IMG/VR virus record: IMGVR_UViG_3300025133_009608
Span: 124,001 to 188,000 of that record
Reading direction: 5' to 3' (one strand)
DNA length: 64,000 nt
The first letter of the stretch is position 1, and every line of letters begins with the position of its first letter. The notes below the pieces were generated by a model. It was not told the DNA's origin, made no database searches, and worked only from the letters and a program-made list of their open reading frames with translations. Shown here piece after piece: positions 1 to 64,000 of this stretch. Made by a program: the position numbers and the translations under genes.

Positions 1-36
1 CTCCTGTTTTCTCTATTGGGGGATATTTTACCAAAA

Positions 37-873
37 CTATCTAAGTAGATCTTCAAAAACTTTAAAAAATTCTTCGCCATAGGGCTCATCGAGAATTGAG
101 GAAAACCCCATTCTCTCAAAAGATTCTATAATTTTTTCCCTATTAAAACTTGAATCCGAGAAAACAATCTCAGATGAAACCGAAGAAAGATCAGCAAGCT
201 TTATTAGGGAATAGCTTAATTCATAAGCTTTTCGAAATGATTCATCCAGCAGTCTAGACTCCAACTCGCTTGGCTGATTTAGAATCTTTGAGGCAGTCTT
301 CTTCCCAATCCTACTAACCCCTGGAATATTATCTGCACGATCCCCTACCATTGCCTTCCACGAAACATAATCATAATCCGTGTTCTCTCTATACTTTTTG
401 GCAATTGGATTCCATAACCTAACATTGTTTGGAAACTCATTTAGTATTTGAATAAAATCAGTATCAGAAGATACAACAACGACATCATCATCAAAGTGCA
501 TATTTTTTACTACGAAATAAATAACATCATCAGCCTCATTGTCCGGATGCCCAACTACGGTCAGGGGAAAATCCTTCCTAAGAAGAGAATAAATAATATC
601 TTTCTGTCGTGAGAAGGATGCCCAGTAATCAGCCGACTCCGGATCATCCCTCCTTCTGTTCGCCTTGTACTCTGGAAACATCCTTAGCCTAGAAACCGGA
701 CTGCCATCAAAAGTAAAGTATACTTTATCTGGAGAGAAGTGCAGTAGAAGGGGCTTTATAATTCTAAAAAAATTATAAACAATTTGGAACTCACCCTCTG
801 CATCTCCGCCGCCCCACTGGAATCGACAACGGTGTATCATATTGTAACCATCTATAACAAGTATTCTATTCAA
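37..873 (-). CDS. 5'-3' exonuclease / flap endonuclease (PolA N-terminal, T4 RNase H/T5 D15-like)
   Basis: DGYNMIHR, FDG, YKANR, EADDVI, SSDTDFIQ, GDRADNIPGV and IGKKTA (H3TH) motifs. Confidence 0.95.
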   Translation of the reverse strand: MNRILVIDGYNMIHRCRFQWGGGDAEGEFQIVYNFFRIIKPLLLHFSPDKVYFTFDGSPVSRLRMFPEYKANRRRDDPESADYWASFSRQKDIIYSLLRKDFPLTVVGHPDNEADDVIYFVVKNMHFDDDVVVVSSDTDFIQILNEFPNNVRLWNPIAKKYRENTDYDYVSWKAMVGDRADNIPGVSRIGKKTASKILNQPSELESRLLDESFRKAYELSYSLIKLADLSSVSSEIVFSDSSFNREKIIESFERMGFSSILDEPYGEEFFKVFEDLLR

Positions 874-1030
874 AACAATCTCCTAGGTGGGGCGCAAGTA
901 GCGTAAGCAGCATAAGGCATAATGCCCATGAATATATTCGAATATAGTATATTTCTTTAGCTGCTTTCGATAAGTAAAATATACCGAGCGTTCTTGTTTT
1001 TTCAAGTGCTCTTTTGGATTTAGTTAAAAA

Positions 1031-1066
1031 AATAGCCACGATGGACTTAATCCGTCGCGGCTATTC
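1031..1066 (-). terminator. intrinsic terminator-like hairpin
   Basis: AATAGCC(A/G)CGA inverted repeat directly after stop of 1090..1293, followed by a T-run on the minus strand. Confidence 0.65.
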
Positions 1067-1089
1067 TGCCGAACACCTCTTACGAGGGT

Positions 1090-1293
1090 CTATTCTTCCA
1101 GATTAGAGTTTAGAAAGCTCTGAAGAGTTTTTGCCTCACGGATAGTCATGCTGACCCGCTGATTTGGAATTCTCCAATCTTCCGAATTGACAGTGATATC
1201 AAGACGGTTGCTTCCGGCCTTCTTTCTGGTATCGTTATCTCGAAGAGACAAGCTAAGCCCCTTCGTTTGATGGGCGCTCTTTTTTGCGGGCAT
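1090..1293 (-). CDS. small basic hypothetical protein (possible PC4-like beta-beta-beta-alpha fold)
   Basis: ORF with AAGGAG RBS; ends RVSMTIREAKTLQSFL. Confidence 0.7.
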   Translation of the reverse strand: MPAKKSAHQTKGLSLSLRDNDTRKKAGSNRLDITVNSEDWRIPNQRVSMTIREAKTLQSFLNSNLEE

Positions 1294-1431
1294 GTTAGTT
1301 CTCCTTTTTTGTATTGAAAATCATTATCTTTTTTGGTGCCGACGAACTCTGCGTAGGCTTTTTCGAGACAACTTCGTTGTTTTTTGTTTGATTATTGTTT
1401 TTTCGAGTATTATTCAATCTCAACCTCTTCG

Positions 1432-1716
1432 TTAGTTTTCTTCATCTAAAAGTGCAGAGTCTATTCCCCAGCCCCTTCCGGCTCCAACCATATTATGAGG
1501 AATAATTCCTCCCATGGTCTTTGCCTCAAAGGACACAGCTCCAGTTTGAGCAAGATCATTTGGCTCGCACTTTTCTCTTAAATAAGATAAAGACATTATA
1601 TACAGACTCTCTGTAATTAACGCTCCATCTTCTATAGAAACCTTGTGAGAATCGAGGACTCCCAGTAGTTCTTCTATAATCGTTTCAAAGTATGCAAGAT
1701 TTTCTTTATTTATCAT
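1432..1716 (-). CDS. hypothetical protein
   Basis: start re-assigned to MINKENL, overlapping the stop of the upstream gene. Confidence 0.7.
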   Translation of the reverse strand: MINKENLAYFETIIEELLGVLDSHKVSIEDGALITESLYIMSLSYLREKCEPNDLAQTGAVSFEAKTMGGIIPHNMVGAGRGWGIDSALLDEEN

Positions 1717-1978
1717 CTGTAAGCCAGCCTGGGTTGTAGCGACTGAGTGACGCAATTTCATTTGTGAACGCCCTATTTCCAGAGGCGTCTGCTGTTTTAT
1801 AAATAACTTCAAGAGAATTCATATCAACCTTTTCTACAATCCCTCTTTCGAGGGTGTTGTTATTTTTTCTTATAGTTATGGAGTCTCCTGGATTAAAATC
1901 CTTAATAAAGAAGCACCGATGCTTGTCGAAGGGATACCCCTTCATTTTTGTGAGATTTGAATTCTTTTTATCTTTCAT
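1706..1978 (-). CDS. hypothetical protein
   Basis: co-directional ORF. Confidence 0.7.
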   Translation of the reverse strand: MKDKKNSNLTKMKGYPFDKHRCFFIKDFNPGDSITIRKNNNTLERGIVEKVDMNSLEVIYKTADASGNRAFTNEIASLSRYNPGWLTDDK

Positions 1979-2116
1979 ATTATTTTCTTTCTTCTCCGCT
2001 AAAGGGTTGCGTAATGTACAGTATTATTTTCTATTACTGATTATAGAAATAATACGCCAAATACAGTTTTAATATAACTCAATTGGGCTATAAAGCTGTA
2101 TTTTTCTAAAATATAA

Positions 2117-2192
2117 TGGCGGGTCTACCAGGACTCGAACCTGGAATAGAAGCTTAGAAGGCTACTGTGATATCCTATTTCACCATAGACCC
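2117..2192 (-). tRNA. trnR: tRNA-Arg(UCU)
   Basis: cloverleaf GGGTCTA/TAGACCC, TTCGAGT T-loop, anticodon loop CT-TCT-AA, encoded CCA. Confidence 0.93.
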
Positions 2193-2257
2193 ATAAAGAT
2201 ATTATACTATGAAAAACTACCTAATATTAAAAACCGGTTAGTTATACTGGTCGATCT

Positions 2258-2503
2258 TTATGATTCCATCTCTTCTTTTAAGAATCGATTTCCACGATTC
2301 CACACTTGAGATGCTGAACTTTTCGACGATATATTTGTTCTTCTCTTTAGTTTTCGAAATTTCCTTCTCATCTTTCTCGCACTCGCAGCAGACATGGCTC
2401 CGAATGGGTCTGTCCCAGATTCAGAGTGTTCCTTCCAGAGAGCCTCTGGGACTATCCCGTATAGGGTTTGTCTAATATAACACTCAATGTGGTAAGGACT
2501 CAT
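2258..2503 (-). CDS. basic hypothetical protein
   Basis: ORF between tRNAs. Confidence 0.65.
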   Translation of the reverse strand: MSPYHIECYIRQTLYGIVPEALWKEHSESGTDPFGAMSAASARKMRRKFRKLKRRTNISSKSSASQVWNRGNRFLKEEMES

Positions 2504-2678
2504 TCATTGCTCTTTTTGGGGTGATTACTAACGAAACCTCAGCTATTTCGCTTTCATCTGAATTACATTTCCCTTCTATGCTACCGACTTGCGACACAAT
2601 CAGTGGTACGGCTGAGAGAGATTATCTTAGGCAGAATGTCGCTTCTGCTTTTTCATCTTATATTCAATGAAAAAATAA

Positions 2679-2761
2679 TGCCCAAAGCCGGACTCGAACC
2701 GGCACGACCAATGGTCAAGTGATTTTAAATCACTCGTGTCTACCTATTCCACCATAAGGGC
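2679..2761 (-). tRNA. trnL: tRNA-Leu(UAA), long variable arm, two U-U mismatches in acceptor stem, no encoded CCA
   Basis: AGTGA-TTTAAAA-TCACT anticodon arm; GCCGG-TTCGAGT-CCGGC T arm. Confidence 0.85.
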
Positions 2762-2854
2762 CAAAGCATATATCTGATAACTAACTTGAAGCAGAAGGCG
2801 GTGCGCTCCGCCGTTGTGATTACCAGAGCAATATAGTCACAAATTTAAAAAAAT

Positions 2855-3538
2855 CTATAGATTATTTGGGCAATTTTCGTATGCGGATTTTACCATCTTC
2901 TTTACTGTCTTTGATATTCCTGGATTTACAATCATCGCCATCGGCAATAATTCATTTCGAATATAGTTTCGCATATACCGAGAATCAGAATTTGACGGAT
3001 CGATAATGTATGGAATATTTTTTCTTTCGCACCAAGAAACAAGATCTTCTTTTTCTGTCAAAAGAAATGGGCGAAGGAAGTTATCCCTTTGGTGCGGAAT
3101 CAGCCTTCCCCTGCCATGGAGAGATGTAAATACCCAGTTCTCAACTGAGTCACCCAAATGATGAGCAGTTATAATTGTAGTAATTGAACAAAAAAATTCA
3201 TTCAAACCCTCTCTGCCAATCCCCATTGATTCGTGCCTCTTGTTTGCATAGCTGGAAAAAAATCCGTACCGCTCATTTCTCCAGTATTCTTCTTGAGATT
3301 CTTCTTTTCTTTTCTCACGAGAAATGCGACCGATAACCAGTGGAATATCATTTTCTTTACAGTAAGCTCTAACAAGCCGCTCTGCGTCCTGAGCGTGTTC
3401 TGATCCATGATTGAAGTGAAGAGCTACCAAGTCTCTCTTGCCGCCGTTATAAGCGAAGCTAAGGGCCGCCATTGAGTCTGCCCCACCACTAACTGCAATG
3501 ACAACTTTATGCGGGATTTGTCCCAGTACTCGAATCAT
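2855..3538 (-). CDS. tilS: tRNA(Ile)-lysidine synthetase, catalytic PP-loop domain
   Basis: AVSGGADS PP-loop, HFNHG, TAHHLGD, RPFL, DPSN, RNYIRNELLP; start moved to MIRVLG (GAGG RBS). Confidence 0.9.
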   Translation of the reverse strand: MIRVLGQIPHKVVIAVSGGADSMAALSFAYNGGKRDLVALHFNHGSEHAQDAERLVRAYCKENDIPLVIGRISREKRKEESQEEYWRNERYGFFSSYANKRHESMGIGREGLNEFFCSITTIITAHHLGDSVENWVFTSLHGRGRLIPHQRDNFLRPFLLTEKEDLVSWCERKNIPYIIDPSNSDSRYMRNYIRNELLPMAMIVNPGISKTVKKMVKSAYENCPNNL

Positions 3539-3556
3539 CTCGAACCTCTCTATCAT

Positions 3557-3588
3557 GGCTATAATAAATCGAGATTATTTATATCAAA
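3557..3588 (-). promoter_or_regulatory. variant-class (TCTCGA) phage promoter upstream of tilS
   Basis: TTGATA-TAAATAATCTCGATTTAT-TATAGC; near-identical copy at ~18935-18963, degenerate copies at ~36019-36049, ~46907-46936 and ~47281-47309. Confidence 0.7.
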
Positions 3589-3593
3589 ATTTT

Positions 3594-3848
3594 CTAATGC
3601 ATTGTTCCGCCAAGGCTTCCGCCGTTGGCATATAGTATTTCAATAATCTTTTCCATATAGATTATGCGCGTTTCTAGCATCTCAATGTTATCAGACAACA
3701 CTCCAAACCTCGCAGAGTGCAGCTGCATATGTTTATTTAATACTTCGACTTTGGCTTGTTCTGCATCTACCTTGTTTTTGTGTAAAAGAAACAAAGTTGT
3801 TACTAAATTTAGTATGCAAAATATCGATAATAAAATTAATGTTTCCAA
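3594..3848 (-). CDS. membrane-anchored coiled-coil hypothetical protein
   Basis: N-terminal hydrophobic helix; GGAG RBS. Confidence 0.7.
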   Translation of the reverse strand: METLILLSIFCILNLVTTLFLLHKNKVDAEQAKVEVLNKHMQLHSARFGVLSDNIEMLETRIIYMEKIIEILYANGGSLGGTMH

Positions 3849-3968
3849 CCTTTAACTCCAAGATTTGCCATAAAACAGATATCTACTACTAAGTGAGATA
3901 TGGTCAACGGCTGTCGCTAAATGAAGTTTCAATAGTAGATGGTAATCATTATGTAAGCGGAGCAAGTC

Positions 3969-4169
3969 ATGCTTAAAGATTTATTTATATATGCAGCAAC
4001 GGCCATAATTGCCTCTGTAGCGACTATCGTTGTATTCGGTCACGAGCCATCCGGCCCGAACCCACACGTGGTAGGAGCGGCCTATGAGCTTCCGGCAGAA
4101 CATCTGATATATTCATCTCAAATGAGCCCAGAGACTCTGGTATTTTCAGACGAACTATTTTCCAACTAA
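3969..4169 (+). CDS. small membrane hypothetical protein
   Basis: GGAG RBS; N-terminal TM helix. Confidence 0.65.
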   Translation: MLKDLFIYAATAIIASVATIVVFGHEPSGPNPHVVGAAYELPAEHLIYSSQMSPETLVFSDELFSN

Positions 4170-4453
4170 GCCTTTAGCTTGTCCAAAATAAACAAAGCAG
4201 AATAACTATTATCTTCTGATAGCTCTACCACTTCCCAGTCGCCTAGCTCGTCAATCAGCCTATCATAGGCCTGGCCGGATCCCATCCTTCTTTGCGACTT
4301 GAGTCCCATATTTATAGTTCGAGTCAGATCGCCGAGTCTCGGCCATGTCTTGCCCAATTTGGACCACTCACTTCTTGAGATTGATCTTAAAAATAAACCG
4401 GTTTTTTTATTTCTCAATTTATAGCCTAGCGGCTTTGGCTTGCTTTCGTTCAT
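4166..4453 (-). CDS. hypothetical protein
   Basis: coupled to upstream CYTH gene. Confidence 0.7.
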   Translation of the reverse strand: MNESKPKPLGYKLRNKKTGLFLRSISRSEWSKLGKTWPRLGDLTRTINMGLKSQRRMGSGQAYDRLIDELGDWEVVELSEDNSYSALFILDKLKA

Positions 4454-4455
4454 AA

Positions 4456-5013
4456 CTACTTAGCGAGGCCTTCTTCGCAAAAGATCTCATACAGTGATCT
4501 TGACTCCCTTCTTAGGGAGGTCGTATCGAGCTGCCTCGCCCAGTCATTTATTATGGACACACCCTCTTCTGGCGTGGAATAGCTATGAGACTCAAGTTCA
4601 ATAACATTTCTTCCATCTGATAATGTATAATATGACAAATCACAATTATGGAAGTTCCAAATCCAGGCCTCCTTGTATACTTGAAATGACTTACTATATC
4701 CGCTTAAACCCAAAAACTCCTCAACTGCAGAGTCATCATTCGCAGATACATCAAGATTAATTTCTGTTCTTACTATATTTTCTTTAAGCTTTCGCTTTAC
4801 AGTAAGCTCGTATAAGCCGCCGCCCTTTCTAAACCTAACGAAGTCCTTGTCGTCCCCGTTGTCTCTTGTGTAATAATCATCGCACGAAACAACATAGATC
4901 GGCTTTGGCATATGGCATTCTGCATCGGCAACAACCAATTCGATCTTCTTGGCGAAGGATTCTTTCGAATAATCGTCGGCCCAATACTTGTATTCTATTT
5001 CTTTAAACTTCAT
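4456..5013 (-). CDS. CYTH (class IV adenylate cyclase/triphosphate tunnel metalloenzyme) domain protein
   Basis: N-terminal EIEYK (ExExK), D-x-Y, VRFR, LTVK, RTEI, ELE. Confidence 0.85.
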   Translation of the reverse strand: MKFKEIEYKYWADDYSKESFAKKIELVVADAECHMPKPIYVVSCDDYYTRDNGDDKDFVRFRKGGGLYELTVKRKLKENIVRTEINLDVSANDDSAVEEFLGLSGYSKSFQVYKEAWIWNFHNCDLSYYTLSDGRNVIELESHSYSTPEEGVSIINDWARQLDTTSLRRESRSLYEIFCEEGLAK

Positions 5014-5068
5014 GTGCTCCTCTTGTTATTTAACAAGAATATAATCTCATGTAGCAATCGGACAACCA

Positions 5069-5341
5069 CTAATCTGCATCAGCATAATCTAAGTCATAAG
5101 GGTCGATGATTTTTTTGCAGTTCTTCTTGGAAAAATTCAAGGCCAGCTGGCCCACTGTCTCTGCTGTGATATTTTTGCCCGAAATTTTAGCAACAAGATC
5201 ATAGTCTACACACTGATAGAACGCCGTGATGAAATCATCAATGTAAGATAGGCTAACCGGCTCTACAAGCTTTGAGGCATCTTCGGAGAATGAGTACATA
5301 AGCCTAACTATATCTATGTAATTACTTTCTATCTCTGTCAT
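5069..5341 (-). CDS. hypothetical protein
   Basis: co-directional overlapping ORF. Confidence 0.7.
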   Translation of the reverse strand: MTEIESNYIDIVRLMYSFSEDASKLVEPVSLSYIDDFITAFYQCVDYDLVAKISGKNITAETVGQLALNFSKKNCKKIIDPYDLDYADAD

Positions 5342-6059
5342 TTTTAATAATCTCCCTCACACTGTTCAGTGTCTTTTTGTCATTAATGCCAACGACCTCT
5401 TGTCGGTTGCTAGTCAGAACCCCTCCGAGCCCTTCTGACTCTGCGGCGAGCTTTATTACGTCTGTTATATAATACTCATTATTTGGAGGATGAGGCTTAA
5501 GACCTGGGACTGCAATCGAAAACAGCCAAGCTGCATCAAATATATAAAATCCAGTATTAAACTCTGTAATAAGAAGCTGCTCCGGTGTTGCTTCCGATGC
5601 TTCAACTATTTCTCTTATAAGATTTTTGTCTCTTACAACCCTTCCATATCCAGAGCTCTTTGCTTCTTCTTTTTTAATATTGGAAGTAAGGATCGTGCAC
5701 AAGCCAGTATGTTTTTTATATAACATCTTTAGGGTATTTGCAGATATAAGAGGCGCATCGCCGGGCATTACCAAGACGACTCCGGAGTGTGGAATCTTAT
5801 CTCCAGCAAGCATAACCGCATGTCCGGTCCCAAGCTGCTGGTCTTGATCTATGAATTGGGTTTTATCGGGAAGGATAAATTTTATTAAATCCTTCTTATG
5901 GCCAACAATGACTACGGGCTCAAACCCAGCGCCACTAGCCGCCGCATATACCATCTCGATCATAGTTTTATCTCCAACCTCATGCAAGACCTTTGGAAGG
6001 CTTGACTGCATTCTAGTTCCCCTTCCTGCTGCCAGGATTAGAGCTACTGGTTTATTCAT
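5322..6059 (-). CDS. glmU: GlmU-type sugar-phosphate nucleotidyltransferase (N-terminal pyrophosphorylase domain only)
   Basis: LILAAGRGTRMQSSLPKVLH, QLGTGHAV, GDAPLI, GYGRVVR, EFNTGFY, EYYITD, GIND; no left-handed beta-helix domain. Confidence 0.9.
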   Translation of the reverse strand: MNKPVALILAAGRGTRMQSSLPKVLHEVGDKTMIEMVYAAASGAGFEPVVIVGHKKDLIKFILPDKTQFIDQDQQLGTGHAVMLAGDKIPHSGVVLVMPGDAPLISANTLKMLYKKHTGLCTILTSNIKKEEAKSSGYGRVVRDKNLIREIVEASEATPEQLLITEFNTGFYIFDAAWLFSIAVPGLKPHPPNNEYYITDVIKLAAESEGLGGVLTSNRQEVVGINDKKTLNSVREIIKNDRDRK

Positions 6060-6694
6060 GACTTTATGGTGTCCAATATATTAGAATAAGACTCTCCGAG
6101 AGTGGCGTATAGCCCCTGGTCCTCTAGGGCTATAGATAGGGGATCGGTTCCGGCAAACGGATCAGCACAGACATCGCCCTCGCACAATGTTCTATTTAAG
6201 ATATCTCTCCAGATCTCTGGGGGTTTCGCCGACTGTCCTTTTGGTTTTTTGTATTCGAAAATATTCGGAACTCCTTGGACGTAATTCTTTGGCTTCCCCT
6301 TTGATGCGTATAAAATATACTCGGTTTGATTCCTCCAATGGTATCCCATCCCCATTACAGACTTGTTCCAAACCAACATGTTTCTGAACTTCCATCCCGC
6401 CGCCTCAAGAGCTCCCCATGTTCTTCTTAGTCCGTCTCTATTGCAAAAGATATAAAGCCTTGCACCATCGTTTGATCTTTCAAAGGCGTTTTTTATAAAG
6501 CTTTCTATTCCAGCCCAATCAAGTCTCGTGTACATTTCGTCGACATTATCAATGTGATTAAATCGAGAAGTTCCGTTTTGATTATTAAAAGGATATGGAG
6601 GGTCTGTTATCCATACATCGATGTTTTTTTCTAGAGCAGAGAACCAATCGTCTATATCCAAAGAGGTCTTTGTTATTTTTGACATTACATTCAT
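6056..6694 (-). CDS. DNA amino-methyltransferase (N6-A/N4-C, beta class)
   Basis: TDPPY catalytic motif IV before DPFAGT SAM-binding motif I; KP motif. Confidence 0.9.
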   Translation of the reverse strand: MNVMSKITKTSLDIDDWFSALEKNIDVWITDPPYPFNNQNGTSRFNHIDNVDEMYTRLDWAGIESFIKNAFERSNDGARLYIFCNRDGLRRTWGALEAAGWKFRNMLVWNKSVMGMGYHWRNQTEYILYASKGKPKNYVQGVPNIFEYKKPKGQSAKPPEIWRDILNRTLCEGDVCADPFAGTDPLSIALEDQGLYATLGESYSNILDTIKS

Positions 6695-6732
6695 CCAGGG
6701 TTCGAGTTACAACTAGTTTACGCAAACTAGTT

Positions 6733-7293
6733 TTAAATAATTTCATCTATAACGCCCATGCTTAGCGCTTCTTCCGCCGACATGTACCAATCTTTTTTTG
6801 TTTTTAATATCTCTGAGAGCTTCTTCTTGGAAATCTTCGTAAGAGATGTTGTCATATCTTCTATTTTCTTTTGAAGCTTCTTGGTTTGAGCCAAGGACTC
6901 TTCCATGTCCTGAACTTTTCCGTAGAATCCAGTTGATACCTGATGATAAAGGGGAGTTGAGTGCTTATATCCAAATCGCTTATGGCCATTTATTAAAATC
7001 ACAAATCCACATGACATAGCGGCTCCAGTCACTATTGTATGAATTGGAACGGCAGAATTTTCAATAACACCAATAAGCCCGAAGCATTGATATACAGCGC
7101 CACCATAGGAGTCGATATATAGCTTAATTGGCTTTGGAATATATTCTAAATCATAAACCGAATATAGTTTTTTTAGCGTTGCATCGTCATCATTTATCTC
7201 TATAATAGACTTTGTAAGATCATTCATCGAAGCCTGAGTAACTTGTTTTGGTAAGTATATATTTCTTTTTAATGGCAATGGTAAGTCCTTCAT
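6733..7293 (-). CDS. clpP: ClpP-family serine protease
   Basis: IKLYIDSYGG, GAAMSCG (Ser), KRF, YHQ (His), DWYMSAEEALSMGVIDEI; start moved to MKDLP (AGGAGG RBS). Confidence 0.92.
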   Translation of the reverse strand: MKDLPLPLKRNIYLPKQVTQASMNDLTKSIIEINDDDATLKKLYSVYDLEYIPKPIKLYIDSYGGAVYQCFGLIGVIENSAVPIHTIVTGAAMSCGFVILINGHKRFGYKHSTPLYHQVSTGFYGKVQDMEESLAQTKKLQKKIEDMTTSLTKISKKKLSEILKTKKDWYMSAEEALSMGVIDEII

Positions 7294-7551
7294 TAGACGA
7301 CCTCCTTTCTTCTTTTTATTAAGATTTATTACCATCAAGCCTCGATCCGCTTTTCACATAGCGGGCGATTAGATTTTATTTATCATAGCTTGCAACTTAT
7401 TGGCTTACTATAATAATGTATTTTCGCAATATTTTATAGAATCAAGTCCAAAAATACATTTAAACTCTAGGCGCAAGATCTAATTAAAAAGCAAACAGGC
7501 TTATCTAGTTTTTATTTTTGTGTCACTTTGCCCGGCCCCAAACACCCCCTC

Positions 7552-7758
7552 CTAAAGCATCGGGGCCAGGTGGAAGTCATCTCGATATAGCGCCCTTACC
7601 TTTCCCTCGTAGTACCCGAAGAACATGCCCCACTTTCCCGAACCGACATCTCCCAAGTAGACTCCAATAGATTTTTTGTGAGTTCCATTGACCTCAACTA
7701 GGGTTCCTACCGTTATCTCTTGGCCCATTGGAATCATCCTGTCTTTCTTGTTATTCAT
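7552..7758 (-). CDS. hypothetical protein
   Basis: ORF with AAGGA RBS. Confidence 0.65.
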   Translation of the reverse strand: MNNKKDRMIPMGQEITVGTLVEVNGTHKKSIGVYLGDVGSGKWGMFFGYYEGKVRALYRDDFHLAPML

Positions 7759-7793
7759 AATTCCTTATCTATAATAAAAATCACCAATTTGCC

Positions 7794-8252
7794 CTACAGC
7801 TTCCCTGATAGCACATCAGATGCTATCAGAGCTCTAACTAGCGAATAGTCTGTCGCTTCATTTCTATAGGAATATTCTTCTTTGAATGATATTGCATATG
7901 TAGCCGCTCCGATCTTCTTGTAAATAGTCCTCTCCCCAACGGACGCCTCCTCTCCTGCCAGGTATGGGGTGATAACTTCATCAATTGCCTTTATTAAAAA
8001 GTCCTTCGTTATAAACCTGGAGATAAGGGCGGCTCTTGAATCCTCATCCAAAGAAAACAAGTGTTCCTCCTCTAATCGCTCGGATAGGTCCGGCGAGTCT
8101 ATCTCTTCGTAAACTTTATCTTCTATCGTTCTTCGAATAATATCCAAAGAGTCGCCAGAAAACTGATTAATTTTCTCTTTAATTTTTGCTATGTTGTGCA
8201 CAGATAATGATTTTGGAATTTCCAGCATAACCATTCTAATTGATCCTGACAT
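7794..8252 (-). CDS. hypothetical protein
   Basis: co-directional ORF. Confidence 0.75.
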   Translation of the reverse strand: MSGSIRMVMLEIPKSLSVHNIAKIKEKINQFSGDSLDIIRRTIEDKVYEEIDSPDLSERLEEEHLFSLDEDSRAALISRFITKDFLIKAIDEVITPYLAGEEASVGERTIYKKIGAATYAISFKEEYSYRNEATDYSLVRALIASDVLSGKL

Positions 8253-8269
8253 TTTACCAACCTATAAGT

Positions 8270-8518
8270 TTAGACTTCTTCTTCAATCTTAATGACCTCG
8301 TAATGATCGCCAAATATAACTCCCGAAAGGCTTACCTCTGGGGACCAAAACACCATTAGGCACTCATCTTCGTATGGCCAGCGTCCCAATATGATCCCAA
8401 AATGAAAATCATCTTCAATGAATTTTTCTTTAAATTTTATAAAATCGCCGGCGCTCAGGTTGTCACACGGTGGAGAAGGCTTTAGTATGCTGAGTGATGA
8501 TGAAAAGGCAGTATCCAC
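8270..8518 (-). CDS. hypothetical protein
   Basis: co-directional ORF. Confidence 0.6.
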   Translation of the reverse strand: MDTAFSSSLSILKPSPPCDNLSAGDFIKFKEKFIEDDFHFGIILGRWPYEDECLMVFWSPEVSLSGVIFGDHYEVIKIEEEV

Positions 8519-8540
8519 AGTTTTCTCTCGGTGATATATT

Positions 8541-8945
8541 TTAGCTTCCGCCGTAAGTGATATGAAGATCTATTTCCTCTTCATAGTCCTCTTCCTTGCC
8601 GAAGATTGCCCGGTCCACATAGCCGCCTGTTGTTGGGTCGTCTATATCTAATACATATTCTTCTGAGTTAATGAAGGTAGGAGTCCCCTCTCCTAGCCAT
8701 GCTCCCAAGATATTATATTCTAGCCACTCCACTGCATCATCCCTGCTCCAATCGTTCTCGGCAACAAGGCACTCTATAACTTTCGCGGTGCAGTATAGAA
8801 CTAGATTTTTCTTTTCTTTTCGATCCCAGTGGTCATATTCTGGGCTTACTTCGCTTACAGACCCAAGTATTGCGCTTTTAAATACATCCTTTGGATCCAA
8901 AAACAGCGCATCTTCATCGGCGTTTTCAATTGGCATTATTAACAT
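8541..8945 (-). CDS. acidic phage hypothetical protein
   Basis: DAVEWLEYNILGAWLGEGTP segment resembles a recurrent phage family. Confidence 0.75.
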   Translation of the reverse strand: MLIMPIENADEDALFLDPKDVFKSAILGSVSEVSPEYDHWDRKEKKNLVLYCTAKVIECLVAENDWSRDDAVEWLEYNILGAWLGEGTPTFINSEEYVLDIDDPTTGGYVDRAIFGKEEDYEEEIDLHITYGGS

Positions 8946-8962
8946 TTATTAATCTCCCGTAT

Positions 8963-9148
8963 CTATGCTTCTAAAATTACCATTAAATATTTTTCTTTAT
9001 TTGACCCCGAAATTCGTCCATCCCGCCATACGATTACGGCTCTTTTGTCCGCGTTTCTATCTGGTCTGCTTGGCGGGAGGCTCGCCTTTATGACAATGCC
9101 ACAATCGTTAGGAGAGTTCTTTTTATAAACTATATCTCCGATCTTCAT
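8963..9148 (-). CDS. hypothetical protein
   Basis: MKIGDIV-type small phage ORF. Confidence 0.65.
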   Translation of the reverse strand: MKIGDIVYKKNSPNDCGIVIKASLPPSRPDRNADKRAVIVWRDGRISGSNKEKYLMVILEA

Positions 9149-9149
9149 T

Positions 9150-9608
9150 TTAAATCCATTCGTCTTTCTTATTAAGATTATTCTCGACCCACGAAATGTC
9201 TAGAGTCCACTCTTCTCCTGATCTCTTCATCCAAGTTTCAAATGCTGCGTCAATGTAATGCTTCGCGTCTGACTCGGCCCAGCTATTTACTCTCATTAAG
9301 TGTCGCATAGCCCTTTGCCCGTTTCCAGTGGCGTTTGCCCTTCCTATGTGCTTTACTTCATGACAACTCGGGCAAAGGGCTATCAGTCCGTCTAGCCGCT
9401 GTACCTTTGTTTTTTCGTCATAATCCCATATTTCGTGGGCTTCAGTTGGCCACCTGCTCCCCTTTCCTCCGCACACTTCGCACCTATATCCCGCCTTAGC
9501 ATAGCATTCTTTTCTGAGCTTATCCCATTCAGACTTTTTTAGTTCGGACCTAAGATTCGCTCCCCATTGGCCGCGTGGTACGAGCTCTATTGTGAGTTTG
9601 GCTACCAT
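9150..9608 (-). CDS. HNH endonuclease-family protein
   Basis: CEVCG ... AHE ... ALCPSCHEVKH zinc/HNH pattern. Confidence 0.8.
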   Translation of the reverse strand: MVAKLTIELVPRGQWGANLRSELKKSEWDKLRKECYAKAGYRCEVCGGKGSRWPTEAHEIWDYDEKTKVQRLDGLIALCPSCHEVKHIGRANATGNGQRAMRHLMRVNSWAESDAKHYIDAAFETWMKRSGEEWTLDISWVENNLNKKDEWI

Positions 9609-9726
9609 TCTTTTGAGAGGGTTAGTAGTCTAGATTTTAGGCGGCGACAGTTAGCGCAAGACAATCGCTTGTCTGTCCCCGGCTTACACTCGAAGTTCTG
9701 GTAACAATAGGGCTTGTTCTTTTCGG

Positions 9727-9996
9727 TCATGACCTAATCACTCCATACTTATTCGTATTATTTTTCCAATCTTCCTCAAGATCATATACTGTAGCTTCAA
9801 CTTCTATTTCTCTCAGGCGAAAGGAGTGAAAACTATTATAGCTCAACTTCGTATAATCTCTTCCTCCGCCTATTGATACGCCGATGTGATGCCCGCGCTC
9901 CTCGCACAGACACCGCCTCATATCGCACCTGTGGCGACTATAGATTGTAACCTTACACTCTCGGCAATATAGGGCTGATACTTTTACTTTTTCCAA
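9727..9996 (-). CDS. small Cys/His-rich (zinc-binding) phage protein
   Basis: CRECKVTIYSRHRCDMRRCLC ... GGG ... Y. Confidence 0.7.
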   Translation of the reverse strand: MEKVKVSALYCRECKVTIYSRHRCDMRRCLCEERGHHIGVSIGGGRDYTKLSYNSFHSFRLREIEVEATVYDLEEDWKNNTNKYGVIRS

Positions 9997-10014
9997 TTAT
10001 CTTAATCCTGCTCT

Positions 10015-11043
10015 CTACTTTATAGCCGCTACCAATGACGAGCCAGGCCATACAATTCCCCCGTTCAAAACATATGGCGGATTAGACTGCTTTGGCCTCC
10101 CGTTTCTTGCAATGTAATCTTTGAGTCCTGGAATTGAATCTGAATCTTTTAGCAAGAACAGGGCATATTCTGGCTTAAAAGTATTCATCAAAGCAAACTC
10201 TTCGAACCTGCCTTTCAGTGTTGCTACCATTTCCTTTAAAGCATCCACTGAAGATATTGACTTACCATATAGATTCTCTAACTCAACAACCTTATCTGCA
10301 TAAGAATCATAGTCGATTCCCCCTATTTCGGAGTAAACTTTAAATACATGATCGCAAAGACCCGGATCGAAATCTAGGGAATATCTCATGGAATATTTAA
10401 ATGCGCGGAGTGCGTTAAAAATACGAGAAGCTATTGACCCGCCATACGCCTTGTCATCGTTCATTTGAAGCTGGAGATCTTTAAACGCAGAATCAATTCT
10501 ATCGTCATAGTATAAGACCCCAGACTTCCATGCGGCCATTGAGTTAATAAAGTCAAATGAACTTATTAAGCTCTCAGGAGATTCTGGCTCTGCCTTTATA
10601 AACTGATACTGTCCGACTCCAAATACGTTGGGGGCCATCCGAAATGTATTTGCCCACCGACTCGCTCTTGAAACTCCAAGGGCTCCGAGTGTTGGAGAAA
10701 AGTAATCCCGACCCGAAAGAGGGACGGCAACCGAGTTTGCCGTAGGTGGTGATATATCTCCAATCAATGGGTTATTTTCATCATTACTACTATGAATTTT
10801 ATGGCCCTTTAAAAACCAGCAGTCAACATCTCCAAAGACTGGCATCCCAGATGTTTTAGGGTTTCTCTCCACTCTTCTCTCAAAGTATTTCCATCTATCG
10901 TCCGTATCGTATAGAGTGACGGACAAATATACAGAAAGGATAGAGCCACCGGCAATTACTGGGTCTAGCTCTTCGAGCTTTTTTGAGTTTATTATCTTAG
11001 AAACAAGTCGATTAACTCTATCGCTCTTAATTGTTTTTATCAT
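10015..11043 (-). CDS. divergent class II nucleotidyltransferase (CCA-adding/poly(A) polymerase-like)
   Basis: VIAGG ... GDVD (DxD) ... FDFINSMA (cf. RDFTINAMA) ... LRAFKY (cf. LRAVRF). Confidence 0.6.
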   Translation of the reverse strand: MIKTIKSDRVNRLVSKIINSKKLEELDPVIAGGSILSVYLSVTLYDTDDRWKYFERRVERNPKTSGMPVFGDVDCWFLKGHKIHSSNDENNPLIGDISPPTANSVAVPLSGRDYFSPTLGALGVSRASRWANTFRMAPNVFGVGQYQFIKAEPESPESLISSFDFINSMAAWKSGVLYYDDRIDSAFKDLQLQMNDDKAYGGSIASRIFNALRAFKYSMRYSLDFDPGLCDHVFKVYSEIGGIDYDSYADKVVELENLYGKSISSVDALKEMVATLKGRFEEFALMNTFKPEYALFLLKDSDSIPGLKDYIARNGRPKQSNPPYVLNGGIVWPGSSLVAAIK

Positions 11044-11329
11044 GGTCGCCCTGCTCCAAAACAAATATATCTTTAATATTGGATAAATTATTTACTATAT
11101 CCGATAGCCTCAAGTCAACCTTGAATCTTGCAGCCTCAGAGGATATCTCTCTTCCTACTGCAACCTCTTTAAGGTCAGAGATGATAACCCAATTCCAATT
11201 ATCTCCGCCTTTAGTAACAATGGCAGCTACCTCTTTTCCATCTTCTGTATTTCGAACAAACATGCCCTCATGTCCAACCGGCGTTCGGAGCTTCCATTCG
11301 TTTATTATTTTATTTTCAATTGCCATCAA
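11027..11329 (-). CDS. hypothetical protein
   Basis: coupled ORF. Confidence 0.7.
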   Translation of the reverse strand: MMAIENKIINEWKLRTPVGHEGMFVRNTEDGKEVAAIVTKGGDNWNWVIISDLKEVAVGREISSEAARFKVDLRLSDIVNNLSNIKDIFVLEQGDHDKNN

Positions 11330-11570
11330 GACTGCCCCCTCTGCTTTTTATTGCTCTGAGCCGGTCCAATATCCAAAGATCTGGCTCTCCACTTCTACAT
11401 TTTGCTATCCCATAAGGCATTTCTTCCATATACACCTCAAACAATTGCTCATAGGCTTTTGAATGAAGAAATGACTCAGAACTCTCATCGCCGCATAGAA
11501 TTAGTTCTATCTTAATAATATCTTCTGGGTCAAGAATCTCTAAAAGATCTTTATTAAAACATAGATCCAA
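11316..11570 (-). CDS. hypothetical protein
   Basis: coupled ORF. Confidence 0.7.
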   Translation of the reverse strand: MDLCFNKDLLEILDPEDIIKIELILCGDESSESFLHSKAYEQLFEVYMEEMPYGIAKCRSGEPDLWILDRLRAIKSRGGSLDGN

Positions 11571-11596
11571 CTAATTAACCCCAAGTAATAAGAAAA

Positions 11597-11999
11597 GGTG
11601 GACCCGGCGGGAGTCGAACCCGCGTCCAGAAAGTTTTAAAAGTTAAGTCATTCACAGGTTTGTTTAGTTAAATTTCCAAACTAAAAAGGTAGCAACAAAT
11701 TTCCCGCTTCTATGTTGCCTCGAAATCCACCTGATACAAAAGGTATCCACCTATCTCTAAGTGAAGTAAGCTTGTGCCAGGGAACCATTTTTGATTTTTT
11801 ATTTTCGTAGGATCTCTACCTATTATTCAATTTTGGGTAATAAGGTTATTGAAAACCCCACCACTAAGCAGCTAAAGCTGCGGCGTAGAAGTGATTATTG
11901 TTATTTGCAATTATCGTTTTGATGAACCTTTTAGCTTGAATCATCATTAAAGCACCTGCACTCTATTTCTCTGCTCCCTGTCGAAACCGTTACGAGCCC
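11597..11999 (-). ncRNA. ssrA: tmRNA, tag peptide ANNNNHFYAAALAA
   Basis: 5' GGGCTCGTAACGGTTTCGAC; 3' GGACGCGGGTTCGACTCCCGCCGGGTCCACC; G3-U70 alanine identity pair; tag ORF 11864..11908 ending ALAA-stop. Confidence 0.95.
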
Positions 12000-12449
12000 T
12001 TATTTTGTTAACTTGTAGATACAAAAATTATTCTTATATTCTTTTACGATTGGAAGATCTAAAAGCACATTCCTTTGAAAGCCTCGGCTTGTCTCTCCCT
12101 CGCTTTTTATATCGCGCCTAACCGCAATATAGGCAACCCCATCACTGCTTAAGAGTGATTTGATCTTATTTATAAGAAGCCCCTCTTGACTCTGCTTTAT
12201 TACATTAAAAACATAAGTGCAAAAGATCGTATTATAACTATTCTCCTTTCCGGCTAATGAGACTGGATTCCAATGAGGATCATAAGAATCTGTCATCAAA
12301 TTAATATTGCACAAATGCTTTGCATCAGCACCCTTTCCACATCCATAATCTATAATTGGAAGTGAAATGCTATCGTAAAAATTATTAAGAATATACTTGA
12401 GCGGGGCGCTCGGGCCACTTCGGTTTATCGCAGTATTATGGCTAGTCAT
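12000..12449 (-). CDS. class I SAM-dependent methyltransferase
   Basis: IIDYGCGKGAD motif I; YDP; YNTIFCTYVFNVI. Confidence 0.8.
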   Translation of the reverse strand: MTSHNTAINRSGPSAPLKYILNNFYDSISLPIIDYGCGKGADAKHLCNINLMTDSYDPHWNPVSLAGKENSYNTIFCTYVFNVIKQSQEGLLINKIKSLLSSDGVAYIAVRRDIKSEGETSRGFQRNVLLDLPIVKEYKNNFCIYKLTK

Positions 12450-12468
12450 GTCAACTCTTTTTTTTCTA

Positions 12469-12663
12469 TTAAAAGATAAGGTTTGCTTTCTCTATCAGCC
12501 TTCTTGCATCTTCCGCTGATACAAATCCAAGAAGATCCTCCATTACGTCCTCGTCGCTTGTCATTTTTTCAGATACAGAGTCAATTATATCTGCCTCTTC
12601 GTGCATCTCAAGCTCGTCCAATCGGGTAGCCAAAGAGATGAGTTTTGATATATTTTTATTCAC
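12469..12663 (-). CDS. small protein with the recurrent two-helix module
   Basis: ISKLISLATRLDELEMHEEADIID. Confidence 0.75.
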   Translation of the reverse strand: MNKNISKLISLATRLDELEMHEEADIIDSVSEKMTSDEDVMEDLLGFVSAEDARRLIEKANLIF

Positions 12664-12859
12664 CCTCCTCTCCTTCGATGACCTTTATTGGCTCCTCGGA
12701 GTCATCGACTGCCTTTTCCATATCATTTAAAAAAGCTGACAGCTCGCTATCAGAAAACTGATCCATATACATAAAGCCTTCATCGCTTTTCCATATTAAA
12801 TACTGATATCTTACATGCTCTCCTTTTTTTCTCTTAGTCATCATCTCCTCCGTTGTCAA
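12656..12859 (-). CDS. hypothetical protein
   Basis: coupled ORF. Confidence 0.65.
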   Translation of the reverse strand: MTTEEMMTKRKKGEHVRYQYLIWKSDEGFMYMDQFSDSELSAFLNDMEKAVDDSEEPIKVIEGEEGE

Positions 12860-13037
12860 TGAATGGCAAAGCGCTATCTTCCCCTAAAGGCACCAGCCCG
12901 ATGGAGGTGGCTACCTCTTTGATTTCCGTATAAGCCTCAAGGATAAGCTCTCGATAGTGTGTTGATACCCACCCATCATTACGGGGAGAGGTGGCCTCCA
13001 TTCTCCAGTTTTTAATCTTTTTTCTTATGTCTTTCAT
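12834..13037 (-). CDS. hypothetical protein
   Basis: GGAGG RBS. Confidence 0.7.
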   Translation of the reverse strand: MKDIRKKIKNWRMEATSPRNDGWVSTHYRELILEAYTEIKEVATSIGLVPLGEDSALPFIDNGGDDD

Positions 13038-13066
13038 GAGAAACCCTCCTTCTTAATAAGAAGTTA

Positions 13067-13918
13067 TTAGTAACTCCTGAAGTCTCTAATATCGAATTCT
13101 CGCCCTAGAGTTTTTCGAATACTGCCAAGCGCCCTGATCTCCATCTTTCTCGCCCACTCTCTAGAGATCTTTAAATCAGCTGCTAACTCCCGCAGTGTTT
13201 TTTTCTTATCCGAAAGGAATCGCTCTTTTACAATGTATCTCTCATCGTCGGGGAGTCGACTCAGAGCCGCCCCTATTGCTAGGGATAAGGCGACTTTTGA
13301 ACTCTCCTTCTCTACCTTGTCCTCCATTGTACCCTCATCAACCAGTAAGTCCTGCATTGTTGCGCCATTAGACTCATCTCCGATCGGAGTGCTAAGAGAT
13401 GTGTCATGTCCAGATAAGGCCTTTTGCATTTCCACAAGATCGGGGATCGAAACCCCCAGCAGATCGGCGATTCTAGTGGTTTTTTTATCCCCACACAATC
13501 CTTCTTTTTCCGCCTTTAGGCGTGCCTGGGTGATTCTAAAGAAAATGGCCCTAGAACTCCTGGTCGTTGCAAGGCGCACTATGCACTTTCGATCCATCAT
13601 GTGCCGCTTCATATAGGCGTTTGCCCACATCATTCCGTAGGACAAAAAGCTTGCGCCCTTATCTGGATCATAAGACTCCGCCGCCCGAAGCAAGCCAGCC
13701 ACCCCCTCTTGCATTAAATCTTCAAACGATGAGGCTACATTTTTTGAAGATAGCTTCCAAGCCTCCCTTGAAACTAATCTCATGTTTGAGAAAATTACAG
13801 CATCAAGAGCCTTTTTGTCTCCATCCGACTGCCAGATAGCTATAAGCTCCTTTTGCTTGTCATGAGGCATTGGGGGGTTTTCTGACAAAACCCTAGAAAG
13901 ATAAGATGAGTGTAGCAT
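13067..13918 (-). CDS. RNA polymerase sigma-70 family factor (RpoH/RpoD-like, regions 2-4)
   Basis: SNMRLV, DLMQEG..GLL.A...YDPDKGASFLSY, SLSTPIG, HTH TLRELA..LKISREWARKME; exact start uncertain. Confidence 0.92.
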   Translation of the reverse strand: MLHSSYLSRVLSENPPMPHDKQKELIAIWQSDGDKKALDAVIFSNMRLVSREAWKLSSKNVASSFEDLMQEGVAGLLRAAESYDPDKGASFLSYGMMWANAYMKRHMMDRKCIVRLATTRSSRAIFFRITQARLKAEKEGLCGDKKTTRIADLLGVSIPDLVEMQKALSGHDTSLSTPIGDESNGATMQDLLVDEGTMEDKVEKESSKVALSLAIGAALSRLPDDERYIVKERFLSDKKKTLRELAADLKISREWARKMEIRALGSIRKTLGREFDIRDFRSY

Positions 13919-13925
13919 GTTTTCT

Positions 13926-14147
13926 CTATTTAAATATGGAATTGTGGCGGGAGATGGAGACTGTAACTGTGTTATCAACCGATGCAATCACTTTTGTCCC
14001 AAAGGAATTAGCGGGGTAATTTTTCTCATAATCATCAATCCAAGATTTGATCTGATATCCAAAGCCTGTTATAGATGTAGTTGTTTTCTTTTTTGTCTTT
14101 TCAGTCCAATTTATCTTAAACATATCCATGATTGTCACGCGGGCCAA
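13926..14147 (-). CDS. hypothetical protein
   Basis: coupled ORF. Confidence 0.6.
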   Translation of the reverse strand: MARVTIMDMFKINWTEKTKKKTTTSITGFGYQIKSWIDDYEKNYPANSFGTKVIASVDNTVTVSISRHNSIFK

Positions 14148-14470
14148 GTATGGTAATGATTATCATCATCAATTATTGTTAATTCGTTAACCCTTGAAAC
14201 TCTCCACCCCAAGGAGCTCCAAGACTTTGCCCGAGGATAGTAAGCAGAAATAATATTTATTATCTTTTTCTCTCTAGAGTCAGAGTACGCGGCCTTACCG
14301 CTATTCTTATCTGCTGGCCAACAAGCTTCTCTCGCAAGAAGGTTAGAGGGAAATACTCCAGACCCAGACAGGGTGAATGAATATCCGATATGACTTATTG
14401 TGTCAGGACGAATGTGATCGCCCACCTCATCTGATTCATAGTATGGAATTAAAGCGTCATTCGTTCCCAT
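14135..14470 (-). CDS. hypothetical protein
   Basis: coupled ORF. Confidence 0.65.
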   Translation of the reverse strand: MGTNDALIPYYESDEVGDHIRPDTISHIGYSFTLSGSGVFPSNLLAREACWPADKNSGKAAYSDSREKKIINIISAYYPRAKSWSSLGWRVSRVNELTIIDDDNHYHTWPA

Positions 14471-14811
14471 TGTCCCTCCCAGTTCGTATATCGAACCCTC
14501 TTTACGCCATATCTTCTAAGATACTTTTGGCAGTATTTGCATGGCTTTGCCATTGAGATTTCTCCATTTTTTCTAAATCTAATAACATAAATCTCATCGG
14601 CGATTTGGCTCCCCATCTTTATCAAAAGATCCATCTCAGCGTGGAGATGGTAGCGAACCGTTCCGTCCCGATACCGTCGCATAAACTTTTTAGAACACCT
14701 CTCTGAGTTGACTCCAAAAGTAAGTGCGGCCCCACTCTTAAACCATGCCGCTATATGAAACGGCTGATTATTATTGAGGGCAATTTCTTGAGCTTTAATT
14801 GGATAATACAC
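14449..14811 (-). CDS. zinc-dependent cytidine/deoxycytidylate deaminase-fold protein
   Basis: HAEMDLL ... KPCKYCQ (HAE + PCxxC). Confidence 0.85.
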   Translation of the reverse strand: MYYPIKAQEIALNNNQPFHIAAWFKSGAALTFGVNSERCSKKFMRRYRDGTVRYHLHAEMDLLIKMGSQIADEIYVIRFRKNGEISMAKPCKYCQKYLRRYGVKRVRYTNWEGQWERMTL

Positions 14812-14854
14812 CAGGCATTTGGCCGCTCCTGTTATGGTTGTGAATAAAGATTCT

Positions 14855-15049
14855 CTATGGAATAATTAATGGACTATGCGCCTCTTCTGGAGAGCCTTCT
14901 TGTGGCTCATCGTCGAGCTGGATGATTCCTGCCTCGCCCAAGGCCATTAAAAGCTGAGAAAACATAGCCTCAAAAAACATCATTTTCTCGTTTAACTCTC
15001 GAATATCATTAGACATCGACTGCATCATTAATTCTGTTTTATCGATCAT
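14855..15049 (-). CDS. hypothetical protein
   Basis: co-directional ORF. Confidence 0.7.
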   Translation of the reverse strand: MIDKTELMMQSMSNDIRELNEKMMFFEAMFSQLLMALGEAGIIQLDDEPQEGSPEEAHSPLIIP

Positions 15050-15107
15050 TTAACTCTCACTTATAATTTACTTGGGAACGCAGATTATAAAAATCTCTGC
15101 GGATTAC

Positions 15108-15347
15108 TTATTGCTCCGGAGGCCTTCCACATCGTATCTCCGTTGTCTGAGCGGAATTGTAAATATAAAACAAAGATCCCTCTTCTACGATACACGGAAA
15201 TAATGCCATTGGCATGGAGATATAACTTACTTCGTTTTCAGAGTTAAGCAACTCAACTTCTGCATAATTATTAATTATTTGGTCTACAGAGCCCACCAGA
15301 ACTACGAATAACGCTGCCGTGTGCTGAATATTTATTTTGATATTCAT
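15108..15347 (-). CDS. hypothetical protein
   Basis: coupled ORF. Confidence 0.65.
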   Translation of the reverse strand: MNIKINIQHTAALFVVLVGSVDQIINNYAEVELLNSENEVSYISMPMALFPCIVEEGSLFYIYNSAQTTEIRCGRPPEQ

Positions 15348-15760
15348 AATTTATATTCAAAATTTACAGTTGTACTGTTTTCTCTTAATTTTATAGCATT
15401 ATTTTTTAAATGAAACTTTTCTGCCATCACAGTTTGTGGGGACAGGGTTATTACTCTAAAATCTTTTTTCTTTTCTCGTGCCATATCTAATATAGATTCT
15501 ATGATTTTTCTACCGGCTCCACGCTGATGACTCCAAACTGTATAGGGAGTTATAATCTTCCCGTTGGGATCGGCCATTAGCTCCAAGTCTGAAACCGAAG
15601 CTGGAATATCATTTAAAAATGATATACAAATAAAAGCTCTAAACTCACCGTCTACTATGAGTCCATAAATTCTTCTACCACTACTTGTTCTGAATTCATT
15701 TGAAAGATTCGGCCTTACCGGATCATCCTCTGTTTTTATTTTAAAGATTTCTTTTAACAT
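15344..15760 (-). CDS. GNAT-like acetyltransferase-fold protein
   Basis: YTVWSHQRGAGRKII resembles motif A (Q/RxxGxG); start re-assigned to MLKEIF. Confidence 0.55.
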   Translation of the reverse strand: MLKEIFKIKTEDDPVRPNLSNEFRTSSGRRIYGLIVDGEFRAFICISFLNDIPASVSDLELMADPNGKIITPYTVWSHQRGAGRKIIESILDMAREKKKDFRVITLSPQTVMAEKFHLKNNAIKLRENSTTVNFEYKL

Positions 15761-15832
15761 TATTTTCCACAACTGTATATCAAAAAAGGAGAGAAATTTA
15801 GCACTTCTATTTTCTCTGCTTGTGATCACCAA

Positions 15833-16448
15833 GCCTTTTGGGCCTGTCCCCTTTTCGGGTTAGGTGTAAGCACACCGGAAAGTAAAAACCGTTCACAAGC
15901 TTTCTCCCTGTTCTCGGCCTGTAAAGACCACGGAACAGCACGCCCTACTATCGTCATAATATTCTGCGTTTCTTCGAGTAAGCTGTACACTTCACCTCTT
16001 AGTTGCGCGTTATGTTTTTAACCCTTGGTAGGCCATCCACATAACCCCTTTCGGGACGACAGACTTGCTTCCAAATCCGCCAGAGAGACTTCTATTACCG
16101 ACAGTTAGATTCTAGAGAGGTTTAGCTCCCATTTCCAAGACTTTGTTTCTTGGTTATACCCTTATCCCGCTTCCACGATGAACCTACAAGTCCGTGGATA
16201 CTCTCGGCAGTACTCCTTCAGTGGTATGAAGGCCCATGCGTCGAATCACTAGATGATATTCAAAGCTACCACGCTTCTTTACTCATCCCCTCTCTTAGCT
16301 GGGCGGCAGTGGAGCATAAGAATGCTCCTTTCCCAATCGAGGTTTTCTCTATTGCCTTGGCTTTCGCCGTTGCACTCAAAGATCGGTAATTCCATTTGAG
16401 TTTAAAGACCCGAGAACTGGGGTCTTTATAGTGATGTAAAAGATCAGA
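15833..16448 (-). ncRNA. large (~615 nt) structured ncRNA candidate, GOLLD/ROOL size class
   Basis: no credible ORF; many hairpins (16404-16427, 16359-16368 GAAA loop, 16311-16328, 16135-16153, 16046-16055 GAAA loop, 15908-15938); TATAAT at 16455-16460; adjacent to tRNA-Ser. Family not verified. Confidence 0.7.
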
Positions 16449-16500
16449 AGATATATTATAATACAATTATTACAAATATAATTTAATTTTTTCTAATAAA

Positions 16501-16586
16501 TGGCGGAAGGCTAGGGACTCGAACCCTAAACTGCTTTCACAGCGACGGATTTCAAATCCGCGTCCTAGCCAATTCGGATGCCTTCC
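16501..16586 (-). tRNA. trnS: tRNA-Ser(UGA)
   Basis: GCGGA-TTTGAAA-TCCGT anticodon arm, long variable arm, G73, CCA. Confidence 0.93.
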
Positions 16587-16593
16587 TTTGTGG

Positions 16594-16788
16594 TTAATTC
16601 TCAATAGACCTACTTGATTCATCTTCATTGTCATCTGGGTCGCTGGGTGCGCTCAGCGCAACATAAATTACTTCATTTGTAATGACAGACTCTGGGTCAT
16701 CCCTAAGTGAGTCTAGGGCTTTTTGAAAGGCCTCATCTACAGACGAACCTCTTCCTTTTATTGTGATATTAAACTCATAATTTTTCAC
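16594..16788 (-). CDS. hypothetical protein
   Basis: GTG start; GGAAGG upstream. Confidence 0.65.
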   Translation of the reverse strand: MKNYEFNITIKGRGSSVDEAFQKALDSLRDDPESVITNEVIYVALSAPSDPDDNEDESSRSIEN

Positions 16789-16803
16789 GGAACCCTTCCT
16801 CTT

Positions 16804-17097
16804 CTAGCCATAATCGCGCTCTGTTTCATACTGCCTTCGATATTTATGTTCGACCCACATATTCGGAAGAATATGTTCTCCAAACTTATAATACTTAGTT
16901 GAAGTTTGTTTCCCGGTAATTAAATCACGGATAATAGCAAAAACACACTTGCCGGCCTCGCCCTTACTTAGATCCTCAGAGTCAATCATTAAAAATTTTC
17001 CGTCCGGAAGAACCTGTGCAATGTCTGTTGTTATAGTTACAAGCCGCTCCTCTACTGTTCCATGAGTCCAGCGAATTCTTTCTGCTCTATATCCCAC
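16804..17097 (-). CDS. hypothetical protein
   Basis: GAGG RBS. Confidence 0.7.
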   Translation of the reverse strand: MGYRAERIRWTHGTVEERLVTITTDIAQVLPDGKFLMIDSEDLSKGEAGKCVFAIIRDLITGKQTSTKYYKFGEHILPNMWVEHKYRRQYETERDYG

Positions 17098-17132
17098 AAT
17101 TCCTCTCGCAAAAGTTTATTCCAAATAAATGA

Positions 17133-17209
17133 TGGCGGTTCAGGTAGGACTCGAACCTACGACCCTTCGATTAACAGTCGAATACTCTAACCATCTGAGT
17201 TACTGAACC
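17133..17209 (-). tRNA. trnN: tRNA-Asn(GUU)
   Basis: TTCGA-CTGTTAA-TCGAA anticodon arm, G73, CCA. Confidence 0.93.
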
Positions 17210-17216
17210 TTGTATT

Positions 17217-17474
17217 TTAATGATAAAACGCCTTCTCTTCTAATAGTTCTGACATAATCCACGGAGCCAGTATATCGTAGCTCTCACTTTCGGCATACAT
17301 TCTCGACATTATGTCTGCTATATGTACCTTGCTTACACGTGGGGCTAAAGTTAGCTCTTCGTAAGTTATTTTAAAATCGAGGAGGATCTCCATGATTTCC
17401 TCATTTGATATGTTTTGAACTATCAAATGTAGCGTCAACGAACCAATACACCTTAAATACTCGCTATTGTCCAA
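17217..17474 (-). CDS. hypothetical protein
   Basis: GAGG RBS. Confidence 0.7.
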   Translation of the reverse strand: MDNSEYLRCIGSLTLHLIVQNISNEEIMEILLDFKITYEELTLAPRVSKVHIADIMSRMYAESESYDILAPWIMSELLEEKAFYH

Positions 17475-17535
17475 TTCAACTTTCCTCTGGGCTAATTACG
17501 GGAATAGCGTATCTCAGGCCGTCAGATGTGGCAAG

Positions 17536-17772
17536 CTATTTATTTTTATTCTCTACGGCGACCCTGCGAGAAAGAATTGCCCTCTCAACCTCTTCGGTTG
17601 GAAGATCAAATGAGTCTTTAAGCTCTCTTAGGGCCAGCTCTATTTCGTCCGTCATATCCTCTGGCTCTTCAACATTATAAGTCAAAGGCTCCAAAGACCT
17701 TGTAGGTTTTTTGAAAATATCTCTTAAATTAAAGTGCATCATGCTAAACACAGGGAGTCTCCTTTTTGCCAT
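17536..17772 (-). CDS. hypothetical protein
   Basis: co-directional ORF. Confidence 0.65.
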   Translation of the reverse strand: MAKRRLPVFSMMHFNLRDIFKKPTRSLEPLTYNVEEPEDMTDEIELALRELKDSFDLPTEEVERAILSRRVAVENKNK

Positions 17773-17789
17773 GAGGAAACTATTAGTAG

Positions 17790-17984
17790 CTAATCTGGTA
17801 TATGATTCTTTTTGTATCTAGGATCGGCATCTCGTCCGGTTTTAAATGATTGACGATCTCCGCCCTCCATATACCCCAACTCCTTTTCTAGACCTTCCGT
17901 TGCCCTTCCCTTTGCCTTAAATTTTTTAATCTTAGCGATAAGCCGCTTGATGTGCTGGTTTTGTCGCTCTGCCTTGCTTCCCAT
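17790..17984 (-). CDS. small basic hypothetical protein
   Basis: co-directional ORF. Confidence 0.65.
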   Translation of the reverse strand: MGSKAERQNQHIKRLIAKIKKFKAKGRATEGLEKELGYMEGGDRQSFKTGRDADPRYKKNHIPD

Positions 17985-18145
17985 TTTTTATACTCGTAGT
18001 AGTTATTGTTTTCTTAATTGTGCGAGACACCCGCCCTTCCTAACTAGCCCCAACCAAAAGGCTTTAAAACATTAGAATATACGCTCGCAGTTCCATCCAG
18101 TTAAGCAGCCGCCTATTAAGAGGGGACGGCCGCTTAGGAAAATGT

Positions 18146-18466
18146 TTAGTTTTGCTTCCAAGTACAGTTATTATTTCTCTCGCACTCTTCAATTGCCCGA
18201 AGAATTTGGCACGTGTTAAAGCTGAACGTATCACCCTCCAACTCTCCGCCTTCTGCAAACAACTCAGAGCCACACCTCTGCTCTATAAACTGCCTTGTTG
18301 TTAACTCCTCTTCTGCCCCTGGAGCCGAGAGAAGGTCAGAGGTAGATCTAAGCTGATCAGCAATGCTGTCAGTGCTTGGCGACGATCCCTCAGGAGTCTC
18401 GGCTCCATCGGTTAGTGGCTCTGTGGCAGTTATACAGGCTGCCAGTAAAAATATAACTTGATTCAT
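18146..18466 (-). CDS. putative lipoprotein
   Basis: short signal with LAAC lipobox. Confidence 0.7.
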   Translation of the reverse strand: MNQVIFLLAACITATEPLTDGAETPEGSSPSTDSIADQLRSTSDLLSAPGAEEELTTRQFIEQRCGSELFAEGGELEGDTFSFNTCQILRAIEECERNNNCTWKQN

Positions 18467-18501
18467 ATAATTTTCTCGAAAAAGAGGGTTTGAATGTTAG
18501 A

Positions 18502-18578
18502 TGGTAGGCCCACTCGGACTCGAACCGAGAACATCTTCCTTATGAGAGAAGCACTCTGACCAATTGAGTTATGGGCCT
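18502..18578 (-). tRNA. trnI: tRNA-CAU, most likely Ile2 (lysidine-modified) rather than Met
   Basis: anticodon CT-CAT-AA; acceptor AGGCCCA/UGGGCCU with A73 and C4-G69, C5-G68; no initiator features. Confidence 0.8.
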
Positions 18579-18595
18579 GAATTAAAAGCGCTTAT

Positions 18596-18820
18596 TTATT
18601 CGTTGACTACTGACGCGGAAGATAAAATTGTAATAAGAGAATCAGTGGAGTTAATTGTCATGGTCCCGCCGCTATTGTCCTCTGCGGTAACTGTCAAGAT
18701 TGATCCGCCATGAGGATCTTCCTCAATTTTAATGATTCGATTAACAGCGTAATACACAACTCTGTTTGTCGCCTCTCCGATAAGGTTTGATCTCATTGTT
18801 ACTGGTACGAATTTAGCCAT
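18596..18820 (-). CDS. hypothetical protein
   Basis: GGAG RBS; downstream of variant promoter. Confidence 0.7.
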   Translation of the reverse strand: MAKFVPVTMRSNLIGEATNRVVYYAVNRIIKIEEDPHGGSILTVTAEDNSGGTMTINSTDSLITILSSASVVNE

Positions 18821-19013
18821 TTATTATTCTCCAAAATATACGCCGCCCCTTCTTGGGCGACCCATACAGCTTAATCACATTCGGGCATGGTGCCAACGAA
18901 AAGTTTGGAGCGATCTTCTGCGCTCTCATATCCCAATAATAAATCGAGATTATTTATATCAAAATTTTATATCAAACTTTATTAATTTTTAATGACTAAA
19001 ATATGGAGACACA

Positions 19014-19358
19014 ATGCAATCAAAGCTAATGGCCGCAATTAGCCTCATAGCGCTTGGAAACATAGTAACGTGGTTATGCTCCAATTCTCAGTTTATCTCT
19101 ACCTGGTGGAAAGCTAGGCCCATCTTGGCTATATCCGTGGCCTGCTTTCCTGCTTCCCTGTGCTTTTATTACGGATGGAAGTATGCAGTAGAGACAACTG
19201 GAGAGCTATGGGCAGCAAGATTTATTGGATTCGGAACAGCGACGATAGTGTTCGCGCTGATGACTCATTTTATAATGAACGAACAGATTACATCAAAAAC
19301 AGTATTGTGTCTTTTTCTTTCTGTAGTTATAATAATGATTCAAACACTGTGGAAATGA
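19014..19358 (+). CDS. small 4-TM membrane protein (SMR/DMT-like)
   Basis: four hydrophobic helices in 114 aa; GGAG RBS. Confidence 0.7.
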   Translation: MQSKLMAAISLIALGNIVTWLCSNSQFISTWWKARPILAISVACFPASLCFYYGWKYAVETTGELWAARFIGFGTATIVFALMTHFIMNEQITSKTVLCLFLSVVIIMIQTLWK

Positions 19359-19672
19359 CTATAACATGATAGCCAATAGGAGGCAGTTAGCTCACTTCCT
19401 TTTGGAATATTCTTTATTGCCCTTAACTTTATAAACCTTCCACATTTATATGCCTCACAGTTTGGCTCATCTGAATGATTAAAGAACCCCCCTAGGGGGG
19501 TTCTAATGAAACTGTCATCAAACTCGTCATCTCTTACATGTGTTATTCCGAACTCATGCCCTGAAAGTATGTCTACTTTTGCAAACAAGCCAAGCCCCTC
19601 TATTCCTGATGTTGAGATGGTTACCTCTGAGGGCAACGGCCTATATGTTTTTTTGTCGCCTACTATAGTCAT
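19340..19672 (-). CDS. SET-domain protein (lysine methyltransferase fold)
   Basis: SGIEGLGLFA, FNHSDEPNC, AIKNIPKGSELTASY. Confidence 0.9.
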   Translation of the reverse strand: MTIVGDKKTYRPLPSEVTISTSGIEGLGLFAKVDILSGHEFGITHVRDDEFDDSFIRTPLGGFFNHSDEPNCEAYKCGRFIKLRAIKNIPKGSELTASYWLSCYSHFHSV

Positions 19673-20036
19673 CTTCTATAATCTCTACTTCAGACTGATT
19701 GTTATTTGATGATTCTATTATGACCGAATCCACAATAGCCTCCAATCTATATGGACAGCCCGATGGAACCGTAAGAACCTGTCCCTCTAATAACTCTCCA
19801 GTGTTCATATCAGAGATATCAATGGAGCGGTCATCTCCATATACTACCAGCAATCTTCCGGATAGCAGGTAAAATGTTTCATCTTTTATGGAGTATTTCT
19901 TTAGAGATGTTCGGTGGCCCTTGTTAATCTTTAAGATCTTGTTGCAAGAGTGTCCAACGCTATTCCATGGAGAAACCTCTCCCCATGGCTTTTTCTGCGT
20001 TGTTATGTCTGAAATCCAAGCTACCTTGTTTGCCAT
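19641..20036 (-). CDS. cupin-domain protein (mannose-6-P isomerase C-terminal-like)
   Basis: KPWG, KILKINKG..TSL, ETFYLLSG, VPSG..RLEA; metal-binding His residues apparently replaced. Confidence 0.75.
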   Translation of the reverse strand: MANKVAWISDITTQKKPWGEVSPWNSVGHSCNKILKINKGHRTSLKKYSIKDETFYLLSGRLLVVYGDDRSIDISDMNTGELLEGQVLTVPSGCPYRLEAIVDSVIIESSNNNQSEVEIIEDDYSRRQKNI

Positions 20037-20426
20037 CTATGCCTCCTTCCACCAGACATAGCTTTTTCTGGTCTTTAGATAATCTGGGTTGTTTTCATGT
20101 TTGTACGCTTCAATTTCAAATGGAATTTGAAAATAAGCATCCATAGGATTCATTCCGCGAAAAAGATTTCTTACCCAAAAGAATGCGTACAGTACGGGGA
20201 ATCCAACGAACAGGAGTTCTATCCACTGCTGGTAATGAATTGTTTCATGGACTTTCATCTCTGGAGGTGCAGTCTCTCTGCAGAACACTAAGAATAGAAT
20301 ACTTATTGCGCTAATTTCTATTGGAGATATTTTAGATAGCAGCCTCGGAACGAAGCTATTTTCAATAAATATAGGCTTAAAGTCTTTTATCCTTCTTAGC
20401 GGCTCTTCTTCATTCTTGACTGTCAT
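20037..20426 (-). CDS. HExxH-motif membrane-associated protein (putative metallopeptidase)
   Basis: VHETIHYQQ ... FEIEAY. Confidence 0.6.
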   Translation of the reverse strand: MTVKNEEEPLRRIKDFKPIFIENSFVPRLLSKISPIEISAISILFLVFCRETAPPEMKVHETIHYQQWIELLFVGFPVLYAFFWVRNLFRGMNPMDAYFQIPFEIEAYKHENNPDYLKTRKSYVWWKEA

Positions 20427-20934
20427 AATCTTTTAGCTCTCTATTATGAAGCGCGGGCAGAACCTCAATTCGTTGAAATTCAATCATATTCATGTATTCC
20501 TCAAATTTAGTCGCCATCCACTTTAAAGGGTCCTCTATATCCTCTCCCTTTCGATCAATAGCCTCCGCTATTATTCCATCAACAATGGCGTAGCCAAGCT
20601 CACGGCTTATGCCGTTGTCTCCGGTAGCCATGTCTGCCCGCTCGAAAACTCCATCAAAGTACTCTACGATCTCAAGATCTGGTGACTGCCAAAGATCAGT
20701 GAGATCTTCATAGTTGCCCCACTCAGACATGAGGACGAAATTCTCAATAGCAAAATTCTTCCAGAATGCTTTTGACTCCTCTTCATTGGCATCCTCCGGG
20801 AGTCTATCACTGACGTCTTCCGAATACCCCTCTGAGCTTGCTACGTCCTCGATAACCCGGTCGAGAGTACTCGACTCTTCTACCAGACCTCTTTCGTCTA
20901 ATTCATTCGCTATCTTAATTAATTCTTTTAACAT
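20410..20934 (-). CDS. acidic protein with N-terminal two-helix module
   Basis: MLKELIKIANELDERGLVEESSTLD. Confidence 0.8.
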   Translation of the reverse strand: MLKELIKIANELDERGLVEESSTLDRVIEDVASSEGYSEDVSDRLPEDANEEESKAFWKNFAIENFVLMSEWGNYEDLTDLWQSPDLEIVEYFDGVFERADMATGDNGISRELGYAIVDGIIAEAIDRKGEDIEDPLKWMATKFEEYMNMIEFQRIEVLPALHNRELKDYDSQE

Positions 20935-20940
20935 TTAAAA

Positions 20941-22134
20941 CTATGCCTCACCAAAATAAAGGTTATTACCATACCCTGTATGACCTGCCGGGAGAGAGTC
21001 CTCAAAAACAAACCCCATTCCTTCCAGTTTGTCTATAACCTTATCCCTCATTCCAGCGCCAAAGTCACCATTGGCATATATGTGCAAAAGAGCGGTGCCA
21101 TCAGTAATCGAGGTAGCCTTAACGTCGATCTCGCTGCCATAATGTTTAATCATTGATTTAACTTGATACTCAATACTGCGGGCTTCCGCAGCCATGTCAT
21201 TTGATTTTGATTGAAAAATACTTGCATTTCGACGGCTCTCAAAGTATCCTGCGGCGCTTACCCCGCCCTCCGTTGGAGGCTCTGATGACTCGGCTTCTAA
21301 AATCAACTCATTCAAAGCGTTGTACAAATACTCAATAACCTCGCTTTTGTTCGAGGCATTTTTATAATTAGATTCACGGTAAGAAAAAATCTCTAAGAAG
21401 CTATTTATTGACTGAGCAACACTGTCCCTCCTTCTCTCAGGAGACTCGTCACCGCCGTAGCGCCAAGGGCCATTCTTTGCGTTCTCGAGTTCGGCCACTA
21501 CAGAATTTTCTGTATTATTAAAATCTATCTCTACCCTTCCTTGCTCGTCTAGTGCGGCCTCTCCCTCTGCATCATGAACAAGCCAGTCTCCCCAATCACC
21601 GTACCGTATAGCGGCTTTTTTTAATAATTCCATATCTGAAGCAATATTATCCAAATCATCAGCCTCTTTAACGAGGCCTCTTTCGTCTAATTCATTTGCT
21701 ATCTTAATTAATTCTTTAATCATATTATATCCTTTCCTGTCAAATAAGCTTAGTTGCCTTTCTCCGTAATCCATATTACTCCGAAACGGAGAGGGGGCAA
21801 TAGATGGCCCTTCGCTTGTAATCAACTGAGTCACGGACCGCTCAGGTGGGGATGATAGCCCCTTCCACTCATTAAAATATCTCAAATACTCTCTTGGGTA
21901 ATCTCTTAATCGCCTATTTACATTTTGCATCTGTATCGCGGGAGTTAGCCTTGGGTCAATTTGACCCAAAGAAACAAGCTTTCTCTTTAGCCATACCCGA
22001 AAGACCTGAGGGAATTTTATCTTAGCAGATCCGGATGCAGTCAGAAGAAGAACAGTGGAGGCCTCAGGGAACAGTCCCTTGCCCTCCAAGTTCGTCGCCA
22101 ACGCCCGCAGGGATTTCAAAATATTATCGCGCAT
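20941..22134 (-). CDS. protein with degenerate N-terminal module and a canonical internal module (internal start at 21723)
   Basis: MRDNILKSLRALATNLEGKGL...; internal MIKELIKIANELDERGLVKEADDLD preceded by AGGAAAGGA RBS. Confidence 0.75.
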   Translation of the reverse strand: MRDNILKSLRALATNLEGKGLFPEASTVLLLTASGSAKIKFPQVFRVWLKRKLVSLGQIDPRLTPAIQMQNVNRRLRDYPREYLRYFNEWKGLSSPPERSVTQLITSEGPSIAPSPFRSNMDYGERQLSLFDRKGYNMIKELIKIANELDERGLVKEADDLDNIASDMELLKKAAIRYGDWGDWLVHDAEGEAALDEQGRVEIDFNNTENSVVAELENAKNGPWRYGGDESPERRRDSVAQSINSFLEIFSYRESNYKNASNKSEVIEYLYNALNELILEAESSEPPTEGGVSAAGYFESRRNASIFQSKSNDMAAEARSIEYQVKSMIKHYGSEIDVKATSITDGTALLHIYANGDFGAGMRDKVIDKLEGMGFVFEDSLPAGHTGYGNNLYFGEA

Positions 22135-22200
22135 AGTTTAACCAAATTAACTCAACCAAGTCCTAATTATTCATAGAAGATTTATTGGTTTTTGTTTTTG

Positions 22201-22779
22201 TCATCGCGATTTATTTTTTGACCCAACGGCCTTGCAGAATAATCCGCTTACTCTTTTCGATGCAAAGTTAGTTATTTTATGTTGTTTGTTCTTTCGATTT
22301 TTATTTTTATCATTCAGTAGCTCGTATAGTTTCCCCGGAGGCATTTCGCGGCAATCATACAATCCAAATGTATCCCAACTTACAACCCCAGAAGCCTCAA
22401 GAGCATACGCCACCCACTCACTGCAATACCACTTCTTCGTTCTCTTTACTTTGAACTTAGTGATGTGAGACAGAACCATTCCAACCCAGTCGTAACCTTG
22501 AGCTTCGGTCGCATAAAAGAACTTCATTATATTATGAAACTGCTGCTCGCTAATAGTGAGATCTATAAAGTCCCAATCTCTAAGCTCCTTAGCGCCCTTT
22601 GTCGTCGGCCTTAGGCGCACATCACTATAAAACGGCGGACGAATACCAATCCAGCTTCCATCCGGTAGCACCAACTCAGTGTGACTATACTTGCTCTTTG
22701 TGTATTTTCTTATAAACTTATCTCGAAGCAATCCAGATCCCTTATAAAATGCTATCCTTATTTTTCTATCGGTACTCAA
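22201..22779 (-). CDS. permuted papain-like (NlpC/P60, YiiX/YebB-type) amidase
   Basis: YSHTELV (His) precedes GYDW and KWYCSEWVA (Cys). Confidence 0.8.
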   Translation of the reverse strand: MSTDRKIRIAFYKGSGLLRDKFIRKYTKSKYSHTELVLPDGSWIGIRPPFYSDVRLRPTTKGAKELRDWDFIDLTISEQQFHNIMKFFYATEAQGYDWVGMVLSHITKFKVKRTKKWYCSEWVAYALEASGVVSWDTFGLYDCREMPPGKLYELLNDKNKNRKNKQHKITNFASKRVSGLFCKAVGSKNKSR

Positions 22780-22835
22780 TATAACTCCGGGTTGGTTTGT
22801 TCTTTATGTTGTTTGTTCTTTCGATTTTTATTTTT
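22276..22835. repeat. 33-bp perfect direct repeat flanking most of the amidase gene
   Basis: TTTATGTTGTTTGTTCTTTCGATTTTTATTTTT at 22276-22308 and 22803-22835. Confidence 0.9.
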
Positions 22836-22898
22836 GCTCGCGTAGTCTGCAGAGTCTTGCACTATAACTATAATATTACTGCATTTCTTTGAGATATC

Positions 22899-25688
22899 TT
22901 AACTTCCCTCTCGGATTGCCCTAACTGCCCATAAGATTAAGTTGCCGAACTCCCTCTTCTCTCGAGATAGCACCTTTGAATCCCGGAATACTACATCTAT
23001 CGCCTGAGACTCATTAAATAATCTTTCTAGCTCCGGAATTAATGGTGCGCCAGATATACCTGTTGACCCTGCATAGTGAATCCAATCTCTCGCTGATATT
23101 GGAGAAGTATTTCTAGAGATATCATTTCTATCTTTTACGGTTACTTTCTTCATCTCCTCTTTGTAAAAGGATATAGTCCTTGGGTTATGCGCCTTGATTA
23201 GATAAAGATTATGCACCATATCTTTCTTAAGATCCCCTGCGCCCCGAGGTGTTAGAGGATCTTCGGCCAAAGAGTTTGTCGAACTTGGGGCGCTCGATTC
23301 TTCTAACTCTAACTTCTTTAGATCTGCTCCGCTTGTGTACCCTTTAAGCTCTTTGTCTGCCATCCTAAAGTTGTCTATTAGCTTGTCCGAAATATTATTT
23401 CTTAGGGGACTCGCTTCGTTTAAATAGCCAAGTATTGATCGATCCAGCCTTCTCTTGTAAATGGTTTTGAATCTTCCATAAGTTCCATCTTTTCTGCGAA
23501 TAGCTCCCTCTGTTCTGTTTTCTCTTTCGAACCCATCCCTTAGTCTTTCATAATCTAGTTTTTCCAAAACTGAAGATATCAAGGTTTCTCTTAGTTCTCT
23601 CTTTCGGGGAGAGTCCTTCATATTGGAATATGCCTCCGCCATCCTATCTAGTTCGACCTCATTCGAAGCTCTTGAGGTTGCCAAAAGATTGCTTAACTCC
23701 TCCTCTGTAAACCTCTCTGGGAAAATTTTAGCCAGTTGGATCAACCTATAGTTTCCTTTAAATATTCCTGCGTAATCATATAGCTCTTTAAATAATTCAT
23801 CACTCACGTTTGATGGATCGAATCTATTATGAAGAACCTCTCCGTTTATCTTGGTGATTAAAGAGCTCTTAATATTATTAAGAGCATCCCTGATCTGCTC
23901 TTCCTTTGTCGTATGAAGTACAGAATACCTTTTTCTATCTCCCGATGCGAATTCTAATAAATCTTCTCCTTCGGAAGTTAAAGCCTTGTTTGCCCCGAAG
24001 TCATCTTCTTCAATTTTGAACCCACATTCGTTTTTTTTAATATCATATTCTGAAGCTAATTCGTAACTATAGTCACCAACCCTCCAGATGAATTCATGTA
24101 GCTCCTCGCGCCAGTAGTTTGATTCATATTTTATCCACTGTTCTGCCTCATCTCTTGAATAAAATATAATTCCATTACCTCCGAGGTGCGGTGTGGTTAT
24201 TTTATCTCCGTAATAATCATCGTCGCCATCTGTGAAAATCTCACTATGCTCGTTGTAGAGATCATCTATAACTGTATATGTATCTTCTTTCTCTATCATC
24301 TCGGGATTTAAAACTATTTTAGATAGTCCAGATATCGTTCCTCCTGCCCCCGATGTTTCGTCTATTGTGTGAATCTTGGAGTCATCATCGAAAGTATCCG
24401 AATAACCGCCGCCTCTTAAGAAGTATGTCCCGAGCGGAAGCTTTCCCTGCTTGCTATCGAGCCATTCCTGCACTATCCTTTCGAATCCTGGATACTCTGT
24501 GCCATCAGAATATAATTCATCTTCCATTATGGCAACGGCTTCTTTTGTTCTTGCGGAATCAAATCTTCTTATTCTATATCTGGCTAACGGGTTCTCTACT
24601 TCTTTATCTTCTTTGTTAATTAGATATGCAATAAAGCCGCCCTCTCTTATCTCACAATATACTCCCCGGCTAAAGCCTCCCCCGTCCAGATTCATGCAGG
24701 AGGTCCATCTCTTGCCCGTGGACATCCCCGCTATATCCGTTGGGTCTTTAGATATAACAACTAAATAATCTTTATTGGCTAAGTTTCCTCTTATGGGAGA
24801 ATTTAAATAATCACTCATTGTAGTTTTAACTTCATAAACTACATTATTAATGTTTACAATTAATGAATACTTATCAAGTCCTTCCTCGCGAATTAGTTTA
24901 TTATCTTCTATTGCGGCCCCCAGTTGGTCCTCGGGGCCGCCGAGCACTCTTCTTATGTAGGCGTCCAGGAAAAAAGAAACAAAAGCCTCCTGAGACATCG
25001 AGGGCTCGGTGGCGGGGGTTCTCCATGATGCCGGGTCATTATATATCCCTGCGGCTATTTCTTTTATTCTATCTTCGTTTCCGTTCTTTTTAAATTCATT
25101 CAAGAATCTTCTATAAATATCATCCAAAGATATCCCCAAGGGGTTTCCCTGTTCGGTCATGGTTCTTTGCAGATTGTTGTATGTCTCTTTTAATAAAGAT
25201 AAATGTTTATTTCTAATTCCCTTATCCCCCCATTGATTTGAAATGGTGGACACAAAGTTTCTTTTATCTTCCGTTAAAGAGCCGCTGTGCTGGGCGTGAA
25301 GCTCTTCTAACTCTTTCCTTAGGACTTGATAGAAGAACTTTTCTCCGAGGCGTCTGCCGGAGCTCAGACGTCCGTAAAGCAGGGATGCTTCATCGGATGA
25401 CTCTCCGGTATAGGCATCTATCCAACCAAGGATAGTTTTAAACTCTTCTCTTAGGGATTTTTCTTTTTCTTCATCCGTTGAGCTATCTTCTTCATATTGC
25501 AGATATATTCTTTCTTTTCCATCGAACCATTTTGCAAACGGATCCTCTCTATCTCTACCTGCCGCATCTATTTTTTCCCTATGGTCTTCTATTCCTGCGT
25601 AGGAGAAAAGACCATAAGCCGCAGAAGAGGCAACAAATAATCCTTTAGAGTCAAGGTATTTAATTAATGTTCTTGCGGCTTTATTCAT
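22899..25688 (-). CDS. large (929 aa) hypothetical protein, degenerate module at N-terminus
   Basis: long ORF; TLIKYLDSKGL; central SKDPTDIAGMSTGKRWTSCM segment. Confidence 0.85.
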   Translation of the reverse strand: MNKAARTLIKYLDSKGLFVASSAAYGLFSYAGIEDHREKIDAAGRDREDPFAKWFDGKERIYLQYEEDSSTDEEKEKSLREEFKTILGWIDAYTGESSDEASLLYGRLSSGRRLGEKFFYQVLRKELEELHAQHSGSLTEDKRNFVSTISNQWGDKGIRNKHLSLLKETYNNLQRTMTEQGNPLGISLDDIYRRFLNEFKKNGNEDRIKEIAAGIYNDPASWRTPATEPSMSQEAFVSFFLDAYIRRVLGGPEDQLGAAIEDNKLIREEGLDKYSLIVNINNVVYEVKTTMSDYLNSPIRGNLANKDYLVVISKDPTDIAGMSTGKRWTSCMNLDGGGFSRGVYCEIREGGFIAYLINKEDKEVENPLARYRIRRFDSARTKEAVAIMEDELYSDGTEYPGFERIVQEWLDSKQGKLPLGTYFLRGGGYSDTFDDDSKIHTIDETSGAGGTISGLSKIVLNPEMIEKEDTYTVIDDLYNEHSEIFTDGDDDYYGDKITTPHLGGNGIIFYSRDEAEQWIKYESNYWREELHEFIWRVGDYSYELASEYDIKKNECGFKIEEDDFGANKALTSEGEDLLEFASGDRKRYSVLHTTKEEQIRDALNNIKSSLITKINGEVLHNRFDPSNVSDELFKELYDYAGIFKGNYRLIQLAKIFPERFTEEELSNLLATSRASNEVELDRMAEAYSNMKDSPRKRELRETLISSVLEKLDYERLRDGFERENRTEGAIRRKDGTYGRFKTIYKRRLDRSILGYLNEASPLRNNISDKLIDNFRMADKELKGYTSGADLKKLELEESSAPSSTNSLAEDPLTPRGAGDLKKDMVHNLYLIKAHNPRTISFYKEEMKKVTVKDRNDISRNTSPISARDWIHYAGSTGISGAPLIPELERLFNESQAIDVVFRDSKVLSREKREFGNLILWAVRAIREGS

Positions 25689-27180
25689 CTAACAGCTCCT
25701 CGTGCGAAATGCTCCACTCATTTCGATGCTCCATTTTAATATCATTAATTATAGCGGTCGAGACTTTCACCTCGCCTTCTTCCTCCGGGTTTCCGGATAT
25801 TATATCTTCCGGTTTATACTTTAACTTAAGGATGGCCTCCTCGGAATCCGTAAGTCCTGAGTAATAATCAACCACAAACTCCTCTGAGGTTCCAATATAG
25901 ACCCCGTTCGGGTGTGAAATCATATTATCATTCCTGCCACCACTGTATGGGTATCGTATCTCGGGATTCTGCAAGGAGAATAATCCACGCTTATCCCTTC
26001 CGACTATCTTATACCCAGTTAGAAAACTATCCTTATATCTCTCCCTTCTTTCGCGAGTGACGTCATAAGAGTCTTTAGCGGCAGATAATAGCTGCTCGTC
26101 TGTAATGCCCTCCTTTAAATATCCATTTGAATATCCATAACTTTTAGCTAAGTGCCTTAACCTTAGCGCAAGCCCAGTGGCTCCACTATCATGAGCGTCT
26201 TCATATAAATAGCTCCTACCTCTATGCTCCGATTGCCCCATAAGGTATTCAAAGTGCATCTTTGAAAATTCTAACATTAATTCATTCAAGTCTCTGGATT
26301 GATGCTGGTGTTCCACATCAGAGCCTCCCGTGTTGCTCTCCCCTTGAAATCCCACTTCTGCCATCATGCTTCCAAGCTCTTCTTCTGCCTCTGCATATTC
26401 AACATCCAACGCCTCTGCGTTTGGCGAGCCGTCCTCGTAAGCATCCATTGATAGTTGATTTAGTTCTTCGAGCCTATGGATTCTACTTCTGATGTCTGCT
26501 GAGAGTCCGAATAAGTTGTATAAACTTTCGGGAGTATCCGCCCTAGACTCGTCCCCATACTCAAGAGATGCCGCCCTCCATAGTGCTGCCACCTTTAGCT
26601 CTCTGCGGTGCGGTCGGCACAATACCTTTTTCTGCTCCACGGTATGATGATGATTATCATCACCAAATGCACTAACACCAGAGGGTTCCGAAATAATCTT
26701 AATTGATTGATTTTCATTAAAACAATGAGATGATAGCTTCATAAAATACTTTATTGAAGCTTCTCTGTTGCTTTTGTCTTGAGGGTCATATGATATCCAT
26801 AGCGAATCAAACTCTGGGCCACTAGATGCTTCTTTGTCCGCTTCTTCCATCGACTCGGGAGTGTTCCTTAGGACCGCCTCCGCTTCATCTAATTCTATAA
26901 TCTTTGGGCCAATTAGATTTACGTCCCCGTCCCAAGTAACTTCCTCTACGAAGCCTTTGCTTGGGACTGTATCCGTTCGAAACATTACAGCTACGATGTC
27001 ATCGCTATCTATATGGGTATGTTGCACTTGCGGAAGATAAACCCCCCAGACTCCGGACACTGCAAAGTTAGAGTACCCACGCTCAACGGACAGCCTTCTT
27101 TCCGATACAATCTTCTTTGCAATTTCTCTATCAGCAAAGTGAATAAAGAAATCATTTTCTACTTTCTTTTCTACTCTCAC
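25681..27180 (-). CDS. multi-domain acidic hypothetical protein (499 aa)
   Basis: long ORF overlapping the downstream gene. Confidence 0.8.
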   Translation of the reverse strand: MRVEKKVENDFFIHFADREIAKKIVSERRLSVERGYSNFAVSGVWGVYLPQVQHTHIDSDDIVAVMFRTDTVPSKGFVEEVTWDGDVNLIGPKIIELDEAEAVLRNTPESMEEADKEASSGPEFDSLWISYDPQDKSNREASIKYFMKLSSHCFNENQSIKIISEPSGVSAFGDDNHHHTVEQKKVLCRPHRRELKVAALWRAASLEYGDESRADTPESLYNLFGLSADIRSRIHRLEELNQLSMDAYEDGSPNAEALDVEYAEAEEELGSMMAEVGFQGESNTGGSDVEHQHQSRDLNELMLEFSKMHFEYLMGQSEHRGRSYLYEDAHDSGATGLALRLRHLAKSYGYSNGYLKEGITDEQLLSAAKDSYDVTRERRERYKDSFLTGYKIVGRDKRGLFSLQNPEIRYPYSGGRNDNMISHPNGVYIGTSEEFVVDYYSGLTDSEEAILKLKYKPEDIISGNPEEEGEVKVSTAIINDIKMEHRNEWSISHEELLDE

Positions 27181-27340
27181 TGTTATTTATCCTAATAATA
27201 TTCAAATTAACTGTCCGAACCGCGAACTGAACCGACCACGTTATTAATAACAAAATTAGTAGTGGCGCTACCAAGAGATACGTCATGGGAATCATTATAG
27301 AATCGAATATATCATCCCATAGCGTTGAGAACTTACTCAT
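27152..27340 (-). CDS. small membrane protein
   Basis: single TM helix. Confidence 0.55.
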   Translation of the reverse strand: MSKFSTLWDDIFDSIMIPMTYLLVAPLLILLLITWSVQFAVRTVNLNIIRINNSESRKESRK

Positions 27341-27342
27341 AC

Positions 27343-27585
27343 TTAGCGCCTCTGAAGATCGGTTACGGTCATTACTCCCCAGTTATAATCGCTTCGAACG
27401 GAACCCTCCAGCCCCAACTCTTCCAGGGCGGCAAAAACCTCTCTCTGCATATCAATCGATTTACCTGTTATTACCTCGAACGGCAAAGCCCAATCGTTCT
27501 TCAAGAGAAACGACTCTATAGCCTTATAGACATCGCAGTGACGAACCCCGTGAAGATCTACGGAAGATGGCCTACCATTCCCCAT
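27343..27585 (-). CDS. stand-alone Smr-like domain protein
   Basis: VDLHGV ... VITGKS. Confidence 0.7.
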   Translation of the reverse strand: MGNGRPSSVDLHGVRHCDVYKAIESFLLKNDWALPFEVITGKSIDMQREVFAALEELGLEGSVRSDYNWGVMTVTDLQRR

Positions 27586-27982
27586 AGATCCTATTATCAG
27601 ATCCTTCTATTGGCATCCCATGATCCCAAGCGGCATGTGGAATATCCGCTCCGAGTCTTTCATTGTGCCTTTCGTTATCCTCCGGGGTGACAATCCAGCA
27701 GTTTAATGTGTTATCCACACCCATAGCATGATAGATGACCAGCCCATCTTCTTTCTCGGCCTTTATCTCGACCAGCTCTCCGAGAGCATCACGGCTATCT
27801 TTATTAATTTTATTGAAGAACTTTTCTACGGCGCTTCGTATCTCCGGGGACATTTCTTTTTCTCTTTTAAAGAAGTCGAACATACCAGCGCAATTTATAA
27901 TGATATTATCTATTTCATTTGCACCAGACTCAAGTCCCAGCTTATCTAGCTCATTTGCCAACCTAATTAGCTTGTCTAACAT
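27572..27982 (-). CDS. protein with N-terminal two-helix module
   Basis: MLDKLIRLANELDKLGLESGANEID. Confidence 0.8.
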   Translation of the reverse strand: MLDKLIRLANELDKLGLESGANEIDNIIINCAGMFDFFKREKEMSPEIRSAVEKFFNKINKDSRDALGELVEIKAEKEDGLVIYHAMGVDNTLNCWIVTPEDNERHNERLGADIPHAAWDHGMPIEGSDNRIYGEW

Positions 27983-27993
27983 ATTATTATCCT

Positions 27994-28623
27994 CTAGGAG
28001 ATTTCATCCATTATTTGCTCAACGACAGTATCGATATCCATATCTTTATCCCCTGTCTCTACGTCATCAGTCAGAGCGGCAGTAATCAGGTCAGAAAAAT
28101 AACTTGTTGCATCATACTCCTCAAACTGCTGAGGATCAGTGGCTCCGTTATCAAATACAAAGTTGAGCCGGTCACCATCCAAATAGATTACCTCTTCTTT
28201 CCCGTCCCACAAGTCCCATGGAGTCTCGGTTCTAGCGTGCCAAAACAAGCTCTCAATTAGCTCCGAAGCCTCAGGGCCAGCGCCAAGCTCTATTACTGCA
28301 TTCTTTTTTCTTTCTTCCAATGTAATTGACTCTTCATCATCTGGGCTATGCGGTTCTTCTTCGGTTCCCGCCATGATCTTTGCCGTTGCGATAGCATCCT
28401 CCTTATCTCCTGTGTGATAATGGTCATCGGTTCCAATTGAATCCGGAGGAATAACGCGGTACTCTTTCCATTCGGCGTTATAATAAACTTCCGCGCCTCC
28501 CACTGACAATACAAGGTCTTGAGAGTCGGACGCAAGCCTGACAACTCGGTCCAAAGCATCAGCCTCTTTTACAAGACCTCTTCCGTCCAATGTGTTTGCA
28601 ATTTTAATTAGTTCTTTTATCAT
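27994..28623 (-). CDS. acidic protein with N-terminal two-helix module
   Basis: MIKELIKIANTLDGRGLVKEADALD. Confidence 0.85.
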   Translation of the reverse strand: MIKELIKIANTLDGRGLVKEADALDRVVRLASDSQDLVLSVGGAEVYYNAEWKEYRVIPPDSIGTDDHYHTGDKEDAIATAKIMAGTEEEPHSPDDEESITLEERKKNAVIELGAGPEASELIESLFWHARTETPWDLWDGKEEVIYLDGDRLNFVFDNGATDPQQFEEYDATSYFSDLITAALTDDVETGDKDMDIDTVVEQIMDEIS

Positions 28624-28635
28624 TTTAGTTCTCCA

Positions 28636-29391
28636 TTAAATAACTATAACGCCATCATCTTTGTCGGCGGCTGCTATGAATATCTCTCGAATCGAGTGAA
28701 GCCTGTCGCTCAGATATTCGTCGGAAAGTCCAGAATCAATCATTCTCGCTCCCCTTTGCACGCTTATATCAAACGTGCCGTCATCCCTCTCTTTCATCAC
28801 TCGCGATTCGCGCCTTGTGTCTGATGGAGGAACAACGTGTTTTGCAATTTCGTCCGGGAGGTTTAATAGCCTGTTTATTTTTCGAATAACATTTGAGACA
28901 TCTTCTGCCGGTATCTCTAAAACATGTTCGTCAATGTAAAATCCAAGAATATTAAATAACTTTCTGGCGTTCCGATTTGACAAATTAACATAATCCTCTG
29001 CCAACTCGCTTCCGATGTGCATTCCCATGCCGTCGATAACTTGATCGTGCTTTAGGTCGCAGAGGTCAATAGGGTTCTTTCCATAGAATTTATTCTTTAG
29101 CTCCGCAAATCTTTCGGCGTTTTCTTCTATCCATGGGTCGTCGCTCTTGCCGTCGGAGACAAACTCTATATCATCCTTGGCTCTCTCGCACTTCCAGCAC
29201 TCATTGAGAACATCTTTCCACTCGGCATTCGCCCTTCGAACATCCATACTGGATGTCTTTAGTAATGAGGCGACCTTTTTAAACTCAGAGTAGTTGCCTT
29301 TAAGCAGCCACCGGCGCAACGCGGATAATGCCGCCTCGTCTTTCTCTTTCATGTTAGCTGCCTCTTCGGGCAAGGTTCTCGATAATTTCAT
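28636..29391 (-). CDS. hypothetical protein
   Basis: long coupled ORF. Confidence 0.8.
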   Translation of the reverse strand: MKLSRTLPEEAANMKEKDEAALSALRRWLLKGNYSEFKKVASLLKTSSMDVRRANAEWKDVLNECWKCERAKDDIEFVSDGKSDDPWIEENAERFAELKNKFYGKNPIDLCDLKHDQVIDGMGMHIGSELAEDYVNLSNRNARKLFNILGFYIDEHVLEIPAEDVSNVIRKINRLLNLPDEIAKHVVPPSDTRRESRVMKERDDGTFDISVQRGARMIDSGLSDEYLSDRLHSIREIFIAAADKDDGVIVI

Positions 29392-29908
29392 CGAGAATGT
29401 CAGCCTCTTTCGTTAAAGACTTTTGATCCAGCTCTGTGGCGATTTTTGATAGCCCCGTCAAAACAACAGAGGCTTGCGCGATAGGGTTATAAGCAGGAGT
29501 TAACCGAGCCAGGTCATCTCTCTCATCAGAGAGTCCCCATGCTGGGTGAGTGACATCATCTTTTGGCGCGAAATCTTGGTCACTTCGAGATACTGTTTCG
29601 GCTCCAACGCCAAGGTATATATCAAACATAGTAGATAGTTGATCCTCCATGCCTTGAAGCTTTTCCTTCCCGATAGATATCATATGATCCAATATCTCAA
29701 AGGGATCCTCTTCGTGCTCGCGGGCTTCAGCCTCGGCTTCTTCGAGCGAACTTTTCAAGGATTTAACTCCGCTCTGAAGCCCGGTAACAAGCTCCTGAAA
29801 GTCGGCCATATCAATAATCTTAGAGAACTCCATATCCCCTTCGATTACGGTGTCCTCGTCTGTTATCGCTTCTCTGTTGTCTTCGATTTCTATTTTTTCA
29901 TTTGACAT
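29354..29908 (-). CDS. acidic protein with C-terminal two-helix module
   Basis: C-terminal GLSKIATELDQKSLTKEADILDEII. Confidence 0.8.
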   Translation of the reverse strand: MSNEKIEIEDNREAITDEDTVIEGDMEFSKIIDMADFQELVTGLQSGVKSLKSSLEEAEAEAREHEEDPFEILDHMISIGKEKLQGMEDQLSTMFDIYLGVGAETVSRSDQDFAPKDDVTHPAWGLSDERDDLARLTPAYNPIAQASVVLTGLSKIATELDQKSLTKEADILDEIIENLARRGS

Positions 29909-30784
29909 CTTTCGTCTTTCCTAAAAATACTTTTGGTTTCTGCCCGTACTTTGTACATTGACTATCAATTTATTAGTAGCTTTGTTTTTCGGGAATTTTT
30001 TATTTTTATTTATTTTTAATATTCAGAAATCTCGGCTTGATTTGTTCTGTTGTCTTTGGTTGGTTTTCTTTCGTTATAAAAACCCACGGACCCCGAAGTT
30101 CTATAAAATATAATCCCATACCATATAGCGGGCCAGACTTTATATTTATACGAAAGAGCCGGAGGCTCTTTTATTATAAACTTATCTTATTTGGCCCACC
30201 ATGTAACCTCTGGGGGCTTGGGCTCTTTGGAATCCGTGGGCTCCTAGTTTATTATCTTTTTAAACCCCTCATCATACAGTCCGGCTTTTTCCGGTGAGCT
30301 CTGACGACAAAATTTTAAGCGAGCAGAAAAATTTATATAAAAAACTTTAAAAAAAAATTATAGGAAATTTTTAGGGGGTGCCGTTCTTATATAAAAAACA
30401 TAAAAAATTGAGCAAATTGGGCAACCACCCTACGTGCTTTATCTGCTTTTTCCCAGAAAACCCCAAAAAAAACTGCCGCGAAATAAGCTTCTCTGCGCCC
30501 CAGAAAAAAGACCTCCTCGCTCTCAGAAAAAAGACCTTCTCTCTCTCAGGAATAAAAAGACTCCCCTGTGGGAATAAAGGCCTCTCTACCCCCTATGGAT
30601 TTATTATCTTTATTCTTCTTTATGTTCTCTACCCTATAAGGATAAAAAGAATCCAAAGGACTATGGATAGCTTTTCTTTTATTGTATTCTCCTATAGAGG
30701 TATTGGGCTGGGGGTTATCCTTTTTATTATCCTATTCAACAACTGGGATAATTTATTTATTTATTGTGGGGTCGCTGGATTATA
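29909..30784. other. ~875-bp non-coding, homopolymer-rich block with ~23-bp tandem repeats (origin candidate)
   Basis: no minus-strand ORF; CAGAAAAAAGACCT at 30501 and 30524, degenerate copies at ~30547 and ~30570. Confidence 0.5.
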
Positions 30785-31123
30785 TTATCGTTCAAAATTT
30801 CTCAGATCAATTAGATCTTGCTGCCTCTCCCCCTCCCAATACTCGCGCTCCTCGTAGCCTGACAGGTTCTCGACGTAATCGTAATATGCCTCTTCATAAA
30901 TATCTTTGATTCTTGCCATCGATTGAGCTATCCTGATCATATCGTCGGGGTCCCTAGCCTCTTTCATTTCTTTTGTTAATTCCTTTAGACGAGCTGCTGG
31001 GTCCATGCGCTCGTCTTCTTCTTTCTCTGTCGCCTTCTTTATAATAGAATCTAGATAGTCTGCTTCTTTCGAAAGACCCTTGCTATCTAAGTGAGTTGCT
31101 AATTTTATTAATTCTTTAATCAT
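30785..31123 (-). CDS. protein with N-terminal two-helix module
   Basis: MIKELIKLATHLDSKGLSKEADYLD. Confidence 0.85.
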   Translation of the reverse strand: MIKELIKLATHLDSKGLSKEADYLDSIIKKATEKEEDERMDPAARLKELTKEMKEARDPDDMIRIAQSMARIKDIYEEAYYDYVENLSGYEEREYWEGERQQDLIDLRNFER

Positions 31124-31143
31124 TGTTTAATCCTTGTTTAATC

Positions 31144-31623
31144 CTAACAGCTTTTAATATGTCCCGACACGATATTCTCCCTGGATATCCGCCCATCATT
31201 GTCCAGCTCCCAAGTTAGCTCAACACTAAGCATCCCGGTATCTCCCGTGTCCATATGCATTGCATCTCGTAGGAATTCATAATTCTTACATTTCCATGAT
31301 AGTATAATTTGGTTTCCTTCTTCGCTCTTCTCTGCACATGAGTGATTATTAACATCGCCGTTGCACACCGGATTCACATCTATGGCGGCACCAGAATCAT
31401 CATAAATAAATTCAAAATCTATTTCGCCATTTGTCTCCGAAGATAGATCATCTTTAGATACCGGCTTACACCCAGAGGCTCCTGTTGCGGCAACAGCAAA
31501 ACATAGTGCGATCATAATCGGGGCTATTGCCTCCTTCTTTATAATAGAATCTAGATAGTCCGCCTCTTTCACAAGGCCTCTGCTGTCCAATTCGTTTGCT
31601 AATTTTATTAATTCTTTAATCAT
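31144..31623 (-). CDS. protein with N-terminal module followed by a hydrophobic segment and a lipobox-like ASGC
   Basis: MIKELIKLANELDSRGLVKEADYLD ... IMIALCFAVAATGASGC; start re-assigned. Confidence 0.8.
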   Translation of the reverse strand: MIKELIKLANELDSRGLVKEADYLDSIIKKEAIAPIMIALCFAVAATGASGCKPVSKDDLSSETNGEIDFEFIYDDSGAAIDVNPVCNGDVNNHSCAEKSEEGNQIILSWKCKNYEFLRDAMHMDTGDTGMLSVELTWELDNDGRISRENIVSGHIKSC

Positions 31624-31662
31624 TGTTCCATTTTCCTTAAGAATACATTTCAACGTTGAATA

Positions 31663-32247
31663 TTAATAGTTAAAACTTGCTCTATCAAACTTCCCTGAGA
31701 ATAGAACTTCTTTGTTTTCTTCTATCTTGTCGTCGGGCCATTCCCACCATTTTAATTTAAGTAGAAACTCAATGTCTTCATCGCTAAATCTTTTCCTTAT
31801 TTGCTTGGCCGGGTTCCCTCCGACGATAGCATATGGCTCCACATCTTTTACGACGTTTGCATTGGCAGCAATGACCGCTCCATCCCCGATGGTTACTCCC
31901 GACATTACAGTTGCTCCAAACCCAATCCACACATCGTTTCCGATTGTAATGTCACCATTTGATATGATTCCCGGCTCTTCTATATCATAGTGAAGGTATG
32001 TTGATGTACGTTCGGCGATATGATTTCCGCCCAAGAAAAATATGCAGTTGGTTGCTATCGAGCAATAGTCTCCAATTATTAATCGTGCATCTTCTTTTGC
32101 ATTCGGTGTCGTTTCCCATAAGAAGACTTTAGAGCTTGGGACAAAAGAGGATGTTGAGATCGTGGTTCTGGGTCCCAGAATTACTTTCGCCTCTCCTCCG
32201 AGAGTTTTGTTTATCTCTCTGTAGTTAGCTAAATCATAAATTATCAT
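31663..32247 (-). CDS. hexapeptide-repeat O-acetyltransferase (Vat/CatB xenobiotic acyltransferase-like)
   Basis: IGDYCSIA, IGNDVWIG, IGDGAVIAA, PYAIVGGNPAK.IRKRF, KWWEWP. Confidence 0.9.
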   Translation of the reverse strand: MIIYDLANYREINKTLGGEAKVILGPRTTISTSSFVPSSKVFLWETTPNAKEDARLIIGDYCSIATNCIFFLGGNHIAERTSTYLHYDIEEPGIISNGDITIGNDVWIGFGATVMSGVTIGDGAVIAANANVVKDVEPYAIVGGNPAKQIRKRFSDEDIEFLLKLKWWEWPDDKIEENKEVLFSGKFDRASFNY

Positions 32248-32258
32248 TTTCTAATTAT

Positions 32259-32624
32259 TTAAATTACTTGCATCTCTGGAGTATTCATTTCAGCCGAGTG
32301 ACCATCCAGCGGCGAATCCAATGAGAGCTCAACTATATCAAATGAGGCGCCGTGCGGCTGGCCTTCCGAGGCGGTATCTTCCGCCCAAGTTTCTTTGTAT
32401 TCTTCTTTTACTGATTCATTGTTCCAAGATTTATAATTACTAATAGCCTCTTCCGCTTTGGCTCTAGAGCTATATGCCCCCTCCACTCCCGTGGTGCTAA
32501 AGCTATCCTCTCCCAAGCTTCTATGTGCTGCGACAACAACATAAATTAAATTATTACTTTGTGCTTCTTTTATAAGATTACTATAATTTCTATCTGATGC
32601 TATCTTTATTAATTCCTTAATCAT
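32259..32624 (-). CDS. protein with truncated module (MIKELIKIASDRNY)
   Basis: first helix of module fused to KIASDRNY. Confidence 0.8.
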   Translation of the reverse strand: MIKELIKIASDRNYSNLIKEAQSNNLIYVVVAAHRSLGEDSFSTTGVEGAYSSRAKAEEAISNYKSWNNESVKEEYKETWAEDTASEGQPHGASFDIVELSLDSPLDGHSAEMNTPEMQVI

Positions 32625-32683
32625 TATTCTTTATCCTTCTTAATTATTACGAGGCTGCTTCATCTTCCTGATGGGGCCACTTG

Positions 32684-33166
32684 TTATCGCTCATAATTCT
32701 GCATAAAAAATTCGTCTTGATGGTCGCCCTCTCCCATCTCAGCAACATACTCTTCAGCGGTCTGCTTCTCGCGATTATCAAGATCGTGGGGGGCGTTACG
32801 GCCCTCTTCATCTCGGAATCTCTCCATCATATTCACCATATTAGTCAAAAACTCTTTGCCCGCGCCTTCAACAGAGTAGCTGCGATCGACTAGACTTTTA
32901 AGAGTTCTTTGATGCTCTCCTGAGTTTCTCAGAACATAGGTCAAATCCTCTTGTGATAGGCCCGGAACCAGATCTCCCAAGATATTAGCCAGAGCACCTT
33001 CAAATTGCTCAATATAATTATCGCCAGTATTTCTTGTCAGAGTGTGAATGGTTTCGTTATCAACACCCAGAGAAGCCCGCTTAATAACCGTATCCAAATA
33101 GTCTGCTTCTTTTGCCAAGCCTCTTTCATCCAGATGAGTAGCTAATTTTATTAATTCTTTAATCAT
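32684..33166 (-). CDS. protein with N-terminal two-helix module
   Basis: MIKELIKLATHLDERGLAKEADYLD; GGAG RBS. Confidence 0.85.
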   Translation of the reverse strand: MIKELIKLATHLDERGLAKEADYLDTVIKRASLGVDNETIHTLTRNTGDNYIEQFEGALANILGDLVPGLSQEDLTYVLRNSGEHQRTLKSLVDRSYSVEGAGKEFLTNMVNMMERFRDEEGRNAPHDLDNREKQTAEEYVAEMGEGDHQDEFFMQNYER

Positions 33167-33788
33167 TTGCACTCTCCATCTCTTCTAATTCTTCATCTCG
33201 CATGTTCTTATAAAGATTAAACTGATCCAGAGCGGTGGCGGTTAACGCCTTTGCTACATTCTTTTCGATAAAATACCTATAGTAATCATTTCCCCTAGCC
33301 ATGCGCGAATGGATTTCATGTGCCATCTCATTGACAAAACTTTTTAATCCTTCTTCTGCGAATTGAGCCTGACTGTGAGCTCGATCATCAGAGTTCCAGC
33401 GCCTTTCTTCATTCTCTTCCCGGGACCCATGCTCCTCAAATAGGAAGCTTATAACGCCACTCATAGAGTGCGCGCCCACTTGCGCGGGTGCGGTGTTATA
33501 CACCACGTCCCCATCCGGCCCTGACTTATCGTCAAATAGAACTATATTAAACCCGACGCTATCATCATATCGAAGCTCCGCTGCCGGAGTTATCTCATAT
33601 TTAAATAAATCCGCTCCATCGAGTTCACTTCCATTATAAATAATCTTTTCATCGGTTGATTCCACCAGGGTCAGGGAGCCTATTCTCTCTGGCCATGTGG
33701 TGTCTTTCGACTCTGCAATTTTATTTAAATTATAATTATTGATACTCGCTATCCTCTTGAGATTGCTTCTTTGTGATATCTTTTTCAT
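33159..33788 (-). CDS. acidic hypothetical protein
   Basis: start re-assigned to MKKISQ (GGGAGAG RBS); KRIAS/NKIAES N-terminus. Confidence 0.8.
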   Translation of the reverse strand: MKKISQRSNLKRIASINNYNLNKIAESKDTTWPERIGSLTLVESTDEKIIYNGSELDGADLFKYEITPAAELRYDDSVGFNIVLFDDKSGPDGDVVYNTAPAQVGAHSMSGVISFLFEEHGSREENEERRWNSDDRAHSQAQFAEEGLKSFVNEMAHEIHSRMARGNDYYRYFIEKNVAKALTATALDQFNLYKNMRDEELEEMESAND

Positions 33789-33841
33789 TTTACAACTCTC
33801 CCTATAAATACATTTCAATGTTGATTATTAATAGTTTATTT

Positions 33842-34147
33842 TTAAAATAAAAAATCCAAATGGAACAGTAATTTTCCGGCGATTTCTTTCGGGCAATTAT
33901 CTAATATATAATCTGATGATACTTGCTTATAGAATATTTCTTTATGATTGTCGGTGACCGGGGATATGGTGCCGGTCAAAGACCTTCCGGATGGAACTAC
34001 CGATACAATAGTCTTAACTCTCCACTGTGGGCCGAGGGCGTTTATATTTAAAACAAACTCTGTACCCTTAAGTATAAACTCTCCTCTTTCAAGCGAAATG
34101 GGAGAGAATAATCCGGTCTTAAAAACTTTTGAAGATAATGGGGACAT
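33842..34147 (-). CDS. hypothetical protein with C-terminal LLFHLD motif
   Basis: shares C-terminus with 48047..48337. Confidence 0.7.
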   Translation of the reverse strand: MSPLSSKVFKTGLFSPISLERGEFILKGTEFVLNINALGPQWRVKTIVSVVPSGRSLTGTISPVTDNHKEIFYKQVSSDYILDNCPKEIAGKLLFHLDFLF

Positions 34148-34156
34148 TATTAAATA

Positions 34157-34351
34157 CTAAAGATTTATTCCCAAAATCTTCTTAACCTTGTCAAGAAGGC
34201 CTATTATCTTTTCGCTGGCTTTGATATTTAATTCTATAAGCTTGCGAACGCAGTAGCCAAGGCCCGATAAAAAAAGCAGCACCACCATAAGGACCATTGC
34301 AATTAAAAAAGATATAATATTTAATACCTTTCCCATGACTATCTGGAACAT
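34157..34351 (-). CDS. small membrane protein
   Basis: hydrophobic helix. Confidence 0.55.
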   Translation of the reverse strand: MFQIVMGKVLNIISFLIAMVLMVVLLFLSGLGYCVRKLIELNIKASEKIIGLLDKVKKILGINL

Positions 34352-35238
34352 TAAACGATCGCCGTTGTTGAAGTTCCGGAATCCAAAAACGCAAGACCTT
34401 CTTGGCTTACCGATTCAATCTTCATGTGCACGTGCGGGCGAGCATCACCCGTTTCATCTCCAACTCTTCCGGAAATTAATCCGCGACTTACAGCCTCTCT
34501 TGCGACCGCAAGGGCTCCGGGGGTATTTCTAAGATCAAATGCAATACCGCGGGCGTGATTTGACATAGGGTGAGAAGTCAGCCTTCTCTCTGCGCAGCTT
34601 AGTGATTCGGCATCTGTTGCCATCTCAAAGCAGTCTGCTACAGCGTTTGCGTTATCAGGCTGAGAACTATACAATCTTACTAGATAATCTCTGCCTCTTT
34701 GCGCATCTCCGTTGCCGTTACTTTTATAATTGTTATACATCGCACGCGCCTGCCTGCCTGGGCCTCTAAATCCGGACGTCATAACCAGCGGTGGATGCCC
34801 CATCTCTTCTGCTAACAGCGCTAGAATATCTGCCGCCTTCTTTGCATCTGAGTCTAGGCCGCTATAATCAACTCCATCTTTTATTTCTATAATTGATTCT
34901 CCGGAATAATTTCTTGGACTGACCCTCTGGCGTCTCACCCAAGGAGATGTCGCCTCTGGAGGAACATATCTTCCGCGAACAGAGCTCGCTCCTCCGGCCC
35001 AAGGAGATGTCGCCTCTGGGGGAACATATCTTTGAGTATTGCCCGGCCGAGAGGCGGGAGTAGAGCTTGCATACTGAGAGGATGCTGGACCTTGGCGGTC
35101 CGTCCCATAGAATAGCTCATCTGAGTGCTGCTGTAATATATCTTGAAACCCAACGGCAAGTTTTGTTATCTCGTCAGACTCACTTTGGAGTCCTAGGTCT
35201 TTTAGTTTTTTTGCCAATAATTTTATTTTATCATTCAT
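34351..35238 (-). CDS. peptidase M15-fold Zn peptidoglycan peptidase with degenerate N-terminal module
   Basis: TSGFR..RQ, SNHARGIAFDL (SxHxxGxAxD), HVH; KIKLLAKKLKDLGLQSESDEI; RYVPPEATSPW x2. Confidence 0.8.
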   Translation of the reverse strand: MNDKIKLLAKKLKDLGLQSESDEITKLAVGFQDILQQHSDELFYGTDRQGPASSQYASSTPASRPGNTQRYVPPEATSPWAGGASSVRGRYVPPEATSPWVRRQRVSPRNYSGESIIEIKDGVDYSGLDSDAKKAADILALLAEEMGHPPLVMTSGFRGPGRQARAMYNNYKSNGNGDAQRGRDYLVRLYSSQPDNANAVADCFEMATDAESLSCAERRLTSHPMSNHARGIAFDLRNTPGALAVAREAVSRGLISGRVGDETGDARPHVHMKIESVSQEGLAFLDSGTSTTAIV

Positions 35239-35379
35239 TTTATACCCATGCGCGCGTACATACATTAAGATTTAATATTAGTAATCATAACTTTTTAGTT
35301 ATACTTAAATTATATAAAAATAGCTATACATGTCGATAGATGGATATATTTATATAATTTATCTCACCCCTTGTTCTGG

Positions 35380-35730
35380 CTATTTCTCAAGCATATCATC
35401 TTCATAATCAAGCCATATGGAGCCATAATTAAAAAAATCACTCCATGCCGTATAGTCGCCCTCATAAGCCAAGAGCCCAGACGATGAAGTCAGATCATAA
35501 AAATTACTTCCAGAATCATGTGTTAGCGGAAATAATATAGACCCACCTGGCGCGCTGTGAGCGCCAGGCTGGCTGGGATGAGTTGGGTTATTATTCTGAA
35601 GAAACTCATCTATATCGCTCTTCTCAACATCGGCAAGGATTAATTTATCTGTCGCAATACTAAAAAGTGAGTATTTATTATCATCAGTTTTTACAAAGTA
35701 AAATTTTGTCTCCGCAAATAAGTCGAGCAT
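35380..35730 (-). CDS. hypothetical protein
   Basis: AGGA RBS. Confidence 0.7.
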   Translation of the reverse strand: MLDLFAETKFYFVKTDDNKYSLFSIATDKLILADVEKSDIDEFLQNNNPTHPSQPGAHSAPGGSILFPLTHDSGSNFYDLTSSSGLLAYEGDYTAWSDFFNYGSIWLDYEDDMLEK

Positions 35731-36414
35731 TTTGTTTTCCTTTTGTTTAATAAAATAGATTATAAGCCCTTCTCAAAATGGGACGAAAAAAGCTCACATC
35801 CTACTTCAATTATTAGTTGAAAAAAGACATGAGCTTGGCTATCTTGGCAGTAGAACTGGAATATAAAATATATTTTATTCCGTGGCGCTTTGCGGTTCTA
35901 TTTGGCATTATTAATAATCAAAGCAAGTTCCTAGATTTTAAGCAAAAGAATAACCAGATAAAACGTTTATCTTATCTTGTTAAACACTATATATAATTAT
36001 ATAGAACTATCCTTACTGCTACATAAGAAATCGAGATTATTTATATTAAAAATATCTGATCTAATATTTTAATGAGTTGTCAACTTTTTGCCCAAAAATT
36101 TTTTGACATATCTTGAATATCAACTTCACATCTTTTTTGAACTTAAAGCATATAGAGATATAATATTAGACCAGATAGTATCAAAGTATATGGTCTTTAT
36201 TTGATATACCGTTGCATCTAATAGTTTAATTATTATAGATGATATGGTGTAAAAATATCTTTACGGGAAGTCAATTTTTTGCCCAAACACCCATTGCCGT
36301 GTCAATGGCGCAATAACCTCCGGGCCGAAAAGTTCGATAAATAAGATCGATTTATTATAGTAAAGTGTAAGGGGAAAGGCCTCTTGCGCCCTACTCACAA
36401 CCAAGGAAAATAAA

Positions 36415-36849
36415 ATGAGTATTTCACTATTCAATGATCAGAAGGATGTCTCCTCTGTTCAGACCATTCGCGAGACGATGAACGTCTCGCTCAGCGACGA
36501 TGGGACCCCCATCGTTTCGTTTGCCACAAATCGCGGCAAGGGATCTGGGGCTCAGTCTATGGCTGTCGCTGATTACGCCGAGTATGTCGCGGCTCTTAGT
36601 CACTTTGCTTCTAACGGAATTGAAGAGATTCCAACTGAAGACCTCTCTCCTGCGGAGACTGTCCGTCAGACTATCGCCCTTGATGACTCTGGAGTGATCT
36701 CATTCCGAGTGAAGAGCGGGAAGGGCTCAAAGCCAGCTAAGGTTGGCGCCGGAGAGTTCTCTGAAGTTACCGATCTTCTTCGCTCTACCCTTGAGGCGGT
36801 TGAAGCGGCTGCTGCCCGCCTCACTGGAAGTGACACTGAAGAAGAGTAG
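36415..36849 (+). CDS. MSISLFNDQK paralogue 1; internal tandem repeat, putative PC4/PUR-like ssDNA-binding protein
   Basis: two repeats IVSFATNRGKGSG / ISFRVKSGKGSK; own promoter (36333) and terminator. Confidence 0.8.
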   Translation: MSISLFNDQKDVSSVQTIRETMNVSLSDDGTPIVSFATNRGKGSGAQSMAVADYAEYVAALSHFASNGIEEIPTEDLSPAETVRQTIALDDSGVISFRVKSGKGSKPAKVGAGEFSEVTDLLRSTLEAVEAAAARLTGSDTEEE

Positions 36850-36870
36850 TAACTACTCTCAATAAAGCTA

Positions 36871-36908
36871 AGGCTCCACTGGTTTAATCCCCGGTGGAGC
36901 CTTTCTTT
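36871..36908 (+). terminator. intrinsic terminator
   Basis: AGGCTCCAC/GTGGAGCCT stem plus TTTCTTT. Confidence 0.8.
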
Positions 36909-37006
36909 GCTTAAGATGTCAAACTTTTGCCCAAGTGATCGATCTTTTCATAATAAATCCTCCTTGTTGCGATAGGTGCGATTGGCATGTCTTTTATTTA
37001 TTTTAC

Positions 37007-37213
37007 CTATATCTTCTTAAGCCCTTCGACCTCGCCTTCAAGCTCGAAAATTGAGACGTATGGTGTATTGCGTTCAATGGCCTGATCCCTTGCAGCTTTA
37101 AGTATAGCAAGCGCACTATCAAGAGCTGCATTCCAAGCGGCAGATTCCTTCGCGGAGCAATCCTCACTGCTCTTCCTCAGTCTATAATTTCTATCTGCCG
37201 CAATCTTTCTCAT
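37007..37213 (-). CDS. small protein starting MRKIAADRNY
   Basis: GGAGG RBS; shares 26 nt with neighbour. Confidence 0.7.
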   Translation of the reverse strand: MRKIAADRNYRLRKSSEDCSAKESAAWNAALDSALAILKAARDQAIERNTPYVSIFELEGEVEGLKKI

Positions 37214-37292
37214 AACAAATCCTCCGAGATTTAACACTTCTATCTTACAGATGCCCTATTGAGCAATCCCAATGCCGGCCAAGATTGAGAAG

Positions 37293-37670
37293 TTACTCAA
37301 TAGACAGATCGTCATATTCAGTCTGTCCGCCAAGATGTTGCTCCCGCCGCCTCTTTTGATTTTCGGACAGCGCTCGAACAATCTCAATCGATATATTTCG
37401 AATTGTCTCAGAGATTGTTGGATCAACATTAAGATGACCGCTGTTCTGTAAATGGCCAATCCAATGGGCTACATTGTCAACATCTTCCTCAAATCCTGCC
37501 ATATCCAGTTCTAAGCTGTAGCCCTTAGAGTTCGACCCTAATTCGTCCATAGCGTATTTATAATTTCTATCTGCCGCAATCTTTTTAATCACAGAGTCCA
37601 AATAGTCCGCTTCTTTTGCCAAGCCTCGCTCATCTAGATGAGTCGCTAGCTTAATCAGTTCTTTAATCAT
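37293..37670 (-). CDS. protein with N-terminal two-helix module plus KIAADRNY
   Basis: MIKELIKLATHLDERGLAKEADYLDSVIKKIAADRNY. Confidence 0.85.
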   Translation of the reverse strand: MIKELIKLATHLDERGLAKEADYLDSVIKKIAADRNYKYAMDELGSNSKGYSLELDMAGFEEDVDNVAHWIGHLQNSGHLNVDPTISETIRNISIEIVRALSENQKRRREQHLGGQTEYDDLSIE

Positions 37671-37818
37671 TATTGTAGATCCTCCGAGATTTATTATCTC
37701 TATATTTATTTAACAGTTCTATCTTGATTATTAATATATTGTCAAACTTTTGCCCAATAAATCAATCAACACATTTCGGCATCCTGCCGAATATTCCCCG
37801 TTAAAGCAGGAGGATGCC

Positions 37819-38220
37819 GTGTACTACGCTTCAACAATCGCTGTATTTAACGATAAAAAAGAAATATTAATTATCAAGCGAAGCGACAAGGCCGACAGCT
37901 ATCCTGGATACTGGGGGCTGCCAGGCGGAAAGATCGAGCAAAACGAATCTCCAGTACAAACTGCGGCTAGAGAATTAAAAGAAGAAGTAAACCTAGATGT
38001 TGACATTAAAGATTTAACTTTTCTTTATAATATAAAAAGAAGCCCCGATAAAGAAATCCTATCATTTGTTGCAGAAAATTGGACTGGAAATATAAAGCTG
38101 AACCCAGAAAGCACAGACTATCAATGGATTGATCCTGCTGATTTATTCTCAGTCAATCTTGTTCCCACTCCAGCAATCTTCGTAAAGCTATTAGAGATGT
38201 GGTCCGATCTTGTAATTTAA
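37819..38220 (+). CDS. NUDIX hydrolase
   Basis: GGKIEQNESPVQTAARELKEEVNL Nudix box; GTG start after AGGAGG. Confidence 0.9.
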   Translation: MYYASTIAVFNDKKEILIIKRSDKADSYPGYWGLPGGKIEQNESPVQTAARELKEEVNLDVDIKDLTFLYNIKRSPDKEILSFVAENWTGNIKLNPESTDYQWIDPADLFSVNLVPTPAIFVKLLEMWSDLVI

Positions 38221-38534
38221 AAGATCTCTCCTACCCAGACCTTGGAAAGAACATGGGTTCTCTTTTTATCTATTGCCCTCTGTAGTCGGTGGTTCCCATC
38301 AAGGATGTATTGAAAGTCTCCATCTTTCTTTACTATAATAATTGGTTTAGACAAATCCGCCGTCTCTATTCTGCCCCTCTCAAGTGGTATCTCCTTCCTG
38401 ATGCCAGTTAGCACATCTACCCTCACCTGGATGGCGGGCTCGCCTTCTAATCTCAATAGGACCTCCTGAATGGATACCCTATTGCTTCCTTCGGCATCTT
38501 CCCAATATGTTTTCTCCCAATCGCGTGGTTTCAT
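38217..38534 (-). CDS. ParB/Srx N-terminal-like domain protein
   Basis: KPIIIV ... ILDGNHRLQRA. Confidence 0.75.
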   Translation of the reverse strand: MKPRDWEKTYWEDAEGSNRVSIQEVLLRLEGEPAIQVRVDVLTGIRKEIPLERGRIETADLSKPIIIVKKDGDFQYILDGNHRLQRAIDKKRTHVLSKVWVGEIF

Positions 38535-38740
38535 TTTTGATTTCTATTTAAAAGATTTTCCCTGTACTCTTCAAGTCTTGCGGTAGACATTCCGCCTCGT
38601 ACCATCTCAAGATCAAAATCTAATAATTCCCTCTCTTTTTTCTCTCTTCCTCTATCGCATCGGATAACTTTCTTGCGCTCGTTGCGATGGAAAACAATGG
38701 CAAGGCAACTACTATAAGCCAAATTGATAAAATTGTACAT
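38531..38740 (-). CDS. hypothetical protein
   Basis: coupled ORF. Confidence 0.6.
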   Translation of the reverse strand: MYNFINLAYSSCLAIVFHRNERKKVIRCDRGREKKERELLDFDLEMVRGGMSTARLEEYRENLLNRNQK

Positions 38741-38753
38741 AATGCTATCTCCA

Positions 38754-39005
38754 TTATACTCCCTCTTCGTCGCCGGCCGCCAGCATCATCGTCCCCAAGA
38801 GATCTAAAATATCATCCAAAACAGAAATTGTGGCCTTGATATTATCTTTATCTGATGAAAACTCTAAGTCTCTTACGATATTAAGAAGAGTGTTAAATTG
38901 GTTCTTAACCTCAGTTAGGCTAAAATAAATTGTCATCTGGCCTTTGGCCGACTCAATTTTTACCGAGATATCCAAAATAGTTTTCCTATGATTATAAAGG
39001 TTCAA
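38754..39005 (-). CDS. hypothetical protein
   Basis: co-directional ORF. Confidence 0.6.
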   Translation of the reverse strand: MNLYNHRKTILDISVKIESAKGQMTIYFSLTEVKNQFNTLLNIVRDLEFSSDKDNIKATISVLDDILDLLGTMMLAAGDEEGV

Positions 39006-39084
39006 TCATAGTTACCAAGAATATTAATAAAAAAGGCCGCCCCGAAATTAATCGAAGCGGCCTAAAATCTTAGAGTTTATTTTA

Positions 39085-39264
39085 CTAAACTTCTTTACCG
39101 AGAGTGAGCTTTACTAGATTACCGGCCTCACGTTTAAGCTGACGAAGTCCCTTTCGGGCCCGAGTACCGGCAGCGGCGTTCCCAGTTGCATTCTTTACGA
39201 CATCAGTCTCGAGGCTCGCAACCAATGTTTTAATCTCTTCCCATTTACTTTCTACTGTAGCCAA
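39085..39264 (-). CDS. histone H1-like Hc1-family protein (59 aa, absent from the ORF track)
   Basis: TTG start after GGAGG; MATVESKWEEIKTLVASLETDVVKNATGNAAAGTRARKGLRQLKREAGNLVKLTLGKEV contains GNxAAGTRARK; terminator hairpin at ~39033-39063. Confidence 0.8.
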   Translation of the reverse strand: MATVESKWEEIKTLVASLETDVVKNATGNAAAGTRARKGLRQLKREAGNLVKLTLGKEV

Positions 39265-39360
39265 GATGGCCTCCTGTTTTTAATTTAAGGCAAATTTGAT
39301 TTTGCCAAAAAGGTTTAAGCCCACATCAAAATGCCAGTAATTGATGGTGGTCCATGTATT

Positions 39361-39567
39361 TTACCAATTTATTGGATCATTTGGCAAAAATTCTTCTATT
39401 TCGTACTCTGGCTCTCTCTCGTTGCACAAAACAGACTCGGGAGCTAACGTAATTTTCTTTTCGCAAAGATACGCTATAAGCCCCCCCTCTGTGGCTCTAA
39501 TAGAATAGACGCACCCCAAGCAGCTTCTAGATTCCGGCCATCGGTTTAGATTTAACTTAGATTGCAT
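39361..39567 (-). CDS. Cys-containing hypothetical protein
   Basis: start re-assigned to MQSK. Confidence 0.55.
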   Translation of the reverse strand: MQSKLNLNRWPESRSCLGCVYSIRATEGGLIAYLCEKKITLAPESVLCNEREPEYEIEEFLPNDPINW

Positions 39568-39759
39568 CTTACTTCCTAATCGATAAATACTGTCGCGGTT
39601 GCGGCGACAGCCATCAGCCACAAGCTAGCCAAAGTTGGTAGCATAATTATTTCTAGCATTTTAATTTCCTATTTATTTTATTGTAATATGTCGTCGAACT
39701 TCTAATTAAGATCGTTGAAGGTGCGACATTCTACTAAAAACTTTAATAATTAAAATTAT

Positions 39760-40008
39760 TTATGCTTTCTTTATAAGATAAATCATTTCCTCTTGATTTA
39801 GTTTGTGAACCTTATCAGTTCGAATCCAATTATCGAGAGGGTCGAAGCTAGGATTCTCATGCGCCAAGGACGAATGATATACTTCTCCATTAGAGAATCT
39901 GATCTTGTGATACCTCCAGCCCCCCTCGGTGCACTCTGAGTCCGTAATGGTTCCAAAAAGAATGTTTCCTTTCCAGATCATGTAAACTTTTCTTCCTATA
40001 TGATTCAT
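39760..40008 (-). CDS. hypothetical protein
   Basis: co-directional ORF. Confidence 0.7.
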   Translation of the reverse strand: MNHIGRKVYMIWKGNILFGTITDSECTEGGWRYHKIRFSNGEVYHSSLAHENPSFDPLDNWIRTDKVHKLNQEEMIYLIKKA

Positions 40009-40025
40009 CTCTTACCCTAAATGAT

Positions 40026-40277
40026 TTAACTTTCTTCTCTTGCCCTTTTTCTTTCTTCTCGCTCTGCTTCAAATTGAAGCTGCACGACGACCGAGGATGC
40101 CATTAGCCCAGTCACAAGAGCCGAAGCGTATATCACCTGGCTCGCAATAGAAGATAAGCCCAAAAAGCTACCCCCCCACACAAAAATAAACAATCCTCCG
40201 AAGATCATAGACAGGAACAATAACATTTTCCCCATCTCTTTCGCGGTTCTCAGCGCAACCTTTTGATAAAACTCCAT
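40026..40277 (-). CDS. 2-TM membrane protein
   Basis: two hydrophobic helices. Confidence 0.7.
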   Translation of the reverse strand: MEFYQKVALRTAKEMGKMLLFLSMIFGGLFIFVWGGSFLGLSSIASQVIYASALVTGLMASSVVVQLQFEAEREERKRAREES

Positions 40278-40456
40278 CGATACTACTCCCCATTCTTATA
40301 TTTAATATAAAAAGCAAGCAGAAATAATTATCCACTCACCCATGTGTACCCCTAGCGTGTCTCGCCACTCTCAAGCGGTGGGCGGAGGTGCTATGGGTTT
40401 GTAAAGATTATACTGCGCGCTGCTTTAGTTTTCTAGTTTTATTTCCCAACAAGTTC

Positions 40457-40720
40457 TTAAAGCCAGCGGCCATTCTGGTCGCGAAATCTTACTCCGCCGT
40501 CCCTTTGCCTAACTACGTATCCAGCCCACGAACAATGCTTTGCGCTCTTCAGTGGCGCAACTATCTCTCTTGATGCGAGCAAGCTGTTTGAGCAAAAAAC
40601 GGAGGCTTTCGCCCCATGCTCACCAGAGCGAAGCCCCCACTTGATTGGCGAGCCACAATCTGGGCATTTATTATTCCATTCTTTTGGAACAGAACCAAAT
40701 TGGAAATTATAATATGACAT
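40457..40720 (-). CDS. zinc-ribbon protein
   Basis: CPDCG ... C ... C; downstream of promoter 40805. Confidence 0.7.
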   Translation of the reverse strand: MSYYNFQFGSVPKEWNNKCPDCGSPIKWGLRSGEHGAKASVFCSNSLLASREIVAPLKSAKHCSWAGYVVRQRDGGVRFRDQNGRWL

Positions 40721-40836
40721 GATCCTTCGTATAATGTCATATTATTCATAGTTACCCGCCCAGACCGAGATCGGCTTCGACGATCTTCATATCTATCACT
40801 TGTTTATAATAAGTCGATCTTATTTATCGAAGATTT

Positions 40837-41925
40837 TTATTCATAGTCCCTAACACAGATTCCAACAGGGAATCTGGGAACACCATCCTCTGTTAATTCA
40901 AAGAATTTTACGGTCAGATGCTTTCCAATATAGCTTTGGCCATCCTTAAATGCACGCGCACGCGTTTCGTGCGTTCCCTGCGGACGCACGCCGAACTCAA
41001 ACCCAGAGTCAGTAACACATCTGTATACAATTAATCCAGACTCACGACCATCGCCGTCAGTAAACCCTACGATCTTGTACTCGGCATCTTGGAATCGCTT
41101 AACCTTCATGAGATCGTAACTACGATTCTTAAACTTATAAAGAGAATTACAGTTCCGAGCCATCAGTCCTTCATACCCATCCGCAAGCACGCGCTCCTCA
41201 TACTCGTCCAGCTCATCGGATGTCTTTAGCATCTTCGTTTGCACAAACTTAATACGCGAAGGTGGAGACTGCTCCGTGTTTACGAACCTATCCTCAAATG
41301 TTTCAACCTCATGGGGGCGGTCATAAATGTGATACTCAAGCAGATCGGTATCATCACGCTTCTTCTTTACAGCAGAGATAACTCTCTGGAAAGTCCAGCC
41401 ATGAACATACAACTCACCATCAGTGCACTCTCCATCGCTAAGTAATGTACAGAGCTGATCATTAATTTTATCTGGAATATCAATTAATTTCCCCTTCCTA
41501 GACCACATTGTGACGGCGCCATTCTCTTTTCGCGCAAGCATACGCACGCCATCGAGCTTCGGCTGGCCCCAGCAGGGGAAGCTGATTTTACTTGGGTGCT
41601 TATCATATCTGTGCGCGAGCATAGGAAGAAACAGTCCATCCGACTCTTTAGGGATGTTACTCTTATCCTCTACGTATCCTGAATCTTTTTTACGCTCAAA
41701 CGCAGATCGAGCCTCAGAGAGTGCTTGCTCCCTAATGGTCGTTTCATTTGCACGTCCCAAATTCTTACCTTCGGCAATAAGCCTTGAATCAAGCTGCTTT
41801 TTGCCTGTGACATAACCGTGTTCAGTTTCAACGTAGCAGGTGCCGTCGCCCATTTCAAGGACCGAGATATTCCACTCTTTAATTTTACCATTGGTCGATC
41901 TTCCATATAAGGTTGGTAGACTCAT
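40837..41925 (-). CDS. lig: ATP-dependent DNA ligase with N-terminal WGR-like extension
   Basis: QPKLDGVR (KxDG), DGELY, YHIYD, EGLMARN, LMKVK, GVPRFP; start re-assigned to MSLPTLY. Confidence 0.95.
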   Translation of the reverse strand: MSLPTLYGRSTNGKIKEWNISVLEMGDGTCYVETEHGYVTGKKQLDSRLIAEGKNLGRANETTIREQALSEARSAFERKKDSGYVEDKSNIPKESDGLFLPMLAHRYDKHPSKISFPCWGQPKLDGVRMLARKENGAVTMWSRKGKLIDIPDKINDQLCTLLSDGECTDGELYVHGWTFQRVISAVKKKRDDTDLLEYHIYDRPHEVETFEDRFVNTEQSPPSRIKFVQTKMLKTSDELDEYEERVLADGYEGLMARNCNSLYKFKNRSYDLMKVKRFQDAEYKIVGFTDGDGRESGLIVYRCVTDSGFEFGVRPQGTHETRARAFKDGQSYIGKHLTVKFFELTEDGVPRFPVGICVRDYE

Positions 41926-41926
41926 T

Positions 41927-42130
41927 TTAACACCCCTCTTCTTGTACATAACCTGTAACTTCCAACATAACTTCTCCGTCTTCATTTAGGCCAACAATCA
42001 GCCATCCGATATCCTGAAGCATCGGCTCCGCTAGAAGTTCGCAAAGATATTCGTTCCAAGAATTAATATCTGACTCAATTGCAACATCGAAGTCAATAGA
42101 AATTGTTTCTTTTACATCATACTGAATCAT
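41927..42130 (-). CDS. acidic hypothetical protein
   Basis: GGAGG RBS. Confidence 0.65.
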   Translation of the reverse strand: MIQYDVKETISIDFDVAIESDINSWNEYLCELLAEPMLQDIGWLIVGLNEDGEVMLEVTGYVQEEGC

Positions 42131-42504
42131 CACTCTTCCTCCACTGCCCACTTAAACTGTTCAGGCTCGATAGTTGTTTCAAAGGATTGCGTTTCAAGCA
42201 TCCACTCAAGGTTTCCGTTTATCACCTGCTGAATTGCGTCCGATTCATTTAAAGCGTGTACGCGAGCCTGTGTCAGATAAAGCTCTGGAACCGTGACTAC
42301 ATAATATTTATTATACTCTTTGCCGCCACTGTTATCTACAACGCTAGCCCTAGATTGGAAATGATATATCTCATCCCATGTGGACGTACACATATCACAC
42401 GTAACTTCCTGCCAACAATAAACTTCGTCGAATTTAACTTCGCCACCCGTTATATCTTCGGAGGAACAAATGGGGCATTTATTGTTGCTTACAATCTTCT
42501 TCAT
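42130..42504 (-). CDS. zinc-ribbon hypothetical protein
   Basis: CPICSS ... CDMC. Confidence 0.7.
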   Translation of the reverse strand: MKKIVSNNKCPICSSEDITGGEVKFDEVYCWQEVTCDMCTSTWDEIYHFQSRASVVDNSGGKEYNKYYVVTVPELYLTQARVHALNESDAIQQVINGNLEWMLETQSFETTIEPEQFKWAVEEE

Positions 42505-42506
42505 AA

Positions 42507-42704
42507 TTAGACCTCTTCCCAAGACAGGACGTACCCTCCCCCAGACTCTTCGTGGAGGTAATCATTAATTACATCAATGAAGCTCTCCTCCGCGCACTCT
42601 CCGTCCGCATCCGTATATACATCGGAAGGAATAGTGAACAGGGTTTGCTCTGGAACGAAATCATCAGAATCCCACTCTACCTCTACCCTCATTGAATTTT
42701 TCAT
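42507..42704 (-). CDS. acidic hypothetical protein
   Basis: GGAGG RBS. Confidence 0.7.
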   Translation of the reverse strand: MKNSMRVEVEWDSDDFVPEQTLFTIPSDVYTDADGECAEESFIDVINDYLHEESGGGYVLSWEEV

Positions 42705-42732
42705 ATCTGCCTCCCAAGTAGTCTTTAAAGAT

Positions 42733-43266
42733 TTAAATCAGTACGCCATTAGTTAGGAATACTGCCCTGATCATCTCTGCGGCCTCGCGCGTATGTCCGC
42801 CCATGTTCCATTCCCATACTTCTTCTGGCTCAACCATTACTCCATAATTGGGGCCGTTCTTCCAGTTGTAAATGGTGGCAATAACATCATTTGAAAAATG
42901 GATTCTCCACTCCCAATCTGACTTATCCGCATTTCTATTCTCAGGCTCTCCAAACGCCTTTACAATATCCTCATAGGAAACATCCAAGTGTCCCTGAAGA
43001 CAAGTCCCGTTCGTGTTAATGGATACAGAGTTATGGGTAAAATAGCACTCGCCACTATTAATCGTCGTCGCCATCTTTTTTGCCATAGCTACAACATCCA
43101 TTCCATATTCGGACTCTAACTCCTCAAGAGTCTCGGTGTCGTTGTATTCATCTGGCGGAAACATGGCATTAAGAATATCTGCCGATAGCCCATGTTCCTT
43201 CATAAATCCGTCCAATCTCTCGCCCGCTTCCATATCTTCGTCAGCTTCCATGTATCTTTCCTCCAT
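42733..43266 (-). CDS. hypothetical protein
   Basis: downstream of promoter 43276. Confidence 0.75.
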   Translation of the reverse strand: MEERYMEADEDMEAGERLDGFMKEHGLSADILNAMFPPDEYNDTETLEELESEYGMDVVAMAKKMATTINSGECYFTHNSVSINTNGTCLQGHLDVSYEDIVKAFGEPENRNADKSDWEWRIHFSNDVIATIYNWKNGPNYGVMVEPEEVWEWNMGGHTREAAEMIRAVFLTNGVLI

Positions 43267-43315
43267 TTGCTTTAATATAATAAATCGATCTTATTTATCG
43301 AACTTTTCCGCCCCG

Positions 43316-43993
43316 TTATAGGTTATCCATGTTTACCGCGCTTGCGTTTGCCTGACTAATCGTGGCTGGCACTCCGTGGGTTTCAAACATAACAATCTTG
43401 TTTTTTGTCTTATCGTCAATTCTGCATAGCGTACAGCTATCACAGTTGATATCCTTTTTCCCAGAAACTCCGCTACGAGCGGGGCATAGAAAGGCCGATT
43501 GTCCTGCGATCTTAGTACTCTTTGGAACGCTGCTTCCGTAAACAGATAGGGCGACTCCCCATCCCATTTTAATCGCCTCCTCTGCCTCTTCAATGGAATT
43601 ACAACTTGCTCTAAAGTCATCTTTCAAAACCTGAGCCTCATCCGCTTTCCAGTGGTGAGTATAGCCAATGTTAATTAGACCCTCTTTCTCAATGTATCTG
43701 CACTCCTCATAGGTGTTTTCTGCATCACCTACAACGTCACCAACCACCCTGTGTCGGGCAATACGAGCCTTGCGGCGGCTACTATCCATAGCCGAAAAGA
43801 CACTGCGAATTGTCAGCCTACCATCACTAATTTTTTCTCCCAAATTTCTAATATAGAACAAGGCCCAGCCATAGCAGCCGCCTTTCTTAAATCCACATGA
43901 ATCAGGACAGGTATCTAATGGCGAATAGCTCGCCATTACTTTTCCGATCTTTTTATCTCTCGAGATAGATACCCAGTGTACTTTTCTTTCCAT
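43316..43993 (-). CDS. Cys-rich phage protein (gp88-like, possible Fe-S cluster)
   Basis: TCPDSCGFKKGGCY, GYTHHW, CPA, CDSCTLC; downstream of promoter 44033. Confidence 0.65.
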   Translation of the reverse strand: MERKVHWVSISRDKKIGKVMASYSPLDTCPDSCGFKKGGCYGWALFYIRNLGEKISDGRLTIRSVFSAMDSSRRKARIARHRVVGDVVGDAENTYEECRYIEKEGLINIGYTHHWKADEAQVLKDDFRASCNSIEEAEEAIKMGWGVALSVYGSSVPKSTKIAGQSAFLCPARSGVSGKKDINCDSCTLCRIDDKTKNKIVMFETHGVPATISQANASAVNMDNL

Positions 43994-44279
43994 GATAGGC
44001 TCGCCTTGTATTGGTGTTTTCTTACACCGATATATAATAAATCGATCTTATTTATGAAAAAAGTATGCCTATCGGCAACGATTGATCAATCGTTGTAACC
44101 TCGCGGTACTTGGGCCTGAGTGGGCAATTATCACCGATAAGCGGGTCAGGCTCTCTCTCGCTTGGTCTTTCGGCTTGCGCCATACCAATACCCCTTGAGC
44201 TGCCGCGGCAGCCCTTGGCGGCTCTCAGCCAATTTTGGGCAAAATATTTGTATCTATTTTTGAATAATTCTCTGACATT

Positions 44280-44492
44280 TTATTCAGCCAGATCCCCAAC
44301 GCCGTCGAGAGGATCAATCTCATACATATCGCAAACTCCAAACGCCTCTGTATTTCCCTCTCTTGAGATACTTACAAGTCGGGTCATAGCCGAGTCAATT
44401 AATACTCTTAGGAAATCCTTGGACATTAGCTGATCCTCTTCGGCTTCTGTTTCGACCGAAAAGGCCATATCAATTAAGTAATTCTTTTTCAT
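44280..44492 (-). CDS. hypothetical protein
   Basis: start re-assigned to MKKNYL. Confidence 0.65.
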   Translation of the reverse strand: MKKNYLIDMAFSVETEAEEDQLMSKDFLRVLIDSAMTRLVSISREGNTEAFGVCDMYEIDPLDGVGDLAE

Positions 44493-44499
44493 AATAATC

Positions 44500-44709
44500 C
44501 TAAAGTGCTGGAATTGATTGAATATACTCTTGCATCTCCATTGGAGGGAGGATCTCCCAAAATGGATCGCCCTCATTTAAGCAATTTCCTCGAGAGTCAT
44601 AAATATCATAAAAATCATATTCCCCCTCAGGAGTCATGTCCTCATATACTCCATAAAGATAATACTTTTGATCTCCTATAAAATAGGTTCCAACTATTTC
44701 ACTCCCCAC
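44500..44709 (-). CDS. hypothetical protein
   Basis: co-directional ORF. Confidence 0.65.
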   Translation of the reverse strand: MGSEIVGTYFIGDQKYYLYGVYEDMTPEGEYDFYDIYDSRGNCLNEGDPFWEILPPMEMQEYIQSIPAL

Positions 44710-44848
44710 CCTTAGCCACCTTTACGATAAATGTGTCATGCGCTTGCCTTCTCGCGTCCTCTTCACTTTCTGCGGTTACTTCAAATGAATTTTCTCTAAT
44801 CGCATATTCGCGATAAACCATATTATATTTTTTCACACTACCTCCCTG

Positions 44849-45313
44849 TTATGCTTTGAGAGAAAAATTATCATAATCAAAATCCGAGACTCCAAGCCCA
44901 ACCGAAACTCCAGACTCATCAATCATATTCAGTAGGGAATATGATTCCGTAGGAACATCGCCCCACGATAGTCCTCCAGAGAGTAGCCATCTGGTTCCCT
45001 TCAAGCCAAGCTGCGTAATATCTCGCCCACAGAAATCTTCAGAAAAGACCTTCTCAATGGCTTCTCTTAACCCTTTCCTTGCATATTCGATCATGGCCTT
45101 TTCGGTCAAGTCATCAAGGTCAAAAAGATCACCCTCAGAGAGAGAATTAATCTTATCTTCTACAATATCATCCTCCTCGTTATAAAAGTGGTTTTCTGCA
45201 ATCTGACGGAGTACGCCATCGGGGATATTCTCAAGTCGAATATCCATAACTTCCCGCCCTCGCTTTAAGTCAAATACGTCTTCACAAACTGCTATCACCA
45301 TATCTGCGCCCAT
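44849..45313 (-). CDS. acidic hypothetical protein
   Basis: downstream of promoter 45343. Confidence 0.75.
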   Translation of the reverse strand: MGADMVIAVCEDVFDLKRGREVMDIRLENIPDGVLRQIAENHFYNEEDDIVEDKINSLSEGDLFDLDDLTEKAMIEYARKGLREAIEKVFSEDFCGRDITQLGLKGTRWLLSGGLSWGDVPTESYSLLNMIDESGVSVGLGVSDFDYDNFSLKA

Positions 45314-45373
45314 GTTTCCCCCTCATTTGGTTGTTACTATAATATAATAAATCGATCTTATTTATCGAACTTT

Positions 45374-45664
45374 TCACTCAGACGTATACTTGAGTCCGTC
45401 CTCTGGAAGCTTAGAAGTGTCCATCTCCAGCCCCATAATAATCTTCTCCCCAGTAAAAATACTGGAGCCGAGCGGAACCAGCCTATATCCCATAACATCG
45501 CGGTTCCATTTGAAAATTTCCCATGGCTGATTATCGTATGCAGCTCCACGCACATACGCTCCAAAAACCCACCCGATACAGAATATCACCATATAGCTAA
45601 AGAACATTAACATTATAATACTACCTTGTGCATTTAAAATACGGCTCATTAAATCCAGGAACAA
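45374..45664 (-). CDS. membrane hypothetical protein
   Basis: TM helix; GGAGG RBS. Confidence 0.65.
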   Translation of the reverse strand: MFLDLMSRILNAQGSIIMLMFFSYMVIFCIGWVFGAYVRGAAYDNQPWEIFKWNRDVMGYRLVPLGSSIFTGEKIIMGLEMDTSKLPEDGLKYTSE

Positions 45665-45793
45665 TAAGTGTTACGCTTCCTCCGAACCTCTGTATCGCCT
45701 CGTCCCAAGCAATCGATCGATCGTTTGATCCGTAAAACTTTTCGTACCCATAACTCTCTTCGCTGATTTTTATAATAACAGTATAAGCCAACA

Positions 45794-46462
45794 TTATTTA
45801 GTCCCCTCAGACTCGCACTCACACCAATCTTCCGTTTCATCACAATGAACGCAACGCACACACTCACACTCGGGCGGCCTCTCCCCACATTCTCCGCATA
45901 TAGGGTTTAGATTCTCATGGTTACAATGCACCCCGCCCTCGTAAAGATCTGATCCGTGAAGCTCGCAACCTGACTCATCGTAAGTTATCAAAAAACTCAT
46001 ATCCTTGTACATCGAAGACATTTTTTCAACCGCTTCCAGCGGCGGCCCCCACGGTGAATCAAACTCCAATGTAATATAATTCTCCCCAAAGTCAACCTCT
46101 GGATCTATATCCCATTTTACTCCCCAGTTATTAACCTGCCACGTATAGCCGCCATGATCCTGCTCTGCTCCAATCTCCTCTCGCGCCTTAGATGCCTGAT
46201 TGCAATCATAAGGAAATCTCATAATATCATCTGGGACGGGACATAGTGCGTTCAAAGAAAAATCTTGAATTGGATTATTATTATCGGGAGGCGTTGCATA
46301 GTGAGCTTTTTTAATTTCACAAAACTCCGTTCCGCTTTCAATAGATTCAGATAGATATTTATTATATGCTGGCGAACGCCCACGCATAGATTCTCTAAAT
46401 CTTTTAATATCTTCGACTGAACCGTTAATCTCAATAGTATTTATACACCAGTTTGGCATCAC
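45794..46462 (-). CDS. DUF1281/YubB ferredoxin-like family protein
   Basis: MPNWC.N ... NWGVKWD ... FDSPWGPP. Confidence 0.8.
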   Translation of the reverse strand: MMPNWCINTIEINGSVEDIKRFRESMRGRSPAYNKYLSESIESGTEFCEIKKAHYATPPDNNNPIQDFSLNALCPVPDDIMRFPYDCNQASKAREEIGAEQDHGGYTWQVNNWGVKWDIDPEVDFGENYITLEFDSPWGPPLEAVEKMSSMYKDMSFLITYDESGCELHGSDLYEGGVHCNHENLNPICGECGERPPECECVRCVHCDETEDWCECESEGTK

Positions 46463-46469
46463 TCACCTC

Positions 46470-46667
46470 CTAATCGGTTGCTTTGCTTACATATTCACGC
46501 GCAGACTCAGCCGCCTCAACCCCAGCGACGGCGGCCTTCGCCGTCACCTCTTCGATGTCCTCGCGCAACCTTTCGGCACCACGAGGATTATCCAAAGCAT
46601 AAGCCAAAATAGCATACGCGCATACGCATATCAATGCAAAATAGATAATCTTTTTCACTTCTTCCAC
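46470..46667 (-). CDS. small membrane protein
   Basis: N-terminal TM helix. Confidence 0.65.
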   Translation of the reverse strand: MEEVKKIIYFALICVCAYAILAYALDNPRGAERLREDIEEVTAKAAVAGVEAAESAREYVSKATD

Positions 46668-46882
46668 CTATCAGTTTTTGAGAAAATCATCGTACTCTCG
46701 CGCTCGCGCATACTCTCCAGAAACTTCTTGGACTTTTCAGATCCACGATCCGAAAGATCCCGATGGTACTGCATCCGTCGCGCCCTTGCCTGATCCTTTT
46801 TGTCGGCATATCGCAGAACGTCGATTGAACCTCCGCCAGCCAAAAACCTCTCAATCTCTCGATCCATTTCTTCTCGATCCAT
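46655..46882 (-). CDS. hypothetical protein
   Basis: IERFLAGGGSI segment; GAGG RBS. Confidence 0.7.
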   Translation of the reverse strand: MDREEMDREIERFLAGGGSIDVLRYADKKDQARARRMQYHRDLSDRGSEKSKKFLESMRERESTMIFSKTDRWKK

Positions 46883-46953
46883 GCCACACCTCTCTGTTGT
46901 TAAATAGCTATAATAAATTAAGATTATTTATATTAAAACCTTCTAATATGATA

Positions 46954-47235
46954 TTAGAAAATCGAAATAACATTTTTCAAAAGCTCCCTACTTCTTTTTC
47001 TTTCTCTTTTGGTCTTTTTCTCTTTTACTGGAGATCGAAAAGAAGCGGCATCAGTACCGTTTTCAATTGCGGCCTTTCTTAGCTCCTTCCAGAACCCCGA
47101 AGGGGCCACCAAATTTTCTCCAGAAAAAGCCTGAGAGTTTGGATTTTCAGATCCGCGAGAGACGCAGAGCCAAAAAGCCCTTCCCCCATCGAGATAAAAC
47201 CTAAACGTATTCCCCTCATAAACAACATCAATCAT
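46954..47235 (-). CDS. hypothetical protein
   Basis: start re-assigned to MIDVVY (GAGGT RBS), downstream of variant promoter ~47282. Confidence 0.65.
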   Translation of the reverse strand: MIDVVYEGNTFRFYLDGGRAFWLCVSRGSENPNSQAFSGENLVAPSGFWKELRKAAIENGTDAASFRSPVKEKKTKRERKRSRELLKNVISIF

Positions 47236-47543
47236 AATATACCTCTGGTTTGGTCGAAGCACCTCGCCTCTCTCACCGAAATATAATAAATCGATATTAT
47301 TTATATCAAAATCTATCATCGGTAGATAGAAAGGCTTGTTAAGTTTTTGCCCAAAAATAAAGCAAAAAGCGTCAAAAACAGGAAAGGAATAAATTAGAAC
47401 GATATGAAAAGTTTTTGCCCAATATGGCAGGGGGCGAGGGCGAGTCGGGGCGGAGAAGTTCCATAAATAAGATCGATTTATTATAGGTAAGCGAGAGGGA
47501 GAGTTGGCTTCCTCCATCAACCAAAAAATAGGAAAAAGAAAAA

Positions 47544-47954
47544 ATGAGTATTTCACTATTCAATGATCAGAAGGATGAATCTTCCGTCCAAATCATTCGC
47601 GAAACGATGAATGTTTCGCTTGCCGATGACGGCACCCCAATTGTTTCGTTTGCAACAAATCGGGGCAAGGGTTCTGGAGCACAGTCGATGGCCGTTTCGG
47701 ACTTCGGCGACTACATCGAGGCTCTTGAGGAAGTCGCCCAAAATGGAATCGAGGAGCGGGCAGAAGAGAACCTTTCTCCTGCGGATACTGTTCGGCGCAC
47801 CATCACAAATGTTGATGGCATGGTTCACTTCCGAGTTCGTAGCGGCAAGGGTGCGAAGCCCGCAAAGGTGTCGGCACCAGAGTTTGCCGAAGTTACGGAA
47901 CTTCTTCGCTCCACAGTTGGCGCGGTAGAAGAGGCGGCGGCCCGACTTTCATAG
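47544..47954 (+). CDS. MSISLFNDQK paralogue 2
   Basis: highly similar to 36415..36849; promoter 47459; terminator 47967-48000. Confidence 0.82.
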   Translation: MSISLFNDQKDESSVQIIRETMNVSLADDGTPIVSFATNRGKGSGAQSMAVSDFGDYIEALEEVAQNGIEERAEENLSPADTVRRTITNVDGMVHFRVRSGKGAKPAKVSAPEFAEVTELLRSTVGAVEEAAARLS

Positions 47955-47966
47955 TCAAAAACAAAG

Positions 47967-48000
47967 ATGGGGGCTTCGATTATATAATCGAGGCTCCCAT
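47967..48000 (+). terminator. hairpin after paralogue 2
   Basis: ATGGGGGCTTCGATTA/TAATCGAGGCTCCCAT with G-U pairs on the + strand. Confidence 0.65.
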
Positions 48001-48046
48001 ACCTTCGAAAAAGATGTCAAATTTTTGCCCGCTGTTCTGATAGTCT

Positions 48047-48337
48047 CTACTTGCGAGAAGAAACAAAGTCTCGGGAGAAAAAATCTAAATGAAACAATAA
48101 CCCCTCTTGGACCGAGGGAGGGACATTAGATAAAACTTTTTCAAAAGAAACTATTCGATAGTCGTCCTCTCCGCTTGATCTACGGTACCTCTCCCACCAC
48201 AGGACGGAATCATAATCCAAAAATAAACTAAAATTACTTCCAACTATCTTTAGTTGGAAATCTTCCCCAGGTGGATCTTGGAATAACCCAGTTTCAAGCA
48301 AACTATTTACTGTTTTTAGATAGCGCTCCATATCCAA
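48047..48337 (-). CDS. hypothetical protein with C-terminal LLFHLD motif
   Basis: VLSNVPPSVQEGLLFHLDFF. Confidence 0.7.
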   Translation of the reverse strand: MDMERYLKTVNSLLETGLFQDPPGEDFQLKIVGSNFSLFLDYDSVLWWERYRRSSGEDDYRIVSFEKVLSNVPPSVQEGLLFHLDFFSRDFVSSRK

Positions 48338-48763
48338 AGAGAATAAAGTAGCTGAAAATCAACGTCAGTGGGGCCCAATGAGCATAGGAAGCCAAGAAGC
48401 CAACTGCAGTATACACTATTCAATATACTGAATATAATATGTTTGCTTCCTGTCAAGTAAAATATACCGAACTCTTTCGTTTTTTCAAGTCGAGATTGGA
48501 AAATAATCAAAAATAATTGTTGAATAGGAATTATTCTTTTGATTTTCAATAACTTTATTTTTAATTAAATTTAGTTAATTTTTTGCCCATACACATGCGT
48601 ACAATTTCAATCGTGGACGAAGAAAGAAAATTACAACTGCTTGCCGAGGCAGTTTCCTTTTCCGTAATTCTCTCTCTGGTTGCGGCTCTTATCCTATCTA
48701 CAAAAATTTAAGGCAGACCAATGATGGCCCGCCTATTCTTTGAAGGCTCCAATAAATAAATTA

Positions 48764-48967
48764 TCAGAAAATCTTCAAACTGCTCGGGTAAATCTTTTTC
48801 GCCAAAGAGTAAAACCCAGAAGTAAGAACAAAGGAAATTATAAGCTCTACCGTTCCAAACAATGCCTCTCCATTGAAAATCAACGCCACTGCCCCAAGCA
48901 ATCCGACTGCAAAAAACGCAGAAAACAATAGCAAAATCATTCCAACAATTTTTCGGATAAACCCCAT
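48764..48967 (-). CDS. 2-TM membrane protein
   Basis: hydrophobic ORF. Confidence 0.65.
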   Translation of the reverse strand: MGFIRKIVGMILLLFSAFFAVGLLGAVALIFNGEALFGTVELIISFVLTSGFYSLAKKIYPSSLKIF

Positions 48968-49172
48968 CGCCTAATCTCCAAGAACTGTTGGGGTGTATCT
49001 GGCTTTCATTGTTCTATTCCTTCGATATAGTCCCATTGTTGGGCGCGGGCAGCGTCGTTTTCTTCTTCCGTGCAGTCAATACACAGTGCTGTATTCTTTG
49101 GGCTTGCCATAGCATCTACTTTCTTATATCCACACGACATGCATTTAAATAGTTTTGGTTGTTCGTTACTCA

Positions 49173-49367
49173 TTATTCTAACTCCTGATTGTGGTTGCCG
49201 GAATGCCGCGTGTCAAAAGTATGGTTTTGAGGCCGCGACTTCATATGCTTTCTTGCCTCTTGAATAGTCGAGAACGTCTTTGAAAGCCTCCATGTCCCGT
49301 CTGGAAGCATTTGATATATTTCGCAGCCGCGTCGTTTTAGAATAAGCATCTGTCCGCCCTCTTTCAT
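49173..49367 (-). CDS. hypothetical protein
   Basis: directly downstream of promoter 49371. Confidence 0.55.
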   Translation of the reverse strand: MKEGGQMLILKRRGCEIYQMLPDGTWRLSKTFSTIQEARKHMKSRPQNHTFDTRHSGNHNQELE

Positions 49368-49371
49368 GGAC

Positions 49372-49593
49372 CTATAATGAATCGATCTTATTTATGGAAG
49401 AAGTGCGCGCGTGTGTAAAGTTTTTGCCCCGAGAGTGCGCGGGGCCGCATAGTTTTTCAAGATCTTCTTGCGCTTTCTGCGCGCAAATATCATATACGTA
49501 TTCTTCATATAGGAAAGAATACTTCTCTATTGTATCCCTGTTCAAGGCATACCCATTATTTTTTAGCCACTCCCCGAATGTAAGAATTTCCAT
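49372..49593 (-). CDS. hypothetical protein (3' end runs through regulatory motifs)
   Basis: GGAG RBS. Confidence 0.5.
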   Translation of the reverse strand: MEILTFGEWLKNNGYALNRDTIEKYSFLYEEYVYDICAQKAQEDLEKLCGPAHSRGKNFTHARTSSINKIDSL

Positions 49594-49682
49594 TTACTCT
49601 CCTTCAATTTCTAAATTACAGCACATATGTGGCTACTGCTGCGGAAAATGTAAAGATAGCAAAAAGTACTATCCAAAAAGCT

Positions 49683-49925
49683 TTATTCATTTTTTCTCCT
49701 TATGGGGTCAGGGGCACATCGCCTCATCACAATTTCATGGTGAATAATATCAGAGATAGAATAACCCAGAACTACGGATAAATCAAGAAGATCTACTGGC
49801 CCATCGGCCTCCACCTTTTTGATAAAATCTCGCAGAATATCTACAAACTCGCCCTCTATGCGTACGCCCCTGTCCGTAATCTTGGAGTCGCCCATCGGGT
49901 TTCTGGTAAATAATTCCATATTCAT
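49683..49925 (-). CDS. hypothetical protein
   Basis: start re-assigned to MNMELF. Confidence 0.55.
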   Translation of the reverse strand: MNMELFTRNPMGDSKITDRGVRIEGEFVDILRDFIKKVEADGPVDLLDLSVVLGYSISDIIHHEIVMRRCAPDPIRRKNE

Positions 49926-49995
49926 ACTTCTCAGTGGTAGATTTGCAAATTTAATTTTATATAAAAGTGATGCAGATGGGTAACAAATTTTTGCG

Positions 49996-50214
49996 TTACC
50001 TTGACCAAAGGCCAGCAATAGTAATATATGCACCTATCCAATTTATGCAATAAAAAGTGGGTAGTGCCGCCGACGTTTCTCCGGTTCTTATATATTCCTT
50101 CGCCACAGGCACCCATGCACGAGCCTCTACTACCTGCTCCACCAATATATAAAATATACCTCCACGCCAAACGGCTTCGGGGCTACCCGCACCGACCCAC
50201 TTATGGCAGGGCAT
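49996..50214 (-). CDS. hypothetical protein
   Basis: co-directional ORF. Confidence 0.5.
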   Translation of the reverse strand: MPCHKWVGAGSPEAVWRGGIFYILVEQVVEARAWVPVAKEYIRTGETSAALPTFYCINWIGAYITIAGLWSR

Positions 50215-50342
50215 ACCAGCTTTTTTTACGGAAACTATCCCGCTTCTTCATGGGTAGCTCGCCACACCCACTATCCGAGGTCAGTCGGAACGTACTATTA
50301 TTTTATTTTTTCCTTAATTATAATCTATTTCAACGCCTGTAT

Positions 50343-50576
50343 TTAAGACATTGCCCTCAAAAGTGCGCGATCATTCTCGGCCTCGATAGGCTCGTCCACA
50401 TCCGCCTGACCATAGCCTGTAAGGATTTCTGGGCGATAACAACTGAGCTTGACCTCTTCGCAGTCCTCGCACACTCGGCATAGGTAGATTCCTTGTGCGT
50501 CATATTCTGGCCAAACGGTTTTGGTTGATTCGGCCTCTGTTTTTTCGCACCAATGGGTGATCTCATCCATTTTCAT
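50343..50576 (-). CDS. Cys-containing hypothetical protein
   Basis: start re-assigned to MKMDEI (AAGGAG RBS); CRVCEDC. Confidence 0.65.
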   Translation of the reverse strand: MKMDEITHWCEKTEAESTKTVWPEYDAQGIYLCRVCEDCEEVKLSCYRPEILTGYGQADVDEPIEAENDRALLRAMS

Positions 50577-50577
50577 C

Positions 50578-50907
50578 TCATTCTCCTTCATATCTTTCAT
50601 GGCCCAACTGAATGTCCCCAGAGCAAAGCCCAAGACAGACCTCCAACATCTCAAGTCCGAGATCTTCAGTGTCAACTGGAATCCCCCAGTTTACCTGACG
50701 GCCAGGAAGCACCTTGACGAAGATCCCGCTATTCGGAGTATCGCCCATAATATGAAAAGTTGTTTCATGGCCCTTCGGAATCGTAACGGTGATTCGGCCG
50801 CCATCGTCGTCCTTTACATAGGTGAGGCCATTCCGAGCAAACTGAAGTCTCGACTTAGAATATCCAATCTTCCTCATTCGTGCAAAAAACTGTCGTCGCG
50901 TAAGCAT
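50578..50907 (-). CDS. hypothetical protein
   Basis: AGGAG RBS; promoter 50952. Confidence 0.7.
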   Translation of the reverse strand: MLTRRQFFARMRKIGYSKSRLQFARNGLTYVKDDDGGRITVTIPKGHETTFHIMGDTPNSGIFVKVLPGRQVNWGIPVDTEDLGLEMLEVCLGLCSGDIQLGHERYEGE

Positions 50908-51106
50908 AATCTCATTCTCCTTTTCGGGCCTGTTTGTCTTCCCTTCACTTTACTATAATGAATCGATCTTATTTATCGAGCTTTTGTTGGTCGCTCATGC
51001 CACGATACAGAAGGGCGTAAAGTTTTTGCCCAAGGATATGAAAAAGGATATGAAAGAAGCCCCGTTGAAGCCGCCCGTTTTTGGGCGGCTTCTTGGCGCG
51101 TCCGCC

Positions 51107-51535
51107 CTACTCGGCAGACCATTCGGCGCGATTCAAACGAGCCTTACCCTTTCGAACCTTATTCGGAAGCCCCTGAGCAAGATCGAGTTGCAGGCTCTTT
51201 AGCTCATTCTTCATGTAGGCTACGGTTGTTTCAAGCTCATCGCCGATTGGCCTTCCGTTGCTCATGGCATCTTTCGCAGACTTGATAATCAAATCTCGGA
51301 TGCCATCACGCTGAAACCCTGCACGATGGAGCGCAACGACCATTGTGGCGAGAAGCGGAATGGAAGTTGTGGGAACATATTGTTCGTCCTCTGAAACCAA
51401 AAGCTCTCCACTCAATGTAACGGTGAATGGCTCAACGGTATAAAGACCAGCAGCAGGAGTCGCACTCTTAGCTTCCTTGGCAGAAGCCTTTGAGAGAATA
51501 ACGAGTTGCTCGGGCGAAAGGGATGACAGTGACAT
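51107..51535 (-). CDS. hypothetical protein
   Basis: promoter 51587; hairpin terminator ~51067-51092. Confidence 0.75.
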   Translation of the reverse strand: MSLSSLSPEQLVILSKASAKEAKSATPAAGLYTVEPFTVTLSGELLVSEDEQYVPTTSIPLLATMVVALHRAGFQRDGIRDLIIKSAKDAMSNGRPIGDELETTVAYMKNELKSLQLDLAQGLPNKVRKGKARLNRAEWSAE

Positions 51536-51603
51536 TTTATTTCCGTTCTTTGGAGGGTAGTAGTGAGGGGATTATCCCTTCATATCTCTATAATGAATCG
51601 ATC

Positions 51604-51807
51604 TTATTTATCAAGAGTTGCTGGCTTTAGGTATCCTATCTCTCGCAGGTAATCATAAGCATCGGCCATTGTTGCTCTAAAATGCTCAGTCCTATGTTCA
51701 GACGGGCAATCCTCGTCTGCCTGACCGCACATCGCGACCAATCGATCTGCTAGTTGTTTATTTTGATCTTTTAGATCTTCAATAACTGTACTTGTACTAA
51801 CTGGCAT
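51604..51807 (-). CDS. hypothetical protein
   Basis: GGAG RBS; promoter 51857. Confidence 0.7.
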   Translation of the reverse strand: MPVSTSTVIEDLKDQNKQLADRLVAMCGQADEDCPSEHRTEHFRATMADAYDYLREIGYLKPATLDK

Positions 51808-51949
51808 GGCAATGTCTCCTCTGGCCGAAGACGGGCATTCCGTCTCCTTTCATGTTTCTATAACGAATCGATCTTATTTATCGAGCAAACCCGCCCCAAG
51901 GTGGGAAGAACCCCTCTTTGCACGTGCAAAGAGGGGTTGGCAATATTGA

Positions 51950-52369
51950 CTACTCCTGTGGAGCCAGTCGTTCCGCTGCCGCCTCGACCGCCTCAAGGGT
52001 TCCTCGCAAGAGTTGGGCAACATCGGAAAACTCCGCCGAGTTTACCTTGGCTGGCTTGGCACCCTTCCCGCTCTTGACACGAAACGTGATCACGCCGTTA
52101 TCCATAGCGATAGTCCGACGAACAGTATCCGCAGGAGAAAGGTTCTCTTCTGCCTGTTCCTCGATTCCATTTTTGGCAACCTCCTCAAGAGCCGTAACGT
52201 ATTCGGCATAATCGGCAACAGCCATAGACTGCGCTCCAGAACCCTTGCCGCGATTCGTTGCAAACGAAACGATCGGAGTCCCATCATCGCTGAGCGAAAC
52301 GCTCATCGTCTCCCGAATAATCTGAACGGAAGATTCGACCTTTTGATCATTAAACAGCGAAATAGACAT
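51950..52369 (-). CDS. MSISLFNDQK paralogue 3
   Basis: start re-assigned (GGAG RBS); promoter 52458; hairpin ~51909-51938. Confidence 0.82.
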   Translation of the reverse strand: MSISLFNDQKVESSVQIIRETMSVSLSDDGTPIVSFATNRGKGSGAQSMAVADYAEYVTALEEVAKNGIEEQAEENLSPADTVRRTIAMDNGVITFRVKSGKGAKPAKVNSAEFSDVAQLLRGTLEAVEAAAERLAPQE

Positions 52370-52883
52370 AATATTCTCCATTGTGGGGAAACTGGTCGTC
52401 CCACGTATCGCCCGTGATGGGCTGCGTTCGGGAGGCATCTTGCGCCCCTTACACTTACCTATAATGAATCGATCTTATTTATGGAAGTTTTCTCGGCCAT
52501 CGACACTATGCTAAAAATGAAAATCTTTTGCCCAAATCTGAAAACAAGACTAAGCCGCACCTCAGATTTGGGCATCACTCTAATGGACTATTCCTCAACG
52601 CTGCATACTGTCACGGGTCGGCTACCACTCAGCAGTATCCGTAGATCGCGAATGATAAACGATAATGCAATAACCATATCCCTTTCCATATTCCACTTTG
52701 CACTATTCATTCGTAACTCATACCTCTCTATTAGATTTTCGATATCTTTTTCCACTTCTAATTCCCCCTTGTCTTTATAGCATTTTTTTATAATAAATCG
52801 ATCTTATTTGTCGAAACAACCTCGGAGCCTACGGCGGGCAATGCCTTGAGCTTTGGCTCCAAAGCTCAAGGCGGCACCTATCT

Positions 52884-53078
52884 CTACTTGAGCGGCAAAT
52901 CTTCCCCGCGAAACAGAGTATCAATCTGTTCGTCGGTGTATTTGATGGTCTTATCGGGACGGTCATCGGCCCAAGAGAAGGTTAGGCCTTCTTTGAGCAT
53001 CCGACGCACATTTTCCCGCATCCCTGCCGTGGCCTTAGACCAGGGGATAGGCTTTCTATCCTTCTTGTTATCTTCCAT
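52884..53078 (-). CDS. hypothetical protein
   Basis: AAGGA RBS. Confidence 0.6.
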   Translation of the reverse strand: MEDNKKDRKPIPWSKATAGMRENVRRMLKEGLTFSWADDRPDKTIKYTDEQIDTLFRGEDLPLK

Positions 53079-53197
53079 GTGTGTTTCCTTTGGCTGATTG
53101 GCGCGACCAACCCTCGCGCTGGGCTAACTGACTCCTTCAGCCTTAGGGTTCCGTGGCAAAATCGGAACAGCAAGGCCTTGTCATAATAATCGGTGTT

Positions 53198-53749
53198 TCA
53201 TTCTTCCTCCATTAGTTCGAAAAACTCATCGTCAGCCGCATCAAGAATCTCATCTTGCGTTCGATAAAGAGGGTGAGCCTCGACGCTCCTTAGAATGATT
53301 GGCCGAATCGCATCACCCGCAACTCCGCCGCGCAGTGGAGTGAAGTCTGCCCAGACATCCCCCGTCAATAGGTTTAGCGATTCTGGCCCACTCTCAAAAA
53401 GGTGTTCGCGCATCATACAGACGGTAGACACGGCAACATGAAACTCGCCCATCCTAAGAAACTCAAGAGCAGTTATCGCCCATGGCACTACGTCATCGCT
53501 ACCGTATGGGGTGTTTATCCAGCAGGTTAGCTCTCTCGCCAATCGTTCATCGTGCGGAGTCTGGAGATCCAAGCGTAGATTTTCCAAATCACGCAACAGG
53601 ACTTGCTCGGCCTTCCCAGAGATGATCCACGATTTCATAAAATCTGGCCCCTTATCGAGAAGGTCTTGGTGGATGCCTCGGCTAAAGGCGGCTCTCTCTG
53701 CGAGATAATCCTCAAGTTGGGCTGGGGTGAATAGTTTTTGATTAGTCAT
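53198..53749 (-). CDS. hypothetical protein
   Basis: start re-assigned to MTNQKL (GGAAGGA RBS). Confidence 0.75.
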   Translation of the reverse strand: MTNQKLFTPAQLEDYLAERAAFSRGIHQDLLDKGPDFMKSWIISGKAEQVLLRDLENLRLDLQTPHDERLARELTCWINTPYGSDDVVPWAITALEFLRMGEFHVAVSTVCMMREHLFESGPESLNLLTGDVWADFTPLRGGVAGDAIRPIILRSVEAHPLYRTQDEILDAADDEFFELMEEE

Positions 53750-53793
53750 ATTTTCCTTCCTTCTGCTATTATAACGATCCAACGACTCGTTCA

Positions 53794-53937
53794 CGGACAA
53801 CAAATCTGAGATTTATTTTGAACGCCTCGCCGCGAGGTCTGGGACTATTGGCGGTAACTCGCCTTCCCTACTATTATAGACGACAAGAATGGCCGCTGGC
53901 GGACAACAAATCTGAGATTTATTTTGAACGCCTCGCC
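53794..53937. repeat. 38-bp perfect direct repeat, 2 copies
   Basis: CGGACAACAAATCTGAGATTTATTTTGAACGCCTCGCC at 53794-53831 and 53900-53937. Confidence 0.9.
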
Positions 53938-54167
53938 ATGGCCTCCATCATAACAACGAGGCACAGCCCACTCAGGGACAACGAATCAAAAATAAATCGA
54001 CTATTGAAGTTTTTTCTTCAGCACAATGGCGATATAGCAAGACAATGCAGATAATACATTTAATGCCATCAAGCCCCGATCGCCGAGAATAAAAGTTGAT
54101 ACAATAAATAATAATACATTTATTATAATAAATGTTTCAAATAAATGTATGAAAAGTTTTTGCCCCA

Positions 54168-54479
54168 TTATAGGCACTCATCTCTTCGGGCATCGGAGTA
54201 AAGCCCCGCAACCGATGACGCCAACTCGTTCTCTTCTTGAATCCATATTGAATAACCTCGTCGATATTCTTCGATGTCAATGGTTCCATTTTGAAACTGT
54301 AAAACTTTTGCCCTATACTCAGTACGGGCATCATCACGGAGTTCTTGTATTTCTAAGATTTTGCCCACCACAGAATAACAATCTCTATTAGAGATTATCA
54401 GCCAACCAAGCCATGTAGCAGGAGATAGAAAGATAATGGTAATAATAAACGCCATTATCTTTCTATTGTCCACACGCAC
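54168..54479 (-). CDS. membrane-anchored coiled-coil protein
   Basis: N-terminal TM; GGAG RBS. Confidence 0.7.
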   Translation of the reverse strand: MRVDNRKIMAFIITIIFLSPATWLGWLIISNRDCYSVVGKILEIQELRDDARTEYRAKVLQFQNGTIDIEEYRRGYSIWIQEENELASSVAGLYSDARRDECL

Positions 54480-54529
54480 TCCCGCTCACTATATGCAAAT
54501 ATAGTAGCATGGATTTTCAATAGTCCAGT

Positions 54530-54763
54530 TTGAATCTACTATTTTTAGAAACTGAACCGATGGAAGAGGATATAAAAAAACTAAAATCTGGAGACACTGT
54601 TGAAATAAAGTGCAAAACAGGACTGTACAGAATCGTGAAGATAATCACTACTGATGGTCACAACTTTACCTCAAAGATATCTACCAGTGGGCCCAAGAAA
54701 ATATCATTTATCGCAGATGATATTACAAGAATCATTGGCAAATCAAAATGTCGTTGTCATTAG
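54530..54763 (+). CDS. hypothetical protein
   Basis: isolated + ORF; start uncertain. Confidence 0.5.
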   Translation: MNLLFLETEPMEEDIKKLKSGDTVEIKCKTGLYRIVKIITTDGHNFTSKISTSGPKKISFIADDITRIIGKSKCRCH

Positions 54764-54945
54764 TTTTGATGCATTATTAGTTCTTCGTGTTTATTTTTAT
54801 ACTCAACAATAAGATTTCTTGCTTCCTCTGCTTCTTCCTCAGATAGGTATACTTTATTTTTTATCCCATCCTTATATTGATAACGGAATCCATCTTTGGC
54901 AATCTGTTCATATTTGGCAGCTAAATCTAAATAATCAATAATCAT
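54760..54945 (-). CDS. hypothetical protein
   Basis: coupled ORF. Confidence 0.6.
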   Translation of the reverse strand: MIIDYLDLAAKYEQIAKDGFRYQYKDGIKNKVYLSEEEAEEARNLIVEYKNKHEELIMHQN

Positions 54946-55196
54946 TGTTCTCCTCTCTTGTACTGGGCCATACAGCCGATATATTCCTTTGTAGTATAGT
55001 GATCTACAACAAAGCCGCTGGAGAGTAATGCGTTTTCAAGATTTTCTGAGATTTTATATTGCCAATACATGCTCGGCCTACCCGCGCGCGCGCAGAACTC
55101 CGCATTTCGGATCATAGTTCTGTCCTTGTCGGCCGAAGCCATATAGGTAACGACAAGGTCTCTAATAAATCTTGAATACATTTCACCCTCCACCAA
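54942..55196 (-). CDS. hypothetical protein
   Basis: downstream of degenerate promoter 55198. Confidence 0.6.
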   Translation of the reverse strand: MVEGEMYSRFIRDLVVTYMASADKDRTMIRNAEFCARAGRPSMYWQYKISENLENALLSSGFVVDHYTTKEYIGCMAQYKRGEQ

Positions 55197-55293
55197 TAAC
55201 TTTCATATCGATCTTATTTATCGAAAAGTTGGATTGCCCGCTGTCCGTAAAAAATATTACGATCTGGGCAAAAGTTTTGCGCATGTAAATAAA

Positions 55294-55466
55294 GGCACCC
55301 AGCGGTCAAGTGGGTGCCGTTTTTTCTAAAGCCATTCATTGGCTCACCATACGCGCTTGACCGCGTATGGGTTTTTTATCTTTAGACGGCGGGTAGCGTA
55401 ACCGAGATTTGGGGGAGGTGCACAATAAGCTACCGCCCGATTTGTCTTGCCGCCCCGCCATCTAAA
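55294..55466. ncRNA. four-hairpin structured element with complementary loops (kissing-loop candidate)
   Basis: hairpins 55294-55318, 55330-55344, 55347-55370, 55381-55466; loop GCGGTCAAG is the reverse complement of CTTGACCGC in hairpin 3. Confidence 0.55.
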
Positions 55467-55474
55467 AAATAACT

Positions 55475-55714
55475 TTACTGCCTGAGGATTAGCGTGGAAA
55501 CCGTATGATCTGCACACCAGTCGCTTGCAAATGCCATGCCTCGACCAACATCAAGGGCCGTATCGTGACCCAGCTGTGATGGTAAATCGAAATCAAATCG
55601 CGATGCGTTTAGGCAATCTTCTTCGTCGTTTTCAAAATACTCGATCAACTCGTCGATGGTTTCAAAATCATCCATCGTTCCGATGATAAATATATATTCT
55701 GTAACTTCATTCAT
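55475..55714 (-). CDS. acidic hypothetical protein
   Basis: AAGGAG RBS; promoter 55736. Confidence 0.75.
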   Translation of the reverse strand: MNEVTEYIFIIGTMDDFETIDELIEYFENDEEDCLNASRFDFDLPSQLGHDTALDVGRGMAFASDWCADHTVSTLILRQ

Positions 55715-55908
55715 TTTTCTATCTCCTTATGCTTTACTATAATAAATCGATCTTATTTTCCGAATAAAGGCGGAAGCCCACAAAGAAAATGAGGTTTTGT
55801 CCAGACCCCAAACTGGAGGCTTGCCTTGGGAGTCTCGTTTTCTGCCAGAGTTTATTCCAAGGTTTGTTTGCAGGTTGGCATCCTGCCTGCACTCCGAAGC
55901 CGTAATCA

Positions 55909-56163
55909 CTAATCACCAGTGGCTTTATTCCAATGTTTGTTGGCCATGACCTCGACTGAGGCCGCTGCAAGATGCCGCGCCAAAATCTCTAACTCATCTG
56001 GCTGATTCATATTTCCAAGACCATGACTATATATCACATCTTTCACTTTTTGAGCAACATTCATCGCCGCTTCCAGTCTGAGCCGATCTCTATTGTTGGC
56101 GATATATCGGGCCATTCCGGCTTCTTCTGCGCGGGTTTCGCTATGATCATCTAAGTTTTTCAT
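55909..56163 (-). CDS. hypothetical protein
   Basis: promoter 56187. Confidence 0.75.
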   Translation of the reverse strand: MKNLDDHSETRAEEAGMARYIANNRDRLRLEAAMNVAQKVKDVIYSHGLGNMNQPDELEILARHLAAASVEVMANKHWNKATGD

Positions 56164-56225
56164 TCTTTCTATTCTCCCTTCATATCACTATAATGAATCG
56201 ATCTTATTTATGGAAGAATCCTTTA

Positions 56226-56792
56226 TTACCTTATGACGGCATACTCCGACCAAAATGACACGGATCGCTCATATTCCTCCCTATCGAGAGGGACTCCGCT
56301 CCCGCCCTCTTGCTTTCCAAGGGCGTTCCTCATCATTGTTATTGGTGGCATCGGGCTTTCATCGGCAGATTCCGCCGAGTTTATAGACACAATCCCCCAG
56401 TCTCCCTCAATGTAGATGCCCTCAGTTGCAAGGTGTTCTGCAGAGTAGAGGACAAGATCAAGAAATAGCGATGGGGATGGCTCAATATCATCCGAGTCAA
56501 ACCATCGCGTAAGAATCGGAAGCTCGCCCTCTCGCCGCGCAAAGTATCCTGAGTTCAAATACTCTCTATTCTCAAGAGTGATCCTGCTAACTCCAGATAG
56601 CGCGCCTACAAAGTTCCCAATAAAAATGTGCTTACAGAATGGAGCGTACCCGTCCACAAGGTCTTTGTCTATGAATCCAGCAGCAGAAACCCGAGAAGAA
56701 AATAGATCCACAGTACATGGGATTTTAGTTCCTGCGAACTCTGGGTTATCAAAATGCCTCTTTGAGGCAAAGTCCGTCAAACAGATTTTCAT
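56226..56792 (-). CDS. DUF3228-family protein
   Basis: TDFA..RHF, DGYAPFCKH, SGY.ARREGELP.L.RWF, WGIVSI, PMPPITMMRNALG..EGGSGVPLDRE.Y. Confidence 0.85.
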   Translation of the reverse strand: MKICLTDFASKRHFDNPEFAGTKIPCTVDLFSSRVSAAGFIDKDLVDGYAPFCKHIFIGNFVGALSGVSRITLENREYLNSGYFARREGELPILTRWFDSDDIEPSPSLFLDLVLYSAEHLATEGIYIEGDWGIVSINSAESADESPMPPITMMRNALGKQEGGSGVPLDREEYERSVSFWSEYAVIR

Positions 56793-56801
56793 GGTACAGT
56801 C

Positions 56802-57005
56802 TTATCCTTTATTCTCAGCAGAGTTTGGGCAGCCATCCATATGTCCCATATCCTTTGGAGCATAACAGCACTTAAAATGCTCGTTACGACTCACTTCAAC
56901 GAGAGTTGGCCATTCGGCGCCACACCCTCGGCATATGCGAGTATCTCCATAAAATGTATCGTATGCCTCACAGCATTTGGTTAGAAAGACTAAGTTATTG
57001 CTCAC
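56802..57005 (-). CDS. small Cys-rich protein
   Basis: GTG start overlapping upstream stop; CC, CRGCG, CC..H..GC. Confidence 0.6.
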   Translation of the reverse strand: MSNNLVFLTKCCEAYDTFYGDTRICRGCGAEWPTLVEVSRNEHFKCCYAPKDMGHMDGCPNSAENKG

Positions 57006-57256
57006 AATGTCCCCCAGAGGGTTTTGATTTTTAGAAAGCAAGCCCCCTCGCTGGAGAGTCGACTGAGGCGACGAAGCATTTTTATAGCCTCTGGGGGGGC
57101 AAGTGGCATCCACTCTTTCTCTCTGTAATGAGAAGAAAAGTACGGACTATCATCGTCGTCGTCCCCTCGGCAGTCCCATATAATCATGTCCTCGGTATGA
57201 TCAGGAAAATGGATTCCCTTGCAGTCACATGACCATCGTACAAGCTCGGCTTTCAT
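57002..57256 (-). CDS. hypothetical protein
   Basis: promoter 57277. Confidence 0.7.
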   Translation of the reverse strand: MKAELVRWSCDCKGIHFPDHTEDMIIWDCRGDDDDDSPYFSSHYREKEWMPLAPPEAIKMLRRLSRLSSEGACFLKIKTLWGTL

Positions 57257-57349
57257 TTTTCATCTCCCTTCATATCACTATAATGAATCGATCTTATTTA
57301 CCTAAGAATATTCTGTTACTTTGGGTTTGGGCGACACTGGGCAAAAAGT

Positions 57350-58018
57350 TTACCCTTCTGCGTATTCTCCTCCGATTCCGCAACAAGAGTATCTTGTGCC
57401 ATCTATATCCCAGTTTTCAAGTATATGATGATGCCCGAAGTAGTAATGAGCGGGCCGATGGTTAGAGAGTCTAATAACATTTTGAAGATTTTTCGGGGTG
57501 ACCTGTGAGTCGCGACCACTGCGATTCAGACTCACACATAGTGGAGCCTCGTGCGCGACTACAATATCAGGCCTTCCGGTGTCAAATGCTTCAAAAAAAT
57601 CCGAAAACTCTGATGCGGTAGGTGTTTCGTAGTCCCACCACGTAAGACCGTCCACTCTCATGTGTTTGTCAATAGACTCGGCCCCACCAAAGAACAGGTG
57701 GCTCTTTCCATCAAGCTCAATCGTGTGCGCTCGGGTTACCCAAAAAAATCCAGATACGATTTCGACAACTTTGGATTTTTGCTCCAACTTGTGTGCACGC
57801 CACCTATCCCAGTTCTCGTGATTCCCTCCGCAGCTATACCATATCGGGCTATCAAGGTTTCTTTCTTTGAAATACTTGACTACCGAACAGGAGTCGTTCC
57901 AAGATACTCCCGAGTCTCCAACTTGAACGATAATATCAACATTGTTTTTTCTGGCTATTTGATCAATCTCAGCGAAGGCCGATACCTCTCCGTGCAGATC
58001 TCCAACATACATTATCAT
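57350..58018 (-). CDS. calcineurin-like metallophosphoesterase
   Basis: GDLHG, QVGD, GGNHEN, HEAP, FGHHH. Confidence 0.9.
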   Translation of the reverse strand: MIMYVGDLHGEVSAFAEIDQIARKNNVDIIVQVGDSGVSWNDSCSVVKYFKERNLDSPIWYSCGGNHENWDRWRAHKLEQKSKVVEIVSGFFWVTRAHTIELDGKSHLFFGGAESIDKHMRVDGLTWWDYETPTASEFSDFFEAFDTGRPDIVVAHEAPLCVSLNRSGRDSQVTPKNLQNVIRLSNHRPAHYYFGHHHILENWDIDGTRYSCCGIGGEYAEG

Positions 58019-58028
58019 CGCAAACCCC

Positions 58029-58400
58029 TCACTGCCCAAAGCCGCACAGCGTCTTGTTTAGGCTCCAATCGGTTTGTGCGTTTAGCTCTTTTACTGTATC
58101 CGAAATAATGGCGATAAGTAAGGCTTCGACAAGCTGAATGGGAGCACTCGGAGGAATGGCCATTTCCCTCAAAGAAAACTCTCCGCCGACAACTGCCGCA
58201 ATCGAAAAGATGACCCCATTGCTTCCATCATTTCGACAGGCCGCCGAAACGACAGAGCCACCACTATCTGCAATGCGACTAAGATTATCAAGCCTTTCTT
58301 GAACCTCCTGATCGCTCAGCCTTTTCGCAACAGGCCTCTCAGCTGGATCTACAAAGTAAATCGGAGAGCCTACGCAATCATCACTCGCTTTATCAAACAT
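58029..58400 (-). CDS. hypothetical protein
   Basis: AAGGAG RBS; promoter 58421. Confidence 0.7.
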   Translation of the reverse strand: MFDKASDDCVGSPIYFVDPAERPVAKRLSDQEVQERLDNLSRIADSGGSVVSAACRNDGSNGVIFSIAAVVGGEFSLREMAIPPSAPIQLVEALLIAIISDTVKELNAQTDWSLNKTLCGFGQ

Positions 58401-58471
58401 TTTCTATCTCCTTATGCTTTACTATAATAAATCGATCTTATTTATCGAACAAGTCATGGAGTTTGTCCTCC

Positions 58472-58705
58472 TTACAGGCTTGCATTGTAGGCTTCGATCC
58501 CATGCGCCATGCCCTCTTGCATGGCTTCTTCGATTGCGGCCTTCCCAGCTCGACGCTCGACCGTTTCGTGAGCCTTCTCTACCCGAGAAGCAGAGGCGCG
58601 ACGACGCTTGCCCCTCCCTCCCCCGTTCCCGCCGTGACGACGAGCCTCATACTTCTTTCCATTGGCATTACCGCCACGGCCACTGCATCCTTTTGCTCTA
58701 TTCAC
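58472..58705 (-). CDS. small basic Gly/Arg-rich protein
   Basis: GGAGG RBS; promoter 58726. Confidence 0.6.
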   Translation of the reverse strand: MNRAKGCSGRGGNANGKKYEARRHGGNGGGRGKRRRASASRVEKAHETVERRAGKAAIEEAMQEGMAHGIEAYNASL

Positions 58706-58800
58706 TTTCCGCCTCCCTTCATATCTCTATAATAAGTCGATCTTATTTATCGCAACAATCTTTTGGTCCCTATTTTGGGCAAAAAGTTGTCATCCGAGGC

Positions 58801-59046
58801 CTACCCCACCTCTACGAGATAGGCGAAGTTTGTCCGAATAAATCCATCCCAATGAGCACGAAGCCTATCCGCCGTTGTCTCGGCCACGCACAGTCTGTGT
58901 ACGCCCGTCATGGGAGATGTCATTATATACTCACCTCCCCTGCGCGAGAGGTGAACAGTCCATCCCTCATAGGCGGGGATTATAATCTCCCAACTACGAT
59001 GCAGGGTCAAGCTCAGAACGTCGGTATTTGAAATATTTATTTTCAT
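58801..59046 (-). CDS. hypothetical protein
   Basis: AGGAGG RBS; promoter 59066. Confidence 0.7.
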   Translation of the reverse strand: MKINISNTDVLSLTLHRSWEIIIPAYEGWTVHLSRRGGEYIMTSPMTGVHRLCVAETTADRLRAHWDGFIRTNFAYLVEVG

Positions 59047-59082
59047 CTCATCCTCCTTTCACTTACCTATAATGAATCGATC

Positions 59083-59280
59083 TTATTTATCGAGATTCTT
59101 CGAACATGCTCCTGACTCTATTAGTGCCATTGCAGTGCGCCCGAACCACCCTTGAAGCTCCCATGCAAGGCCAGTATCAATGAGGTGTTGCCATGCTTTG
59201 ATAATAGTTTCTTCATCGGTGCATGGAATAAATCCTTCTGCTATTCCTATCGCGGTAAAATCACTCATTTTTCGCCCCAT
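59083..59280 (-). CDS. conserved small phage protein
   Basis: AWQHLIDTGLAWELQGWFGRTA. Confidence 0.7.
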   Translation of the reverse strand: MGRKMSDFTAIGIAEGFIPCTDEETIIKAWQHLIDTGLAWELQGWFGRTAMALIESGACSKNLDK

Positions 59281-59602
59281 TGTTTATAACGGCCGTTTTG
59301 ACCCACAAAGTGGATTGCCCAGTATCATCGCATATTTTTCTGTAAGTTGTGCTTCTATATAGCTGGCCAGCCTTGACCTTCCCATCTTTATGATCTTTTC
59401 TGCAAGTATGTGTCCGTGTCCGTACTTTTCGCTCCCAGTATCCATAGCTCAGTGTATATCCAGAGTTCTCAAGCCAAGGACGATCAGACCCTGCTACGGC
59501 CTCGGACTCACAGCCACACGAGCCTTCTGACGCATGATAGTTACGGCCGCACCATTCGCAATCAACATAGTAACAGTGCCAATCATCGGGTATATTCTGC
59601 AT
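59261..59602 (-). CDS. Cys/His-rich hypothetical protein
   Basis: CEWCG..H..C.C, HTCRKDH; promoter 59622. Confidence 0.7.
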   Translation of the reverse strand: MQNIPDDWHCYYVDCEWCGRNYHASEGSCGCESEAVAGSDRPWLENSGYTLSYGYWERKVRTRTHTCRKDHKDGKVKAGQLYRSTTYRKICDDTGQSTLWVKTAVINNGAKNE

Positions 59603-59638
59603 CTCATCCTCCCTTCACTTACCTATAATGAATCGATC

Positions 59639-59866
59639 TTATTTATGGGAGTTTTGACGACTCACTACCTCGAACTCTTTGGCCTCCTCCCAGCAGCCAA
59701 AGCCCCCCATAACACCTGGAAAGACCTCAACATCTGGGGCTTCCTCATTCTCCTCGGTCAGCATAACCCAAAGCCCATCATCATCCATAACTGCGGCTAC
59801 CTCAAAAACGAAGTGAGCCTCCTCTGGACGCGCGCGAACATAACGAACCAAATCACCGATCTTCAT
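59639..59866 (-). CDS. hypothetical protein
   Basis: start re-assigned to MKIGDLV (GAGG RBS). Confidence 0.65.
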   Translation of the reverse strand: MKIGDLVRYVRARPEEAHFVFEVAAVMDDDGLWVMLTEENEEAPDVEVFPGVMGGFGCWEEAKEFEVVSRQNSHK

Positions 59867-59907
59867 TGTTTTCCTCGCCGCCCAGTTCTCTGGGCAAAAA
59901 CTTTGCA

Positions 59908-60429
59908 TCATTTTATCTTGCGGAACGAAAGAGAAGCCCCACAGCCTTTATGATAATAGGTGGCCCTTGGGTTTTTTGGCATACGGCTTCTGGTGCCAAC
60001 TACACCGCACCGATCGCAGATAAGCTGAACATTTTTAGGCTGAGTTTTTCGACCAAGCCCTGCTGTATCAAGGGTGTGACACCGATGATTTTTTCTAACT
60101 CCAGTGATCCGAGTCATCATTGATTGAAACTCATAGCCGTGGCCCCCAAGGTTTTTGACCTGAAGAAGATAGGCGTGTACCATCTCGTGAATAAGAGTTT
60201 CTCGGATCTTGCTGGCATCCATATTTTCATTTCTAAAAATACCAAGACTAAGGTCGATCTTCGTAGGGGTAGAAACTCCCATCCGCTTTGTAAAGTGACA
60301 CCGACCCGCAGTGGAGGTAAGGCGACTATTCCATTTTACGGGGATTGTAGAAATCATCCCTTCAAAGTGGGCTTGATTGATCGCGTCGAACATTTGATTC
60401 AGCATTACTTCGGTCATCTCATCCTCCAT
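59908..60429 (-). CDS. SprT-like zinc metalloprotease
   Basis: WNSRL.STAG, LIHEMVH, GHG..F, CDRCG; promoter 60437. Confidence 0.88.
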   Translation of the reverse strand: MEDEMTEVMLNQMFDAINQAHFEGMISTIPVKWNSRLTSTAGRCHFTKRMGVSTPTKIDLSLGIFRNENMDASKIRETLIHEMVHAYLLQVKNLGGHGYEFQSMMTRITGVRKNHRCHTLDTAGLGRKTQPKNVQLICDRCGVVGTRSRMPKNPRATYYHKGCGASLSFRKIK

Positions 60430-60495
60430 ACACTTGCCTATAATGAATCGATCTTATTTATGGGAGTTATTGGATTATTTAATGAAAGATGGAAA

Positions 60496-60572
60496 TGGCT
60501 GGGGCAGTAGGACTCGAACCTACAACGGCCGGGGTAACAACCCGGTGCGACTGCCAGTGTCGCCTCACCCCA
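60496..60572 (-). tRNA. trnN: tRNA-Asn(GUU), second divergent copy
   Basis: CCGGG-TTGTTAC-CCCGG anticodon arm; GTAGG-TTCGAGT-CCTAC; G73; CCA. Confidence 0.85.
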
Positions 60573-60608
60573 TCTGCACGTAAGTACGTTTATATTAGCA
60601 TAGAAAAG

Positions 60609-60684
60609 TGGTGGGTCGAGAGGGGCTCGAACCCTCGGCCGATCGGTTAAAAGCCGATTGCTCTACCAACTGAGCTACCAACCC
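60609..60684 (-). tRNA. trnK: tRNA-Lys(UUU)
   Basis: ATCGG-CTTTTAA-CCGAT anticodon arm; canonical D and T arms; CCA. Confidence 0.93.
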
Positions 60685-60692
60685 TTCTGATC

Positions 60693-61118
60693 CTACTTGC
60701 TAAGCGCGTGCGCCGCCCAAAACTCTCTTGCCGCATCCGCATCGTGGTTATCTGGGTCGTCAGGGTTTTGAGGGGCCAGCGGGCCACCATAAACAGTGAA
60801 CAACGTGGCCGCCTCACCATCTCGAACCCCAATCACCTGAACATACCCAACTGGCCGCGTGGGACGATCAATCATGCGATCTGCCCACGTGCGTGGATCA
60901 TTTGCGCTAAATCGCACAATCCGTTCTACTTCAGTTTCTAATACTGGCTCATCGCCCATAGCTGGGCCGTGAAGCCCGCAAGGAACAGTCCCCAACTCAG
61001 CGGGAATCTCCACTTGACGAATAAAGAACCCATCTACCTGCTCTGCGATCACGGCGTTCACGTGCGCTTGCTGCTCATCGGAAATGCCGTGATCGGCGTG
61101 CAAAACTGTTACTTCCAT
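60693..61118 (-). CDS. hypothetical protein
   Basis: AGGAG RBS; promoter 61162. Confidence 0.75.
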   Translation of the reverse strand: MEVTVLHADHGISDEQQAHVNAVIAEQVDGFFIRQVEIPAELGTVPCGLHGPAMGDEPVLETEVERIVRFSANDPRTWADRMIDRPTRPVGYVQVIGVRDGEAATLFTVYGGPLAPQNPDDPDNHDADAAREFWAAHALSK

Positions 61119-61290
61119 TTTCTATCTCCTTTCTGGGCTGAGTTATTCTGCCCTTCATATCACTATAATGAATCGATCTTATTTATGGGAGTTATTTCGT
61201 AAGCACACCTGCGTGTATAGTCTTATGAAAAACTTTTGCCCAAAAAAAGAAGGGGGCCGCAGGCGGCCCCCTTCTCGCTCTTTGCTCGCC

Positions 61291-61950
61291 CTATGCGTAG
61301 TGGATGGGGATCGGAGCGCGCGCATCAAACGCAACCCAGTCCTGATCCAGCCATAGATCGGGGCGATGTTTTGCCACTCGCGCCCACTCGATCCGAAATC
61401 GAGTATATTCAAACTTCTTTATCGTGCCGTCAGCCTTTTTGTACTTCCGAATATCGGCACGTAGCTTGACAGTCTCAGGGGGCAACTCTCCGAGGTCTTG
61501 AGCCCTGATCACTTCCGAGGCGTTGATCCGCCTCATCTGCAGTTCTCCGCCCATCTCCCTCACCAGAATCACCCAAAGGGGAGTCTCAGCCGCCGCCATA
61601 GCGGTGGGAATCTTGTAATGAAGGGTCAAATCACGGTTGCCGTAACCTCGGCCCTTTGACCCCTTGAGGGCAACTGGCACCATCTCTACAATGGCCCCCT
61701 CAACAATCGTCATAGGGATCACATCATCGAACAGGCCTTGGCCTCGGCCTGCCTGAAGCGGGCGACCGATGCGATCAATCTTTCCGCTCTTGGCCTTGCC
61801 ATCCCTCGCAGGGGGCAACATGTCGGCCAGAGGGCCGAGCCATGCACACACCGCGCCGAAACCAGCACCGATCCCAGCCAGCGATCCACCTGCCTCGGCA
61901 ATACGGCAAGACGCTTCTAACTCTAAATCGTTGATAAAGCTCATTTTCAA
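61291..61950 (-). CDS. hypothetical protein
   Basis: GGAGG RBS; promoters 61987 and 62072; hairpin ~61250-61272. Confidence 0.75.
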   Translation of the reverse strand: MKMSFINDLELEASCRIAEAGGSLAGIGAGFGAVCAWLGPLADMLPPARDGKAKSGKIDRIGRPLQAGRGQGLFDDVIPMTIVEGAIVEMVPVALKGSKGRGYGNRDLTLHYKIPTAMAAAETPLWVILVREMGGELQMRRINASEVIRAQDLGELPPETVKLRADIRKYKKADGTIKKFEYTRFRIEWARVAKHRPDLWLDQDWVAFDARAPIPIHYA

Positions 61951-62171
61951 TCCTCCGAGAAAGGTGGTTTGTCCTCTCTACACTTACCTATAATGAATCG
62001 ATCTTATTTATAAAGTTTTTGCCCAAGTCACTCACTCCCCAGCAAAGAGGCCGAAGGCAGTTCGTGTAATCCATGATAAATCGATCTTACTTATCGAAAA
62101 GTGATAAGATGAAAGCGCGGAGCAGGGAGAACCACAAACCCCTGCTCCGCTGGAGTCGCACCACTGGCGCA

Positions 62172-62381
62172 TTACCAAGACTTGCGGTGCTTCGCGTAAC
62201 GCTGAGCCTTGCCCTTTCCTCGTCGCCCGTCGCCCCTTGAGGCCTTTGATTGATGCTTTCCAGCACCCGCCCCTGCCCGAAGAATAAGGCCAATCGCCCC
62301 CTCGTCGCGGCGGCGAGGTGCCGAAACAACAATCCGCTTTTTTTTCCTCTCGTTTACGATTTGGGGCTTTTTGGCCATCAC
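62172..62381 (-). CDS. small highly basic protein
   Basis: GGAGG RBS; promoter 62398. Confidence 0.65.
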   Translation of the reverse strand: MMAKKPQIVNERKKKRIVVSAPRRRDEGAIGLILRAGAGAGKHQSKASRGDGRRGKGKAQRYAKHRKSW

Positions 62382-62414
62382 ATCCTCCCTATACTTCGCT
62401 ATAATGAATCGATC

Positions 62415-62615
62415 TTATTTACGGGAAACGAGGCCGCCCATTGGAGCGTATTCAAAGATATTCGGATTTGTTAGAATGTCCCTTGTTTTTTCTCGGATAT
62501 ACTCAAGCGTACACGCCGAGAAGGTACGGAGGCAATACCCCTCTGTTCCGTTATGATAAATGGCATGAGCATAGCAAAGCTCGCCCTCGCGCGCTTCAAT
62601 GTATATTCCTTCCAT
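62415..62615 (-). CDS. hypothetical protein
   Basis: GAGG RBS; promoter 62660. Confidence 0.6.
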   Translation of the reverse strand: MEGIYIEAREGELCYAHAIYHNGTEGYCLRTFSACTLEYIREKTRDILTNPNIFEYAPMGGLVSRK

Positions 62616-62746
62616 TTCCTCATCCCTCCGAGAAAGGTGGTTTGTCCTCTCTACACTTACCTATAATGAATCGATCTTATTTATGGAAGTTATTGCTTAT
62701 AAGTATAGCCCGAAGCGGGGCGCGGATATCCGCGCCCCTATGGGAG

Positions 62747-63301
62747 TTATCCGACCCTCTCGCCTCCGATGGATACGTACTCATAAGAGCCGGCGGTAAG
62801 CTTGAACCTGCGGAACTTGCTCGCTGGAGCCTGACGCTGGATCCAGCGTTTTACCAGCGTCTTGTCAGCGGAGGTTACCGCCTTGTAAACTCCGCGCTGT
62901 ACGGTGTCTTTGGAGACAATCAAGCCCCAGAGGTAAAGATCCCCTTGAGGGTCTGACGCAAGTCGGGCCAACCCGTCTTGTACATAGTTGTAGTCGGTAG
63001 AGCCGCCACCAGCGGCGATCCGAGAAATACTTTTCTCGTAACTTGCGGACTGCTCCGCAAGAGCCTTGCGGCAAGTTTCAAGGTCAACACCTTGAACTCC
63101 GCAGTTCGCGAACACCGTCTCGGCAGTCATCTCGGCCAGCACGATCGCCGATCGCTCCAACAGGGACAGGTAACTAACCTTTCCGTTTACCGTGTAATGG
63201 GCGATCTCGCCAGAAGTCTTGCTCTCATAAGAACGAAGATGAAGGAAGCCGCCAGCTACGGCCGCCGAGTTTGCAGTTTGAATATCCATGATAAACTCCA
63301 A
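62747..63301 (-). CDS. hypothetical protein
   Basis: promoter 63347; hairpin ~62718-62738. Confidence 0.75.
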   Translation of the reverse strand: MEFIMDIQTANSAAVAGGFLHLRSYESKTSGEIAHYTVNGKVSYLSLLERSAIVLAEMTAETVFANCGVQGVDLETCRKALAEQSASYEKSISRIAAGGGSTDYNYVQDGLARLASDPQGDLYLWGLIVSKDTVQRGVYKAVTSADKTLVKRWIQRQAPASKFRRFKLTAGSYEYVSIGGERVG

Positions 63302-63479
63302 CGCAAAGAGGGGAAAAGTAAAAGTGGTTTGTCCTCTCTACACTTACCTATAATGAATCGATCTTATTTATGGAAGTTATATAGAAACATTTGAGACATG
63401 AGTTGGGCGGCCGAAGAAAACCACAAACCTCGGCCGCCCTGCGAGAATCACCGCCAGACTCGATCGCAACTCAAAAGTT

Positions 63480-63770
63480 TTAGTATGCCACCTGAACCCA
63501 TTTTGTGGACTCAGGTGTGCTAACGCTCTCCAGACCGTCATACTCAGATATTACATACCTGCACCCCTCATGGCATTCCACCTCAAGCGAGGCGTTCGGC
63601 CCAGAGGCCGCCTCCTCTCCGAGCGCGAGCACACACTCTACGAGAAGGGGATCGTGCCTATTATTGTAATAAAAAGACTCAGGATCAGCCCCACGAGCAG
63701 TCAGCCATTCTTCTGCCGCAGATGACAACCCGAAGCCGCCATAACAACTATTCACTACTACTTTAAACAT
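63480..63770 (-). CDS. conserved phage hypothetical protein
   Basis: VVNSCYGGFGLS, RHDPLLV, ISEYDGLE; promoter 63792. Confidence 0.8.
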   Translation of the reverse strand: MFKVVVNSCYGGFGLSSAAEEWLTARGADPESFYYNNRHDPLLVECVLALGEEAASGPNASLEVECHEGCRYVISEYDGLESVSTPESTKWVQVAY

Positions 63771-63843
63771 TTTCTATTCTCCCTTCATATCACTATAATG
63801 AATCGATCTTATTTATGGAACAAGTGCGTTCGTGCCTACGGGG

Positions 63844-63869
63844 GAATGGGGCCGTATACGGCCCCATTC
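63844..63869. terminator. perfect hairpin upstream of the last promoter
   Basis: GAATGGGGCCG-TATA-CGGCCCCATTC. Confidence 0.65.
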
Positions 63870-64000
63870 CATTTGTCTAAAGCTCCCTTAGAAACTTGAT
63901 GGCACGGTTCGCTTGCCCTGCGGCCTCCGAGATTTTTCTCGGATCTTTTTTGAGACAGCGAATCCAAGACCCGATGTAGGCTTCGTGATTTTTAAAGATC

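What the first reader, a model, noticed from the sequence alone, without database searches (positions are those of the whole stretch)
55294..55466. Four-hairpin element whose loops are mutually complementary (kissing-loop or switch RNA)
Seen (minus strand, downstream of 55475..55714): a ~86-nt long hairpin (TTTAGATGGCGG/CCGCCGTCTAAA, whose U-G pair is valid only on minus); CCATACGCG-GTCAAG-CGCGTATGG; AGCCA/TGGCT; and GGCACCCA-CTTGACCGC-TGGGTGCC followed by TTTATTT. The entire 9-nt loop CUUGACCGC is the exact complement of GCGGUCAAG, which is the 6-nt loop plus 3 stem nt of the other hairpin. Inference: a tertiary kissing interaction or conformational switch controlling termination, or a small ncRNA. 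A weaker alternative is tandem antisense terminators, since both hairpins have T-runs on the + strand.
Basis: partly seen in the sequence, partly recalled or inferred. Interest (0 to 1): 0.6.

Follow-up and report, generated by a model that had tools for sequence, protein, structure and literature searches.

The report
Conserved phage RNA with kissing loops
The four hairpins are real and belong to a previously undescribed, evolutionarily conserved structured noncoding RNA of a small group of marine giant phages, in which two hairpin loops appear to base-pair with each other; its function is unknown.

Summary
On the minus strand, window 55287-55466 holds an 86-nt irregular hairpin, three short hairpins (H2, H3, H4) and a U-rich tail. 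The H4 loop CUUGACCGC is the exact complement of GCGGUCAAG in H2. The window lies in a 316,664-bp marine virus record. The element is single-copy there and matches no Rfam family.

Seven further contigs from related uncultured marine phages carry it, in four sequence types. It is better conserved than its flanking genes, which differ between types; in one type it follows a tRNA-Arg gene.

All helices are supported by compensatory changes. In the three-hairpin module 181 of 181 cells pair and 10 pairs change on both sides. G-U pairs show that the gene-strand RNA is the functional one.

Only 7 nt of the loop complementarity are conserved (GGUCAAG:CUUGACC). This is a single evolutionary event.

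A termination switch is not favoured: the alternative fold is 5-14 kcal/mol worse in every type. Only the window has a canonical U-tract after H4. Antisense terminators do not explain the data.

Verdict: a new structured phage RNA family with a probable kissing-loop lock. No transcription data exist.

The parts
55381..55466 (-). 5' domain: 86-nt irregular long hairpin. Basal 13-bp stem is 55454-55466 with 55381-55393.
   Evidence: Sequence and fold. Compensatory changes occur in the basal and middle helices across types. The partial variant from run X12 adds G-C to A-U and G-C to U-G changes.
55425..55441 (-). Apical hairpin of the 5' domain, AU(C)GGGC-GGUA-GCUUAU. The family consensus is AU(C)RRGC-RGUA-GCUUAU.
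   Evidence: This is the common structure found by RNAalifold on 7 sequences. G-U changes to A-U on one side, and the G-C and C-G pairs are invariant.
55404..55419 (-). C/A-rich unpaired 3' strand of the 5' domain (CACCUCCCCCAAAUCU). It forms an asymmetric internal loop in the family consensus.
   Evidence: Alignment A7: C/A-rich in all types, with a conserved CAAA(A)YC core. It pairs with the 5' strand only in types A and B.
55347..55370 (-). H2: CCAUAC(GCG)-GUCAAG-(CGC)GUAUGG. The outer 6 bp are conserved. The inner 3 bp are present only in the window and the X12 variant.
   Evidence: Compensatory A-U to G-C and C-G to U-A changes.
55356..55362 (-). Loop-loop partner 1: GGUCAAG, extended to GCGGUCAAG (55356-55364) in the window only.
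   Evidence: Invariant in types A, B and C; GGCCAAAG in type D.
55329..55345 (-). H3: GAGCCA-AUGAA-UGGCUU, a variable peripheral hairpin.
   Evidence: Four of 6 pairs change on both sides. In type D it is replaced by two hairpins of about 50 nt in total.
55294..55318 (-). H4: GGCACCCA-CUUGACCGC-UGGGUGCC.
   Evidence: The stem covaries in L034 (GAUAGCCA/UGGCUGUC) and in L028 and L044 (GGCGACCA/UGGUCGCC), with 3 pairs changed on both sides.
55304..55310 (-). Loop-loop partner 2: CUUGACC, extended to CUUGACCGC (55302-55310) in the window only.
   Evidence: Invariant in types A, B and C; CUUGGCC in type D, matching the U to C change in H2. Pair 17-121 is U-A in 5 sequences and C-G in 2. Pairing is 49 of 49 cells in register against at most 31 of 43 in any shifted register.
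55287..55293 (-). U-rich tail UUUAUUU after H4. With H4 it forms a canonical intrinsic terminator in this genome.
   Evidence: Relatives have UACAUYUUUUC instead.
55475..55714 (-). Upstream gene P0001 (79 aa, unknown function). Its stop codon lies 8 nt before the long hairpin, with no promoter in between.
   Evidence: The family member next to the element is 56% identical in type B, and the upstream gene is unrelated in types C and D.
55266..55273 (-). TTTTGCCC motif, a likely promoter or regulatory site, 14 nt downstream of the U-rich tail. It marks the start of the next control region.
   Evidence: 38 copies in the genome against about 10 expected. It follows the element in types A, B and C and precedes the tRNA-Arg that is followed by the element in type D.
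55191..55227 (-). Early-type promoter copy (ATAAATAAGATCGAT...) of the downstream gene P0002 (54942-55181).
   Evidence: Repeat family D1, 31 copies in the window.

Best explanation
Window 55287-55466 (minus strand) encodes one member of a previously undescribed family of structured noncoding RNA, about 180 nt here and about 215 nt in the most distant relatives. The family is found in a small clade of uncultured marine giant phages.

The RNA is transcribed on the gene strand as the tail of an upstream unit. That unit is a small early gene in types A, B and C, and a tRNA-Arg gene in type D. The RNA ends at or near H4.

It has two domains. The 5' domain is a long irregular hairpin with a covarying basal stem, invariant internal sequence, an RGUA-capped apical hairpin and a C/A-rich unpaired strand. 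The 3' domain has three hairpins. The loops of the first and third (GGYCAAG and CUUGRCC) base-pair in a kissing interaction of 6-7 bp. The middle hairpin is a variable peripheral element.

Shown: the helices, the strand, conservation above that of the flanking genes, independence from any one neighbouring gene, and co-variation of the two loops.

Inferred: the kiss locks the 3' domain into a compact fold. H4 plus the U-rich tail sets and protects the 3' end. The RNA works as an autonomous structural RNA, either a protein- or RNA-binding scaffold or a self-associating RNA, like other phage RNAs found among tRNA genes. It is not inferred to be a regulator of one particular gene. The biochemical function is unknown.
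For: Conservation:
- The element is 87.8% identical between the window and L013 and 74.7% identical to L017. The adjacent P0001 family is only 56% identical in protein, and P0002 is 74.5% identical in DNA.
- The flanking genes differ between types.
- There is one copy per genome.

Structure:
- On 3 full-length types, 95.9% of cells pair and 9 pairs change on both sides. Slid controls give 0-2 such pairs, and 0 of 500 shuffles reach the observed value.
- On 7 sequences of the 3' domain, 181 of 181 cells pair and 10 pairs change on both sides.
- The 5' domain has 17 consensus pairs, 5 of them compensatory.

Strand:
- 17 G-U cells against 3 A-C cells on the minus-strand reading.
- The element is on the same strand as the adjacent tRNA in type D.

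Kissing interaction:
- The complementary loops are invariant in types A, B and C.
- In type D (L028, L044) U changed to C in H2 and A changed to G in H4, so U-A became C-G.
- Pairing is 49 of 49 cells in register and at most 31 of 43 when shifted.
- The isolated loop-loop duplex is -8.9 to -9.4 kcal/mol.

Other support:
- Variable H3 and a mix of 1-nt and longer indels are typical of a structured RNA, and no ORF is conserved.
- No Rfam family matches any type.
Against: - No transcription data exist. All 13 sequencing runs holding the DNA are DNA metagenomes.
- The family is small: 8 contigs in 4 sequence types.
- The loop-loop covariation is one evolutionary event, shared by the sister contigs L028 and L044, and it comes with a 1-nt insertion that leaves a bulged A.
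- A change on both arms of an inverted repeat can also arise by template switching, or through a co-evolving DNA-binding protein.
- Covariation cannot tell an intramolecular kiss from an intermolecular one.
- The alignment used for the nested helices was fitted to the model. The pseudoknot columns were not modelled.
- The H4 loop of the X12 variant could not be read.
- The function is entirely inferred.
Confidence: 0.7

Rival explanations
1. Termination switch or riboswitch-like cis-regulator. Pairing of GCGGUCAAG with the H4 loop competes with H2 and H4 and decides whether transcription reads through into the downstream gene.
For: In the window H4 with UUUAUUU is a canonical terminator. The 9-nt complement would form a stable long-range helix. 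In type D no promoter-like motif lies between H4 and the next gene, so that gene may depend on read-through.
Against: The forced long-range helix gives folds 5-14 kcal/mol worse than the hairpin fold in all six sequences tested. The segments pair with the terminator loop, not with a terminator arm. The two extra pairs are not conserved. The U-tract is interrupted in types B, C and D. The downstream gene differs between types, and in types A, B and C a promoter-like motif follows H4.
Confidence: 0.1
2. Ordinary 3'-end furniture. The long hairpin is an RNase III site or mRNA-stabilising hairpin, followed by terminator hairpins, with no tertiary pairing. The loop complementarity is a by-product, for example of an inverted duplication or template switching.
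For: The element starts 8-12 nt after a stop codon in types A, B and C. The early-gene region holds many strong hairpins after genes. The loop-loop covariation is a single event.
Against: Terminators and stabilisers do not usually keep unpaired sequence. Here loops, linkers and the C/A-rich strand stay conserved while the flanking genes are replaced. The element follows a tRNA in type D. It is unique in the genome, so it is not this phage's general terminator type. The loops stay complementary in 7 of 7 sequences.
Confidence: 0.12
3. Tandem plus-strand (antisense) terminators. H4 and H2 read on the plus strand are each followed by a U-run and would stop antisense transcription, for example from the plus-strand ORF 54530-54763.
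For: The plus-strand reading of H2 is flagged as terminator-like. The A-runs 5' of H2 and H4 on the minus strand, which are U-runs on the plus strand, are conserved in all types. A plus-strand promoter-like site and ORF lie upstream at 54291-54763.
Against: G-U pairs on the minus strand become A-C mismatches on the plus strand: 17 cells against 3, with 6 more in the 3' domain. The 5' domain, H3 and the loop covariation are unexplained. No converging gene lies near the element in types B, C or D.
Confidence: 0.04
4. DNA-level element. GGTCAAG and CTTGACC are inverted half-sites for a dimeric DNA-binding protein. GTCAA also occurs in the TGTCAAnnTTTTGCCC motif.
For: The repeat is an exact inverted repeat. 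Both half-sites changed together in type D. GTCAA recurs in the phage's regulatory motif.
Against: The half-site spacing is 45 nt in types A, B and C but about 80 nt in type D. The type D half-sites are not symmetric, because of the extra A. Each half-site sits in the loop of a hairpin whose stem covaries with strand-specific G-U pairs. GGTCAAG is not enriched in the genome: 26 copies against about 39 expected.
Confidence: 0.04

Closest known systems
ROOL and GOLLD RNAs (large ornate phage and prophage RNAs; Rfam RF03087, RF01998)
   Same: They are phage-encoded, of unknown function, often sit near tRNA genes, and have covariation-supported kissing loops. In ROOL, a loop-loop pairing first read as tertiary proved to be intermolecular in the cryo-EM cage (bioRxiv 10.1101/2024.12.08.627333). 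Here type D lies directly after tRNA-Arg.
   Different: They are about 580 and about 800 nt, against 180-215 nt here. There is no covariance-model match. The architecture differs, and no multimer has been shown for this RNA.
manA RNA motif (Rfam RF01745), found in marine cyanophages and Photobacterium
   Same: It is a short (under 200 nt) structured RNA of marine phages with unknown function. It was recently shown to self-assemble (bioRxiv 10.64898/2026.07.01.735769).
   Different: There is no covariance-model match in any of the four Rfam searches. manA is described as a 5'-UTR element; this RNA has no constant downstream gene.
Intramolecular kissing loops of riboswitch aptamers (purine L2-L3, lysine P2-P3, cobalamin L5-L13)
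   Same: Two hairpin loops of one RNA pair by Watson-Crick complementarity to lock a multi-helix fold. In cobalamin riboswitches one partner belongs to the regulatory hairpin. This comparison rests on my own knowledge and was not tested here.
   Different: No ligand-binding core was recognised, there is no consistent regulated gene, and there is no plausible alternative expression-platform fold.
Intrinsic (Rho-independent) terminators and 3'-UTR-derived small RNAs
   Same: H4 plus UUUAUUU in the window has the terminator anatomy, and the element is the 3' tail of a short transcription unit.
   Different: The loop is 9 nt and sequence-conserved. The U-tract is interrupted in relatives. A conserved 150-nt structured region lies upstream.
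Stable RNAs of unknown function in the phage T4 tRNA gene cluster (species 1 and 2, rnaC and rnaD)
   Same: They are small stable RNAs encoded with phage tRNAs and co-transcribed with them. This comparison rests on my own knowledge and was not tested here.
   Different: The T4 RNAs are not known to contain kissing loops.

Membership tests
Any Rfam 15 family (including ROOL, GOLLD, manA, ribozymes, riboswitches, Y RNA, 6S) | A covariance-model match at or near the gathering score | tested here: not met
   The window at gathering threshold gave only tRNAs and tmRNA. At E up to 10 on 55000-55800 the only hit was JUMPstart at 14 bits, E = 5.4. L017 and L020 gave nothing on the element. L028:3280-3680 gave only the tRNA and noise.
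Kissing-loop (loop-loop) interaction | Two hairpin loops with at least 6 nt of Watson-Crick complementarity, kept in homologues | tested here: met
   GGUCAAG:CUUGACC in types A, B and C; GGCCAA(A)G:CUUGGCC in type D. Pairing is 49 of 49 cells in register.
Kissing-loop (loop-loop) interaction | Compensatory change across the two loops | tested here: met
   The pair at columns 17-121 is U-A in 5 sequences and C-G in 2. This is one evolutionary event only.
Kissing-loop (loop-loop) interaction | Physical pairing shown by probing, mutant rescue or a solved structure, and whether it is intra- or intermolecular | not testable with these tools
   No pseudoknot-aware or 3D RNA tool was available, and there are no experimental data.
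Intrinsic terminator (H4) | G+C-rich stem, a short loop, and a U-tract immediately 3' of the stem | tested here: inconclusive
   In the window the stem is 8 bp (6 G-C), the loop is 9 nt, and the tail is UUUAUUU, which is canonical apart from the long loop. Relatives have UACAUYUUUUC, with the proximal U-tract interrupted.
Riboswitch or termination switch | Mutually exclusive alternative folds of similar stability involving the terminator | tested here: not met
   The forced long-range helix is 5.3-13.8 kcal/mol worse than the minimum-free-energy fold in six sequences.
Riboswitch or termination switch | Consistent association with a functionally related downstream gene | tested here: not met
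   The downstream gene is P0002 in type A, an 88-aa gene in types B and C, and an unrelated 123-aa gene in type D. Promoter-like motifs intervene in types A, B and C.
Retron msr/msd RNA (considered because a long hairpin sits next to small hairpins) | An adjacent reverse transcriptase gene, and msr before msd on the transcribed strand | tested here: not met
   The order fits only the plus strand, which the G-U evidence excludes. No large ORF is adjacent.
Repeat or mobile element (MITE, REP) | Several copies per genome | tested here: not met
   There is a single copy in the 316-kb genome by BLAST and by covariance model. The 26-bit hit at genome 100619 overlaps a gene start on the opposite strand.
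Small protein-coding gene | A conserved ORF with a start codon | tested here: not met
   The 41-aa ATG ORF of the window (55336-55461) loses its ATG in type B. Open frames shift between types, and both 1-nt and longer indels are present.

The most novel reading that the evidence does not exclude
The H2 and H4 loops pair between molecules rather than within one. Each RNA would then offer a head (GGYCAAG) and a tail (CUUGRCC) and assemble head-to-tail into closed rings or cages. That would make it a third or fourth case, and a small one at about 180 nt, of phage-encoded self-assembling RNA, alongside ROOL, GOLLD and manA. In type D the H2 loop also contains the palindrome UUGGCCAA, which could additionally support homodimers.
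Probability: 0.15. Interest if true: 0.8.

Novelty: new member of a known kind. Interest (0 to 1): 0.6.

Why it matters
Giant phages carry many unexplained noncoding regions. Few phage RNAs have covariation support, and fewer still have evidence for a tertiary or quaternary contact.

This one is compact enough (about 180 nt) for direct structural work. It has a built-in test: single and double loop mutants that reproduce a natural compensatory change. It sits in the early-gene and tRNA part of the genome, as the ROOL and GOLLD RNAs do, and their function is a long-standing open question.

If the kiss is intermolecular, the RNA would extend the newly found class of self-assembling natural RNAs. 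If it is intramolecular, it is a clean new example of a kissing-loop-locked three-hairpin fold attached to a terminator.

Tried and rejected
Searches that found nothing:
- Rfam: four searches gave no match for the element.
- GenBank phages: DNA searches with three variants of the element and with the locus, and protein searches with both flanking genes, gave nothing.
- IMG/VR: five pattern scans gave nothing beyond the own record, which is left out of that collection. The two scans with the flanking proteins also found no relative. The DUF3228 neighbour found three loci with no synteny.
- JGI metagenomes: the pattern scan returned only the window's type and type B.
- GTDB genomes: the first scan found nothing. 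The second gave 5 hits, about the number expected by chance, and the covariance model rejected them at 11.5 bits or less.
- Protein search: P0001 has no homologue by word search.
- Identical copies from other samples carry no variation.

Other copies in the genome:
- The decamer TAGATGGCGG occurs four times, but the other three copies are in coding sequence.
- A 13-nt identity between H4 and a hairpin at genome 206018-206075 is borderline (E = 0.74) and was not pursued.
- The covariance-model hit at genome 100619 is spurious.

Expression:
- No RNA run holds the locus.
- Contigs laid on the locus gave a fourth variant, but its H4 loop lies too close to the aligned end to be reported. I reconstructed only 55317-55475, and used it only inside a script.

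Interpretations rejected, with reasons in the rival and membership sections:
- A small ORF, a retron, a repeat or MITE, a DNA operator, a -1 frameshift or readthrough signal (the UUUUUUA after the stop codon is not conserved in type C), and anti-Shine-Dalgarno mimicry by CACCUCC (present only in types A and B).

Full report
**Setting**

The window is bases 124001-188000 of a 316,664-bp virus record with 43% G+C, judged 94% complete. The record comes from marine metagenomes: every run that holds the locus is a marine or hydrothermal-vent DNA metagenome.

The window carries seven tRNA genes and a tmRNA gene. In the part that holds the finding, it is an array of small minus-strand genes. Each gene has its own copy of a conserved promoter, ATAAATAAGATCGATTnATTATAG, with 31 copies in the window.

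The finding lies in the 293-nt gap between two such genes: P0001 (55475-55714) and P0002 (54942-55181).

**The observation**

- An 86-nt long hairpin at 55381-55466, whose basal stem contains a U-G pair.
- H2 at 55347-55370.
- H3 at 55329-55345.
- H4 at 55294-55318, followed by UUUAUUU.

The H4 loop CUUGACCGC is the exact complement of GCGGUCAAG in H2. This 9-mer occurs only at these two places in the window; shuffles give a mean of 0.33 matches.

The region folds far better than shuffled sequence on both strands, with z = -5.3 on the minus strand and -4.6 on the plus strand.

Perfect G+C-containing hairpins with stems of 8 bp or more are rare in this genome. There are 46 in 316 kb, and H2 and H4 are adjacent members of that set. 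A complementary loop pair between them is therefore not what chance would give.

The element is single-copy in the genome.

**Finding relatives**

Direct DNA and pattern searches found only identical copies of the same phage in other samples. P0001 has no detectable homologue by word search.

P0002 has a 76%-identical homologue, P0004. The contigs carrying it (L013-L021) contain the element. L013 is 87.8% identical to the window over 181 nt, and L017 is 74.7% identical over 162 nt.

This is more conserved than the flanking genes. The P0001-family protein next to the element in L013 is only 56% identical, and P0002 is 74.5% identical in DNA. In these relatives an extra 88-aa gene lies between the element and the P0002 homologue.

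Homologues of that 88-aa gene led to more contigs. A covariance model of H2-H3-H4 (R1) found the element in L034 and L035 (94 bits), L040 (107 bits), L028 (53 bits) and L044 (40 bits).

A Logan contig from a hydrothermal-vent run (X12) gave a further partial variant.

The family so far has four types:
- Type A: the window, plus the partial X12 variant.
- Type B: L013, L040 and L034.
- Type C: L017.
- Type D: L028 and L044.

No GenBank phage, IMG/VR contig or GTDB genome holds it by the searches I could run.

**It is an RNA structure, read on the gene strand**

On the three full-length types, 95.9% of cells form standard pairs and nine pairs change on both sides. Slid controls give 0-2 such pairs, and 0 of 500 shuffles reach the observed value.

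On seven sequences of the 3' module, all 181 cells pair and ten pairs change on both sides:
- H2: A-U to G-C and C-G to U-A.
- H3: four of six pairs.
- H4: three pairs. GGCACCCA/UGGGUGCC becomes GAUAGCCA/UGGCUGUC in L034 and GGCGACCA/UGGUCGCC in type D.

The X12 variant adds the intermediate G-U states in H2 and a G-C to A-U change in the apical helix.

The 5' domain keeps a common architecture in all types:
- A covarying basal stem.
- Two short invariant helices.
- An apical hairpin AU(C)RRGC-RGUA-GCUUAU.
- A C/A-rich unpaired 3' strand.

Seventeen cells are G-U on the minus-strand reading, against three A-C cells that would be G-U on the plus strand. In type D the element lies on the same strand as the adjacent tRNA.

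No ORF is conserved. The window's 41-aa ATG ORF loses its start in type B, and open frames and indels shift between types.

**The loops**

The 9-nt complementarity is specific to the window. In types B and C the inner three pairs of H2 are lost (AAG...CGA and AAG...CGC). This makes the H2 loop 12 nt long, and the two extra pairs to the H4 loop are gone. What is kept is GGUCAAG in H2 and CUUGACC in H4.

In type D the H2 loop reads UUGGCCAAAGCAA and the H4 loop reads CUUGGCCUC. The U became C and its partner A became G, so U-A became C-G, with one extra A bulged out.

Counted as a pseudoknot helix that the covariance model did not contain, all seven pairs hold in all seven sequences, and one pair shows the double change. 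Pairing is 49 of 49 cells in register and at most 31 of 43 in any shifted register.

It is one evolutionary event, since L028 and L044 are sister sequences, so I treat it as good but not conclusive support. My rough estimate, not a tool result, is that if the only two substitutions in 14 loop columns were independent, they would hit partner positions with the complementary base about 1 time in 40.

**Kiss or switch**

If the complementary segments are forced into a nested long-range helix, H2 and H4 must open. The best such fold is then 5.3 to 13.8 kcal/mol worse than the hairpin fold in all six sequences tested. The isolated loop-loop duplex is worth -8.9 to -9.4 kcal/mol on top of intact hairpins.

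The segments pair with the loop of the terminator hairpin, not with one of its arms. The canonical U-tract (UUUAUUU) exists only in the window. All other types have UACAUYUUUUC, and the window's version looks like a 6-nt insertion before the shared UACAU.

A loop-loop lock therefore fits the data, and a termination switch does not.

**Context**

The element has no constant neighbour.
- Upstream: a P0001-family gene in types A and B, an unrelated small ORF in type C, and tRNA-Arg(CCU) about 40 nt away in type D.
- Downstream: P0002 in type A, the 88-aa gene in types B and C, and an unrelated 123-aa gene in type D. The type D flanking proteins have no homologue in the window's genome.

No promoter-like motif lies between the upstream unit and the element.

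The motif TTTTGCCC occurs 38 times against about 10 expected and is concentrated at window 36-62 kb. It follows H4 in types A, B and C. In type D it sits 9 nt before the tRNA-Arg that precedes the element.

The simplest reading is that the RNA is made as the 3' part of whatever unit lies upstream and ends at H4. I infer that it is an autonomous module that selection keeps while its neighbours are exchanged.

H3 behaves as a peripheral variable arm. It is a 6-bp hairpin in types A, B and C and two hairpins of about 50 nt in type D.

**What it resembles**

No Rfam family matches any type.

In kind, it is closest to the phage-encoded structured RNAs of unknown function that cluster with tRNA genes, namely ROOL and GOLLD, and to the short marine phage motif manA. 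For ROOL, a covariation-supported loop-loop pairing first read as tertiary turned out to be intermolecular in an RNA cage (bioRxiv 10.1101/2024.12.08.627333). RNAs under 200 nt, including manA, have since been reported to self-assemble (bioRxiv 10.64898/2026.07.01.735769).

Covariation cannot separate the intramolecular and intermolecular readings here. I give the intermolecular reading about 15%.

**Rivals**

- Tandem antisense terminators would explain the conserved A-runs 5' of H2 and H4, which read as U-runs on the plus strand. They would not explain the strand-specific G-U pairs, the 5' domain, the loop covariation, or the absence of converging genes in the relatives.
- A pair of DNA half-sites for a dimeric protein would also covary. 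However, the spacing changes from 45 to about 80 nt, the type D sites are asymmetric, and the sites sit in hairpin loops whose stems covary at the RNA level.
- Plain terminator and stabiliser hairpins without a tertiary contact remain possible if the single loop event was produced by template switching.

**Limits**

- There is no evidence of transcription, and no 5' or 3' ends are known.
- The family has only four sequence types.
- There is only one loop-loop event.
- The H4 loop of the X12 variant is unread.
- The nested-helix counts on A6 come from an alignment fitted to the model.
- The function is inferred from anatomy and analogy only.

Noticed in passing
window 3552-63823, e.g. 55730-55766, 56181-56217, 58415-58451: A highly conserved promoter-like repeat (minus-strand reading ATAAATAAGATCGATTnATTATAG, followed about 25 nt later by a ribosome-binding site and a start codon) precedes nearly every small gene. 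The window holds 31 copies. A few copies lie on the plus strand, for example after 36277 and 47413. It looks like the early promoter of this phage.
   Followed up: partly
window 36086-62017 (e.g. 36086, 36925, 37748, 47345, 54306 on +; 55266, 57339, 58777, 59892 on -); L028:3287-3294: The motif (T)GTCAAnnTTTTGCCCAA occurs 38 times in the genome against about 10 expected and is concentrated in this window. It often lies 35-55 nt upstream of the early promoter. In type D relatives it lies 9 nt upstream of tRNA-Arg. It may be a second promoter class or an activator site.
   Followed up: partly
window 11597-11999 (-), plus tRNAs at 2117-2761, 16501-18578 and 60496-60684: The phage encodes its own tmRNA (tag peptide ANNNNHFYAAALAA, 96.9 bits against Rfam RF00023) and seven tRNAs, all on the minus strand.
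   Followed up: no
window 20861-37683: A family of 5-9 repeats of 78-100 nt, 60-85% identical, ends in ...TTAATTAATTCTTTAATCAT. These appear to be the 5' ends of paralogous minus-strand genes, suggesting a multi-copy gene family spaced 500-7000 nt apart.
   Followed up: no
window 54376-54475 (-): This is the most over-structured 100-nt stretch of the genome on the minus strand (z about -4.8). It is an A+U-rich, near-perfect 17-bp hairpin (AUAGAAAGAUAAUGG...CCAUUAUCUUUCUAU) flanked by two further hairpins, next to plus-strand TTTTGCCC motifs and the plus-strand ORF 54530-54763.
   Followed up: no
window 54530-54763 (+): A single plus-strand ORF (67-77 aa, called as a gene in several public records) sits inside the minus-strand gene array. 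A sigma-70-like site lies at 54291-54319. Its transcript would run antisense through P0002 towards H4.
   Followed up: no
genome 206018-206075 (outside the window): Another strong hairpin (AACGGCACCCACUG...CAGUGGGUGCCGUU) shares 13 nt, AACGGCACCCACU, with the 5' arm of H4. The match is borderline by chance (E = 0.74).
   Followed up: partly
L030 (NZAS01000011.1, 69 kb): A contig binned as 'Candidatus Pacearchaeota archaeon' carries a homologue of the phage 88-aa gene together with SprT-like and metallophosphatase genes, in the same arrangement as marine phage contigs. It is probably a phage contig placed in the wrong bin. It lacks the RNA element within 2 kb.
   Followed up: no
L028:1634-3380 and L044:2031-4393: Type D relatives carry tRNA-Lys(UUU), tRNA-Leu(UAA) and tRNA-Arg(CCU) interspersed with small ORFs. 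The element is the last structured RNA of this island.
   Followed up: partly
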